Assembly: GCF_963921235.1 (NCBI RefSeq)
Contig: NC_086107.1
Coordinates: forward strand, 96,102,001 to 96,166,000
Direction of reading: 5' to 3'
Length of the DNA: 64,000 bases
DNA from: Mobula hypostoma
Taxonomy: Eukaryota
The position numbers were made by a program, and so were the translations under genes. The stretch's first letter is position 1. Each line of letters begins with the position of its first letter. Below, piece by piece: positions 1-64,000 of this stretch. The notes under the pieces were generated by a model that saw nothing but the letters and a program-made list of their open reading frames with translations, was not told the origin of the DNA and did not search any database.

Positions 1-319
1 CTGCCAGCTGCCCCTGTGTCACCACAATTCCCAGGTAAGTGACATTCGTGTGGCCGAATTCATTTTTTCCAAGGTTCACTATCAAGCTGGCTTCAGACAG
101 CCGTGTTAAATTGCCAATACACACCTCTGTGTTCATCAGCCCTTTAGTCACTGAATTACTCAAAAAATATGGGTGTTGTTTACTTGGCTGCCCTATTGTA
201 ACAGACATAACCCAACGTCCCAGTTCTTTGCATTTCCTCGGGACAATCAAACACATGGGTGCGAGTCGTTTAATTACTCCTTCGGGGATTAAGGGAGAGA
301 CCTTATCAGTAGACCTGGC
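1..319 (-). pseudogene. Condensed, catalytically dead reverse transcriptase remnant of the Gypsy/Gmr1-like element, in frame with the upstream ORF after a single TAG
   Basis: Manual translation past the TAG at 322-320 gives ...IGQPSKQHPYFLSNSVTKGLMNTEVCIGNLTRLSEASLIVNLGKNEFGHTNVTYLGIVVTQG with no stop. KQHPY and L.EA.L.VNL.K.EF...VTYLG are Gypsy RT landmarks; the expected YIDD reads CIGN. Confidence 0.7.
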
Positions 320-2503
320 CTAAACAATAGCCTTCTCCCATCTGACCGATCCCATCCTAATCTTTTCAAAATGGTTTTTTCCTCTTATCAAGGGGCCCCT
401 AGCTTCATTGATTTCCACGCTAACACCGACTAGGTTTGTTAGCATATCAAAAGCCGGTGACCGTCTCAGTTCGCGTCGGTCATGATCAATAACATTCTTC
501 CCCCTGGGCAGCCGGTAAATCTCTTTCATGATTCCACCAACTGTTTCCTCCAGCACCGCAAAATGTCCACCGGGGGGTACCTCGTGGGCCATGTTAAAAA
601 CCTCATCCCCATAACTCTTTTGCACCACCCCCCACTCCTCATCTGCGGATGCTGTACTTGATTTCTCTTTCTTCCTTAGCACTTCCTCATCCGCACAATA
701 GCTTGTCAAGGCTGTGTCAGAGAGAGCGGTCTCGGCAAAAACCATCAGCCCCTCGTCTCGCTCCTGCGTCTGCACAAATTCTTTCCTGGCTACTGCTACG
801 TCCGTCCCAGCTCCCTCACTACCTCTTATCTCACTACACCCTGTCTCATACAAGGTTGGCAGAAATGTTTCAGCCAAATTCACCATCGCGGGCGGGGCCT
901 CCATGCTGGCAGGCTGACCCGTCAATCTCACGACTGGGAACACGATTCCTCCGGCGATGTCATTACCGAGCAAGACTTCCACGTCTTTCATCGGTAATTC
1001 GGACCTCACCCCGATCGTGACTAGTCCAGAGACCAGGTTGCTCTGTAAATGTATCTGGTGCAAAGGGACTGACTCTGTCCCTTCCCCAACACCTTTGACC
1101 TCTACCTCCCCAGTCTGGGTCTCTGAGCTAAACTCTAATACACTCTTCAGTATTAGTGACTGACACGCTCCCGTGTCTCTCCAGATCCGCACTGGAACTG
1201 GTTTTAACCTCTTTTTCACTGACACCAGTCCGGCCGAGATAAACCTCTCGCGCCCTTCCTGGACTTTTTCAGACCTGTCCTTCCCTAGCGGTTCGCTTAA
1301 CAGCTCAATACAGCCATTCAAAATTTCCGCTTTTCCTTTCCCCGTCTCCTTCCTTGGGGCAAAGCACCTGGACGCAAAGTGTCCGGCTTTCCCACAATTA
1401 TAACAGACGACCCCAGGAGACTTCCTACCAGACTGCTCCCGGTCTACCTTATCCTTTTCACTAGTCCCCGGCTTACTTTCTGACTTTTCCGGTGGACTCT
1501 CCCCGCCGTCCTGACTACCCTTCTGGTAGCCTTTACTCGGGGCAACCTTCATTTTATGCGTCAACGCATACTCATCCGCTAACTTAGCGGTTGCGGCTAA
1601 CGTGGCTGCCTCTTTCTCATCGAGGTAGGGTCTCATACCCTCAGGGACACAACCTTTAAACTGCTCAATCAGAATCAGTTGCAGCAGTCTGTCATAATCC
1701 CCCTCTACCCCCTTCGAGGCGCACCAACGCTCACAATATGTTTGCATCTCGCGAGCAAACTCCAAATACGTGCGGTCCCACCGCTTCCTCGCATTCCGGA
1801 ACCTCTGCCGGTATGCCTCCGGGACCAACTCATAAATCCTGAGGATGGCCTCCTTCACCACCTCATACTTCTGGGCATCTTCCGCGGATAAAGCGGAGTA
1901 AGCTTGTTGGGCTTTCCCTTTCAGTACACTCTGAAGTAAGACAACCCACTTATCCCTCGGCCATTCCTGACTTATGGCCACTTTTTCGAAATGGAGAAAG
2001 TACCGATCCACATCGGTATCGTCAAATGGGGGAACCAGCCTAACCTCCTGGGTCGCCCGGAACCCTCCACCTTGGTTCGGCACGAGCCCCTGCTCGGCCC
2101 TTATCTTTAACTTCTCCAGCTCAAATTCCCTTTCCCTCTGTTTCTCCTCTCTCTCCAACTGTCTGTCCCTCTCTTTCTCTTCTCTCTCCATCTGTCTGTC
2201 CCTCTCTTTCTCTTCGTGTTCTAACTGCCGTACCCGGAACTCGTGCTCGAGTCTCAGTTTTTCAAGCTGTACCTGTACCGCGTCTCCAGCAGGTTTTTCA
2301 ATAGACACCTCCCCCAGCTCACCTTGGGGAAACACACCTTTAGATACATAGTGCTCTACAATAGCTCTGTGTATCTCCTCTCTCCTCATTGTCGACTTCA
2401 CCTTAGCAAGATTCACCCGTTTTGCCACAGCTATCAATTCCGATTTCCTGGCATCCTCTAATGCCTCCAAGGTCGGCGCCTTTATAAATTCCTCAACCTC
2501 CAT
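320..2503 (-). CDS. Gag (SCAN-like capsid plus CCHC knuckle)-protease polyprotein of a Gmr1-like Gypsy LTR retrotransposon, with a degenerate integrase N-terminus
   Basis: 727-aa ORF containing: an E/R/K-rich coiled coil; gag/SCAN-like RLVPPF..YFLHFEKVA..W...W..LLQS.LKGKAQ and YELVPEAYRQRFR; CYNCGKAGHFASRC knuckle; protease RDTGA...LLGND; then MAHEVPPGGHF (integrase zinc-finger-like) ahead of the RT remnant. Confidence 0.85.
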   Translation of the reverse strand: MEVEEFIKAPTLEALEDARKSELIAVAKRVNLAKVKSTMRREEIHRAIVEHYVSKGVFPQGELGEVSIEKPAGDAVQVQLEKLRLEHEFRVRQLEHEEKERDRQMEREEKERDRQLEREEKQREREFELEKLKIRAEQGLVPNQGGGFRATQEVRLVPPFDDTDVDRYFLHFEKVAISQEWPRDKWVVLLQSVLKGKAQQAYSALSAEDAQKYEVVKEAILRIYELVPEAYRQRFRNARKRWDRTYLEFAREMQTYCERWCASKGVEGDYDRLLQLILIEQFKGCVPEGMRPYLDEKEAATLAATAKLADEYALTHKMKVAPSKGYQKGSQDGGESPPEKSESKPGTSEKDKVDREQSGRKSPGVVCYNCGKAGHFASRCFAPRKETGKGKAEILNGCIELLSEPLGKDRSEKVQEGRERFISAGLVSVKKRLKPVPVRIWRDTGACQSLILKSVLEFSSETQTGEVEVKGVGEGTESVPLHQIHLQSNLVSGLVTIGVRSELPMKDVEVLLGNDIAGGIVFPVVRLTGQPASMEAPPAMVNLAETFLPTLYETGCSEIRGSEGAGTDVAVARKEFVQTQERDEGLMVFAETALSDTALTSYCADEEVLRKKEKSSTASADEEWGVVQKSYGDEVFNMAHEVPPGGHFAVLEETVGGIMKEIYRLPRGKNVIDHDRRELRRSPAFDMLTNLVGVSVEINEARGPLIRGKNHFEKIRMGSVRWEKAIV

Positions 2504-2579
2504 TTCTGCTGTTTGTCTTTTCTTTCTTTCGGGAATTTTAACCCAATCAATTTACTCCGTCCCAAATTTAGCGTTCAAA

Positions 2580-2598
2580 ATCGCGGACGAGAACCCCA
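2580..2598 (-). other. Primer-binding site, tRNA-Pro-like
   Basis: Minus strand reads TGGGGTTCTCGTCCGCGAT versus the canonical Pro PBS TGGGGGCTCGTCCGGGAT, 4 nt inside the LTR end. Confidence 0.75.
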
Positions 2599-2602
2599 CT
2601 TA

Positions 2603-3460
2603 TGTTACGTACCCCGTAACTGGGTTGCCAAACCAGCAGAAATGGATCACTCAGTTGGAGTCTGGAGTACTAGAACTAAGAAAGTTTTATTAAAGAAACA
2701 AGCAACACAGTAATCGAAAGGATAATAAATGCAACAATTCAACAATGATAACCACACATGTGCACAGAATTAAGATAACAGCATCAATCAAGCTCTATCG
2801 TTGTCTAGGGGTAAATGACCAATTTCAAAATGACTCAAAGTTCAGTCCAGTTTGTAGTTCAGTTCGCAGTAATCGTTGCCATGGCGATGGACAAGGTGGG
2901 GAAGAGAGACATAGAATAGGAACAACTCATCATTCAGCACAGCTTCACTCACAGACCAGCGAGATGGCTCACAAACAGCATTTGGGCGGGTCCTTGGTGA
3001 TGTCACCTGAGGTCACCGACTGTGACCCCTCCTCCAGATGCGGTCGATCCTCTGCAGTGAACCCGGCACCCAGGCAAGGGCGGACACACACCGGGTTCCC
3101 GCTGATCGTACCTTTCCACCCTGGTCGTTGTCTGGCACTTCTCACCCACTCGTGAGAAGCGTACCGCTTCCAGGGTCTCGTTACCTCGGGTGGCGTGTGT
3201 GTCTGTCTTAGCGAACCTGTCCCTTTTTATCCCCCTGCTGGGGTATCGCCTGTCCATCACTTCAAACAGTTCAGGGTTCAAAGGGGGGAGCCGCTCCAGA
3301 CAGCTCTTCCTCCCACATCCCTTCATTACACATCTCCAGACGCTGCTCCATTGTTCCTTATCTCTCCTTCCCCTGAGGGCAGGTGGCAGACCAACTGCTG
3401 ATGCCACTGATGCTAGCCCAGGCCAGCAAACATCTTAATTTTATGTGTATTCTCGTAACA
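2603..3460 (-). mobile_element. 5' LTR (858 bp) of the Gmr1-like element
   Basis: Bounded by inverted termini TGTTACG...CGTAACA. Minus-strand AATAAA at 2691-2686 and a TATA-like GATAAAAA near 3225. Adjacent to the PBS. Confidence 0.85.
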
Positions 3461-3699
3461 ATACCTTCTTGCGACCCAAAGAGTGGCCAGCAGTCATAAG
3501 AGTTTGAGTATTTTAAAAATTAGCACTCACAGTTGGACCTATTCCAGTCCGTGACTAGGTATCACAGACACAGCGGAGAGCTGAACTGGTAGATAAAAGA
3601 TAAAAGGTCTATGTGCAATTTATGTAAGGAACTAAACTTTGTGTGATAATTTGGGAGTTGGAGCCATCAGTTGTGAAGGGCAGTTACTGAAGATTCGGG

Positions 3700-6200
3700 A
3701 CTCCATTTGGGAGCAGTATACTCATTCCAGGAACTGTATTTTAGCAACGAGTTAGTGAGTGTGTGTGTGTGCCTGCCATTTTTCATTAGAAAAGCGCAAT
3801 CTAACATCGGCTGACCAGCTGACAATATGTAGATGATCTAATAATGGAATTGCAAGTGTGCAGGTCATTTAGGGGTGATGGTAGTGTTTTAAAAATACTG
3901 CAGGATGAGGGGTTTAAAATCAGTTCACACAAGGCTCAGAGAGGAAAGCAAACTGTACTATACCATTTCCCAGAGGAGGAAGGACATGTCAAGTGACAGA
4001 CTTTCTGCAATCGGCCCAGTAAATGCAAGGGGAGTGAGGGTGTAATGGGTCCAGTCAATTACTGCTGTAATTTCATACCTCTCGACACTAGTGGCTCTGA
4101 TACAGGCATTAATTAAAGGAGGGAAGCCCTCTCTGGAGGACACAATTTGGGGCCAGATGAGGAAAAAGGTTTTACAGATATCAAGAAACCCCTGGCCTCT
4201 GCACCTGCATGAAGGTTACCAGATGCGGCTCACCCCTTTTACCTATACTGCAGCAATGTTGGAGGGTATTACAATGGAGGACCATGGGGACACATGTAGA
4301 CCAGTGGCATATTCAAAGGAACAGGCATCTGTTGTTACAGGAACTTCCCCGCTGCTTAGACTGCACAGTGTGGGCAGTATGAGCAAGGGAAGCAGTTGTA
4401 ATGAAGGGACAACTTGTACTACACACACCTCATACCATTGTAGAGCTCCTGAATACGGGGAGGTTGAGAGCAGTTACCAACAGCAGAAGAGCAATTTGGG
4501 AGGCAGCTCTCATCCCCACAGACAACTCACTAATGAGGGTTAAGGACACTGGAATGAATCCCACAAGCATCATCCTAACAGAGGGGAATGCACACAAGGG
4601 CCAAATAGAAATAGAGCAGGAAGATGATATCAGTGTGAAGGGGAAGGGGAAGCAAAGGAAGTTTTTACGGATGGGTCTTGGAGATACATAACTGGGAAGC
4701 CATGGACTGAGTGGGGCATGGTGAAGGATTAGTGATGAATTAGCTGTAGGAGCACTGCCAGTGGATTGCTCAGCACAGGTGGAGGAACTGATGGCCCTAC
4801 TAGAAGCACTGCACTACGTTAAGGACATACAGCCAGTGTGTCTTCAGGGTGGTGCATGATTATCTGATGATGTGGCACATTGGGGATACGTAACCTCAAC
4901 AGGAGCAGGTACTCAGCACTGGCACCAAATACAGGAACCGGTGGAAGCAGTGACTCTGGCAGCAGAAGCTGCATAAAGTAAAGGCTCACCAGAAAAGGGA
5001 GAGTAAGGAGCAGAAAGAGAAAGAGTGGGCCTACATCAGTGCAAAGAGGGCAACAGAGGAACAAAAGGCAATGGAAACTGCAAGTGTGTAGGAAGAAACT
5101 ACTGAAGCTAGTTTAGTAAAATTATACAAAGAGACGGAGGCAGAGGAGAAGGAGAAATGGAGGAGAAAGAAAGCAAAGGAGGGACCAATTGGGAGCTGGA
5201 CACACAGGGAGGAAAGAGTCGTGGTGCCCCCACCATACATTAGGCAGGTACTACTGAAGTTATATAATGCGGTGATGCATCAGGGAGGCAGAGCATGATC
5301 ACAACCCTCTGGCAGGACTGGTGGTGGGTGGAGATGTTGAGAAATTCTGTTACCGTTGTATTATTTGTGCCCAGCATAACCCTGGTAAGGGCATAATGGT
5401 GAGAGTGGCAAACCAGCCACACCAAGGGGATCCTGGTAAAACATACAGATGGACTTCACTGGGCCCCTGCCAAAAAGCAACAGAAAAGCTATTGTCTAGT
5501 GATCATGCTCCACATCATTCAGTGGGTAGAGACTTTCCCAACAAGGGATTAGACCACTGTTTAGGAAATCCTCCCAAGGTGGGGAACCCCATTGGAGGTG
5601 GACTGGGATCGGGGAGCACATTTCCTTCAGCACTTTCCCTGTGAAATGTGCTGGCTGTTAGGGATTCGATCGACAATGATTCCACATACCCTACCACCCT
5701 CTGAGCTCAGGAATAGTTGAAAGGATGAACCAAACAATTAAGAATGCCTTAGCTAATGCTATAACTGGGATGGGAAAGACATTGGTTGGTGTATAGCCAG
5801 GAATCCTGATGAGATTGCGAGACTGTACGCTGGGTCTCAACCTCTACAAATATTGATAGGGTGTGCAATGTGACTCCCTTATTAGATAATTATGGGTTAC
5901 CATGAGCCAGGGGCTTACAGGGATAGAATGACACAGTATGTGAAAGACCTTTGCAACCAATGTAGTGTTGAAGGACTGAGCAAAACAACAGCAGCACATC
6001 GCTGATCAGAGAGAGAGCTGGAGGGAAAGGAGATGTCCTCCCACAGCCGGGTGACCAAGCCATGGTGAGGGTGCTGCCTGAAAAGGGCAGGCTTTGCTCC
6101 CATATGGATAGAACTACATATGGTACTTTTTCCAAGTGACGCTTGTGTCTGTGTGCAGACTCGATGAGGCAGCCAGTGGAAACACTGGACACTAGTTAAA
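3700..6200 (+). pseudogene. Degraded endogenous retrovirus pol (RT, RNase H, integrase)
   Basis: Motifs in shifting frames: QYVDDLI (3823-3843), GFKIS..KAQ, LHTPHTI, VFTDGS (4661), SAQVEELMALLEAL, C..CAQHNPG, MDFTGP (~5449), VERMNQTIKN (~5716), PGDQ..VRV. Many stops and frameshifts. Boundaries are approximate. Confidence 0.75.
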
Positions 6201-6963
6201 CTGTACGACTCACCTTCTTGTCACACCCACAGACAGAACAGAAGATCAAGTATACCCACTAACAGTGTCATTGCAGAGAACCTAAGTGGTGAACACCATC
6301 TGGCTCCACCAGACTGGATCACAGCTGATGGAAGCAGACCCACAACAAACAGAAGGCAGAAGATACCGAGAGCATGACAGAATGCTGTAAATAGCATGTT
6401 GAAGTGTCATGGTAACGGTACTCTGTAATGAAGGCTGGTTGCTGAAGGGAGATGATTATTTGTACTGTATAGAATAGAAAAGATACTGGGGAAAATAGAT
6501 GGGAAGGGATCCAAGTGACAGCAGAGACATCAGGTTCCACAACTTCTCTGGCATAGCAGACTGAGAAAGAGAAGAAATTGCACATGGCAGTCATCCCCAG
6601 CCTGCATGGGGAGTGAACACAAATGAGCTGGGCCATTTCAGCGCTTGTGTCAGCAATTGACTGGATAGTTTGGAAGGGGGTGGCACTGGGGAGAGGTCCT
6701 TGCAGTCATTCAAATAGAGACACCCCAACTCCTTCCTGTACATGGATGAGAGCCTGGTACATTTAAGTTGCTAGTGACCCTGGAAAGAGAGAGTTTCGGC
6801 TATTAGAGAATGAGGGGGTGAAGGTAAAGAATGTGATTAAACTGCAACCAGCCAGCAGAGAAGGAGGCAACAGAAATACGAATGATGAAACTGCATTTTT
6901 AAAGACTAGTTCAAATTTCTGGAACAATCTTCTGCTTAGTGTCTTGTAGGTAGCCACTAGGGG

Positions 6964-7503
6964 TGATAGAGTAGATGTGGATGCAAATAGAGTAATTGGT
7001 AGGGATTCTGAAGCAGGGCATTTCTGCTGCCCTTATTTAAGGTGGGACTTTCCTGGTACAAATGTATTTTGTACAGAAGGGTCAACAGGAGTGACTGGTA
7101 GGGCATTTTTGGGGTTAGCACATAGAGCTAATAACTTCAGCCACCAATCTTCAAATTTGAATATGGATTGTAAATTACATTTAAAATGCAGCTGAACAAT
7201 GGGTTCCTAAGACCTATAAATCATGGCTAATTTTAAGACCAGATAATGCTGATTAAAATTAATTTGGGTTTTTGTGGTGTGAGTGTGAAGGTTGTGTTAA
7301 GTTCAAAGGAAGCATTGTGGATGCACTGTAACTATGAAATTGTCCTGTGATCTTTAGCAGATAAACAGTTGTGTAGTGTTGGGTCAAGCAGCCCTCTTCC
7401 TCCGAAAGGGTCTCAATATGATGCCTACTGTGTTTCATTTTGTCAAATAAAGGCATTACTTCTTATCTGCCAGTTAAGTCTCTGGTGACTTTATTCACAC
7501 AAC
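6964..7503 (+). mobile_element. Possible 3' LTR of the endogenous retrovirus
   Basis: Short purine run (AGGGG) then TG, CCTATAAA near 7212, AATAAA near 7446 and a CA end near 7500. No second copy in the window to confirm. Confidence 0.3.
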
Positions 7504-7509
7504 AACAAA

Positions 7510-8605
7510 TGTGTGGCTGAGAAACTGGTGCAGGAGGCAGGGTTTCAGATTTCTGAATATTTCTGGGGAAGGTGTGACCTGTACAGATGAACCCAAGAGC
7601 AGGTTTGCTCGTGCTGTTGGGGATTGTTTAAACTAATTTGCCAGGGCAATTGGAACTGAAATGGTAGGGCTATTAGTTTACAGGTAGTGGCCGTGTATAG
7701 TGAGGTGGTCAGGAAGGATGGGCAGATGGTAGGGTAAATTTGCCATCAGTGGGATAAGCTGCAGTGTAAAAGGGGGACAAAATCAAAAAGGGTGACCATA
7801 CTGGACTGAAGGTGTTATGTTTTAATGCATGCAGTATACAGAATAAGGTAGACAATCTTGTAGCACAGTTGGAGATTGGCAGGTATGATGTTGCGGGCAT
7901 CACTGAGTCATGATTGAAAGAAGATTATAATTGGGAGCTTAACATCCAAGGATACACTATTGAAAGAACAGTCAGGTAGGCAGAGGGGGAGGCGTGGCTC
8001 GTTTGGTTAAAAATGAAATCAAACCCTTAGACATAGTATTGGAAGATGTAAAGTCCTTGTGGGTAGAGTTAAGAAACTGCAAGGGGGAGAAGGGCCCTAA
8101 TGGGAGTTATGTACAGGCCTTTGAACAATAGCCAGAATTTGGGACACAATTTACAATGGGAGAAAGAAAGGGCATGTAAAAAGGTCAACGTTGCGATTGT
8201 CATGGGGATTTTAATATGCAGGTTGGTGCTGGATCCCAAAAGAGGGAATTTATAGAATGTATACGAGATGGCTTTTCAAGAGCAACTCGTGGTTGAGTCT
8301 GCAAGAGGATCTGCTATTCTGGATTGGGTGTTGTGCAATGAACAAGAATTGATTTGAGAACTTAAGGTAAAGGAATCCTTTAGGAGGCAAGGATGATAAT
8401 ATGATAGAATTCATCCTGCAGTTCAAGAGGGAGAAGCTAAAGTCAAATGTATCTTTATTACAGTGGGTAAAGAGAATTAGATGCATGACATGAGAGAGGA
8501 GCTGGCCATAGTTGATTGCAAGGCTGCACTAGCACGAATGAAGGCAGAGCAACAATGGCTGGAGCATCTGGGAGCCATTCAGAAGGTACAGAGCAGGTAG
8601 ATTCC
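7510..8605 (+). mobile_element. CR1 LINE fragment (end of ORF1 and endonuclease region of ORF2), degraded
   Basis: WCRRQGFRFL/FWGR.DLY, then LKVLCFNACSIQNKVDNL..YDVAGITES..WELNIQGY..RGGGVA, which are CR1 landmarks. Confidence 0.75.
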
Positions 8606-8607
8606 TT

Positions 8608-10258
8608 GCTTTTTAAATCTTTTTATTGAATTAGTACACAAAAGGTAAAACATACAGTGACCAATACATTGTTACGATATAGATATACAAGAAATATTAA
8701 TACAAAAAAACAATGCAAACAACGTAGGTTAGTTATAAAATAACAAGGTAATATAGTTGTATACTAGTTTTCCATATATATCGATAAAGGAGAAAAAAAA
8801 ACCCAAAAAAAACCTACCGTCCAACTAAGCTACAAAGCAAAGCAATGGGATAACTAGGTAAATAGTAGACGTAAACAGATTAAACAATCACCACCTCAAA
8901 CCCGACCTCCACTAATAGCCGATAAAATCCACAAAGGGAGTGTATATATGATCAGAGAGAAAAAAAGTTACATTAAATGAAAATATTGAATAAAAGATCT
9001 CCAGGTCTGCTCAAATTTAACTGAAGTATCATAAAGATTACTTCTGATTTTTTCCAAATTTAGACACAGAATCGTTTGACAGAACCAAAAAAACGTAGTT
9101 GGGGTGTTAATCTCCTTCCAATGTTGTAGAATACACCTTTTTGCCATTAAAGTAAGAAATGCAATCATTCTACGCGCTGAGGTGGATAAATTACTGGAAG
9201 TTTTAGGTAATCCAAAGATAGCAGTAATAGGATGGGGAGAAATATCACTATTCAAAACCTTTGAAATAATATTAAATATGTCTTTCCAAAAAGTTTCCAG
9301 AGTAGGACAAGACCAAAACATGTGGGCCAAGGAAGCTATCTCCCCATGACATCTATCACAAAGAATAAAAATGAGCTAATTTATCTTTAGACATGTGTGC
9401 TCTATGGACAACTTTAAATTGAATTAAGGAGTGTTTGGAACAGATAGGGGAAGTATTGACTAGTTGTAAATTATGAGCCCAGTCATCCGCCGGGATAGTA
9501 AGGCCCAATTCCTTTTCCTAGTCAGTCCTAATCTTATCAAATGGAGCTATCCTAAGTTTCATGATAGTATTATAAATAATAGCCGTTACACCTTTCTGAC
9601 ACGAGTTGAGGTTAATGATAGCGTCTAAAATATTTGTAGGGAGGGGGTAACGCCGGAAGGGAAGAAAATATGGTATTTAGGAAATTTCTAACTTGCAAAT
9701 ATCTAAAAAAAAATGTGTTCTTGGTAAATTGTATTTGTTAGATAACTGTTCAAAAGACATAAGGGAACCATCTGAAAATAAGTCCAAAAACCATGATATA
9801 CCATTAGTCTTCCAAATTTGAAAGGCACGGTCCGTAGAGGAGGGGTGAAAAAATATATTGCCAATAATGGGAATCGCTAGCACAAATTAAGATGGAAAAA
9901 TTTTCGGAATTGAAACCAAATGCGTAAAGTATGTTTAACTATCAGGTTGCAAACCTGTTTATAGCGTTTCAAATCGGAAGGAAGGGAAGGACCTAATATA
10001 GAGCCAAGTGCATAGCCTTGAACAGAATGTAATTCCAAAACTACCCATTTAGGAATGGATACTATATCTTGGGCAAGTAACCAAAATTTCACGTGTTGAA
10101 TATTAATTGTCTAATAATAAAATCTAAAGTTAGGTAATGCCAAGCCTCCATCTCTCTTAGCTTTCTGTAGATGTACTCTACCCAATCCCGGGTTTTTATT
10201 TTGCCAAATAAATGAAGAGATTTTAGAGTCTACTTTATCAAAAAAGGATTTTGGAATT
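8608..10258 (-). mobile_element. L1/Tx1-clade LINE 3' fragment, degraded
   Basis: ORF2 C-terminal pieces SSFIWQNK...GGLALPNFRFYY and AHMFWSCPTLETFW. Minus-strand AATAAA and A-rich tail at about 8610-8630. Confidence 0.8.
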
Positions 10259-10720
10259 GCTCTAAAGCCCCTGCATTTCCTGAATGGCTGTGGCTTGTTG
10301 TGAATGGGACAGTTCTTCCCTGGCCCGATGCTCTTTTTTCTTACAGAGAACTTCACATGCAAATCCTCAGCTGAAGAGATCTCTGTCTTGTGGACAGATA
10401 TGGAATTCTTGGTGCTACAGTCCTTGAAGGTAGGTCTGTCTGATTTCCCAGGTGCACTGCTGCTACTTGGAACAGTGAAGCTGGGGTCATTTCTTTTGCC
10501 TGCCTCATGGCAGGTGAGCCTGGCTTTCAAATGGAGGAAAATCACCTTCAGTTTCTTCTACTAAGAACAGTAAAATCCATAAAATTAGAATTTCTTAAGA
10601 GTCATCTCTCTGCCGGTGAGAAAGAGCCATTTATCCATCATCTCCATCTTCATCATCTTTGGCACCAGTTCCACAGCCTTCACCTCTGTAACATGGACAT
10701 TCCTGGAAGCTAAAAGACAG
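10259..10720 (-). mobile_element. BEL/Pao LTR-retrotransposon gag fragment
   Basis: KNCPIHNKPQPFRKCRGFR resembles the CPxHxKPHxxxKCRGFR knuckle of fish BEL gag. It is joined to L1 sequence only by chance in the ORF track. Confidence 0.5.
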
Positions 10721-11159
10721 TTACTTAAAAGAAAGTCATCTCCCAGTAGTTTGAGTTTCTGAGGTTATAGCCAACCTGGTTGGACATGAGTAGGCTTGAG
10801 CACAAACACTGCGTTTATAGCGGGGGGAGGGATATTGTCACTGTCCCTGTAGGGTATTGTTTCCCTGGTAAATCCCACACCTGGGTGTGAGAAGGTCTTG
10901 TATAACGCATCCCACCATAATTTCTTTGCAAGCTGTTCACCGTTGCACACACCCAACATCTTTTAGTTTAGTTTTATTCACAGTGGAGTACGCTAGGACA
11001 CAATGTATTGAAATTCAGGTGGATGCGCACAGTGCCGAAGGGGAAACACTGTGACTCACTGGAGTAGTGAAAAGTCACTCAATGTGCTGAGCTGCCTCGT
11101 TTACTCTTGGCCAGGTAGGTCAGCCAAATTTCCATCTGCTACATACACTATTCCTCCCG

Positions 11160-11245
11160 CTGCGTACTTGAAAATTGTATTGGACAGAGAAGTGCTGGAC
11201 GCAGTAGATGTCATTCACCTCAAACGTGTAGCACTCAAGTGCATC
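11160..11245 (-). mobile_element. Relic of a Tx1/Keno-like ORF1
   Basis: LECYTFEVNDIYCVQHF versus MECCGFTPDDIYCVQDF in the U2-inserted element. 22/23 nt identity between 11212-11190 and 53204-53226. Confidence 0.55.
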
Positions 11246-11389
11246 TAGCTGAGCTGTCTCCAACAAAAACACAGCTCTCTCTGCCCTCTGAGCAAGACAG
11301 TTGGACAAAATGGTGCCGGTGACAAAGACAGAAACTGCCACAAGCCACAGAACAACTTGCGCTGGTTTAAAAACCCTCCCATCCATGTA

Positions 11390-11745
11390 CTTAATCCAAA
11401 TTTCTCAGAAATGTTGGAATTCGATCTGCATCCACGACTTCCGCTGGCAGCTCACTTCCTACTCTCACCATCCTGAGTGAAGAAACCCTTAACCCATAAC
11501 CTCTAGTTCTAGTCTCACCCAACCTCTGTGGGAAAAGCCTGCTTGCATTTACTCTCTCTATACCCTTCATTATTTTGTATACCTCAGTCAAATCTCCCCT
11601 CATTTTACACTCTAGCAAATAAAGTACTACCTATTCAATCTTTCCCTATAACTTAGGTCCACAAGTTCCTGCAACATCCTTGTAAATATTCTCTGCACTC
11701 TTTCAATTTTACTGATATCTTTCCTGTTGGTAGGTGACCAGAGCA
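11390..11745 (-). mobile_element. CR1 LINE 3' fragment
   Basis: IERVQRIFTRML..LSYRERLNR and RGDLTEVYKIMKG..TRTRGY.LR are CR1 ORF2 C-terminal motifs. Confidence 0.8.
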
Positions 11746-11989
11746 ACAATTGAGGATGTGACCAAACCCACCAAAGTTTGGCAGGGAGCACTTTAGCATA
11801 GAGAAAGATCAAAGCGAGCTGACACCAACCCATGAGAGGCCCACTGAACTCTCATAGGCATCTGCACACGGTGGCTGCCGATAGTTGGCACTAACTTGTG
11901 TAACTCGGTCGATCTCTTTGTAAAATTGGCACGAGTCCAGGAGATGGGCCTGTGTGAAGGGGAGTAAGGTGGCTGACAAGGGAAGTAAT

Positions 11990-14000
11990 GGACAGTATAA
12001 AAATAAAAGAGAAGAAATATAACATAGCAAAGACGAGTGGGAAGCCGGAGGATTGGGAAACTTTTAAAGAGCAACAGAAGGTAACTAAAAAGGCAATATG
12101 CGGAGAAAAAAATGAGGTACGAAGGTAAACTAGCCAAAAATATAAAGGAGGATAGTAAAAGCTTCTTTAGGTTTGTGAAAAGGAAAAAAATAGTTAAGAC
12201 CAAAATTGGGCCCTTGAAGACAGAAGCGGGTGAATTTATTATGGAGAGCAAGGAAATGGCAGACGAGCTGAACAGGTACTTTGGATCTGTCTTCACTAGG
12301 GAAGACACAAACAATCTCCCAGATGTAATAGTGGCCAAAGGACCTAGGGTAATGGATGAATTGAAGAATCTCTATATTATATTAGGTGTTGGATAGGCTG
12401 TTGGGTCTGAAGGTTGATAAGTCCCCGGGACCTGATGGTCTGCATCCCAGGGTACTTAAGGAGGTGGCTTTAGAAATCATGCATGCATTGGTAATCATTT
12501 TCCAATGTTCTATAGATTCAGGATCAGTTCCTGTGGACTGGAGGGTGGCTACTGTTGTCCCTCTCTTCAAGAAGGGAGGAAGAGACAAAACAGGGAATTA
12601 TAGACCGGTTAGCCTGATGTCGGTGGTGGGAAAGATGCTGGAGTCAATTATAAAAGATGAAATTACGACACATCTGGATAGTAGTAACAGGATAGGTCCG
12701 AGTCAGCATGGATTTACGAAGGGGAAATCGTGCTTGACTAATCTTCTGGAATTTTTTGAGGATGTAACAATGAAAATGGACAAGGGAGAGCCAGTGGATG
12801 TAGTGTACCTGGACTTTCAGAAAGCTTTTGATAAAGTCCCACATAGGAGATCAGTGGGCAAAATTAGGGCACATGGTATTGGGGGCAGAGTACTGACATG
12901 GATTGAAAATTGGCTGGCTGACAGGAAACAAAGAGTAGCGATTAATGGGTCCCTTTCGGAATGGCAGGCGATGACCAGTGGGGTACCGCAGGGTTCAGTG
13001 CTGGTACCGCAGCTGTTTACAATATATATTAATGATTTAGATGAGGGAATTAAAAGTAACATTAGCAAGTTTGCCAATGACACAAAGCTGGGTGGCAGTG
13101 TGAAATGTGAGGAGGATGTTATGAGAATGCAGGGTGACTTGGACAGGCTGGGTGAGTGGGTAGATGCATGGCCGATGCAGTTTAATGTGGATAAATGTGA
13201 GGTTATGCACTTTGGTGGTAAGAACGGGAAGGCAGATTATTATCTAAATGGAGTCAAGTTAGGAAAAGGGGAAGTACAACGATATCTAGGTGTTCTTGTA
13301 CATCAGTCACTGAAAGCAAGCATGCAGGGATAGCAGGCAGTGAAGAAAGCCAATGGCATGCTGGCCTTCATAACAAGGGGAATTGAGTATAAGAGCAAAG
13401 AGGTCCTTCTGCAGCTGTATAGGGCCCTGGTGAGACCCACACCTGGAGTACTGTATGCAGTTTTGGTCTCCAAACTTGAGGAAGGACATTCTTGCTATTG
13501 AGGGAGTGCAGCCTAGGTTCACAAGGTTAATTAATTCGCGGGATGGAGGGACTGTCATATGTCGAAAGATTGGAGAGACTGGGCTTGTATACTCTGGAAT
13601 TTAGAAGGCTGAGAGGGGCTCTTATTGAAACATGTAAGATTATTAAGGGATTGGACACGCTGCAGGCAGGAAGCACATTCCCGCTGATGGGTGAGTCCAG
13701 AACCAGAGGCCACAGTTTAAGAATTAGGGGTAGGCCATTTAGAACAGAGTTGAGGAAAAACTTTTTCACCCAGAGAGTGGTGGATATATGGAATGCTCTG
13801 CCCCAGAAGGCTGTGGATGCTAAGTCTCTGGATGCTTTTAAAAAAGAGATGGACAGAGCTCTTAAAGATAGCAGAATCAAAGGTTATGGGGATAAGGCAG
13901 GAACGGGATACTGATAGTGGATGATCAGCCATGATCACAGTGAATGGCAGTGCTGGCTCGAAGGGCAGAATGGCCTACTCCTGCACCTATTGTCTATTGT
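11990..14000 (+). mobile_element. 5'-truncated CR1 LINE (HER1-like), RT region through the 3' tail
   Basis: KSPGPDGLHPRVLKE, NYRPVSL, YLDFQKAFDKV, GVPQGSVL, FAND (FADD mutated), with stops and frameshifts. 3' UTR ends GAATGGCCTACTCCTGCACCTATTGTCTATTGT, typical of elasmobranch CR1/HE1. Confidence 0.9.
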
Positions 14001-14983
14001 CATATAGTTATTTGACAATAAACTTGACATAATCACAATGATATTTGCATAGGGTATACATTGTTCCTGTAGAAATACCGTCAATCCTTTGGTAGAAGGA
14101 ACAAATGCATACACTATTTTCTATTTTCCGATATCTGATGGTCACACACAGCTGTAATTGAAAACTGAGATGTCATGGGAAACACAAACAACAGCTAGCT
14201 GTCTTTCCACTTTCTCCCAACAGATGTCTCTGCGAACACAATTAAGAATGATCTGCGGTTCCTGTTTCCACCACCACGTCTCCGTACACACACACACAGA
14301 CAAAGGGCGCCAAACGATGGCGACAGTACACAAAAGCGAGAGTAGCTTGTCTCATAGTGCAATGAGTCAGAACATGCAGTCTAGTTTAGACCCAATCAAA
14401 TTTCCACCAATAATGCGGAATCAATAACACCTAACATAAACACAACAGGGACTACACTTTCAGGAAATCTGGAGCAACAGACAACATACAGACCAGGAAC
14501 TCAGTGGTTCTGGCAGAATTTGTGAAAAGAAAATAGCCGACTTTATGGGCTGAGACTACATTAGGACTGGAAATAGAGAGAGAGCTGCCAGAAGGGCTGG
14601 GAAGCAGAAGAGTTGGGCATGACTAGGCAGGTGAGAAATGAAAGCAGTTCACATCTTGCGACGCACACCGAGAAGACAAAAGACAGCAGTATCTGAAGCA
14701 GACAGCACAGTTGCATACAGGTAATCAGACAACAAGTGACCATGGATGCAGAGTCTCTCTTCTCAATGCTGAATGGTCGAACACTGCGATATTAACATAG
14801 ACACAGAGAAGTTTGAGAAAATGTACAGAATGTAGGCAATATCTCTTAACCAGAAAAAGATCTCCAACGAAAAATACAAAACAGCAGCAAGACCATAGGT
14901 AACAAAGATCTTTGCAAGACATCTACCAAAAATTAAAGGTCAGGTGTTAAACAATAGGCAGACAACTCAACAACAGCATGAGC

Positions 14984-15018
14984 ATCATGTATCTAGGCCA
15001 TTTGGCTAAGATCAAGTG
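14984..15018 (+). pseudogene. Truncated, degenerate U2 5' fragment (nt ~1-33) in the spacer; a variant occurs in every unit
   Basis: GGCCATTTGGCTAAGATCAAGTG (14996-15018) matches U2 nt 11-33 at 22/23. Internal units keep TGGCTAAGATCAAGTG exactly (for example 17734-17749). Confidence 0.7.
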
Positions 15019-15270
15019 CACATCCAGGCTGCAACCAGATCAGGTGCTGCAGGCAAGGCAGCAACTTCATGAGAGATGCCCCTTGGCATTCATTCCTGAA
15101 GCAAACTGCTCAACCGGCACACTCATTCTGATGCCTGCTCACTCGGCAGCTGCCTGCACCAAGCACAGAAGCAGAGTGAAGCGGAGCGGGCCGAAAGGCC
15201 TTTTCTGTCCCGCCACGCTCGCTCCACTTCTCAGGCTCAGGCTTCTCAGCTGCTCCTTGAAGCCAACGGA

Positions 15271-15335
15271 GGACGGGACGGACGGACGGACGGGCGGGCG
15301 AACGAACGAACGAACGAACGAGGCGAATGAACGAA
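15271..15335. repeat. Compound (GGAC)n(GGGC)n(GAAC)n microsatellite, one per unit, variable in length
   Basis: Directly visible; 5 AACG copies in early units and 8 in the last two spacers. Confidence 0.9.
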
Positions 15336-16314
15336 TGATTTCACCAGCAGCCAGCCTGTCGGACAGGCAGGCTCGTTCAAGTGTGCCAGCAGCCAGGGCT
15401 CGTGGACGAGAGGAAGGAAGGGAGGCATCCGATGGAGCCCGGCCACAGAGCAACGGGGCCCGGTGCTGCATCCTCCCCGCCTGCACCAGACTGCCAAGAC
15501 TGCTGCTCTCCTGCCCAGACAGACAGACAGACAGACAGACCAGCTACAAGCATCACCACCTAGCCATAGCACCAGCAAAACTCTGCCTACCTGCCCTGGC
15601 CTGGCCTGGCCTCCTCTGCTCTGCCCGACCCGACCCGACTCGACTCACAAATCTCCATTGTGATGCGTCTGCCTGCCCCTGCCCCAGCCCCAAAGCCCCG
15701 CCCACCGTTCGAGGCAAGGCAGAGGCACAACCCCCCACTCAGACCTCCCCAATATACATTGGCAGTGCAGTGCATCTCCAGCCTCGCTCAAAATCACGTC
15801 CCAAACCCCAAAATCACTCAAACCTCTCATGCTTACACGTACCTACTCGGCGTCCAGCTTTGGCGCACGTCTCCACAAGTGCCACATCCATCCACGTGCC
15901 CCTGCTTCACGCACAGCACAGCACTGTGCCTCCCTCCGGCAGGCATTTCGCCGATCCATTTCCTGTTTCACAACCAAGGCATAATCAGTACCCCTTTCCT
16001 TCCACAGCACAGCGCGCACACGCGCCCGCCCACTCCGCCACCGAGCCATGCCGGCCAAAAACGCACCTGCACAGCAGTGGGGCACAGGGCCGCCGTCAGC
16101 CCGCCACACATTTCCCTCCTTCCCTCCTATTTCTACATCCGTGCACCCACCCCGCTGCAAAACCAGTCAGTCTGCTCAGGCGTCAGCACAGAGGCATAGT
16201 GAAGGGCCTCGGCCCTTCTCCCTTTACTGCCCTCTGTACATGTGACCAGAGCTTGGCAGATCCCTCAGCACTCCGTGTGCACGTGTGTCTGTGACTCTGT
16301 GTCTCTGTGAGATT

Positions 16315-16360
16315 GAGTGAGTGAGTGAGTGAGTCAGTGAGAGAGAGAGACAGACAGACA

Positions 16361-16401
<41 letters not shown>
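16315..16401. repeat. Compound (GAGT)n(GA)n(CAGA)n(CA)n microsatellite, one per unit
   Basis: Directly visible; main source of unit length variation. Confidence 0.9.
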
Positions 16402-16403
<2 letters not shown>

Positions 16404-17030
16404 ACCCCCATCCACCCTGGTAAAAAAAAGGTGGTGGGGGAGCAGGGGAGAAGACACTGTGTCCAATCATAGCCTGTGCAGACGCAAAGTCTGCAGCTTC
16501 TGGAGATGAAACAAACTCAATCCACTCAACAATTGTAATTGCACACACGTCAAAATAAAGGCACAGAGGTGTGAATGGCTGCACTTCAGCCTTCGGCTTG
16601 GAGAGCACACCCATTGTTTCTCCTCAGGCACACCTGTAGCTGACATCCTCCTGTTCCCAAACTTGCCAGGAGGCTTTTCTGCCCGCGGACTTTGGCCACG
16701 TCCACAACCCTCGTACCGGTCTTGAGCGTTGCACGTGGCCTCTGCCTTTGTCGCCCGGCGCAGTCCCATCCGCTCGCTCCCTCCCGGAGAGGGCAGAGCC
16801 TCCGAAGGAGACCGTTCAGCTGGATGGATGCGCCGGCCAGCTAGGGCGCGCAAAGCCGAGAGGCGCGCTCTCTTTGCCGAGTGCAGGGACGCCCTTGAAG
16901 GGCCCAGCGGCCTGCTCCCACTCCCCCTGCAGACTCTTGTGCAGACAGGACAGCGTGACCAGCCTCCCATGACCAGGAGAGCAGTGCAAGTTGAGCCAGC
17001 CTCTGAGACCGACCTGGGAGCCGGCAGCCT

Positions 17031-17116
17031 TGACGTAGGCAGTGTGCCAGTGACGTAGGCGCCCATAAGTACGGCCCCACTCCCAGATGATTGGTGGATC
17101 ACTAGCAGCTTTACAT
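17031..17116 (+). promoter_or_regulatory. Candidate distal sequence element of the U2 promoter (repeated in each unit)
   Basis: At about -270 to -190: two TGACGTAGGC CRE-like motifs 20 bp apart (17031, 17051), SPH-like CTCCCAGATGATTGG and octamer-like CTTTACAT. Based on position and motif resemblance only. Confidence 0.4.
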
Positions 17117-17302
17117 AGCCTCTGACAACTTGCACTCATGACGGACCAGGTAGGCAACAGCTGTCCAGCACACCCACCCATCCCAGACAACCTAGGGGAG
17201 AGCTGCCAGCGGGCCAGGGCAGCAAGGTCTTTGCCAGGCCTCCTGCTTCAATCTAAACACCAGAGGCTAGGCAGGATGTAGCCGACTCAAGCGTATGCCT
17301 GC

Positions 17303-17490
17303 ATCGCTTCTCGGCCTTTTGGCTAAGATCAAGTGTAGTATCTGTTCTTATCAGTTTAATATCTGATACGTCCCTTATCTGGGGACCATATATTAAATTG
17401 ATTTTTGGAACAGGGAGATGGAATAGGGGCTTGCTCCGTCCACTCCACGCATCGACCCGGTATTGCAGTGCCTCTGGGAACGGTGCACTC
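17303..17490 (+). ncRNA. RNU2: U2 spliceosomal snRNA, copy 1
   Basis: Begins ATCGCTTCTCGGCCTTTTGGCTAAGATCAAGTGTAGTATCTGTTCTTATCAG; branch-point-pairing GTAGTA, Sm site ATTTTTG, stem-loop IV ATTGCAG. Confidence 0.99.
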
Positions 17491-17502
17491 CCCTTCTGGG
17501 GA

Positions 17503-17520
17503 ATTTCAAAGTAGCAAAGA
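17503..17520 (+). terminator. Candidate snRNA 3' box (repeated in each unit)
   Basis: ATTTCAAAGTAGCAAAGA about 12 nt after the U2 end resembles the GTTT-N-AAARNNAGA consensus. Confidence 0.55.
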
Positions 17521-19089
17521 AAAGGAAAACGACGAAAGCTCCATCAGGCACAGCAGCACAGACAAGCATGCACGCACATGGAGAGAGAGGAGAGAGCTAG
17601 CTGCTTGCTCTACACTTCTCCTGTGTCTGTGTCTGTCTGTCGATACAGCTCACTCACTCACTCACGCCATGGGCAGACAACTCAACAACAGCACGAGCAT
17701 CATATATCTGGGCCATTTGATCAAGCCATTTGATGGCTAAGATCAAGTGCACATCCAGGCTGCAACCAGATCAGGTGCTGCAGGCAAGGCAGCAACTTCA
17801 TGAGAGATGCCCCTTGGCATTCATTCCTGAAGCAAACTGCTCAACCGGCACACTCATTCTGATGCCTGCTCACTCGGCAGCTGCCTGCACCAAGCACAGA
17901 AGCAGAGTGAAGCGGAGCGGGCCGAAAGGCCTTTTCTGTCCCGCCACGCTCGCTCCACTTCTCAGGCTCAGGCTTCTCAGCTGCTCCTTGAAGCCAACGG
18001 AGGACGGGACGGACGGACGGACGGGCGGGCGAACGAACGAACGAACGAACGAGGCGAATGAACGAATGATTTCACCAGCAGCCAGCCTGTCGGACAGGCA
18101 GGCTCGTTCAAGTGTGCCAGCAGCCAGGGCTCGTGGACGAGAGGAAGGAAGGGAGGCATCCGATGGAGCCCGGCCACAGAGCAACGGGGCCCGGTGCTGC
18201 ATCCTCCCCGCCTGCACCAGACTGCCAAGACTGCTGCTCTCCTGCCCAGACAGACAGACAGACAGACAGACCAGCTACAAGCATCACCACCTAGCCATAG
18301 CACCAGCAAAACTCTGCCTACCTGCCCTGGCCTGGCCTGGCCTCCTCTGCTCTGCCCGACCCGACCCGACTCGACTCACAAATCTCCATTGTGATGCGTC
18401 TGCCTGCCCCTGCCCCAGCCCCAAAGCCCCGCCCACCGTTCGAGGCAAGGCAGAGGCACAACCCCCCACTCAGACCTCCCCAATATACATTGGCAGTGCA
18501 GTGCATCTCCAGCCTCGCTCAAAATCACGTCCCAAACCCCAAAATCACTCAAACCTCTCATGCTTACACGTACCTACTCGGCGTCCAGCTTTGGCGCACG
18601 TCTCCACAAGTGCCACATCCATCCACGTGCCCCTGCTTCACGCACAGCACAGCACTGTGCCTCCCTCCGGCAGGCATTTCGCCGATCCATTTCCTGTTTC
18701 ACAACCAAGGCATAATCAGTACCCCTTTCCTTCCACAGCACAGCGCGCACACGCGCCCGCCCACTCCGCCACCGAGCCATGCCGGCCAAAAACGCACCTG
18801 CACAGCAGTGGGGCACAGGGCCGCCGTCAGCCCGCCACACATTTCCCTCCTTCCCTCCTATTTCTACATCCGTGCACCCACCCCGCTGCAAAACCAGTCA
18901 GTCTGCTCAGGCGTCAGCACAGAGGCATAGTGAAGGGCCTCGGCCCTTCTCCCTTTACTGCCCTCTGTACATGTGACCAGAGCTTGGCAGATCCCTCAGC
19001 ACTCCGTGTGCACGTGTGTCTGTGACTCTGTGTCTCTGTGAGATTGAGTGAGTGAGTGAGTGAGTCAGTGAGAGAGAGAGAGACAGACA

Positions 19090-19138
<49 letters not shown>

Positions 19139-20037
19139 ACCCCCATCCACCCTGGTAAAAAAAAGGTGGTGGGGGAGCAGGGGAGAAGACACTGTGTCCA
19201 ATCATAGCCTGTGCAGACGCAAAGTCTGCAGCTTCTGGAGATGAAACAAACTCAATCCACTCAACAATTGTAATTGCACACACGTCAAAATAAAGGCACA
19301 GAGGTGTGAATGGCTGCACTTCAGCCTTCGGCTTGGAGAGCACACCCATTGTTTCTCCTCAGGCACACCTGTAGCTGACATCCTCCTGTTCCCAAACTTG
19401 CCAGGAGGCTTTTCTGCCCGCGGACTTTGGCCACGTCCACAACCCTCGTACCGGTCTTGAGCGTTGCACGTGGCCTCTGCCTTTGTCGCCCGGCGCAGTC
19501 CCATCCGCTCGCTCCCTCCCGGAGAGGGCAGAGCCTCCGAAGGAGACCGTTCAGCTGGATGGATGCGCCGGCCAGCTAGGGCGCGCAAAGCCGAGAGGCG
19601 CGCTCTCTTTGCCGAGTGCAGGGACGCCCTTGAAGGGCCCAGCGGCCTGCTCCCACTCCCCCTGCAGACTCTTGTGCAGACAGGACAGCGTGACCAGCCT
19701 CCCATGACCAGGAGAGCAGTGCAAGTTGAGCCAGCCTCTGAGACCGACCTGGGAGCCGGCAGCCTTGACGTAGGCAGTGTGCCAGTGACGTAGGCGCCCA
19801 TAAGTACGGCCCCACTCCCAGATGATTGGTGGATCACTAGCAGCTTTACATAGCCTCTGACAACTTGCACTCATGACGGACCAGGTAGGCAACAGCTGTC
19901 CAGCACACCCACCCATCCCAGACAACCTAGGGGAGAGCTGCCAGCGGGCCAGGGCAGCAAGGTCTTTGCCAGGCCTCCTGCTTCAATCTAAACACCAGAG
20001 GCTAGGCAGGATGTAGCCGACTCAAGCGTATGCCTGC

Positions 20038-20225
20038 ATCGCTTCTCGGCCTTTTGGCTAAGATCAAGTGTAGTATCTGTTCTTATCAGTTTAATATCTG
20101 ATACGTCCCTTATCTGGGGACCATATATTAAATTGATTTTTGGAACAGGGAGATGGAATAGGGGCTTGCTCCGTCCACTCCACGCATCGACCCGGTATTG
20201 CAGTGCCTCTGGGAACGGTGCACTC
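20038..20225 (+). ncRNA. RNU2: U2 snRNA, copy 2
   Basis: Same sequence as copy 1. Confidence 0.99.
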
Positions 20226-21827
20226 CCCTTCTGGGGAATTTCAAAGTAGCAAAGAAAAGGAAAACGACGAAAGCTCCATCAGGCACAGCAGCACAGACAA
20301 GCATGCACGCACATGGAGAGAGAGGAGAGAGCTAGCTGCTTGCTCTACACTTCTCCTGTGTCTGTGTCTGTCTGTCGATACAGCTCACTCACTCACTCAC
20401 GCCATGGGCAGACAACTCAACAACAGCACGAGCATCATATATCTGGGCCATTTGATCAAGCCATTTGATGGCTAAGATCAAGTGCACATCCAGGCTGCAA
20501 CCAGATCAGGTGCTGCAGGCAAGGCAGCAACTTCATGAGAGATGCCCCTTGGCATTCATTCCTGAAGCAAACTGCTCAACCGGCACACTCATTCTGATGC
20601 CTGCTCACTCGGCAGCTGCCTGCACCAAGCACAGAAGCAGAGTGAAGCGGAGCGGGCCGAAAGGCCTTTTCTGTCCCGCCACGCTCGCTCCACTTCTCAG
20701 GCTCAGGCTTCTCAGCTGCTCCTTGAAGCCAACGGAGGACGGGACGGACGGACGGACGGGCGGGCGAACGAACGAACGAACGAACGAGGCGAATGAACGA
20801 ATGATTTCACCAGCAGCCAGCCTGTCGGACAGGCAGGCTCGTTCAAGTGTGCCAGCAGCCAGGGCTCGTGGACGAGAGGAAGGAAGGGAGGCATCCGATG
20901 GAGCCCGGCCACAGAGCAACGGGGCCCGGTGCTGCATCCTCCCCGCCTGCACCAGACTGCCAAGACTGCTGCTCTCCTGCCCAGACAGACAGACAGACAG
21001 ACAGACCAGCTACAAGCATCACCACCTAGCCATAGCACCAGCAAAACTCTGCCTACCTGCCCTGGCCTGGCCTGGCCTCCTCTGCTCTGCCCGACCCGAC
21101 CCGACTCGACTCACAAATCTCCATTGTGATGCGTCTGCCTGCCCCTGCCCCAGCCCCAAAGCCCCGCCCACCGTTCGAGGCAAGGCAGAGGCACAACCCC
21201 CCACTCAGACCTCCCCAATATACATTGGCAGTGCAGTGCATCTCCAGCCTCGCTCAAAATCACGTCCCAAACCCCAAAATCACTCAAACCTCTCATGCTT
21301 ACACGTACCTACTCGGCGTCCAGCTTTGGCGCACGTCTCCACAAGTGCCACATCCATCCACGTGCCCCTGCTTCACGCACAGCACAGCACTGTGCCTCCC
21401 TCCGGCAGGCATTTCGCCGATCCATTTCCTGTTTCACAACCAAGGCATAATCAGTACCCCTTTCCTTCCACAGCACAGCGCGCACACGCGCCCGCCCACT
21501 CCGCCACCGAGCCATGCCGGCCAAAAACGCACCTGCACAGCAGTGGGGCACAGGGCCGCCGTCAGCCCGCCACACATTTCCCTCCTTCCCTCCTATTTCT
21601 ACATCCGTGCACCCACCCCGCTGCAAAACCAGTCAGTCTGCTCAGGCGTCAGCACAGAGGCATAGTGAAGGGCCTCGGCCCTTCTCCCTTTACTGCCCTC
21701 TGTACATGTGACCAGAGCTTGGCAGATCCCTCAGCACTCCGTGTGCACGTGTGTCTGTGACTCTGTGTCTCTGTGAGATTGAGTGAGTGAGTGAGTGAGT
21801 CAGTGAGAGAGAGAGAGACAGACAGAC

Positions 21828-21872
<45 letters not shown>

Positions 21873-22771
21873 ACCCCCATCCACCCTGGTAAAAAAAAGG
21901 TGGTGGGGGAGCAGGGGAGAAGACACTGTGTCCAATCATAGCCTGTGCAGACGCAAAGTCTGCAGCTTCTGGAGATGAAACAAACTCAATCCACTCAACA
22001 ATTGTAATTGCACACACGTCAAAATAAAGGCACAGAGGTGTGAATGGCTGCACTTCAGCCTTCGGCTTGGAGAGCACACCCATTGTTTCTCCTCAGGCAC
22101 ACCTGTAGCTGACATCCTCCTGTTCCCAAACTTGCCAGGAGGCTTTTCTGCCCGCGGACTTTGGCCACGTCCACAACCCTCGTACCGGTCTTGAGCGTTG
22201 CACGTGGCCTCTGCCTTTGTCGCCCGGCGCAGTCCCATCCGCTCGCTCCCTCCCGGAGAGGGCAGAGCCTCCGAAGGAGACCGTTCAGCTGGATGGATGC
22301 GCCGGCCAGCTAGGGCGCGCAAAGCCGAGAGGCGCGCTCTCTTTGCCGAGTGCAGGGACGCCCTTGAAGGGCCCAGCGGCCTGCTCCCACTCCCCCTGCA
22401 GACTCTTGTGCAGACAGGACAGCGTGACCAGCCTCCCATGACCAGGAGAGCAGTGCAAGTTGAGCCAGCCTCTGAGACCGACCTGGGAGCCGGCAGCCTT
22501 GACGTAGGCAGTGTGCCAGTGACGTAGGCGCCCATAAGTACGGCCCCACTCCCAGATGATTGGTGGATCACTAGCAGCTTTACATAGCCTCTGACAACTT
22601 GCACTCATGACGGACCAGGTAGGCAACAGCTGTCCAGCACACCCACCCATCCCAGACAACCTAGGGGAGAGCTGCCAGCGGGCCAGGGCAGCAAGGTCTT
22701 TGCCAGGCCTCCTGCTTCAATCTAAACACCAGAGGCTAGGCAGGATGTAGCCGACTCAAGCGTATGCCTGC

Positions 22772-22959
22772 ATCGCTTCTCGGCCTTTTGGCTAAGATCA
22801 AGTGTAGTATCTGTTCTTATCAGTTTAATATCTGATACGTCCCTTATCTGGGGACCATATATTAAATTGATTTTTGGAACAGGGAGATGGAATAGGGGCT
22901 TGCTCCGTCCACTCCACGCATCGACCCGGTATTGCAGTGCCTCTGGGAACGGTGCACTC
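22772..22959 (+). ncRNA. RNU2: U2 snRNA, copy 3
   Basis: Same sequence as copy 1. Confidence 0.99.
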
Positions 22960-24560
22960 CCCTTCTGGGGAATTTCAAAGTAGCAAAGAAAAGGAAAACG
23001 ACGAAAGCTCCATCAGGCACAGCAGCACAGACAAGCATGCACGCACATGGAGAGAGAGGAGAGAGCTAGCTGCTTGCTCTACACTTCTCCTGTGTCTGTG
23101 TCTGTCTGTCGATACAGCTCACTCACTCACTCACGCCATGGGCAGACAACTCAACAACAGCACGAGCATCATATATCTGGGCCATTTGATCAAGCCATTT
23201 GATGGCTAAGATCAAGTGCACATCCAGGCTGCAACCAGATCAGGTGCTGCAGGCAAGGCAGCAACTTCATGAGAGATGCCCCTTGGCATTCATTCCTGAA
23301 GCAAACTGCTCAACCGGCACACTCATTCTGATGCCTGCTCACTCGGCAGCTGCCTGCACCAAGCACAGAAGCAGAGTGAAGCGGAGCGGGCCGAAAGGCC
23401 TTTTCTGTCCCGCCACGCTCGCTCCACTTCTCAGGCTCAGGCTTCTCAGCTGCTCCTTGAAGCCAACGGAGGACGGGACGGACGGACGGACGGGCGGGAA
23501 CGAACGAACGAACGAACGAACGAGGCGAATGAACGAATGATTTCACCAGCAGCCAGCCTGTCGGACAGGCAGGCTCGTTCAAGTGTGCCAGCAGCCAGGG
23601 CTCGTGGACGAGAGGAAGGAAGGGAGGCATCCGATGGAGCCCGGCCACAGAGCAACGGGGCCCGGTGCTGCATCCTCCCCGCCTGCACCAGACTGCCAAG
23701 ACTGCTGCTCTCCTGCCCAGACAGACAGACAGACAGACAGACCAGCTACAAGCATCACCACCTAGCCATAGCACCAGCAAAACTCTGCCTACCTGCCCTG
23801 GCCTGGCCTGGCCTCCTCTGCTCTGCCCGACCCGACCCGACTCGACTCACAAATCTCCATTGTGATGCGTCTGCCTGCCCCTGCCCCAGCCCCAAAGCCC
23901 CGCCCACCGTTCGAGGCAAGGCAGAGGCACAACCCCCCACTCAGACCTCCCCAATATACATTGGCAGTGCAGTGCATCTCCAGCCTCGCTCAAAATCACG
24001 TCCCAAACCCCAAAATCACTCAAACCTCTCATGCTTACACGTACCTACTCGGCGTCCAGCTTTGGCGCACGTCTCCACAAGTGCCACATCCATCCACGTG
24101 CCCCTGCTTCACGCACAGCACAGCACTGTGCCTCCCTCCGGCAGGCATTTCGCCGATCCATTTCCTGTTTCACAACCAAGGCATAATCAGTACCCCTTTC
24201 CTTCCACAGCACAGCGCGCACACGCGCCCGCCCACTCCGCCACCGAGCCATGCCGGCCAAAAACGCACCTGCACAGCAGTGGGGCACAGGGCCGCCGTCA
24301 GCCCGCCACACATTTCCCTCCTTCCCTCCTATTTCTACATCCGTGCACCCACCCCGCTGCAAAACCAGTCAGTCTGCTCAGGCGTCAGCACAGAGGCATA
24401 GTGAAGGGCCTCGGCCCTTCTCCCTTTACTGCCCTCTGTACATGTGACCAGAGCTTGGCAGATCCCTCAGCACTCCGTGTGCACGTGTGTCTGTGACTCT
24501 GTGTCTGTGTGAGATTGAGTGAGTGAGTGAGTGAGTCAGTGAGAGAGAGACAGACAGACA

Positions 24561-24611
<51 letters not shown>

Positions 24612-25510
24612 ACCCCCATCCACCCTGGTAAAAAAAAGGTGGTGGGGGAGCAGGGGAGAAGACACTGTGTCCAATCATAGCCTGTGCAGACGCAAAGTCT
24701 GCAGCTTCTGGAGATGAAACAAACTCAATCCACTCAACAATTGTAATTGCACACACGTCAAAATAAAGGCACAGAGGTGTGAATGGCTGCACTTCAGCCT
24801 TCGGCTTGGAGAGCACACCCATTGTTTCTCCTCAGGCACACCTGTAGCTGACATCCTCCTGTTCCCAAACTTGCCAGGAGGCTTTTCTGCCCGCGGACTT
24901 TGGCCACGTCCACAACCCTCGTACCGGTCTTGAGCGTTGCACGTGGCCTCTGCCTTTGTCGCCCGGCGCAGTCCCATCCGCTCGCTCCCTCCCGGAGAGG
25001 GCAGAGCCTCCGAAGGAGACCGTTCAGCTGGATGGATGCGCCGGCCAGCTAGGGCGCGCAAAGCCGAGAGGCGCGCTCTCTTTGCCGAGTGCAGGGACGC
25101 CCTTGAAGGGCCCAGCGGCCTGCTCCCACTCCCCCTGCAGACTCTTGTGCAGACAGGACAGCGTGACCAGCCTCCCATGACCAGGAGAGCAGTGCAAGTT
25201 GAGCCAGCCTCTGAGACCGACCTGGGAGCCGGCAGCCTTGACGTAGGCAGTGTGCCAGTGACGTAGGCGCCCATAAGTACGGCCCCACTCCCAGATGATT
25301 GGTGGATCACTAGCAGCTTTACATAGCCTCTGACAACTTGCACTCATGACGGACCAGGTAGGCAACAGCTGTCCAGCACACCCACCCATCCCAGACAACC
25401 TAGGGGAGAGCTGCCAGCGGGCCAGGGCAGCAAGGTCTTTGCCAGGCCTCCTGCTTCAATCTAAACACCAGAGGCTAGGCAGGATGTAGCCGACTCAAGC
25501 GTATGCCTGC

Positions 25511-25698
25511 ATCGCTTCTCGGCCTTTTGGCTAAGATCAAGTGTAGTATCTGTTCTTATCAGTTTAATATCTGATACGTCCCTTATCTGGGGACCATATA
25601 TTAAATTGATTTTTGGAACAGGGAGATGGAATAGGGGCTTGCTCCGTCCACTCCACGCATCGACCCGGTATTGCAGTGCCTCTGGGAACGGTGCACTC
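25511..25698 (+). ncRNA. RNU2: U2 snRNA, copy 4
   Basis: Same sequence as copy 1. Confidence 0.99.
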
Positions 25699-27299
25699 CC
25701 CTTCTGGGGAATTTCAAAGTAGCAAAGAAAAGGAAAACGACGAAAGCTCCATCAGGCACAGCAGCACAGACAAGCATGCACGCACATGGAGAGAGAGGAG
25801 AGAGCTAGCTGCTTGCTCTACACTTCTCCTGTGTCTGTGTCTGTCTGTCGATACAGCTCACTCACTCACTCACGCCATGGGCAGACAACTCAACAACAGC
25901 ACGAGCATCATATATCTGGGCCATTTGATCAAGCCATTTGATGGCTAAGATCAAGTGCACATCCAGGCTGCAACCAGATCAGGTGCTGCAGGCAAGGCAG
26001 CAACTTCATGAGAGATGCCCCTTGGCATTCATTCCTGAAGCAAACTGCTCAACCGGCACACTCATTCTGATGCCTGCTCACTCGGCAGCTGCCTGCACCA
26101 AGCACAGAAGCAGAGTGAAGCGGAGCGGGCCGAAAGGCCTTTTCTGTCCCGCCACGCTCGCTCCACTTCTCAGGCTCAGGCTTCTCAGCTGCTCCTTGAA
26201 GCCAACGGAGGACGGGACGGACGGACGGACGGGCGGGCGAACGAACGAACGAACGAACGAGGCGAATGAACGAATGATTTCACCAGCAGCCAGCCTGTCG
26301 GACAGGCAGGCTCGTTCAAGTGTGCCAGCAGCCAGGGCTCGTGGACGAGAGGAAGGAAGGGAGGCATCCGATGGAGCCCGGCCACAGAGCAACGGGGCCC
26401 GGTGCTGCATCCTCCCCGCCTGCACCAGACTGCCAAGACTGCTGCTCTCCTGCCCAGACAGACAGACAGACAGACAGACCAGCTACAAGCATCACCACCT
26501 AGCCATAGCACCAGCAAAACTCTGCCTACCTGCCCTGGCCTGGCCTGGCCTCCTCTGCTCTGCCCGACCCGACCCGACTCGACTCACAAATCTCCATTGT
26601 GATGCGTCTGCCTGCCCCTGCCCCAGCCCCAAAGCCCCGCCCACCGTTCGAGGCAAGGCAGAGGCACAACCCCCCACTCAGACCTCCCCAATATACATTG
26701 GCAGTGCAGTGCATCTCCAGCCTCGCTCAAAATCACGTCCCAAACCCCAAAATCACTCAAACCTCTCATGCTTACACGTACCTACTCGGCGTCCAGCTTT
26801 GGCGCACGTCTCCACAAGTGCCACATCCATCCACGTGCCCCTGCTTCACGCACAGCACAGCACTGTGCCTCCCTCCGGCAGGCATTTCGCCGATCCATTT
26901 CCTGTTTCACAACCAAGGCATAATCAGTACCCCTTTCCTTCCACAGCACAGCGCGCACACGCGCCCGCCCACTCCGCCACCGAGCCATGCCGGCCAAAAA
27001 CGCACCTGCACAGCAGTGGGGCACAGGGCCGCCGTCAGCCCGCCACACATTTCCCTCCTTCCCTCCTATTTCTACATCCGTGCACCCACCCCGCTGCAAA
27101 ACCAGTCAGTCTGCTCAGGCGTCAGCACAGAGGCATAGTGAAGGGCCTCGGCCCTTCTCCCTTTACTGCCCTCTGTACATGTGACCAGAGCTTGGCAGAT
27201 CCCTCAGCACTCCGTGTGCACGTGTGTCTGTGACTCTGTGTCTCTGTGAGATTGAGTGAGTGAGTGAGTGAGTCAGTGAGAGAGAGAGACAGACAGACA

Positions 27300-27342
<43 letters not shown>

Positions 27343-28241
27343 ACCCCCATCCACCCTGGTAAAAAAAAGGTGGTGGGGGAGCAGGGGAGAAGACACTGTG
27401 TCCAATCATAGCCTGTGCAGACGCAAAGTCTGCAGCTTCTGGAGATGAAACAAACTCAATCCACTCAACAATTGTAATTGCACACACGTCAAAATAAAGG
27501 CACAGAGGTGTGAATGGCTGCACTTCAGCCTTCGGCTTGGAGAGCACACCCATTGTTTCTCCTCAGGCACACCTGTAGCTGACATCCTCCTGTTCCCAAA
27601 CTTGCCAGGAGGCTTTTCTGCCCGCGGACTTTGGCCACGTCCACAACCCTCGTACCGGTCTTGAGCGTTGCACGTGGCCTCTGCCTTTGTCGCCCGGCGC
27701 AGTCCCATCCGCTCGCTCCCTCCCGGAGAGGGCAGAGCCTCCGAAGGAGACCGTTCAGCTGGATGGATGCGCCGGCCAGCTAGGGCGCGCAAAGCCGAGA
27801 GGCGCGCTCTCTTTGCCGAGTGCAGGGACGCCCTTGAAGGGCCCAGCGGCCTGCTCCCACTCCCCCTGCAGACTCTTGTGCAGACAGGACAGCGTGACCA
27901 GCCTCCCATGACCAGGAGAGCAGTGCAAGTTGAGCCAGCCTCTGAGACCGACCTGGGAGCCGGCAGCCTTGACGTAGGCAGTGTGCCAGTGACGTAGGCG
28001 CCCATAAGTACGGCCCCACTCCCAGATGATTGGTGGATCACTAGCAGCTTTACATAGCCTCTGACAACTTGCACTCATGACGGACCAGGTAGGCAACAGC
28101 TGTCCAGCACACCCACCCATCCCAGACAACCTAGGGGAGAGCTGCCAGCGGGCCAGGGCAGCAAGGTCTTTGCCAGGCCTCCTGCTTCAATCTAAACACC
28201 AGAGGCTAGGCAGGATGTAGCCGACTCAAGCGTATGCCTGC

Positions 28242-28429
28242 ATCGCTTCTCGGCCTTTTGGCTAAGATCAAGTGTAGTATCTGTTCTTATCAGTTTAATA
28301 TCTGATACGTCCCTTATCTGGGGACCATATATTAAATTGATTTTTGGAACAGGGAGATGGAATAGGGGCTTGCTCCGTCCACTCCACGCATCGACCCGGT
28401 ATTGCAGTGCCTCTGGGAACGGTGCACTC
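28242..28429 (+). ncRNA. RNU2: U2 snRNA, copy 5
   Basis: Same sequence as copy 1. Confidence 0.99.
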
Positions 28430-30030
28430 CCCTTCTGGGGAATTTCAAAGTAGCAAAGAAAAGGAAAACGACGAAAGCTCCATCAGGCACAGCAGCACAG
28501 ACAAGCATGCACGCACATGGAGAGAGAGGAGAGAGCTAGCTGCTTGCTCTACACTTCTCCTGTGTCTGTGTCTGTCTGTCGATACAGCTCACTCACTCAC
28601 TCACGCCATGGGCAGACAACTCAACAACAGCACGAGCATCATATATCTGGGCCATTTGATCAAGCCATTTGATGGCTAAGATCAAGTGCACATCCAGGCT
28701 GCAACCAGATCAGGTGCTGCAGGCAAGGCAGCAACTTCATGAGAGATGCCCCTTGGCATTCATTCCTGAAGCAAACTGCTCAACCGGCACACTCATTCTG
28801 ATGCCTGCTCACTCGGCAGCTGCCTGCACCAAGCACAGAAGCAGAGTGAAGCGGAGCGGGCCGAAAGGCCTTTTCTGTCCCGCCACGCTCGCTCCACTTC
28901 TCAGGCTCAGGCTTCTCAGCTGCTCCTTGAAGCCAACGGAGGACGGGACGGACGGACGGACGGGCGGGCGAACGAACGAACGAACGAACGAGGCGAATGA
29001 ACGAATGATTTCACCAGCAGCCAGCCTGTCGGACAGGCAGGCTCGTTCAAGTGTGCCAGCAGCCAGGGCTCGTGGACGAGAGGAAGGAAGGGAGGCATCC
29101 GATGGAGCCCGGCCACAGAGCAACGGGGCCCGGTGCTGCATCCTCCCCGCCTGCACCAGACTGCCAAGACTGCTGCTCTCCTGCCCAGACAGACAGACAG
29201 ACAGACAGACCAGCTACAAGCATCACCACCTAGCCATAGCACCAGCAAAACTCTGCCTACCTGCCCTGGCCTGGCCTGGCCTCCTCTGCTCTGCCCGACC
29301 CGACCCGACTCGACTCACAAATCTCCATTGTGATGCGTCTGCCTGCCCCTGCCCCAGCCCCAAAGCCCCGCCCACCGTTCGAGGCAAGGCAGAGGCACAA
29401 CCCCCCACTCAGACCTCCCCAATATACATTGGCAGTGCAGTGCATCTCCAGCCTCGCTCAAAATCACGTCCCAAACCCCAAAATCACTCAAACCTCTCAT
29501 GCTTACACGTACCTACTCGGCGTCCAGCTTTGGCGCACGTCTCCACAAGTGCCACATCCATCCACGTGCCCCTGCTTCACGCACAGCACAGCACTGTGCC
29601 TCCCTCCGGCAGGCATTTCGCCGATCCATTTCCTGTTTCACAACCAAGGCATAATCAGTACCCCTTTCCTTCCACAGCACAGCGCGCACACGCGCCCGCC
29701 CACTCCGCCACCGAGCCATGCCGGCCAAAAACGCACCTGCACAGCAGTGGGGCACAGGGCCGCCGTCAGCCCGCCACACATTTCCCTCCTTCCCTCCTAT
29801 TTCTACATCCGTGCACCCACCCCGCTGCAAAACCAGTCAGTCTGCTCAGGCGTCAGCACAGAGGCATAGTGAAGGGCCTCGGCCCTTCTCCCTTTACTGC
29901 CCTCTGTACATGTGACCAGAGCTTGGCAGATCCCTCAGCACTCCGTGTGCACGTGTGTCTGTGACTCTGTGTCTCTGTGAGATTGAGTGAGTGAGTGAGT
30001 GAGTCAGTGAGAGAGAGAGACAGACAGACA

Positions 30031-30077
<47 letters not shown>

Positions 30078-30976
30078 ACCCCCATCCACCCTGGTAAAAA
30101 AAAGGTGGTGGGGGAGCAGGGGAGAAGACACTGTGTCCAATCATAGCCTGTGCAGACGCAAAGTCTGCAGCTTCTGGAGATGAAACAAACTCAATCCACT
30201 CAACAATTGTAATTGCACACACGTCAAAATAAAGGCACAGAGGTGTGAATGGCTGCACTTCAGCCTTCGGCTTGGAGAGCACACCCATTGTTTCTCCTCA
30301 GGCACACCTGTAGCTGACATCCTCCTGTTCCCAAACTTGCCAGGAGGCTTTTCTGCCCGCGGACTTTGGCCACGTCCACAACCCTCGTACCGGTCTTGAG
30401 CGTTGCACGTGGCCTCTGCCTTTGTCGCCCGGCGCAGTCCCATCCGCTCGCTCCCTCCCGGAGAGGGCAGAGCCTCCGAAGGAGACCGTTCAGCTGGATG
30501 GATGCGCCGGCCAGCTAGGGCGCGCAAAGCCGAGAGGCGCGCTCTCTTTGCCGAGTGCAGGGACGCCCTTGAAGGGCCCAGCGGCCTGCTCCCACTCCCC
30601 CTGCAGACTCTTGTGCAGACAGGACAGCGTGACCAGCCTCCCATGACCAGGAGAGCAGTGCAAGTTGAGCCAGCCTCTGAGACCGACCTGGGAGCCGGCA
30701 GCCTTGACGTAGGCAGTGTGCCAGTGACGTAGGCGCCCATAAGTACGGCCCCACTCCCAGATGATTGGTGGATCACTAGCAGCTTTACATAGCCTCTGAC
30801 AACTTGCACTCATGACGGACCAGGTAGGCAACAGCTGTCCAGCACACCCACCCATCCCAGACAACCTAGGGGAGAGCTGCCAGCGGGCCAGGGCAGCAAG
30901 GTCTTTGCCAGGCCTCCTGCTTCAATCTAAACACCAGAGGCTAGGCAGGATGTAGCCGACTCAAGCGTATGCCTGC

Positions 30977-31164
30977 ATCGCTTCTCGGCCTTTTGGCTAA
31001 GATCAAGTGTAGTATCTGTTCTTATCAGTTTAATATCTGATACGTCCCTTATCTGGGGACCATATATTAAATTGATTTTTGGAACAGGGAGATGGAATAG
31101 GGGCTTGCTCCGTCCACTCCACGCATCGACCCGGTATTGCAGTGCCTCTGGGAACGGTGCACTC
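30977..31164 (+). ncRNA. RNU2: U2 snRNA, copy 6
   Basis: Same sequence as copy 1. Confidence 0.99.
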
Positions 31165-32763
31165 CCCTTCTGGGGAATTTCAAAGTAGCAAAGAAAAGGA
31201 AAACGACGAAAGCTCCATCAGGCACAGCAGCACAGACAAGCATGCACGCACATGGAGAGAGAGGAGAGAGCTAGCTGCTTGCTCTACACTTCTCCTGTGT
31301 CTGTGTCTGTCTGTCGATACAGCTCACTCACTCACTCACGCCATGGGCAGACAACTCAACAACAGCACGAGCATCATATATCTGGGCCATTTGATCAAGC
31401 CATTTGATGGCTAAGATCAAGTGCACATCCAGGCTGCAACCAGATCAGGTGCTGCAGGCAAGGCAGCAACTTCATGAGAGATGCCCCTTGGCATTCATTC
31501 CTGAAGCAAACTGCTCAACCGGCACACTCATTCTGATGCCTGCTCACTCGGCAGCTGCCTGCACCAAGCACAGAAGCAGAGTGAAGCGGAGCGGGCCGAA
31601 AGGCCTTTTCTGTCCCGCCACGCTCGCTCCACTTCTCAGGCTCAGGCTTCTCAGCTGCTCCTTGAAGCCAACGGAGGACGGGACGGACGGACGGACGGGC
31701 GGGCGAACGAACGAACGAACGAACGAGGCGAATGAACGAATGATTTCACCAGCAGCCAGCCTGTCGGACAGGCAGGCTCGTTCAAGTGTGCCAGCAGCCA
31801 GGGCTCGTGGACGAGAGGAAGGAAGGGAGGCATCCGATGGAGCCCGGCCACAGAGCAACGGGGCCCGGTGCTGCATCCTCCCCGCCTGCACCAGACTGCC
31901 AAGACTGCTGCTCTCCTGCCCAGACAGACAGACAGACAGACAGACCAGCTACAAGCATCACCACCTAGCCATAGCACCAGCAAAACTCTGCCTACCTGCC
32001 CTGGCCTGGCCTGGCCTCCTCTGCTCTGCCCGACCCGACCCGACTCGACTCACAAATCTCCATTGTGATGCGTCTGCCTGCCCCTGCCCCAGCCCCAAAG
32101 CCCCGCCCACCGTTCGAGGCAAGGCAGAGGCACAACCCCCCACTCAGACCTCCCCAATATACATTGGCAGTGCAGTGCATCTCCAGCCTCGCTCAAAATC
32201 ACGTCCCAAACCCCAAAATCACTCAAACCTCTCATGCTTACACGTACCTACTCGGCGTCCAGCTTTGGCGCACGTCTCCACAAGTGCCACATCCATCCAC
32301 GTGCCCCTGCTTCACGCACAGCACAGCACTGTGCCTCCCTCCGGCAGGCATTTCGCCGATCCATTTCCTGTTTCACAACCAAGGCATAATCAGTACCCCT
32401 TTCCTTCCACAGCACAGCGCGCACACGCGCCCGCCCACTCCGCCACCGAGCCATGCCGGCCAAAAACGCACCTGCACAGCAGTGGGGCACAGGGCCGCCG
32501 TCAGCCCGCCACACATTTCCCTCCTTCCCTCCTATTTCTACATCCGTGCACCCACCCCGCTGCAAAACCAGTCAGTCTGCTCAGGCGTCAGCACAGAGGC
32601 ATAGTGAAGGGCCTCGGCCCTTCTCCCTTTACTGCCCTCTGTACATGTGACCAGAGCTTGGCAGATCCCTCAGCACTCCGTGTGCACGTGTGTCTGTGAC
32701 TCTGTGTCTCTGTGAGATTGAGTGAGTGAGTGAGTGAGTCAGTGAGAGAGAGAGAGACAGACA

Positions 32764-32806
<43 letters not shown>

Positions 32807-33705
32807 ACCCCCATCCACCCTGGTAAAAAAAAGGTGGTGGGGGAGCAGGGGAGAAGACACTGTGTCCAATCATAGCCTGTGCAGACGCAAAGTCTGCAGC
32901 TTCTGGAGATGAAACAAACTCAATCCACTCAACAATTGTAATTGCACACACGTCAAAATAAAGGCACAGAGGTGTGAATGGCTGCACTTCAGCCTTCGGC
33001 TTGGAGAGCACACCCATTGTTTCTCCTCAGGCACACCTGTAGCTGACATCCTCCTGTTCCCAAACTTGCCAGGAGGCTTTTCTGCCCGCGGACTTTGGCC
33101 ACGTCCACAACCCTCGTACCGGTCTTGAGCGTTGCACGTGGCCTCTGCCTTTGTCGCCCGGCGCAGTCCCATCCGCTCGCTCCCTCCCGGAGAGGGCAGA
33201 GCCTCCGAAGGAGACCGTTCAGCTGGATGGATGCGCCGGCCAGCTAGGGCGCGCAAAGCCGAGAGGCGCGCTCTCTTTGCCGAGTGCAGGGACGCCCTTG
33301 AAGGGCCCAGCGGCCTGCTCCCACTCCCCCTGCAGACTCTTGTGCAGACAGGACAGCGTGACCAGCCTCCCATGACCAGGAGAGCAGTGCAAGTTGAGCC
33401 AGCCTCTGAGACCGACCTGGGAGCCGGCAGCCTTGACGTAGGCAGTGTGCCAGTGACGTAGGCGCCCATAAGTACGGCCCCACTCCCAGATGATTGGTGG
33501 ATCACTAGCAGCTTTACATAGCCTCTGACAACTTGCACTCATGACGGACCAGGTAGGCAACAGCTGTCCAGCACACCCACCCATCCCAGACAACCTAGGG
33601 GAGAGCTGCCAGCGGGCCAGGGCAGCAAGGTCTTTGCCAGGCCTCCTGCTTCAATCTAAACACCAGAGGCTAGGCAGGATGTAGCCGACTCAAGCGTATG
33701 CCTGC

Positions 33706-33893
33706 ATCGCTTCTCGGCCTTTTGGCTAAGATCAAGTGTAGTATCTGTTCTTATCAGTTTAATATCTGATACGTCCCTTATCTGGGGACCATATATTAAA
33801 TTGATTTTTGGAACAGGGAGATGGAATAGGGGCTTGCTCCGTCCACTCCACGCATCGACCCGGTATTGCAGTGCCTCTGGGAACGGTGCACTC
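33706..33893 (+). ncRNA. RNU2: U2 snRNA, copy 7
   Basis: Same sequence as copy 1. Confidence 0.99.
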
Positions 33894-35496
33894 CCCTTCT
33901 GGGGAATTTCAAAGTAGCAAAGAAAAGGAAAACGACGAAAGCTCCATCAGGCACAGCAGCACAGACAAGCATGCACGCACATGGAGAGAGAGGAGAGAGC
34001 TAGCTGCTTGCTCTACACTTCTCCTGTGTCTGTGTCTGTCTGTCGATACAGCTCACTCACTCACTCACGCCATGGGCAGACAACTCAACAACAGCACGAG
34101 CATCATATATCTGGGCCATTTGATCAAGCCATTTGATGGCTAAGATCAAGTGCACATCCAGGCTGCAACCAGATCAGGTGCTGCAGGCAAGGCAGCAACT
34201 TCATGAGAGATGCCCCTTGGCATTCATTCCTGAAGCAAACTGCTCAACCGGCACACTCATTCTGATGCCTGCTCACTCGGCAGCTGCCTGCACCAAGCAC
34301 AGAAGCAGAGTGAAGCGGAGCGGGCCGAAAGGCCTTTTCTGTCCCGCCACGCTCGCTCCACTTCTCAGGCTCAGGCTTCTCAGCTGCTCCTTGAAGCCAA
34401 CGGAGGACGGGACGGACGGACGGACGGGCGGGAACGAACGAACGAACGAACGAACGAGGCGAATGAACGAATGATTTCACCAGCAGCCAGCCTGTCGGAC
34501 AGGCAGGCTCGTTCAAGTGTGCCAGCAGCCAGGGCTCGTGGACGAGAGGAAGGAAGGGAGGCATCCGATGGAGCCCGGCCACAGAGCAACGGGGCCCGGT
34601 GCTGCATCCTCCCCGCCTGCACCAGACTGCCAAGACTGCTGCTCTCCTGCCCAGACAGACAGACAGACAGACAGACCAGCTACAAGCATCACCACCTAGC
34701 CATAGCACCAGCAAAACTCTGCCTACCTGCCCTGGCCTGGCCTGGCCTCCTCTGCTCTGCCCGACCCGACCCGACTCGACTCACAAATCTCCATTGTGAT
34801 GCGTCTGCCTGCCCCTGCCCCAGCCCCAAAGCCCCGCCCACCGTTCGAGGCAAGGCAGAGGCACAACCCCCCACTCAGACCTCCCCAATATACATTGGCA
34901 GTGCAGTGCATCTCCAGCCTCGCTCAAAATCACGTCCCAAACCCCAAAATCACTCAAACCTCTCATGCTTACACGTACCTACTCGGCGTCCAGCTTTGGC
35001 GCACGTCTCCACAAGTGCCACATCCATCCACGTGCCCCTGCTTCACGCACAGCACAGCACTGTGCCTCCCTCCGGCAGGCATTTCGCCGATCCATTTCCT
35101 GTTTCACAACCAAGGCATAATCAGTACCCCTTTCCTTCCACAGCACAGCGCGCACACGCGCCCGCCCACTCCGCCACCGAGCCATGCCGGCCAAAAACGC
35201 ACCTGCACAGCAGTGGGGCACAGGGCCGCCGTCAGCCCGCCACACATTTCCCTCCTTCCCTCCTATTTCTACATCCGTGCACCCACCCCGCTGCAAAACC
35301 AGTCAGTCTGCTCAGGCGTCAGCACAGAGGCATAGTGAAGGGCCTCGGCCCTTCTCCCTTTACTGCCCTCTGTACATGTGACCAGAGCTTGGCAGATCCC
35401 TCAGCACTCCGTGTGCACGTGTGTCTGTGACTCTGTGTCTCTGTGAGATTGAGTGAGTGAGTGAGTGAGTCAGTGAGAGAGAGAGACAGACAGACA

Positions 35497-35539
<43 letters not shown>

Positions 35540-36438
35540 ACCCCCATCCACCCTGGTAAAAAAAAGGTGGTGGGGGAGCAGGGGAGAAGACACTGTGTCC
35601 AATCATAGCCTGTGCAGACGCAAAGTCTGCAGCTTCTGGAGATGAAACAAACTCAATCCACTCAACAATTGTAATTGCACACACGTCAAAATAAAGGCAC
35701 AGAGGTGTGAATGGCTGCACTTCAGCCTTCGGCTTGGAGAGCACACCCATTGTTTCTCCTCAGGCACACCTGTAGCTGACATCCTCCTGTTCCCAAACTT
35801 GCCAGGAGGCTTTTCTGCCCGCGGACTTTGGCCACGTCCACAACCCTCGTACCGGTCTTGAGCGTTGCACGTGGCCTCTGCCTTTGTCGCCCGGCGCAGT
35901 CCCATCCGCTCGCTCCCTCCCGGAGAGGGCAGAGCCTCCGAAGGAGACCGTTCAGCTGGATGGATGCGCCGGCCAGCTAGGGCGCGCAAAGCCGAGAGGC
36001 GCGCTCTCTTTGCCGAGTGCAGGGACGCCCTTGAAGGGCCCAGCGGCCTGCTCCCACTCCCCCTGCAGACTCTTGTGCAGACAGGACAGCGTGACCAGCC
36101 TCCCATGACCAGGAGAGCAGTGCAAGTTGAGCCAGCCTCTGAGACCGACCTGGGAGCCGGCAGCCTTGACGTAGGCAGTGTGCCAGTGACGTAGGCGCCC
36201 ATAAGTACGGCCCCACTCCCAGATGATTGGTGGATCACTAGCAGCTTTACATAGCCTCTGACAACTTGCACTCATGACGGACCAGGTAGGCAACAGCTGT
36301 CCAGCACACCCACCCATCCCAGACAACCTAGGGGAGAGCTGCCAGCGGGCCAGGGCAGCAAGGTCTTTGCCAGGCCTCCTGCTTCAATCTAAACACCAGA
36401 GGCTAGGCAGGATGTAGCCGACTCAAGCGTATGCCTGC

Positions 36439-36626
36439 ATCGCTTCTCGGCCTTTTGGCTAAGATCAAGTGTAGTATCTGTTCTTATCAGTTTAATATCT
36501 GATACGTCCCTTATCTGGGGACCATATATTAAATTGATTTTTGGAACAGGGAGATGGAATAGGGGCTTGCTCCGTCCACTCCACGCATCGACCCGGTATT
36601 GCAGTGCCTCTGGGAACGGTGCACTC
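36439..36626 (+). ncRNA. RNU2: U2 snRNA, copy 8
   Basis: Same sequence as copy 1. Confidence 0.99.
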
Positions 36627-38231
36627 CCCTTCTGGGGAATTTCAAAGTAGCAAAGAAAAGGAAAACGACGAAAGCTCCATCAGGCACAGCAGCACAGACA
36701 AGCATGCACGCACATGGAGAGAGAGGAGAGAGCTAGCTGCTTGCTCTACACTTCTCCTGTGTCTGTGTCTGTCTGTCGATACAGCTCACTCACTCACTCA
36801 CGCCATGGGCAGACAACTCAACAACAGCACGAGCATCATATATCTGGGCCATTTGATCAAGCCATTTGATGGCTAAGATCAAGTGCACATCCAGGCTGCA
36901 ACCAGATCAGGTGCTGCAGGCAAGGCAGCAACTTCATGAGAGATGCCCCTTGGCATTCATTCCTGAAGCAAACTGCTCAACCGGCACACTCATTCTGATG
37001 CCTGCTCACTCGGCAGCTGCCTGCACCAAGCACAGAAGCAGAGTGAAGCGGAGCGGGCCGAAAGGCCTTTTCTGTCCCGCCACGCTCGCTCCACTTCTCA
37101 GGCTCAGGCTTCTCAGCTGCTCCTTGAAGCCAACGGAGGACGGGACGGACGGACGGACGGGCGGGCGAACGAACGAACGAACGAACGAACGAGGCGAATG
37201 AACGAATGATTTCACCAGCAGCCAGCCTGTCGGACAGGCAGGCTCGTTCAAGTGTGCCAGCAGCCAGGGCTCGTGGACGAGAGGAAGGAAGGGAGGCATC
37301 CGATGGAGCCCGGCCACAGAGCAACGGGGCCCGGTGCTGCATCCTCCCCGCCTGCACCAGACTGCCAAGACTGCTGCTCTCCTGCCCAGACAGACAGACA
37401 GACAGACAGACCAGCTACAAGCATCACCACCTAGCCATAGCACCAGCAAAACTCTGCCTACCTGCCCTGGCCTGGCCTGGCCTCCTCTGCTCTGCCCGAC
37501 CCGACCCGACTCGACTCACAAATCTCCATTGTGATGCGTCTGCCTGCCCCTGCCCCAGCCCCAAAGCCCCGCCCACCGTTCGAGGCAAGGCAGAGGCACA
37601 ACCCCCCACTCAGACCTCCCCAATATACATTGGCAGTGCAGTGCATCTCCAGCCTCGCTCAAAATCACGTCCCAAACCCCAAAATCACTCAAACCTCTCA
37701 TGCTTACACGTACCTACTCGGCGTCCAGCTTTGGCGCACGTCTCCACAAGTGCCACATCCATCCACGTGCCCCTGCTTCACGCACAGCACAGCACTGTGC
37801 CTCCCTCCGGCAGGCATTTCGCCGATCCATTTCCTGTTTCACAACCAAGGCATAATCAGTACCCCTTTCCTTCCACAGCACAGCGCGCACACGCGCCCGC
37901 CCACTCCGCCACCGAGCCATGCCGGCCAAAAACGCACCTGCACAGCAGTGGGGCACAGGGCCGCCGTCAGCCCGCCACACATTTCCCTCCTTCCCTCCTA
38001 TTTCTACATCCGTGCACCCACCCCGCTGCAAAACCAGTCAGTCTGCTCAGGCGTCAGCACAGAGGCATAGTGAAGGGCCTCGGCCCTTCTCCCTTTACTG
38101 CCCTCTGTACATGTGACCAGAGCTTGGCAGATCCCTCAGCACTCCGTGTGCACGTGTGTCTGTGACTCTGTGTCTCTGTGAGATTGAGTGAGTGAGTGAG
38201 TGAGTCAGTGAGAGAGAGAGACAGACAGACA

Positions 38232-38280
<49 letters not shown>

Positions 38281-39179
38281 ACCCCCATCCACCCTGGTAA
38301 AAAAAAGGTGGTGGGGGAGCAGGGGAGAAGACACTGTGTCCAATCATAGCCTGTGCAGACGCAAAGTCTGCAGCTTCTGGAGATGAAACAAACTCAATCC
38401 ACTCAACAATTGTAATTGCACACACGTCAAAATAAAGGCACAGAGGTGTGAATGGCTGCACTTCAGCCTTCGGCTTGGAGAGCACACCCATTGTTTCTCC
38501 TCAGGCACACCTGTAGCTGACATCCTCCTGTTCCCAAACTTGCCAGGAGGCTTTTCTGCCCGCGGACTTTGGCCACGTCCACAACCCTCGTACCGGTCTT
38601 GAGCGTTGCACGTGGCCTCTGCCTTTGTCGCCCGGCGCAGTCCCATCCGCTCGCTCCCTCCCGGAGAGGGCAGAGCCTCCGAAGGAGACCGTTCAGCTGG
38701 ATGGATGCGCCGGCCAGCTAGGGCGCGCAAAGCCGAGAGGCGCGCTCTCTTTGCCGAGTGCAGGGACGCCCTTGAAGGGCCCAGCGGCCTGCTCCCACTC
38801 CCCCTGCAGACTCTTGTGCAGACAGGACAGCGTGACCAGCCTCCCATGACCAGGAGAGCAGTGCAAGTTGAGCCAGCCTCTGAGACCGACCTGGGAGCCG
38901 GCAGCCTTGACGTAGGCAGTGTGCCAGTGACGTAGGCGCCCATAAGTACGGCCCCACTCCCAGATGATTGGTGGATCACTAGCAGCTTTACATAGCCTCT
39001 GACAACTTGCACTCATGACGGACCAGGTAGGCAACAGCTGTCCAGCACACCCACCCATCCCAGACAACCTAGGGGAGAGCTGCCAGCGGGCCAGGGCAGC
39101 AAGGTCTTTGCCAGGCCTCCTGCTTCAATCTAAACACCAGAGGCTAGGCAGGATGTAGCCGACTCAAGCGTATGCCTGC

Positions 39180-39367
39180 ATCGCTTCTCGGCCTTTTGGC
39201 TAAGATCAAGTGTAGTATCTGTTCTTATCAGTTTAATATCTGATACGTCCCTTATCTGGGGACCATATATTAAATTGATTTTTGGAACAGGGAGATGGAA
39301 TAGGGGCTTGCTCCGTCCACTCCACGCATCGACCCGGTATTGCAGTGCCTCTGGGAACGGTGCACTC
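39180..39367 (+). ncRNA. RNU2: U2 snRNA, copy 9
   Basis: Same sequence as copy 1. Confidence 0.99.
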
Positions 39368-40972
39368 CCCTTCTGGGGAATTTCAAAGTAGCAAAGAAAA
39401 GGAAAACGACGAAAGCTCCATCAGGCACAGCAGCACAGACAAGCATGCACGCACATGGAGAGAGAGGAGAGAGCTAGCTGCTTGCTCTACACTTCTCCTG
39501 TGTCTGTGTCTGTCTGTCGATACAGCTCACTCACTCACTCACGCCATGGGCAGACAACTCAACAACAGCACGAGCATCATATATCTGGGCCATTTGATCA
39601 AGCCATTTGATGGCTAAGATCAAGTGCACATCCAGGCTGCAACCAGATCAGGTGCTGCAGGCAAGGCAGCAACTTCATGAGAGATGCCCCTTGGCATTCA
39701 TTCCTGAAGCAAACTGCTCAACCGGCACACTCATTCTGATGCCTGCTCACTCGGCAGCTGCCTGCACCAAGCACAGAAGCAGAGTGAAGCGGAGCGGGCC
39801 GAAAGGCCTTTTCTGTCCCGCCACGCTCGCTCCACTTCTCAGGCTCAGGCTTCTCAGCTGCTCCTTGAAGCCAACGGAGGACGGGACGGACGGACGGACG
39901 GGCGGGCCGAACGAACGAACGAACGAACGAACGAGGCGAATGAACGAATGATTTCACCAGCAGCCAGCCTGTCGGACAGGCAGGCTCGTTCAAGTGTGCC
40001 AGCAGCCAGGGCTCGTGGACGAGAGGAAGGAAGGGAGGCATCCGATGGAGCCCGGCCACAGAGCAACGGGGCCCGGTGCTGCATCCTCCCCGCCTGCACC
40101 AGACTGCCAAGACTGCTGCTCTCCTGCCCAGACAGACAGACAGACAGACAGACCAGCTACAAGCATCACCACCTAGCCATAGCACCAGCAAAACTCTGCC
40201 TACCTGCCCTGGCCTGGCCTGGCCTCCTCTGCTCTGCCCGACCCGACCCGACTCGACTCACAAATCTCCATTGTGATGCGTCTGCCTGCCCCTGCCCCAG
40301 CCCCAAAGCCCCGCCCACCGTTCGAGGCAAGGCAGAGGCACAACCCCCCACTCAGACCTCCCCAATATACATTGGCAGTGCAGTGCATCTCCAGCCTCGC
40401 TCAAAACACGTCCCAAACCCCAAAATCACTCAAACCTCTCATGCTTACACGTACCTACTCGGCGTCCAGCTTTGGCGCACGTCTCCACAAGTGCCACATC
40501 CATCCACGTGCCCCTGCTTCACGCACAGCACAGCACTGTGCCTCCCTCCGGCAGGCATTTCGCCGATCCATTTCCTGTTTCACAACCAAGGCATAATCAG
40601 TACCCCTTTCCTTCCACAGCACAGCGCGCACACGCGCCCGCCCACTCCGCCACCGAGCCATGCCGGCCAAAAACGCACCTGCACAGCAGTGGGGCACAGG
40701 GCCGCCGTCAGCCCGCCACACATTTCCCTCCTTCCCTCCTATTTCTACATCCGTGCACCCACCCCGCTGCAAAACCAGTCAGTCTGCTCAGGCGTCAGCA
40801 CAGAGGCATAGTGAAGGGCCTCGGCCCTTCTCCCTTTACTGCCCTCTGTACATGTGACCAGAGCTTGGCAGATCCCTCAGCACTCCGTGTGCACGTGTGT
40901 CTGTGACTCTGTGTCTCTGTGAGATTGAGTGAGTGAGTGAGTGAGTCAGTGAGAGAGAGAGACAGACAGACA

Positions 40973-41019
<47 letters not shown>

Positions 41020-41918
41020 ACCCCCATCCACCCTGGTAAAAAAAAGGTGGTGGGGGAGCAGGGGAGAAGACACTGTGTCCAATCATAGCCTGTGCAGACG
41101 CAAAGTCTGCAGCTTCTGGAGATGAAACAAACTCAATCCACTCAACAATTGTAATTGCACACACGTCAAAATAAAGGCACAGAGGTGTGAATGGCTGCAC
41201 TTCAGCCTTCGGCTTGGAGAGCACACCCATTGTTTCTCCTCAGGCACACCTGTAGCTGACATCCTCCTGTTCCCAAACTTGCCAGGAGGCTTTTCTGCCC
41301 GCGGACTTTGGCCACGTCCACAACCCTCGTACCGGTCTTGAGCGTTGCACGTGGCCTCTGCCTTTGTCGCCCGGCGCAGTCCCATCCGCTCGCTCCCTCC
41401 CGGAGAGGGCAGAGCCTCCGAAGGAGACCGTTCAGCTGGATGGATGCGCCGGCCAGCTAGGGCGCGCAAAGCCGAGAGGCGCGCTCTCTTTGCCGAGTGC
41501 AGGGACGCCCTTGAAGGGCCCAGCGGCCTGCTCCCACTCCCCCTGCAGACTCTTGTGCAGACAGGACAGCGTGACCAGCCTCCCATGACCAGGAGAGCAG
41601 TGCAAGTTGAGCCAGCCTCTGAGACCGACCTGGGAGCCGGCAGCCTTGACGTAGGCAGTGTGCCAGTGACGTAGGCGCCCATAAGTACGGCCCCACTCCC
41701 AGATGATTGGTGGATCACTAGCAGCTTTACATAGCCTCTGACAACTTGCACTCATGACGGACCAGGTAGGCAACAGCTGTCCAGCACACCCACCCATCCC
41801 AGACAACCTAGGGGAGAGCTGCCAGCGGGCCAGGGCAGCAAGGTCTTTGCCAGGCCTCCTGCTTCAATCTAAACACCAGAGGCTAGGCAGGATGTAGCCG
41901 ACTCAAGCGTATGCCTGC

Positions 41919-42106
41919 ATCGCTTCTCGGCCTTTTGGCTAAGATCAAGTGTAGTATCTGTTCTTATCAGTTTAATATCTGATACGTCCCTTATCTGGGG
42001 ACCATATATTAAATTGATTTTTGGAACAGGGAGATGGAATAGGGGCTTGCTCCGTCCACTCCACGCATCGACCCGGTATTGCAGTGCCTCTGGGAACGGT
42101 GCACTC
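41919..42106 (+). ncRNA. RNU2: U2 snRNA, copy 10
   Basis: Same sequence as copy 1. Confidence 0.99.
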
Positions 42107-43709
42107 CCCTTCTGGGGAATTTCAAAGTAGCAAAGAAAAGGAAAACGACGAAAGCTCCATCAGGCACAGCAGCACAGACAAGCATGCACGCACATGGAGA
42201 GAGAGGAGAGAGCTAGCTGCTTGCTCTACACTTCTCCTGTGTCTGTGTCTGTCTGTCGATACAGCTCACTCACTCACTCACGCCATGGGCAGACAACTCA
42301 ACAACAGCACGAGCATCATATATCTGGGCCATTTGATCAAGCCATTTGATGGCTAAGATCAAGTGCACATCCAGGCTGCAACCAGATCAGGTGCTGCAGG
42401 CAAGGCAGCAACTTCATGAGAGATGCCCCTTGGCATTCATTCCTGAAGCAAACTGCTCAACCGGCACACTCATTCTGATGCCTGCTCACTCGGCAGCTGC
42501 CTGCACCAAGCACAGAAGCAGAGTGAAGCGGAGCGGGCCGAAAGGCCTTTTCTGTCCCGCCACGCTCGCTCCACTTCTCAGGCTCAGGCTTCTCAGCTGC
42601 TCCTTGAAGCCAACGGAGGACGGGACGGACGGACGGACGGGCGGGCGAACGAACGAACGAACGAACGAACGAGGCGAATGAACGAATGATTTCACCAGCA
42701 GCCAGCCTGTCGGACAGGCAGGCTCGTTCAAGTGTGCCAGCAGCCAGGGCTCGTGGACGAGAGGAAGGAAGGGAGGCATCCGATGGAGCCCGGCCACAGA
42801 GCAACGGGGCCCGGTGCTGCATCCTCCCCGCCTGCACCAGACTGCCAAGACTGCTGCTCTCCTGCCCAGACAGACAGACAGACAGACAGACCAGCTACAA
42901 GCATCACCACCTAGCCATAGCACCAGCAAAACTCTGCCTACCTGCCCTGGCCTGGCCTGGCCTCCTCTGCTCTGCCCGACCCGACCCGACTCGACTCACA
43001 AATCTCCATTGTGATGCGTCTGCCTGCCCCTGCCCCAGCCCCAAAGCCCCGCCCACCGTTCGAGGCAAGGCAGAGGCACAACCCCCCACTCAGACCTCCC
43101 CAATATACATTGGCAGTGCAGTGCATCTCCAGCCTCGCTCAAAATCACGTCCCAAACCCCAAAATCACTCAAACCTCTCATGCTTACACGTACCTACTCG
43201 GCGTCCAGCTTTGGCGCACGTCTCCACAAGTGCCACATCCATCCACGTGCCCCTGCTTCACGCACAGCACAGCACTGTGCCTCCCTCCGGCAGGCATTTC
43301 GCCGATCCATTTCCTGTTTCACAACCAAGGCATAATCAGTACCCCTTTCCTTCCACAGCACAGCGCGCACACGCGCCCGCCCACTCCGCCACCGAGCCAT
43401 GCCGGCCAAAAACGCACCTGCACAGCAGTGGGGCACAGGGCCGCCGTCAGCCCGCCACACATTTCCCTCCTTCCCTCCTATTTCTACATCCGTGCACCCA
43501 CCCCGCTGCAAAACCAGTCAGTCTGCTCAGGCGTCAGCACAGAGGCATAGTGAAGGGCCTCGGCCCTTCTCCCTTTACTGCCCTCTGTACATGTGACCAG
43601 AGCTTGGCAGATCCCTCAGCACTCCGTGTGCACGTGTGTCTGTGACTCTGTGTCTCTGTGAGATTGAGTGAGTGAGTGAGTGAGTCAGTGAGAGAGAGAG
43701 AGACAGACA

Positions 43710-43760
<51 letters not shown>

Positions 43761-44659
43761 ACCCCCATCCACCCTGGTAAAAAAAAGGTGGTGGGGGAGC
43801 AGGGGAGAAGACACTGTGTCCAATCATAGCCTGTGCAGACGCAAAGTCTGCAGCTTCTGGAGATGAAACAAACTCAATCCACTCAACAATTGTAATTGCA
43901 CACACGTCAAAATAAAGGCACAGAGGTGTGAATGGCTGCACTTCAGCCTTCGGCTTGGAGAGCACACCCATTGTTTCTCCTCAGGCACACCTGTAGCTGA
44001 CATCCTCCTGTTCCCAAACTTGCCAGGAGGCTTTTCTGCCCGCGGACTTTGGCCACGTCCACAACCCTCGTACCGGTCTTGAGCGTTGCACGTGGCCTCT
44101 GCCTTTGTCGCCCGGCGCAGTCCCATCCGCTCGCTCCCTCCCGGAGAGGGCAGAGCCTCCGAAGGAGACCGTTCAGCTGGATGGATGCGCCGGCCAGCTA
44201 GGGCGCGCAAAGCCGAGAGGCGCGCTCTCTTTGCCGAGTGCAGGGACGCCCTTGAAGGGCCCAGCGGCCTGCTCCCACTCCCCCTGCAGACTCTTGTGCA
44301 GACAGGACAGCGTGACCAGCCTCCCATGACCAGGAGAGCAGTGCAAGTTGAGCCAGCCTCTGAGACCGACCTGGGAGCCGGCAGCCTTGACGTAGGCAGT
44401 GTGCCAGTGACGTAGGCGCCCATAAGTACGGCCCCACTCCCAGATGATTGGTGGATCACTAGCAGCTTTACATAGCCTCTGACAACTTGCACTCATGACG
44501 GACCAGGTAGGCAACAGCTGTCCAGCACACCCACCCATCCCAGACAACCTAGGGGAGAGCTGCCAGCGGGCCAGGGCAGCAAGGTCTTTGCCAGGCCTCC
44601 TGCTTCAATCTAAACACCAGAGGCTAGGCAGGATGTAGCCGACTCAAGCGTATGCCTGC

Positions 44660-44847
44660 ATCGCTTCTCGGCCTTTTGGCTAAGATCAAGTGTAGTATCT
44701 GTTCTTATCAGTTTAATATCTGATACGTCCCTTATCTGGGGACCATATATTAAATTGATTTTTGGAACAGGGAGATGGAATAGGGGCTTGCTCCGTCCAC
44801 TCCACGCATCGACCCGGTATTGCAGTGCCTCTGGGAACGGTGCACTC
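44660..44847 (+). ncRNA. RNU2: U2 snRNA, copy 11
   Basis: Same sequence as copy 1. Confidence 0.99.
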
Positions 44848-46452
44848 CCCTTCTGGGGAATTTCAAAGTAGCAAAGAAAAGGAAAACGACGAAAGCTCCA
44901 TCAGGCACAGCAGCACAGACAAGCATGCACGCACATGGAGAGAGAGGAGAGAGCTAGCTGCTTGCTCTACACTTCTCCTGTGTCTGTGTCTGTCTGTCGA
45001 TACAGCTCACTCACTCACTCACGCCATGGGCAGACAACTCAACAACAGCACGAGCATCATATATCTGGGCCATTTGATCAAGCCATTTGATGGCTAAGAT
45101 CAAGTGCACATCCAGGCTGCAACCAGATCAGGTGCTGCAGGCAAGGCAGCAACTTCATGAGAGATGCCCCTTGGCATTCATTCCTGAAGCAAACTGCTCA
45201 ACCGGCACACTCATTCTGATGCCTGCTCACTCGGCAGCTGCCTGCACCAAGCACAGAAGCAGAGTGAAGCGGAGCGGGCCGAAAGGCCTTTTCTGTCCCG
45301 CCACGCTCGCTCCACTTCTCAGGCTCAGGCTTCTCAGCTGCTCCTTGAAGCCAACGGAGGACGGGACGGACGGACGGACGGGCGAACGAACGAACGAACG
45401 AACGAACGAACGAGGCGAATGAACGAATGATTTCACCAGCAGCCAGCCTGTCGGACAGGCAGGCTCGTTCAAGTGTGCCAGCAGCCAGGGCTCGTGGACG
45501 AGAGGAAGGAAGGGAGGCATCCGATGGAGCCCGGCCACAGAGCAACGGGGCCCGGTGCTGCATCCTCCCCGCCTGCACCAGACTGCCAAGACTGCTGCTC
45601 TCCTGCCCAGACAGACAGACAGACAGACAGACCAGCTACAAGCATCACCACCTAGCCATAGCACCAGCAAAACTCTGCCTACCTGCCCTGGCCTGGCCTG
45701 GCCTCCTCTGCTCTGCCCGACCCGACCCGACTCGACTCACAAATCTCCATTGTGATGCGTCTGCCTGCCCCTGCCCCAGCCCCAAAGCCCCGCCCACCGT
45801 TCGAGGCAAGGCAGAGGCACAACCCCCCACTCAGACCTCCCCAATATACATTGGCAGTGCAGTGCATCTCCAGCCTCGCTCAAAATCACGTCCCAAACCC
45901 CAAAATCACTCAAACCTCTCATGCTTACACGTACCTACTCGGCGTCCAGCTTTGGCGCACGTCTCCACAAGTGCCACATCCATCCACGTGCCCCTGCTTC
46001 ACGCACAGCACAGCACTGTGCCTCCCTCCGGCAGGCATTTCGCCGATCCATTTCCTGTTTCACAACCAAGGCATAATCAGTACCCCTTTCCTTCCACAGC
46101 ACAGCGCGCACACGCGCCCGCCCACTCCGCCACCGAGCCATGCCGGCCAAAAACGCACCTGCACAGCAGTGGGGCACAGGGCCGCCGTCAGCCCGCCACA
46201 CATTTCCCTCCTTCCCTCCTATTTCTACATCCGTGCACCCACCCCGCTGCAAAACCAGTCAGTCTGCTCAGGCGTCAGCACAGAGGCATAGTGAAGGGCC
46301 TCGGCCCTTCTCCCTTTACTGCCCTCTGTACATGTGACCAGAGCTTGGCAGATCCCTCAGCACTCCGTGTGCACGTGTGTCTGTGACTCTGTGTCTCTGT
46401 GAGATTGAGTGAGTGAGTGAGTGAGTCAGTGAGAGAGAGAGACAGACAGACA

Positions 46453-46501
<49 letters not shown>

Positions 46502-47400
46502 ACCCCCATCCACCCTGGTAAAAAAAAGGTGGTGGGGGAGCAGGGGAGAAGACACTGTGTCCAATCATAGCCTGTGCAGACGCAAAGTCTGCAGCTTCTG
46601 GAGATGAAACAAACTCAATCCACTCAACAATTGTAATTGCACACACGTCAAAATAAAGGCACAGAGGTGTGAATGGCTGCACTTCAGCCTTCGGCTTGGA
46701 GAGCACACCCATTGTTTCTCCTCAGGCACACCTGTAGCTGACATCCTCCTGTTCCCAAACTTGCCAGGAGGCTTTTCTGCCCGCGGACTTTGGCCACGTC
46801 CACAACCCTCGTACCGGTCTTGAGCGTTGCACGTGGCCTCTGCCTTTGTCGCCCGGCGCAGTCCCATCCGCTCGCTCCCTCCCGGAGAGGGCAGAGCCTC
46901 CGAAGGAGACCGTTCAGCTGGATGGATGCGCCGGCCAGCTAGGGCGCGCAAAGCCGAGAGGCGCGCTCTCTTTGCCGAGTGCAGGGACGCCCTTGAAGGG
47001 CCCAGCGGCCTGCTCCCACTCCCCCTGCAGACTCTTGTGCAGACAGGACAGCGTGACCAGCCTCCCATGACCAGGAGAGCAGTGCAAGTTGAGCCAGCCT
47101 CTGAGACCGACCTGGGAGCCGGCAGCCTTGACGTAGGCAGTGTGCCAGTGACGTAGGCGCCCATAAGTACGGCCCCACTCCCAGATGATTGGTGGATCAC
47201 TAGCAGCTTTACATAGCCTCTGACAACTTGCACTCATGACGGACCAGGTAGGCAACAGCTGTCCAGCACACCCACCCATCCCAGACAACCTAGGGGAGAG
47301 CTGCCAGCGGGCCAGGGCAGCAAGGTCTTTGCCAGGCCTCCTGCTTCAATCTAAACACCAGAGGCTAGGCAGGATGTAGCCGACTCAAGCGTATGCCTGC

Positions 47401-47588
47401 ATCGCTTCTCGGCCTTTTGGCTAAGATCAAGTGTAGTATCTGTTCTTATCAGTTTAATATCTGATACGTCCCTTATCTGGGGACCATATATTAAATTGAT
47501 TTTTGGAACAGGGAGATGGAATAGGGGCTTGCTCCGTCCACTCCACGCATCGACCCGGTATTGCAGTGCCTCTGGGAACGGTGCACTC
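47401..47588 (+). ncRNA. RNU2: U2 snRNA, copy 12
   Basis: Same sequence as copy 1. Confidence 0.99.
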
Positions 47589-49195
47589 CCCTTCTGGGGA
47601 ATTTCAAAGTAGCAAAGAAAAGGAAAACGACGAAAGCTCCATCAGGCACAGCAGCACAGACAAGCATGCACGCACATGGAGAGAGAGGAGAGAGCTAGCT
47701 GCTTGCTCTACACTTCTCCTGTGTCTGTGTCTGTCTGTCGATACAGCTCACTCACTCACTCACGCCATGGGCAGACAACTCAACAACAGCACGAGCATCA
47801 TATATCTGGGCCATTTGATCAAGCCATTTGATGGCTAAGATCAAGTGCACATCCAGGCTGCAACCAGATCAGGTGCTGCAGGCAAGGCAGCAACTTCATG
47901 AGAGATGCCCCTTGGCATTCATTCCTGAAGCAAACTGCTCAACCGGCACACTCATTCTGATGCCTGCTCACTCGGCAGCTGCCTGCACCAAGCACAGAAG
48001 CAGAGTGAAGCGGAGCGGGCCGAAAGGCCTTTTCTGTCCCGCCACGCTCGCTCCACTTCTCAGGCTCAGGCTTCTCAGCTGCTCCTTGAAGCCAACGGAG
48101 GACGGGACGGACGGACGGACGGACGGGCGGGAACGAACGAACGAACGAACGAACGAGGCGAATGAACGAATGATTTCACCAGCAGCCAGCCTGTCGGACA
48201 GGCAGGCTCGTTCAAGTGTGCCAGCAGCCAGGGCTCGTGGACGAGAGGAAGGAAGGGAGGCATCCGATGGAGCCCGGCCACAGAGCAACGGGGCCCGGTG
48301 CTGCATCCTCCCCGCCTGCACCAGACTGCCAAGACTGCTGCTCTCCTGCCCAGACAGACAGACAGACAGACAGACCAGCTACAAGCATCACCACCTAGCC
48401 ATAGCACCAGCAAAACTCTGCCTACCTGCCCTGGCCTGGCCTGGCCTCCTCTGCTCTGCCCGACCCGACCCGACTCGACTCACAAATCTCCATTGTGATG
48501 CGTCTGCCTGCCCCTGCCCCAGCCCCAAAGCCCCGCCCACCGTTCGAGGCAAGGCAGAGGCACAACCCCCCACTCAGACCTCCCCAATATACATTGGCAG
48601 TGCAGTGCATCTCCAGCCTCGCTCAAAATCACGTCCCAAACCCCAAAATCACTCAAACCTCTCATGCTTACACGTACCTACTCGGCGTCCAGCTTTGGCG
48701 CACGTCTCCACAAGTGCCACATCCATCCACGTGCCCCTGCTTCACGCACAGCACAGCACTGTGCCTCCCTCCGGCAGGCATTTCGCCGATCCATTTCCTG
48801 TTTCACAACCAAGGCATAATCAGTACCCCTTTCCTTCCACAGCACAGCGCGCACACGCGCCCGCCCACTCCGCCACCGAGCCATGCCGGCCAAAAACGCA
48901 CCTGCACAGCAGTGGGGCACAGGGCCGCCGTCAGCCCGCCACACATTTCCCTCCTTCCCTCCTATTTCTACATCCGTGCACCCACCCCGCTGCAAAACCA
49001 GTCAGTCTGCTCAGGCGTCAGCACAGAGGCATAGTGAAGGGCCTCGGCCCTTCTCCCTTTACTGCCCTCTGTACATGTGACCAGAGCTTGGCAGATCCCT
49101 CAGCACTCCGTGTGCACGTGTGTCTGTGACTCTGTGTCTCTGTGAGATTGAGTGAGTGAGTGAGTGAGTCAGTGAGAGAGAGAGACAGACAGACA

Positions 49196-49246
<51 letters not shown>

Positions 49247-50145
49247 ACCCCCATCCACCCTGGTAAAAAAAAGGTGGTGGGGGAGCAGGGGAGAAGACAC
49301 TGTGTCCAATCATAGCCTGTGCAGACGCAAAGTCTGCAGCTTCTGGAGATGAAACAAACTCAATCCACTCAACAATTGTAATTGCACACACGTCAAAATA
49401 AAGGCACAGAGGTGTGAATGGCTGCACTTCAGCCTTCGGCTTGGAGAGCACACCCATTGTTTCTCCTCAGGCACACCTGTAGCTGACATCCTCCTGTTCC
49501 CAAACTTGCCAGGAGGCTTTTCTGCCCGCGGACTTTGGCCACGTCCACAACCCTCGTACCGGTCTTGAGCGTTGCACGTGGCCTCTGCCTTTGTCGCCCG
49601 GCGCAGTCCCATCCGCTCGCTCCCTCCCGGAGAGGGCAGAGCCTCCGAAGGAGACCGTTCAGCTGGATGGATGCGCCGGCCAGCTAGGGCGCGCAAAGCC
49701 GAGAGGCGCGCTCTCTTTGCCGAGTGCAGGGACGCCCTTGAAGGGCCCAGCGGCCTGCTCCCACTCCCCCTGCAGACTCTTGTGCAGACAGGACAGCGTG
49801 ACCAGCCTCCCATGACCAGGAGAGCAGTGCAAGTTGAGCCAGCCTCTGAGACCGACCTGGGAGCCGGCAGCCTTGACGTAGGCAGTGTGCCAGTGACGTA
49901 GGCGCCCATAAGTACGGCCCCACTCCCAGATGATTGGTGGATCACTAGCAGCTTTACATAGCCTCTGACAACTTGCACTCATGACGGACCAGGTAGGCAA
50001 CAGCTGTCCAGCACACCCACCCATCCCAGACAACCTAGGGGAGAGCTGCCAGCGGGCCAGGGCAGCAAGGTCTTTGCCAGGCCTCCTGCTTCAATCTAAA
50101 CACCAGAGGCTAGGCAGGATGTAGCCGACTCAAGCGTATGCCTGC

Positions 50146-50333
50146 ATCGCTTCTCGGCCTTTTGGCTAAGATCAAGTGTAGTATCTGTTCTTATCAGTTT
50201 AATATCTGATACGTCCCTTATCTGGGGACCATATATTAAATTGATTTTTGGAACAGGGAGATGGAATAGGGGCTTGCTCCGTCCACTCCACGCATCGACC
50301 CGGTATTGCAGTGCCTCTGGGAACGGTGCACTC
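50146..50333 (+). ncRNA. RNU2: U2 snRNA, copy 13
   Basis: Same sequence as copy 1. Confidence 0.99.
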
Positions 50334-51946
50334 CCCTTCTGGGGAATTTCAAAGTAGCAAAGAAAAGGAAAACGACGAAAGCTCCATCAGGCACAGCAGC
50401 ACAGACAAGCATGCACGCACATGGAGAGAGAGGAGAGAGCTAGCTGCTTGCTCTACACTTCTCCTGTGTCTGTGTCTGTCTGTCGATACAGCTCACTCAC
50501 TCACTCACGCCATGGGCAGACAACTCAACAACAGCACGAGCATCATATATCTGGGCCATTTGATCAAGCCATTTGATGGCTAAGATCAAGTGCACATCCA
50601 GGCTGCAACCAGATCAGGTGCTGCAGGCAAGGCAGCAACTTCATGAGAGATGCCCCTTGGCATTCATTCCTGAAGCAAACTGCTCAACCGGCACACTCAT
50701 TCTGATGCCTGCTCACTCGGCAGCTGCCTGCACCAAGCACAGAAGCAGAGTGAAGCGGAGCGGGCCGAAAGGCCTTTTCTGTCCCGCCACGCTCGCTCCA
50801 CTTCTCAGGCTCAGGCTTCTCAGCTGCTCCTTGAAGCCAACGGAGGACGGGACGGACGGACGGACGGGCGGGCGAACGAACGAACGAACGAACGAACGAA
50901 CGAACGAGGCGAATGAACGAATGATTTCACCAGCAGCCAGCCTGTCGGACAGGCAGGCTCGTTCAAGTGTGCCAGCAGCCAGGGCTCGTGGACGAGAGGA
51001 AGGAAGGGAGGCATCCGATGGAGCCCGGCCACAGAGCAACGGGGCCCGGTGCTGCATCCTCCCCGCCTGCACCAGACTGCCAAGACTGCTGCTCTCCTGC
51101 CCAGACAGACAGACAGACAGACAGACCAGCTACAAGCATCACCACCTAGCCATAGCACCAGCAAAACTCTGCCTACCTGCCCTGGCCTGGCCTGGCCTCC
51201 TCTGCTCTGCCCGACCCGACCCGACTCGACTCACAAATCTCCATTGTGATGCGTCTGCCTGCCCCTGCCCCAGCCCCAAAGCCCCGCCCACCGTTCGAGG
51301 CAAGGCAGAGGCACAACCCCCCACTCAGACCTCCCCAATATACATTGGCAGTGCAGTGCATCTCCAGCCTCGCTCAAAATCACGTCCCAAACCCCAAAAT
51401 CACTCAAACCTCTCATGCTTACACGTACCTACTCGGCGTCCAGCTTTGGCGCACGTCTCCACAAGTGCCACATCCATCCACGTGCCCCTGCTTCACGCAC
51501 AGCACAGCACTGTGCCTCCCTCCGGCAGGCATTTCGCCGATCCATTTCCTGTTTCACAACCAAGGCATAATCAGTACCCCTTTCCTTCCACAGCACAGCG
51601 CGCACACGCGCCCGCCCACTCCGCCACCGAGCCATGCCGGCCAAAAACGCACCTGCACAGCAGTGGGGCACAGGGCCGCCGTCAGCCCGCCACACATTTC
51701 CCTCCTTCCCTCCTATTTCTACATCCGTGCACCCACCCCGCTGCAAAACCAGTCAGTCTGCTCAGGCGTCAGCACAGAGGCATAGTGAAGGGCCTCGGCC
51801 CTTCTCCCTTTACTGCCCTCTGTACATGTGACCAGAGCTTGGCAGATCCCTCAGCACTCCGTGTGCACGTGTGTCTGTGACTCTGTGTCTCTGTGAGATT
51901 GAGTGAGTGAGTGAGTGAGTCAGTGAGAGAGAGAGACAGACAGACA

Positions 51947-51997
<51 letters not shown>

Positions 51998-52896
51998 ACC
52001 CCCATCCACCCTGGTAAAAAAAAGGTGGTGGGGGAGCAGGGGAGAAGACACTGTGTCCAATCATAGCCTGTGCAGACGCAAAGTCTGCAGCTTCTGGAGA
52101 TGAAACAAACTCAATCCACTCAACAATTGTAATTGCACACACGTCAAAATAAAGGCACAGAGGTGTGAATGGCTGCACTTCAGCCTTCGGCTTGGAGAGC
52201 ACACCCATTGTTTCTCCTCAGGCACACCTGTAGCTGACATCCTCCTGTTCCCAAACTTGCCAGGAGGCTTTTCTGCCCGCGGACTTTGGCCACGTCCACA
52301 ACCCTCGTACCGGTCTTGAGCGTTGCACGTGGCCTCTGCCTTTGTCGCCCGGCGCAGTCCCATCCGCTCGCTCCCTCCCGGAGAGGGCAGAGCCTCCGAA
52401 GGAGACCGTTCAGCTGGATGGATGCGCCGGCCAGCTAGGGCGCGCAAAGCCGAGAGGCGCGCTCTCTTTGCCGAGTGCAGGGACGCCCTTGAAGGGCCCA
52501 GCGGCCTGCTCCCACTCCCCCTGCAGACTCTTGTGCAGACAGGACAGCGTGACCAGCCTCCCATGACCAGGAGAGCAGTGCAAGTTGAGCCAGCCTCTGA
52601 GACCGACCTGGGAGCCGGCAGCCTTGACGTAGGCAGTGTGCCAGTGACGTAGGCGCCCATAAGTACGGCCCCACTCCCAGATGATTGGTGGATCACTAGC
52701 AGCTTTACATAGCCTCTGACAACTTGCACTCATGACGGACCAGGTAGGCAACAGCTGTCCAGCACACCCACCCATCCCAGACAACCTAGGGGAGAGCTGC
52801 CAGCGGGCCAGGGCAGCAAGGTCTTTGCCAGGCCTCCTGCTTCAATCTAAACACCAGAGGCTAGGCAGGATGTAGCCGACTCAAGCGTATGCCTGC

Positions 52897-52948
52897 ATCG
52901 CTTCTCGGCCTTTTGGCTAAGATCAAGTGTAGTATCTGTTCTTATCAG
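52897..52948 (+). pseudogene. RNU2: Interrupted U2 copy 14, 5' part (nt 1-52)
   Basis: U2 sequence stops after ...TTCTTATCAG and continues as ACCAGAAGG (element). Confidence 0.97.
52935..52948 (+). repeat. Left target-site duplication TCTGTTCTTATCAG (U2 nt 39-52)
   Basis: Identical 14-mer at 58110-58123; 15 bp if the preceding A is counted. Confidence 0.95.
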
Positions 52949-53053
52949 ACCAGAAGGCGGAGGTGAAGAGTTCGCGCTGACGCAGGGGTGGATCCTAATG
53001 CTGATTGGCCTCCAATCTAACACCCCATACCAGCGACGACAGCAGTGAGGAAG

Positions 53054-54481
53054 ATGGCAGCAGCGAGCAGTGCATCGGCTCGAGGCCAAGGTATCAAGAA
53101 CACTGTCAGGCTGACAGTGCGAGACCGGAACGGGGGCACCGGCTTCACCCGAGAGACCTTCATCCGGAAGGTCTTGATGGAATGCTGCGGATTTACGCCT
53201 GACGACATCTACTGCGTCCAGGACTTTGCAGGTTTTTTCGACGTGACTTTCCGGCAGGCTGCAGGGTGGCAGAAGCTGTACCAGCAGCTTCAGCTGAAGG
53301 GGACAGAGGCGCCGCTGTCGCTGTTGAAAGCACAGGCCCTCTTTGCCACGGCTACCCAGCAGGAACGGACAATCACGGTGCACATGTTCAACCCGCACGT
53401 GCCATTGGTAGATGTCCTTACATTCCTCGCTCGGTATGTGGAGAGCGTAGGAACGCCAGCAGACGTGAAGGACGGACTGGGAATCTGGACCAGCAAACGG
53501 CAGGTCAAGGTGAAGCTGAGGTTGGACTCCAACGGCGGCGTCATCCACCCCCCCTCCGTCTTCGCCATCGGAGGGAACCGAGGGTACACGGTGTACGCGG
53601 GGCAACCCAGGGTGTGCCGAAACTGCGGCAAGGCAGGGCACATCGCAGCCCAGTGCAGGGTGGTGATGTGCAAGAACTGCAAAACTGAAGGCCACCTGAC
53701 CAAAGACTGCACGCAGGCCAAGTCCTGCAACCTTTGTGGACAAGACGGCCACCTGTACAGAGCCTGCCCGAGGCGTGGGGGCACCTACGCACAGGCAACC
53801 AGGGGTGGTGCTGGTCCTGAAAGGGCCCAGGCAGTTTCGGACGCCCCTGCCAGCACTGCCGAAGAGGCACCCGACAGGGCGGACGATGAGACCAGGGAGG
53901 AAGGGGCAAGCACCCCGAGACCTGCCACCCCACTGCAGACCCTCCAGGACCAAGCAAATGACGAGCAGGAGTCCATGGAGGAAGGGACAGCTGAGGTGGA
54001 AACGGAATGGAAGGTCGTGAAACGGAAAAAGACCCAAAAGGCGGCGGCCAAGCGACAGAAGGCGGAGCAACGCAAGAAAAGGGCAGGGAACCACACAGCC
54101 TCTGGTACCCTGTCCTCTTCAGAGGAGGAAGGAGTTGGGGGAGGCCAGCAGCCCCAGCGGAAGAAGCGGCTGGCAGAACAGGTGGAGAGGAGGAGAGAGG
54201 AGGGGGAAAGTCTGCTGGCCACCCCCCAAGTACAGGAGGCGGAGAGCAGCAGACACACCGAGCTCCGGGAATCCGGGAGCAGAGCCACGGTTGGCACCCA
54301 GCAGCCGGAAGGGGAAGCAGCCCAGGAAGCCAACAACCCCCCGGGCCCAGAACCAGAACGGCCACACACGGAGGAGTACTACCAGCAGTACCTGAGCCCA
54401 CAGGAGGTGGAAAACTTCACAAAGGCGGTGGGAATGAAGGCTCAGGATGGCAAGGATGAGGACGGAGTGCAGCCAAAATAA
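53054..54481 (+). CDS. ORF1p: nucleic-acid-binding protein with three CCHC zinc knuckles (Tx1 ORF1, ZCCHC3-like architecture)
   Basis: First ATG at 53054 (475 aa). Knuckles CRNCGKAGHIAAQC, CKNCKTEGHLTKDC, CNLCGQDGHLYRAC, then an acidic/basic tail with WKVVKRKK. Confidence 0.92.
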   Translation: MAAASSASARGQGIKNTVRLTVRDRNGGTGFTRETFIRKVLMECCGFTPDDIYCVQDFAGFFDVTFRQAAGWQKLYQQLQLKGTEAPLSLLKAQALFATATQQERTITVHMFNPHVPLVDVLTFLARYVESVGTPADVKDGLGIWTSKRQVKVKLRLDSNGGVIHPPSVFAIGGNRGYTVYAGQPRVCRNCGKAGHIAAQCRVVMCKNCKTEGHLTKDCTQAKSCNLCGQDGHLYRACPRRGGTYAQATRGGAGPERAQAVSDAPASTAEEAPDRADDETREEGASTPRPATPLQTLQDQANDEQESMEEGTAEVETEWKVVKRKKTQKAAAKRQKAEQRKKRAGNHTASGTLSSSEEEGVGGGQQPQRKKRLAEQVERRREEGESLLATPQVQEAESSRHTELRESGSRATVGTQQPEGEAAQEANNPPGPEPERPHTEEYYQQYLSPQEVENFTKAVGMKAQDGKDEDGVQPK

Positions 54482-54491
54482 GAGACCTACA

Positions 54492-57400
54492 ATGATGGCA
54501 GACCTTAAATTGGCGTGCTTGAATGTGCGAAGTTTGAAGAGTACTGGGCGATGCGTCAGCACGCTCCAGTACCTGGACACTGTAAAGACCGACGTGACCT
54601 TCCTCCAGGAGTGCGGACTACCACATCTCCGTAACTACCGGAGGTGGTCACGGTGGTGGAAAAAAGGTTTGTCTGTGTGGTCGGGGGGCAACGATTGTCG
54701 CGCTTCCGGCCTGGGGATTCTGCTACGGGGAGGTAACTTCTCAATCACCCAAGTTAAAGAGGTGGTTGCGGGGCGCCTCCTGGTAGCAGACGTCAAATAC
54801 CGGGGCACTCCGCTCCGGCTGATCAACGTGTACGCCTCCCCCGTTCGGAGCGAGCGGCTGGCCGTCTTCGAGCAGCTCCCACAGCTGCTGGTGACGTCCC
54901 AGCCGGTCGTTCTGGCCGGAGACTTCAACTGCACCATTGATGCGGCTGGAGGACCCGGCAGCGCCGACGGCAGGCTGGACAGTACCTCCAGACTCCTGAG
55001 GGAAATAGTAAAGACGGCCAAGCTGCGCGACGCCTTTGGCACCCCCACAGGTGGAGCACAGCCGCAAGCCACCTGGACACGGTCGGACGGCTCAGCCCGC
55101 TCCCGGATCGACTTCCTCTTCCTGTCAGAGCCCCTCACGGTCAGGTCCACCGACGTCACGCCGGTGTTCTTCTCTGACCACTGCCTTCTGAGAGCCACCT
55201 GTCGCTTACGGGAGGACCAGAAGGCAGGCAGGGGGACGTGGAAGCTGAATGTTAAGCTGCTGACCCCAGAGAACATCGAGGAACTAGAGAGGGAGTACAC
55301 AGGTTGGAGAACCTTGAAAGCCTTCTTTGATTCCCCGGTTCACTGGTGGGAAGCCACCAAAGAGAACATTAAGAGGTTCTTCATCCGCAAGGGTATCCAG
55401 AAGGCAAGGCAGGAGCAGAGGGAACTGCGTAAACTCCAGACAGAGTTGCAGCAACTTCTCCTTCTGCAGTCGAAGGGGGTGGATGTCAGGGAGGAATTGC
55501 GAGAGGTGAAGGGCCGGCAAGCCCATAACCTCGCCGCCGAATCCTCCAAGATCATCTTCCGATCAAGGGTCCAAACCGTGGAGCAGGACGAGACGTGCTC
55601 ACGCTTCTTCTTCCAAAAGGTGCACAGGGGGAGCTCTGTGATCCACAACCTTAAGGAAGAGGACGGCTCAGTCGCGTCCTCGCAGACCGACATACTGAGG
55701 ATCTGCAAGTCCTTCTATGCCGGTCTGTACGACGAAAAGGCCACAGAATCCACAGCCTCCCGCAACTTCCTGTCGTCTATCACGCAGGTCTTAGACGGCG
55801 GCAAGCGGGAGAGTCTGGATCAGCCACTGACCCTGGACGAGCTGACAGGCTCCATCCGTTCCTTTGGGTCGGGTAAGACTCCCGGAAGCGACGGCTTACC
55901 GGCTGAGTTGTACTCGGCTCTGTGGAACTGGATAGGCCCAGACCTGCTGGAAGTGTACAATGCTATGCTTCTGGCCGGCAGTATGTCTGAGTCCATGAGG
56001 AAGGGCATCATCACCCTCATCTACAAGCAGAAGGGGGAAAGAGAGGACATTAGAAATTGGAGACCCATCTCTCTCCTGAATGTGGACTACAAGATCCTGT
56101 CCAAGGCTATCGCCAACAGGGTCAAGTCTGCTCTGGGACAGGTGATCCACCCAGACCAAACCTGTGCTGTACCAGGCAGGAAGATCTCAGACAGCCTCGC
56201 GCTGCTGAGGGACACCATCGCCTACGTGCAGGACAGGAGGGTGGACGCCTGCCTGGTCAGCTTGGACCAGGAGAAAGCCTTCGACAGGATATCGCACACG
56301 TACATGGCGGACGTGCTCTCCAAAATGGGATTTGGGGAGGGAATCCGGAATTGGATCAGACTGCTCTACACAGACATCCGTAGTGCAGTCCAGGTCAACG
56401 GGTGGGAAACAGACAGCTTCCCCATCAGGTCTGGAGTCAGGCAGGGCTGTCCCCTCTCCCCTGTCTTGTTTGTCTGCTGCATAGAACCCTTTGCGGAAGC
56501 CATTAGGAGGGATGAGGGCATAAGAGGGGTGACGCTGCCAGGCAGTGGAGGGACCCAAGTGAAAACCTCCCTGTACATGGACGACGTCACCGTCTTCTGC
56601 TCTGATCCGAGGTCAGTTCGCAGGTTGATTGGCACCTGCGAACAGTTCGAGCTAGCGTCGGGGGCCAGGGTCAACCGCACGAAGAGCGAAGCCATGCTCT
56701 TCGGCAACTGGCCCGACCGATCCAGCGTCCCCTTCAACATCAGGTCTGACCACGTGAAGGTGTTGGGGATATGGTTCGGAGGGGCGGAGGCGTGCAACAA
56801 GAACTGGCAGGAGCGGACTGCCAAGGTGAAACAGAAACTGGGACTGTGGGGAGGGCGCTCCCTGTCGATAACGGGCAAGAACCTGGTCATCAGGTGTGAG
56901 GTGCTCTCAGGGCTGCTGTACTTGGCGCAGGTCTGGCCCGTCCCCCGCTCCTACAGCTCGGAAATCACCCGGGCTGTCTTCAGATTCGTCTGGGGATCCA
57001 AGATGGAGCGGGTGGGACGGACCGCCATGCACAAGTCCCTGGACAACGGGGGCAAGAACGTCCCCAATGTCGCCCTCACCCTGATGGCCAGCTTCGTATG
57101 TGGCTGCATCAGGTTGTGTGTAGAGCCCAGGTATGTGGGCACCAAGTACCGCTACGTGCCCAGGTTCTACTTGTCGCCCTGGCTACGAAGGATGGGTCTG
57201 GCCCCACTCCCGCGCAACGCCCCAGTCAGCTGGTCGTTGCCGGCATACCTGTCCTACGTAGCAAAGTTCTTCCAGGAGAACGCCTTTGACCACAGGGCCA
57301 TCAGGCAGTGGTCGGCACGTAGTGTCCTGCAGGCACTGCAGGAGAAGGACGTGATGGACACAGTGGGGTGGTTCCCGGAGCAGACTGTCCAGTTCATCTG

Positions 57401-57905
57401 GCAAAATGCCTCATCGCCAGATCTAACCAACAGGCACCAAGACCTCGCCTGGCTGGCGGTGAGAGGGGCCCTCCCAGTCAGAGCCCTCCTGTACGCCCGG
57501 AACGTCGTCTCCGCACCCCATTGCCCACGGGAGGACTGCAGTGAGGAGGAGTCTGTGACCCACCTCTTTGCACACTGCCAGTTCGCAAAGAGGGTGTGGA
57601 GGAGGATGGATGGGCTAGTGTCACGGTTTATCCCCAGCAGCTGCGTAACAGAGGACTCTCTGATCTACGGGCTGTTCCCGGGGACACACACGGAGACCAA
57701 CGTCCGGTGCTGCTGGCAGATCATCAACTCGGTGAAAGATGCTATTTGGTCGGCCCGTAACTTGATGATCTACCAGCACATGGAGATGTCCGTGGGAGAA
57801 TGCTGCCGACTGGCACATTCTCGACTGCAGGAGTACGTGCTGAGGGACGCACTGAAACTTGGTGCAGCCACCGCAAGGGCCCGGTGGGGAAGGACCACAG
57901 TATAG
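54492..57905 (+). CDS. ORF2p: APE endonuclease, reverse transcriptase and C-terminal CCHC zinc finger
   Basis: Endonuclease motifs LNVRSL, FLQE, GDFN, SRIDF, FSDH. RT motifs PGSDGL, WRPISLLNVDYKIL, DQEKAFD, GVRQGCPLSP, YMDD. C-terminal CPREDC..ESVTHLFAHC. Likely start at ATG 54492 (1137 aa); an in-frame ATG at 54447 overlaps ORF1. Confidence 0.96.
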   Translation: MMADLKLACLNVRSLKSTGRCVSTLQYLDTVKTDVTFLQECGLPHLRNYRRWSRWWKKGLSVWSGGNDCRASGLGILLRGGNFSITQVKEVVAGRLLVADVKYRGTPLRLINVYASPVRSERLAVFEQLPQLLVTSQPVVLAGDFNCTIDAAGGPGSADGRLDSTSRLLREIVKTAKLRDAFGTPTGGAQPQATWTRSDGSARSRIDFLFLSEPLTVRSTDVTPVFFSDHCLLRATCRLREDQKAGRGTWKLNVKLLTPENIEELEREYTGWRTLKAFFDSPVHWWEATKENIKRFFIRKGIQKARQEQRELRKLQTELQQLLLLQSKGVDVREELREVKGRQAHNLAAESSKIIFRSRVQTVEQDETCSRFFFQKVHRGSSVIHNLKEEDGSVASSQTDILRICKSFYAGLYDEKATESTASRNFLSSITQVLDGGKRESLDQPLTLDELTGSIRSFGSGKTPGSDGLPAELYSALWNWIGPDLLEVYNAMLLAGSMSESMRKGIITLIYKQKGEREDIRNWRPISLLNVDYKILSKAIANRVKSALGQVIHPDQTCAVPGRKISDSLALLRDTIAYVQDRRVDACLVSLDQEKAFDRISHTYMADVLSKMGFGEGIRNWIRLLYTDIRSAVQVNGWETDSFPIRSGVRQGCPLSPVLFVCCIEPFAEAIRRDEGIRGVTLPGSGGTQVKTSLYMDDVTVFCSDPRSVRRLIGTCEQFELASGARVNRTKSEAMLFGNWPDRSSVPFNIRSDHVKVLGIWFGGAEACNKNWQERTAKVKQKLGLWGGRSLSITGKNLVIRCEVLSGLLYLAQVWPVPRSYSSEITRAVFRFVWGSKMERVGRTAMHKSLDNGGKNVPNVALTLMASFVCGCIRLCVEPRYVGTKYRYVPRFYLSPWLRRMGLAPLPRNAPVSWSLPAYLSYVAKFFQENAFDHRAIRQWSARSVLQALQEKDVMDTVGWFPEQTVQFIWQNASSPDLTNRHQDLAWLAVRGALPVRALLYARNVVSAPHCPREDCSEEESVTHLFAHCQFAKRVWRRMDGLVSRFIPSSCVTEDSLIYGLFPGTHTETNVRCCWQIINSVKDAIWSARNLMIYQHMEMSVGECCRLAHSRLQEYVLRDALKLGAATARARWGRTTV

Positions 57906-58109
57906 GTTTCTCCACCCGTGGGAGTGGGAGGGGTCGGAGGGCGGGGAGTATACCCCTCAACAATGAAATGATGTGGTATAAATACGGATATGTACTGTGT
58001 ATAATGCAAACGTATGTAAAGGATGAAAAGTTATTGAATGGTTTATTGTATATATTTATTTTTGAATAAAGTATATTTTGAAATAAAAAAAAAAAAAAAA
58101 AAAAAAAAA

Positions 58110-58259
58110 TCTGTTCTTATCAGTTTAATATCTGATACGTCCCTTATCTGGGGACCATATATTAAATTGATTTTTGGAACAGGGAGATGGAATAGGGGCT
58201 TGCTCCGTCCACTCCACGCATCGACCCGGTATTGCAGTGCCTCTGGGAACGGTGCACTC
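58110..58259 (+). pseudogene. RNU2: Interrupted U2 copy 14, 3' part (nt 39-188), starting with the right TSD at 58110-58123
   Basis: U2 resumes at TCTGTTCTTATCAGTTTAAT directly after the poly(A). Confidence 0.97.
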
Positions 58260-59870
58260 CCCTTCTGGGGAATTTCAAAGTAGCAAAGAAAAGGAAAACG
58301 ACGAAAGCTCCATCAGGCACAGCAGCACAGACAAGCATGCACGCACATGGAGAGAGAGGAGAGAGCTAGCTGCTTGCTCTACACTTCTCCTGTGTCTGTG
58401 TCTGTCTGTCGATACAGCTCACTCACTCACTCACGCCATGGGCAGACAACTCAACAACAGCACGAGCATCATATATCTGGGCCATTTGATCAAGCCATTT
58501 GATGGCTAAGATCAAGTGCACATCCAGGCTGCAACCAGATCAGGTGCTGCAGGCAAGGCAGCAACTTCATGAGAGATGCCCCTTGGCATTCATTCCTGAA
58601 GCAAACTGCTCAACCGGCACACTCATTCTGATGCCTGCTCACTCGGCAGCTGCCTGCACCAAGCACAGAAGCAGAGTGAAGCGGAGCGGGCCGAAAGGCC
58701 TTTTCTGTCCCGCCACGCTCGCTCCACTTCTCAGGCTCAGGCTTCTCAGCTGCTCCTTGAAGCCAACGGAGGACGGGACGGACGGACGGACGGGCGGGCG
58801 AACGAACGAACGAACGAACGAACGAACGAACGAGGCGAATGAACGAATGATTTCACCAGCAGCCAGCCTGTCGGACAGGCAGGCTCGTTCAAGTGTGCCA
58901 GCAGCCAGGGCTCGTGGACGAGAGGAAGGAAGGGAGGCATCCGATGGAGCCCGGCCACAGAGCAACGGGGCCCGGTGCTGCATCCTCCCCGCCTGCACCA
59001 GACTGCCAAGACTGCTGCTCTCCTGCCCAGACAGACAGACAGACAGACAGACCAGCTACAAGCATCACCACCTAGCCATAGCACCAGCAAAACTCTGCCT
59101 ACCTGCCCTGGCCTGGCCTGGCCTCCTCTGCTCTGCCCGACCCGACCCGACTCGACTCACAAATCTCCATTGTGATGCGTCTGCCTGCCCCTGCCCCAGC
59201 CCCAAAGCCCCGCCCACCGTTCGAGGCAAGGCAGAGGCACAACCCCCCACTCAGACCTCCCCAATATACATTGGCAGTGCAGTGCATCTCCAGCCTCGCT
59301 CAAAATCACGTCCCAAACCCCAAAATCACTCAAACCTCTCATGCTTACACGTACCTACTCGGCGTCCAGCTTTGGCGCACGTCTCCACAAGTGCCACATC
59401 CATCCACGTGCCCCTGCTTCACGCACAGCACAGCACTGTGCCTCCCTCCGGCAGGCATTTCGCCGATCCATTTCCTGTTTCACAACCAAGGCATAATCAG
59501 TACCCCTTTCCTTCCACAGCACAGCGCGCACACGCGCCCGCCCACTCCGCCACCGAGCCATGCCGGCCAAAAACGCACCTGCACAGCAGTGGGGCACAGG
59601 GCCGCCGTCAGCCCGCCACACATTTCCCTCCTTCCCTCCTATTTCTACATCCGTGCACCCACCCCGCTGCAAAACCAGTCAGTCTGCTCAGGCGTCAGCA
59701 CAGAGGCATAGTGAAGGGCCTCGGCCCTTCTCCCTTTACTGCCCTCTGTACATGTGACCAGAGCTTGGCAGATCCCTCAGCACTCCGTGTGCACGTGTGT
59801 CTGTGACTCTGTGTCTCTGTGAGATTGAGTGAGTGAGTGAGTGAGTCAGTGAGAGAGAGACAGACAGACA

Positions 59871-59925
<55 letters not shown>

Positions 59926-60824
59926 ACCCCCATCCACCCTGGTAAAAAAAAGGTGGTGGGGGAGCAGGGGAGAAGACACTGTGTCCAATCATAGCCTGTG
60001 CAGACGCAAAGTCTGCAGCTTCTGGAGATGAAACAAACTCAATCCACTCAACAATTGTAATTGCACACACGTCAAAATAAAGGCACAGAGGTGTGAATGG
60101 CTGCACTTCAGCCTTCGGCTTGGAGAGCACACCCATTGTTTCTCCTCAGGCACACCTGTAGCTGACATCCTCCTGTTCCCAAACTTGCCAGGAGGCTTTT
60201 CTGCCCGCGGACTTTGGCCACGTCCACAACCCTCGTACCGGTCTTGAGCGTTGCACGTGGCCTCTGCCTTTGTCGCCCGGCGCAGTCCCATCCGCTCGCT
60301 CCCTCCCGGAGAGGGCAGAGCCTCCGAAGGAGACCGTTCAGCTGGATGGATGCGCCGGCCAGCTAGGGCGCGCAAAGCCGAGAGGCGCGCTCTCTTTGCC
60401 GAGTGCAGGGACGCCCTTGAAGGGCCCAGCGGCCTGCTCCCACTCCCCCTGCAGACTCTTGTGCAGACAGGACAGCGTGACCAGCCTCCCATGACCAGGA
60501 GAGCAGTGCAAGTTGAGCCAGCCTCTGAGACCGACCTGGGAGCCGGCAGCCTTGACGTAGGCAGTGTGCCAGTGACGTAGGCGCCCATAAGTACGGCCCC
60601 ACTCCCAGATGATTGGTGGATCACTAGCAGCTTTACATAGCCTCTGACAACTTGCACTCATGACGGACCAGGTAGGCAACAGCTGTCCAGCACACCCACC
60701 CATCCCAGACAACCTAGGGGAGAGCTGCCAGCGGGCCAGGGCAGCAAGGTCTTTGCCAGGCCTCCTGCTTCAATCTAAACACCAGAGGCTAGGCAGGATG
60801 TAGCCGACTCAAGCGTATGCCTGC

Positions 60825-60876
60825 ATCGCTTCTCGGCCTTTTGGCTAAGATCAAGTGTAGTATCTGTTCTTATCAG
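60825..60876 (+). pseudogene. RNU2: Interrupted U2 copy 15, 5' part (nt 1-52)
   Basis: Same junction as copy 14 (TTATCAG|ACCAGAAGG). Confidence 0.97.
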
Positions 60877-60981
60877 ACCAGAAGGCGGAGGTGAAGAGTT
60901 CGCGCTGACGCAGGGGTGGATCCTAATGCTGATTGGCCTCCAATCTAACACCCCATACCAGCGACGACAGCAGTGAGGAAG

Positions 60982-62411
60982 ATGGCAGCAGCGAGCAGTG
61001 CATCGGCTCGAGGCCAAGGTATCAAGAACACTGTCAGGCTGACAGTGCGAGACCGGAACGGGGGCACACCGGCTTCACCCGAGAGACCTTCATCCGGAAG
61101 GTCTTGATGGAATGCTGCGGATTTACGCCTGACGACATCTACTGCGTCCAGGACTTTGCAGGTTTTTTCGACGTGACTTTCCGGCAGGCTGCAGGGTGGC
61201 AGAAGCTGTACCAGCAGCTTCAGCTGAAGGGGACAGAGGCGCCGCTGTCGCTGTTGAAAGCACAGGCCCTCTTTGCCACGGCTACCCAGCAGGAACGGAC
61301 AATCACGGTGCACATGTTCAACCCGCACGTGCCATTGGTAGATGTCCTTACATTCCTCGCTCGGTATGTGGAGAGCGTAGGAACGCCAGCAGACGTGAAG
61401 GACGGACTGGGAATCTGGACCAGCAAACGGCAGGTCAAGGTGAAGCTGAGGTTGGACTCCAACGGCGGCGTCATCCACCCCCCCTCCGTCTTCGCCATCG
61501 GAGGGAACCGAGGGTACACGGTGTACGCGGGGCAACCCAGGGTGTGCCGAAACTGCGGCAAGGCAGGGCACATCGCAGCCCAGTGCAGGGTGGTGATGTG
61601 CAAGAACTGCAAAACTGAAGGCCACCTGACCAAAGACTGCACGCAGGCCAAGTCCTGCAACCTTTGTGGACAAGACGGCCACCTGTACAGAGCCTGCCCG
61701 AGGCGTGGGGGCACCTACGCACAGGCAACCAGGGGTGGTGCTGGTCCTGAAAGGGCCCAGGCAGTTTCGGACGCCCCTGCCAGCACTGCCGAAGAGGCAC
61801 CCGACAGGGCGGACGATGAGACCAGGGAGGAAGGGGCAAGCACCCCGAGACCTGCCACCCCACTGCAGACCCTCCAGGACCAAGCAAATGACGAGCAGGA
61901 GTCCATGGAGGAAGGGACAGCTGAGGTGGAAACGGAATGGAAGGTCGTGAAACGGAAAAAGACCCAAAAGGCGGCGGCCAAGCGACAGAAGGCGGAGCAA
62001 CGCAAGAAAAGGGCAGGGAACCACACAGCCTCTGGTACCCTGTCCTCTTCAGAGGAGGAAGGAGTTGGGGGAGGCCAGCAGCCCCAGCGGAAGAAGCGGC
62101 TGGCAGAACAGGTGGAGAGGAGGAGAGAGGAGGGGGAAAGTCTGCTGGCCACCCCCCAAGTACAGGAGGCGGAGAGCAGCAGACACACCGAGCTCCGGGA
62201 ATCCGGGAGCAGAGCCACGGTTGGCACCCAGCAGCCGGAAGGGGAAGCAGCCCAGGAAGCCAACAACCCCCCGGGCCCAGAACCAGAACGGCCACACACG
62301 GAGGAGTACTACCAGCAGTACCTGAGCCCACAGGAGGTGGAAAACTTCACAAAGGCGGTGGGAATGAAGGCTCAGGATGGCAAGGATGAGGACGGAGTGC
62401 AGCCAAAATAA
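60982..62411 (+). pseudogene. ORF1 of copy 2, frameshifted by a 2-bp insertion near 61067
   Basis: GGGGGCACACCGGC versus GGGGGCACCGGC in copy 1, which breaks the frame about 29 codons after the ATG. Could be an assembly error. Confidence 0.75.
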
Positions 62412-62421
62412 GAGACCTACA

Positions 62422-64000
62422 ATGATGGCAGACCTTAAATTGGCGTGCTTGAATGTGCGAAGTTTGAAGAGTACTGGGCGATGCGTCAGCACGCTCCAGT
62501 ACCTGGACACTGTAAAGACCGACGTGACCTTCCTCCAGGAGTGCGGACTACCACATCTCCGTAACTACCGGAGGTGGTCACGGTGGTGGAAAAAAGGTTT
62601 GTCTGTGTGGTCGGGGGGCAACGATTGTCGCGCTTCCGGCCTGGGGATTCTGCTACGGGGAGGTAACTTCTCAATCACCCAAGTTAAAGAGGTGGTTGCG
62701 GGGCGCCTCCTGGTAGCAGACGTCAAATACCGGGGCACTCCGCTCCGGCTGATCAACGTGTACGCCTCCCCCGTTCGGAGCGAGCGGCTGGCCGTCTTCG
62801 AGCAGCTCCCACAGCTGCTGGTGACGTCCCAGCCGGTCGTTCTGGCCGGAGACTTCAACTGCACCATTGATGCGGCTGGAGGACCCGGCAGCGCCGACGG
62901 CAGGCTGGACAGTACCTCCAGACTCCTGAGGGAAATAGTAAAGACGGCCAAGCTGCGCGACGCCTTTGGCACCCCCACAGGTGGAGCACAGCCGCAAGCC
63001 ACCTGGACACGGTCGGACGGCTCAGCCCGCTCCCGGATCGACTTCCTCTTCCTGTCAGAGCCCCTCACGGTCAGGTCCACCGACGTCACGCCGGTGTTCT
63101 TCTCTGACCACTGCCTTCTGAGAGCCACCTGTCGCTTACGGGAGGACCAGAAGGCAGGCAGGGGGACGTGGAAGCTGAATGTTAAGCTGCTGACCCCAGA
63201 GAACATCGAGGAACTAGAGAGGGAGTACACAGGTTGGAGAACCTTGAAAGCCTTCTTTGATTCCCCGGTTCACTGGTGGGAAGCCACCAAAGAGAACATT
63301 AAGAGGTTCTTCATCCGCAAGGGTATCCAGAAGGCAAGGCAGGAGCAGAGGGAACTGCGTAAACTCCAGACAGAGTTGCAGCAACTTCTCCTTCTGCAGT
63401 CGAAGGGGGTGGATGTCAGGGAGGAATTGCGAGAGGTGAAGGGCCGGCAAGCCCATAACCTCGCCGCCGAATCCTCCAAGATCATCTTCCGATCAAGGGT
63501 CCAAACCGTGGAGCAGGACGAGACGTGCTCACGCTTCTTCTTCCAAAAGGTGCACAGGGGGAGCTCTGTGATCCACAACCTTAGGGAAGAGGACGGCTCA
63601 GTCGCGTCCTCGCAGACCGACATACTGAGGATCTGCAAGTCCTTCTATGCCGGTCTGTACGACGAAAAGGCCACAGAATCCACAGCCTCCCGCAACTTCC
63701 TGTCGTCTATCACGCAGGTCTTAGACGGCGGCAAGCGGGAGAGTCTGGATCAGCCACTGACCCTGGACGAGCTGACAGGCTCCATCCGTTCCTTTGGGTC
63801 GGGTAAGACTCCCGGAAGCGACGGCTTACCGGCTGAGTTGTACTCGGCTCTGTGGAACTGGATAGGCCCAGACCTGCTGGAAGTGTACAATGCTATGCTT
63901 CTGGCCGGCAGGATGTCTGAGTCCATGAGGAAGGGCATCATCACCCTCATCTACAAGCAGAAGGGGGAAAGAGAGGACATTAGAAATTGGAGACCCATCT
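62422..64000 (+). CDS. ORF2p of copy 2 (endonuclease and start of RT; partial)
   Basis: Matches copy 1 ORF2 up to NWRP at the window end; two missense differences noticed. Confidence 0.9.
   Translation, partial: MMADLKLACLNVRSLKSTGRCVSTLQYLDTVKTDVTFLQECGLPHLRNYRRWSRWWKKGLSVWSGGNDCRASGLGILLRGGNFSITQVKEVVAGRLLVADVKYRGTPLRLINVYASPVRSERLAVFEQLPQLLVTSQPVVLAGDFNCTIDAAGGPGSADGRLDSTSRLLREIVKTAKLRDAFGTPTGGAQPQATWTRSDGSARSRIDFLFLSEPLTVRSTDVTPVFFSDHCLLRATCRLREDQKAGRGTWKLNVKLLTPENIEELEREYTGWRTLKAFFDSPVHWWEATKENIKRFFIRKGIQKARQEQRELRKLQTELQQLLLLQSKGVDVREELREVKGRQAHNLAAESSKIIFRSRVQTVEQDETCSRFFFQKVHRGSSVIHNLREEDGSVASSQTDILRICKSFYAGLYDEKATESTASRNFLSSITQVLDGGKRESLDQPLTLDELTGSIRSFGSGKTPGSDGLPAELYSALWNWIGPDLLEVYNAMLLAGRMSESMRKGIITLIYKQKGEREDIRNWRPI

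Follow-up and report, generated by a model that had tools for sequence, protein, structure and literature searches.

A probable Keno-type retrotransposon interrupting a U2 snRNA gene in an apparent cartilaginous fish

The fourteenth U2 gene of a tandem U2 snRNA array in an apparent batoid is interrupted by an element that we identify, with a probability of roughly 0.87, as an autonomous non-LTR retrotransposon (LINE) with an APE-type endonuclease that belongs to Keno, a U2-targeting lineage of the Tx1 clade, and that integrated through target-primed reverse transcription (TPRT). Keno is a known kind of element, and the one described here is a well-preserved further example rather than a new kind. 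The Keno-type identity, already put forward in the original prediction, is supported by an endonuclease of the APE and not the restriction-like type, by the presence of two ORFs, by a 3' flank identical to the published Keno flank, and by grouping with four U2-inserted APE elements. Coordinates of all features in the window, by which we mean the whole 64-kb stretch of DNA analyzed, are collected in Table 1.

Table 1. Features of the U2 array and of the inserted element in the 64-kb window.
Feature	Coordinates	Strand	Basis	Description
U2 snRNA tandem array	14954..52896	+	Rfam RF00004; blastn of unit against window	
Partial array unit	14954-17302	+		Without U2 gene
U2 nt 1-52, unit 14	52897..52948	+		5' fragment, 100% match; upstream TSD copy is its last 14 nt (52935-52948)
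Element copy 1	52949..58109	+		Probable Keno-type non-LTR retrotransposon, full length, 5,161 bp, U2 orientation
5' UTR (predicted)	52949..53053	+		105 nt, stretch before the ORF1 ATG
ORF1	53054..54481	+	Pfam	475 aa; RBD_ZCCHC3_1st, RBD_ZCCHC3_2nd, three CCHC zinc knuckles, acidic/basic tail
ORF2	54492..57905	+	Pfam	APE endonuclease, reverse transcriptase (YMDD), C-terminal CCHC zf-RVT
3' UTR	57906..58084	+		36% G+C; AATAAA at 58065 and 58082; terminal motif TTTTGAAAT
A25 tail	58085..58109	+		Pure
U2 nt 39-191, unit 14	58110..58262	+		3' fragment; downstream TSD copy is its first 14 nt (58110-58123)
U2 nt 1-52, unit 15	60825..60876	+	Rfam, blastn	Broken after the same base (nt 52)
Element copy 2	60877..64000	+		Ends at window edge

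The array was delimited using Rfam and blastn; Tandem Repeats Finder, which has a maximum period of 500 bp, returned nothing. Its 13 intact units are 2,729-2,751 bp long (about 2.74 kb), and each opens with a 191-nt U2 gene. Across the 64-kb window, Rfam RF00004 detects these 13 intact genes (17303..50336, 189 bits each) together with split U2 matches at 52897, 58052 and 60825. Pairwise differences among the 14 array units amount to only 0-3 substitutions per 2.74 kb, plus microsatellite lengths, and variants of microsatellite length common to neighboring units (for example units 12-14, alignment columns 729-735) show local homogenization within the array.

A 5.16-kb insertion in U2 copy 14, ending in a pure A25 tail and flanked by a perfect target-site duplication (TSD) of 14-15 bp, had been predicted from the sequence, and each of these traits was recovered. 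The run of A residues is unbroken, and the duplicated sequence, TCTGTTCTTATCAG, corresponds to U2 nt 39-52 and matches perfectly between its two copies over 14 bp, or over 15 bp only if A38 is included. The motif GTAGTA (GUAGUA), the branch-point-pairing box of U2, occupies nt 33-38, and U2 resumes with nt 39 at position 58110, placing the 3' junction at nt 38/39 immediately after the motif, where it had been expected. These junctions place the priming nick opposite the nt 38/39 boundary of U2, on the bottom strand, and the 14-bp duplication places the top-strand break 14 nt downstream, after U2 nt 52. Both junctions are clean, with the TSD and tail that TPRT predicts. The 3' flank of the element (58110-58129) reads TCTGTTCTTATCAGTTTAAT, matching the Keno target string given in PMC6136364; according to PMC4640811, the U2 sequence downstream of Utopia elements starts at nt 39 and is the same as the Keno flank.

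Both predicted ORFs are unbroken in copy 1, with 475 aa for ORF1 and a frame of 1,152 aa for ORF2; the copy is coding-intact and could be retrotransposition-competent. ORF1 contains the three CCHC knuckles that had been noted (zf-CCHC, pattern CX2CX4HX4C) and, in addition, two ZCCHC3-type RNA-binding domains. Two ORFs, with CCHC zinc knuckles in the first, are a trait of the Tx1 clade. The ORF2 frame is open from 54447 to 57905; read from the earlier ATG at 54447 it shares 35 nt with ORF1, in the +1 frame, and the likely start codons are the ATGs at 54492/54495. When ORF2 was shuffled by mononucleotides 1,000 times, the longest open stretch had a mean of 117 codons and a maximum of 285, against the 1,152 observed. 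Pfam bears out the proposed APE-RT-CCHC order, with Exo_endo_phos at residues 40-245 (E 4.6e-14), RVT_1 at residues 535-776 (E 2e-38) and zf-RVT (E 6e-10). The APE catalytic residues QE41, Y115, GDFN145-147, D208 and SDH229-231 are unchanged in all nine aligned sequences, and the RT motifs are invariant in the same alignment. Among the long proteins found, none is more than 48% identical to ORF2. Thirty proteins covered by three cluster look-ups carry species names only (Metynnis, Coilia, Pleurodeles, Lepidochelys, Heterodontus, Rhincodon and Solemya), with no Tx1 or Keno label.

Metagenome contigs were scanned for the 3' junction, defined as A5 followed by U2 nt 39-55. This yielded 14 loci, nine of which run on as U2; the remaining five (L002, L004, L007, L010 and L011) represent a single bacterial sequence with a chance match confined to U2 nt 38-55, and were discarded. 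Viral contigs held 0 loci with the same pattern. Four of the nine U2 loci (L001, L008, L012 and L013) encode relatives of ORF2 and have the same 3' junction and orientation as the window element; they share its architecture, yet their ORF2 proteins are only 34-37% identical to it over about 1,100 aa. Relatives of ORF1 (32-39% identity) are found in L001, L008, L013 and the internally deleted L009, the L012 contig being without the ORF1 region. Both metagenomic relatives scanned with Pfam have the domain architecture of the window element, and the ORF1 domains of L001 are the same as its own. At the 5' side, L013 has a 13-bp TSD, with its junction after U2 nt 51, much like the 14 bp of the window element, while the junction follows U2 nt 26 in L001, L008 and L009, corresponding to a 12-nt target deletion and no TSD. 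The sequence of U2 nt 39-65 does not vary among the seven loci that reach that far as U2 (L001, L003, L005, L008, L009, L013 and L014); L006 leaves U2 after about nt 60, and the L012 contig stops at nt 58.

In a tree of 134 rows, the five U2-flanked rows all fall in one 26-row clade (support 89), whose label comes only from the U2 flanks of these five rows, used as a surrogate for named Keno, Tx1, Kibi or Koshi references. Within it, the window element lies with L001, L008 and L012 in a 19-row clade (100, starred), and L013 in the sister 7-row clade (100, starred). A quick IQ-TREE run on 42 of the 134 rows gave the same topology (19 rows, 100, starred; 26 rows, 82; 28 rows, 100, starred), and the 26-row node is unstarred in both trees (89 and 82). 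The U2-flank label needs four changes on the tree, a result equally good in 39/500 shuffles with 134 rows and in 87/500 with 42 rows.

It is very unlikely that the element is an unspecific L1/Tx1-like LINE that came to lie in U2 by chance. Human LINE-1 ORF2p is the nearest solved structure (PDB 8uw3, 8sxt, 9k6g and 9hdo), and residues 7-867 of ORF2, spanning EN and RT, are collinear with residues 10-881 of this non-site-specific protein (E 1e-83); the L1 ORF1, however, is of another type, without ZCCHC3-like RNA-binding domains and knuckles. L1 is not site-specific, and its insertions are dispersed at loose TTTT/AA-type sites, whereas the present junction falls at a fixed U2 base, exactly the one published for Keno and Utopia, that is common to four distant relatives found only via their U2 junction, and 2/2 copies in the window lie in U2. 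A Utopia element, from a lineage with a restriction-like endonuclease (RLE) that shares this U2 site, would explain a 3' flank beginning at nt 39 and an identical bottom-strand site, but we regard this assignment as extremely improbable. Utopia elements are described in PMC4640811 as U2-specific, RLE-encoding non-LTR retrotransposons of an early-branching group with a PD-(D/E)xK endonuclease, and with a TSD or a deletion depending on lineage. In contrast to the single ORF with an RLE C-terminal to the RT that is expected of Utopia, the window element has an N-terminal APE (Exo_endo_phos) and two ORFs, and Pfam finds no restriction-like endonuclease domain after the RT of ORF2, only zf-RVT. R2-type proteins match ORF2 in the RT core only (E 1e-12 to 1e-19). 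R2, R1 and the window element share a strategy, insertion at a single base within a multicopy RNA gene that is conserved, but R2 and R1 target 28S rDNA, and R2 has an RLE and a single ORF.

The history of the Keno-type insertion is a separate matter, on which the second copy bears. The next U2 gene had been predicted to be struck at the same base; this stands for the 5' junction, which follows nt 52 in 2/2 U2-inserted copies in the window, and the 3' side lies beyond the window edge. Elsewhere in the 64-kb window, no further fragment of the element was found. Over 3,122 bp, the two copies are 99.87% identical and differ by two substitutions and one indel; ORF1 of copy 2 is frameshifted at codon 28 because of a 2-bp insertion (61065-61066), and its ORF2 has two nonsynonymous differences (K403R and S512R). 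The element had been called apparently young, but the near-identity of the copies shows neither youth nor a second independent insertion: the array units differ to the same order, so between-copy identity dates nothing, and its use as a clock was dropped. Judging from the sequence, copy 2 may be a duplicated array unit, and site specificity in this genome rests on two adjacent copies that may perhaps represent one duplicated insertion. It is possible, though less likely than not, that one old Keno insertion was copied into the neighboring unit, through unequal crossing-over or through gene conversion, and that there is no currently mobile family; the copies would then be nearly identical because the array evolves in concert, not through recent transposition, and the element would still be Keno-type, but its reading as young, active and twice independently targeted would fail. 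The two filled units adjoin and have identical 5' junctions, the differences between the copies are comparable with those among the 14 units, the microsatellite variants of units 12-14 already attest to local homogenization, and ORF1 of copy 2 is already frameshifted, all of which such spreading would accommodate; it sits less easily with the 475- and 1,152-codon frames, pure tail and perfect TSD retained by copy 1, or with the presence of the element's sampled 31-mers in sequencing runs of two other organisms (0.34-0.53, as k-mer shares only), which suggests that the family persists across taxa. We consider it highly improbable that the array was mis-joined, or that copy 2 owes its 2-bp difference to an error in the consensus, either of which would make copy number and state unreliable. 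Long, near-identical tandem arrays are indeed difficult to assemble, and the only indel that separates the copies, a CA dinucleotide, falls in the context ...GCAC/CACC..., but the junctions are clean, with the TSD and tail of TPRT, and runs of the same organism contain 0.79-0.92 of the sampled element words (again k-mer shares only). All or part of the stretch is present in 20 listed run entries, from eight studies; none is labeled as RNA, and four small ones are guessed to be RNA.

For the Keno-type element, we propose that the APE domain of ORF2 would make the sequence-specific nick and that the freed 3' OH would prime reverse transcription of the polyadenylated element RNA, with ORF1, given its two RNA-binding domains and three knuckles, probably acting as an RNA chaperone and packaging protein. 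The AATAAA signals, some 20 nt ahead of the tail, would account for the poly(A). Lying always in the direction of U2 and 52 nt beyond the start of the gene, the element may be transcribed together with it from the U2 promoter, which would also account for the precise full-length 5' junction. Each insertion would knock out one unit of the multicopy array, a loss that the host presumably tolerates.

Keno elements are APE-encoding members of the Tx1 clade, specific for the U2 snRNA gene (Kojima & Fujiwara 2004, as cited in PMC4640811, PMC4494074 and PMC6136364), and the examples named in the passages cited are KenoDr1, Keno-1_SSa, Tx1-5_BF and Tx1-1_HM. The window element resembles them in its APE-RT ORF2, its CCHC-knuckle ORF1, its U2 orientation and its 3' flank from nt 39; it differs in that its host is an apparent batoid, whereas the hosts reported in those passages are frogs, fish, lancelet, hydra and a crocodilian-related group. 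A literature search, in which the name itself proved noisy, found no published Keno from a cartilaginous fish, to which the lineage now appears to extend. As biology, this confirms a known pattern and opens no new one; copy 1, with its two intact ORFs and clean junctions, is useful material for studying the recognition of a specific sequence by an APE endonuclease. We would only tentatively entertain the view, which we think rather doubtful, that copy 1 is a retrotransposition-competent vertebrate Keno whose APE recognizes a U2 stretch unchanged in very distant eukaryotes, namely nt 39-65 in the seven metagenomic loci above. If it were true, the element could place cargo in the U2 arrays of other vertebrates with single-base precision, as an APE-type analog of R2-based insertion, and the lineage-dependent alternative of a 13-14-bp duplication or a 12-nt deletion would provide a handle on the positioning of second-strand cleavage. 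Value as an insertion tool is conceivable; targeted knock-in in zebrafish has been achieved with R2Ol (PMC6530143), and our literature search found no published use of Keno for insertion.

The host assignment itself, a probable cartilaginous fish in the original prediction, agrees with the ORF1 comparisons, in which identity is 92% to a Mobula birostris gene model and 89% to a M. hypostoma model, against 40-42% to shark gene models. The public 'ZCCHC3-like' gene models of manta rays are probably Keno ORF1s.

The insert that splits the 14th U2 gene (see the table) is flanked on both sides by TCTGTTCTTATCAG, the 14 nt of U2 nt 39-52, with zero mismatches. A perfect target-site duplication (TSD) of 14-15 bp and a pure A25 tail had been predicted, and both are confirmed; counting nt 38, itself an A, as part of the TSD would make it 15 bp long and shorten the tail to A24. 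The predicted 3' junction at nt 38/39 also holds, as U2 restarts with nt 39 directly after the tail. Since GTAGTA occupies nt 33-38, this junction lies immediately past the branch-point-pairing box. The U2 of the window is probably the same as human U2 over nt 1-70.

Features of the U2 array and of the two element copies in the window
Feature	Coordinates	Details	Source or comparison
Array left edge, partial unit	14954-17302	begins at unit position 367, without U2 gene	98.9% identity to full units
U2 nt 1-52, 5' part of split 14th U2	52897-52948		
Insert (copy 1)	52949-58109	5,161 bp	
ORF1	53054-54481	475 aa; RBD_ZCCHC3_1st (E 8e-15), RBD_ZCCHC3_2nd (6e-26), zinc knuckles	Pfam
ORF2 open frame	54447-57905		
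Pure A25 run ending insert	58085-58109		
U2 from nt 39 onward, 3' part of split 14th U2	58110-58262		
Copy 2	60877 to window end		99.87% identity with copy 1 over 3,122 bp

Two unbroken ORFs, as originally predicted, are borne out by the open frames and their domains. The ORF1 translation contains three CX2CX4HX4C motifs, and ORF2 matches the Pfam domains Exo_endo_phos (5e-14), RVT_1 (2e-38) and zf-RVT (6e-10). ORF2 is open for 1,152 codons; the longest open run in 1,000 shuffles of it had a mean of 117 codons and never exceeded 285. Relatives align to ORF2 from the ATGs 54492/54495 onward, 11-14 nt past the ORF1 stop. Across nine aligned sequences, the APE positions QE41, Y115, GDFN145-147, D208 and SDH229-231 are invariant, as are several reverse transcriptase (RT) motifs, with YMDD in the window. 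Among solved structures, human L1 ORF2p comes closest and is collinear across the endonuclease and RT (E 1e-83); R2 proteins align to ORF2 in the RT core only. AATAAA occurs at 58065 and 58082. The 105-nt 5' UTR (52949-53053) carries TGACGCA, ATTGG and CCAAT inside 60 nt, motifs that by their sequence could be internal promoter elements.

Keno is described as a U2-specific family with an APE in PMC4640811, according to which the U2 sequence downstream of Utopia begins with nt 39 and matches the Keno flank; the Keno 3' target is given as TCTGTTCTTATCAGTTTAAT in PMC6136364. Positions 58110-58129 of the window are exactly TCTGTTCTTATCAGTTTAAT. We scanned metagenome contigs with a 22-mer of five A's plus U2 nt 39-55, in which the tail is the sole element-derived part, and obtained 14 loci, nine of which run on as U2. 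The other five are one bacterial sequence matching by chance, its U2 identity confined to nt 38-55. Upstream of the junction, tblastn found ORF2 homology in six of the nine U2 loci, with a full ORF2 in four (L001, L008, L012 and L013; 34-37% identity over ~1,100 aa), and zero protein matches in L003, L005 and L006. ORF1 is present in L001, L008, L013 and L009 (32-39% identity); the L012 contig stops short of it. Both loci scanned with Pfam, L001 and L013, have the architecture of the window element. Every element is oriented along U2, and L001, in which a second U2 starts 2.9 kb downstream, also lies within an array.

The 5' junctions depend on lineage. L001 (74-110), L008 (30-66) and L009 (253-290) join after U2 nt 26, giving a 12-nt target deletion; L013 (77-135) joins after nt 51 with a 13-bp TSD, and the window element after nt 52 with a 14-bp TSD. 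This matches the pattern set out in PMC4640811, in which the nick in the bottom strand stays fixed and the break in the top strand varies. At the 5' end, L013 has CCAGGAAGG in the place of CCAGAAGG in the window.

The 3' ends of seven elements from the nine metagenomic U2 junctions (L001:5750-5807, L003, L005, L008, L009, L012 and L014) share an AATAAA and, after a few bases, TTTT(C)(G/A)AAAG with a run of just 6-9 A's. In the window, 58060-58109 holds the related AATAAAGTATATTTTGAAAT and then A25, and the motif is absent from L013 and L006. A terminal box conserved among elements with 35% identity may serve the RT as a recognition signal and be more than a poly(A) site.

In a full HMMER search with ORF2, 99,524 proteins passed E ≤ 0.001; the top long matches show only 36-48% identity, and fragments reach 85% (P0117, 250 aa) and 74% (P0075). 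A word-indexed search agreed (32 matches, top 46%). We built a 134-row FastTree phylogeny, without named Keno, Tx1, Kibi or Koshi sequences, from the window, the four metagenomic ORF2s and 129 of 174 recovered proteins (P0001-P0026 and P0049-P0196), leaving out 45 outside 1,000-1,350 aa, the Metynnis fusion P0054 included. The five U2-flanked rows all group into a single clade of 26 rows (support 89, unstarred). The window lies within a 19-row clade (100, starred) together with L001, L008 and L012, closest to P0001 and two Pleurodeles waltl proteins (100, starred); the sister seven-row clade (100, starred) holds L013 and a Coilia grayii protein. A quick IQ-TREE run on 42 rows chosen from this tree gave the same topology (19 rows, 100, starred; 26 rows, 82; 28 rows, 100, starred). 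Weighing against this grouping is the weak statistic for the U2-flank label, which changes four times on the tree, a value as low in 39 of 500 shuffles with 134 rows and 87 of 500 with 42; interspersed rows without known flanks account for this weakness. If four rows were drawn from the 134 with no regard for similarity, we calculate a probability of ~0.001 that every one would belong to the 26-row clade containing the window. The exact TCTGTTCTTATCAGTTTAAT flank, the APE-type ORF2 and the clade shared with four U2-inserted metagenomic elements support the predicted Keno assignment, and the element is a well-preserved, new member of this already known lineage. Keno in cartilaginous fish, or as a tool, was not found in the literature searched, and the supplements of two Kojima papers may list more hosts.

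Cluster look-ups for 30 proteins gave species names only. The P0054 cluster of Metynnis hypsauchen comprises eight named models on three contigs, in runs of nearby locus tags, and these relatives are ORF1-ORF2 fusions of ~1,511 aa; the P0059 cluster of Coilia grayii comprises three consecutive gene models. Judged from gene-model order and locus tags, there is a hint that both sets sit in tandem arrays. Among rays and sharks, ORF1 matches a Mobula birostris model (92% identity, 77% coverage), an M. hypostoma model labelled 'ZCCHC3-like' (89%) and models from Heterodontus, Cetorhinus and Pristiophorus (40-42%), and for ORF2 fragments the matches are to Heterodontus and Rhincodon models (63-65%). 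These transposon proteins suggest a batoid or a near relative as the host. P0033, P0034, P0035 and P0036 are RefSeq-style models from the two Mobula species (62-92% identity to ORF1), three of them named 'zinc finger CCHC domain-containing protein 3-like'; from their sequences, they are probably retrotransposon ORF1s rather than host ZCCHC3 paralogues. Sampled element 31-mers recur in sequencing runs at 0.79-0.92 for one organism and 0.34-0.53 for two others, which measures word sharing alone.

The junction geometry, domain content and tail of the element are direct observations, and established LINE biology suggests how they would arise. The APE would place its bottom-strand nick opposite the boundary of nt 38 and 39, target-primed reverse transcription would then start on the poly(A) RNA, and top-strand cleavage would occur 14 nt downstream. 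Given the constant orientation and a position 52 nt from the U2 start, the U2 promoter may co-transcribe the element.

The next U2 (60825) was also predicted to be hit at the same base, and this stands for the 5' side, where it is broken after nt 52 like the 14th; its 3' junction lies beyond the window. Two nonsynonymous ORF2 substitutions (K403R, S512R) distinguish copy 2 from copy 1, along with a 2-bp insertion at 61065-61066 that shifts the ORF1 frame at codon 28, with a stop ~13 codons on. Copy 2 may be a second hit, or else a duplicated filled unit. Between any two of the 14 units (element taken out of unit 14) there are 0-3 substitutions per 2.74 kb as well as changes in microsatellite length, so the array is homogenised as much as both element copies, and their identity is no clock for insertion age. 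That the element is young is suggested by copy 1, with its intact frames, pure tail and perfect TSD. The CpG observed/expected ratio (element 0.65, array unit 0.55, non-array left flank 0.38) is weakly compatible with youth.

Rfam finds 13 complete U2 snRNA genes in the window (+ strand, 17303 to 50336, 189 bits each) and three weaker matches at 52897-53028, 58052-58262 and 60825-60956. Comparing one unit with the window by blastn gives unit lengths of 2,729-2,751 bp; Tandem Repeats Finder did not report the array in the window because its period limit is 500 bp. Length variants are common to neighbouring units. Two spacer microsatellites (alignment columns 723-739 and 1789-1812) change length stepwise along the array, with one extra block common to units 12-14 and another to units 8-14, a gradient that suggests local unequal exchange, not array-wide homogenisation. 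G+C is ~0.58 inside the array versus 0.36-0.51 left of its boundary. To that side, a 743-codon open frame at 320-2551 (-) encodes a SCAN domain (E 1e-12) together with a CCHC knuckle and probably represents a gag-like relic left by an LTR retrotransposon, and a 315-codon RT fragment at 12386-13333 (+; RVT_1, E 5e-33) comes from a different LINE, unrelated at the DNA level to the U2 element.
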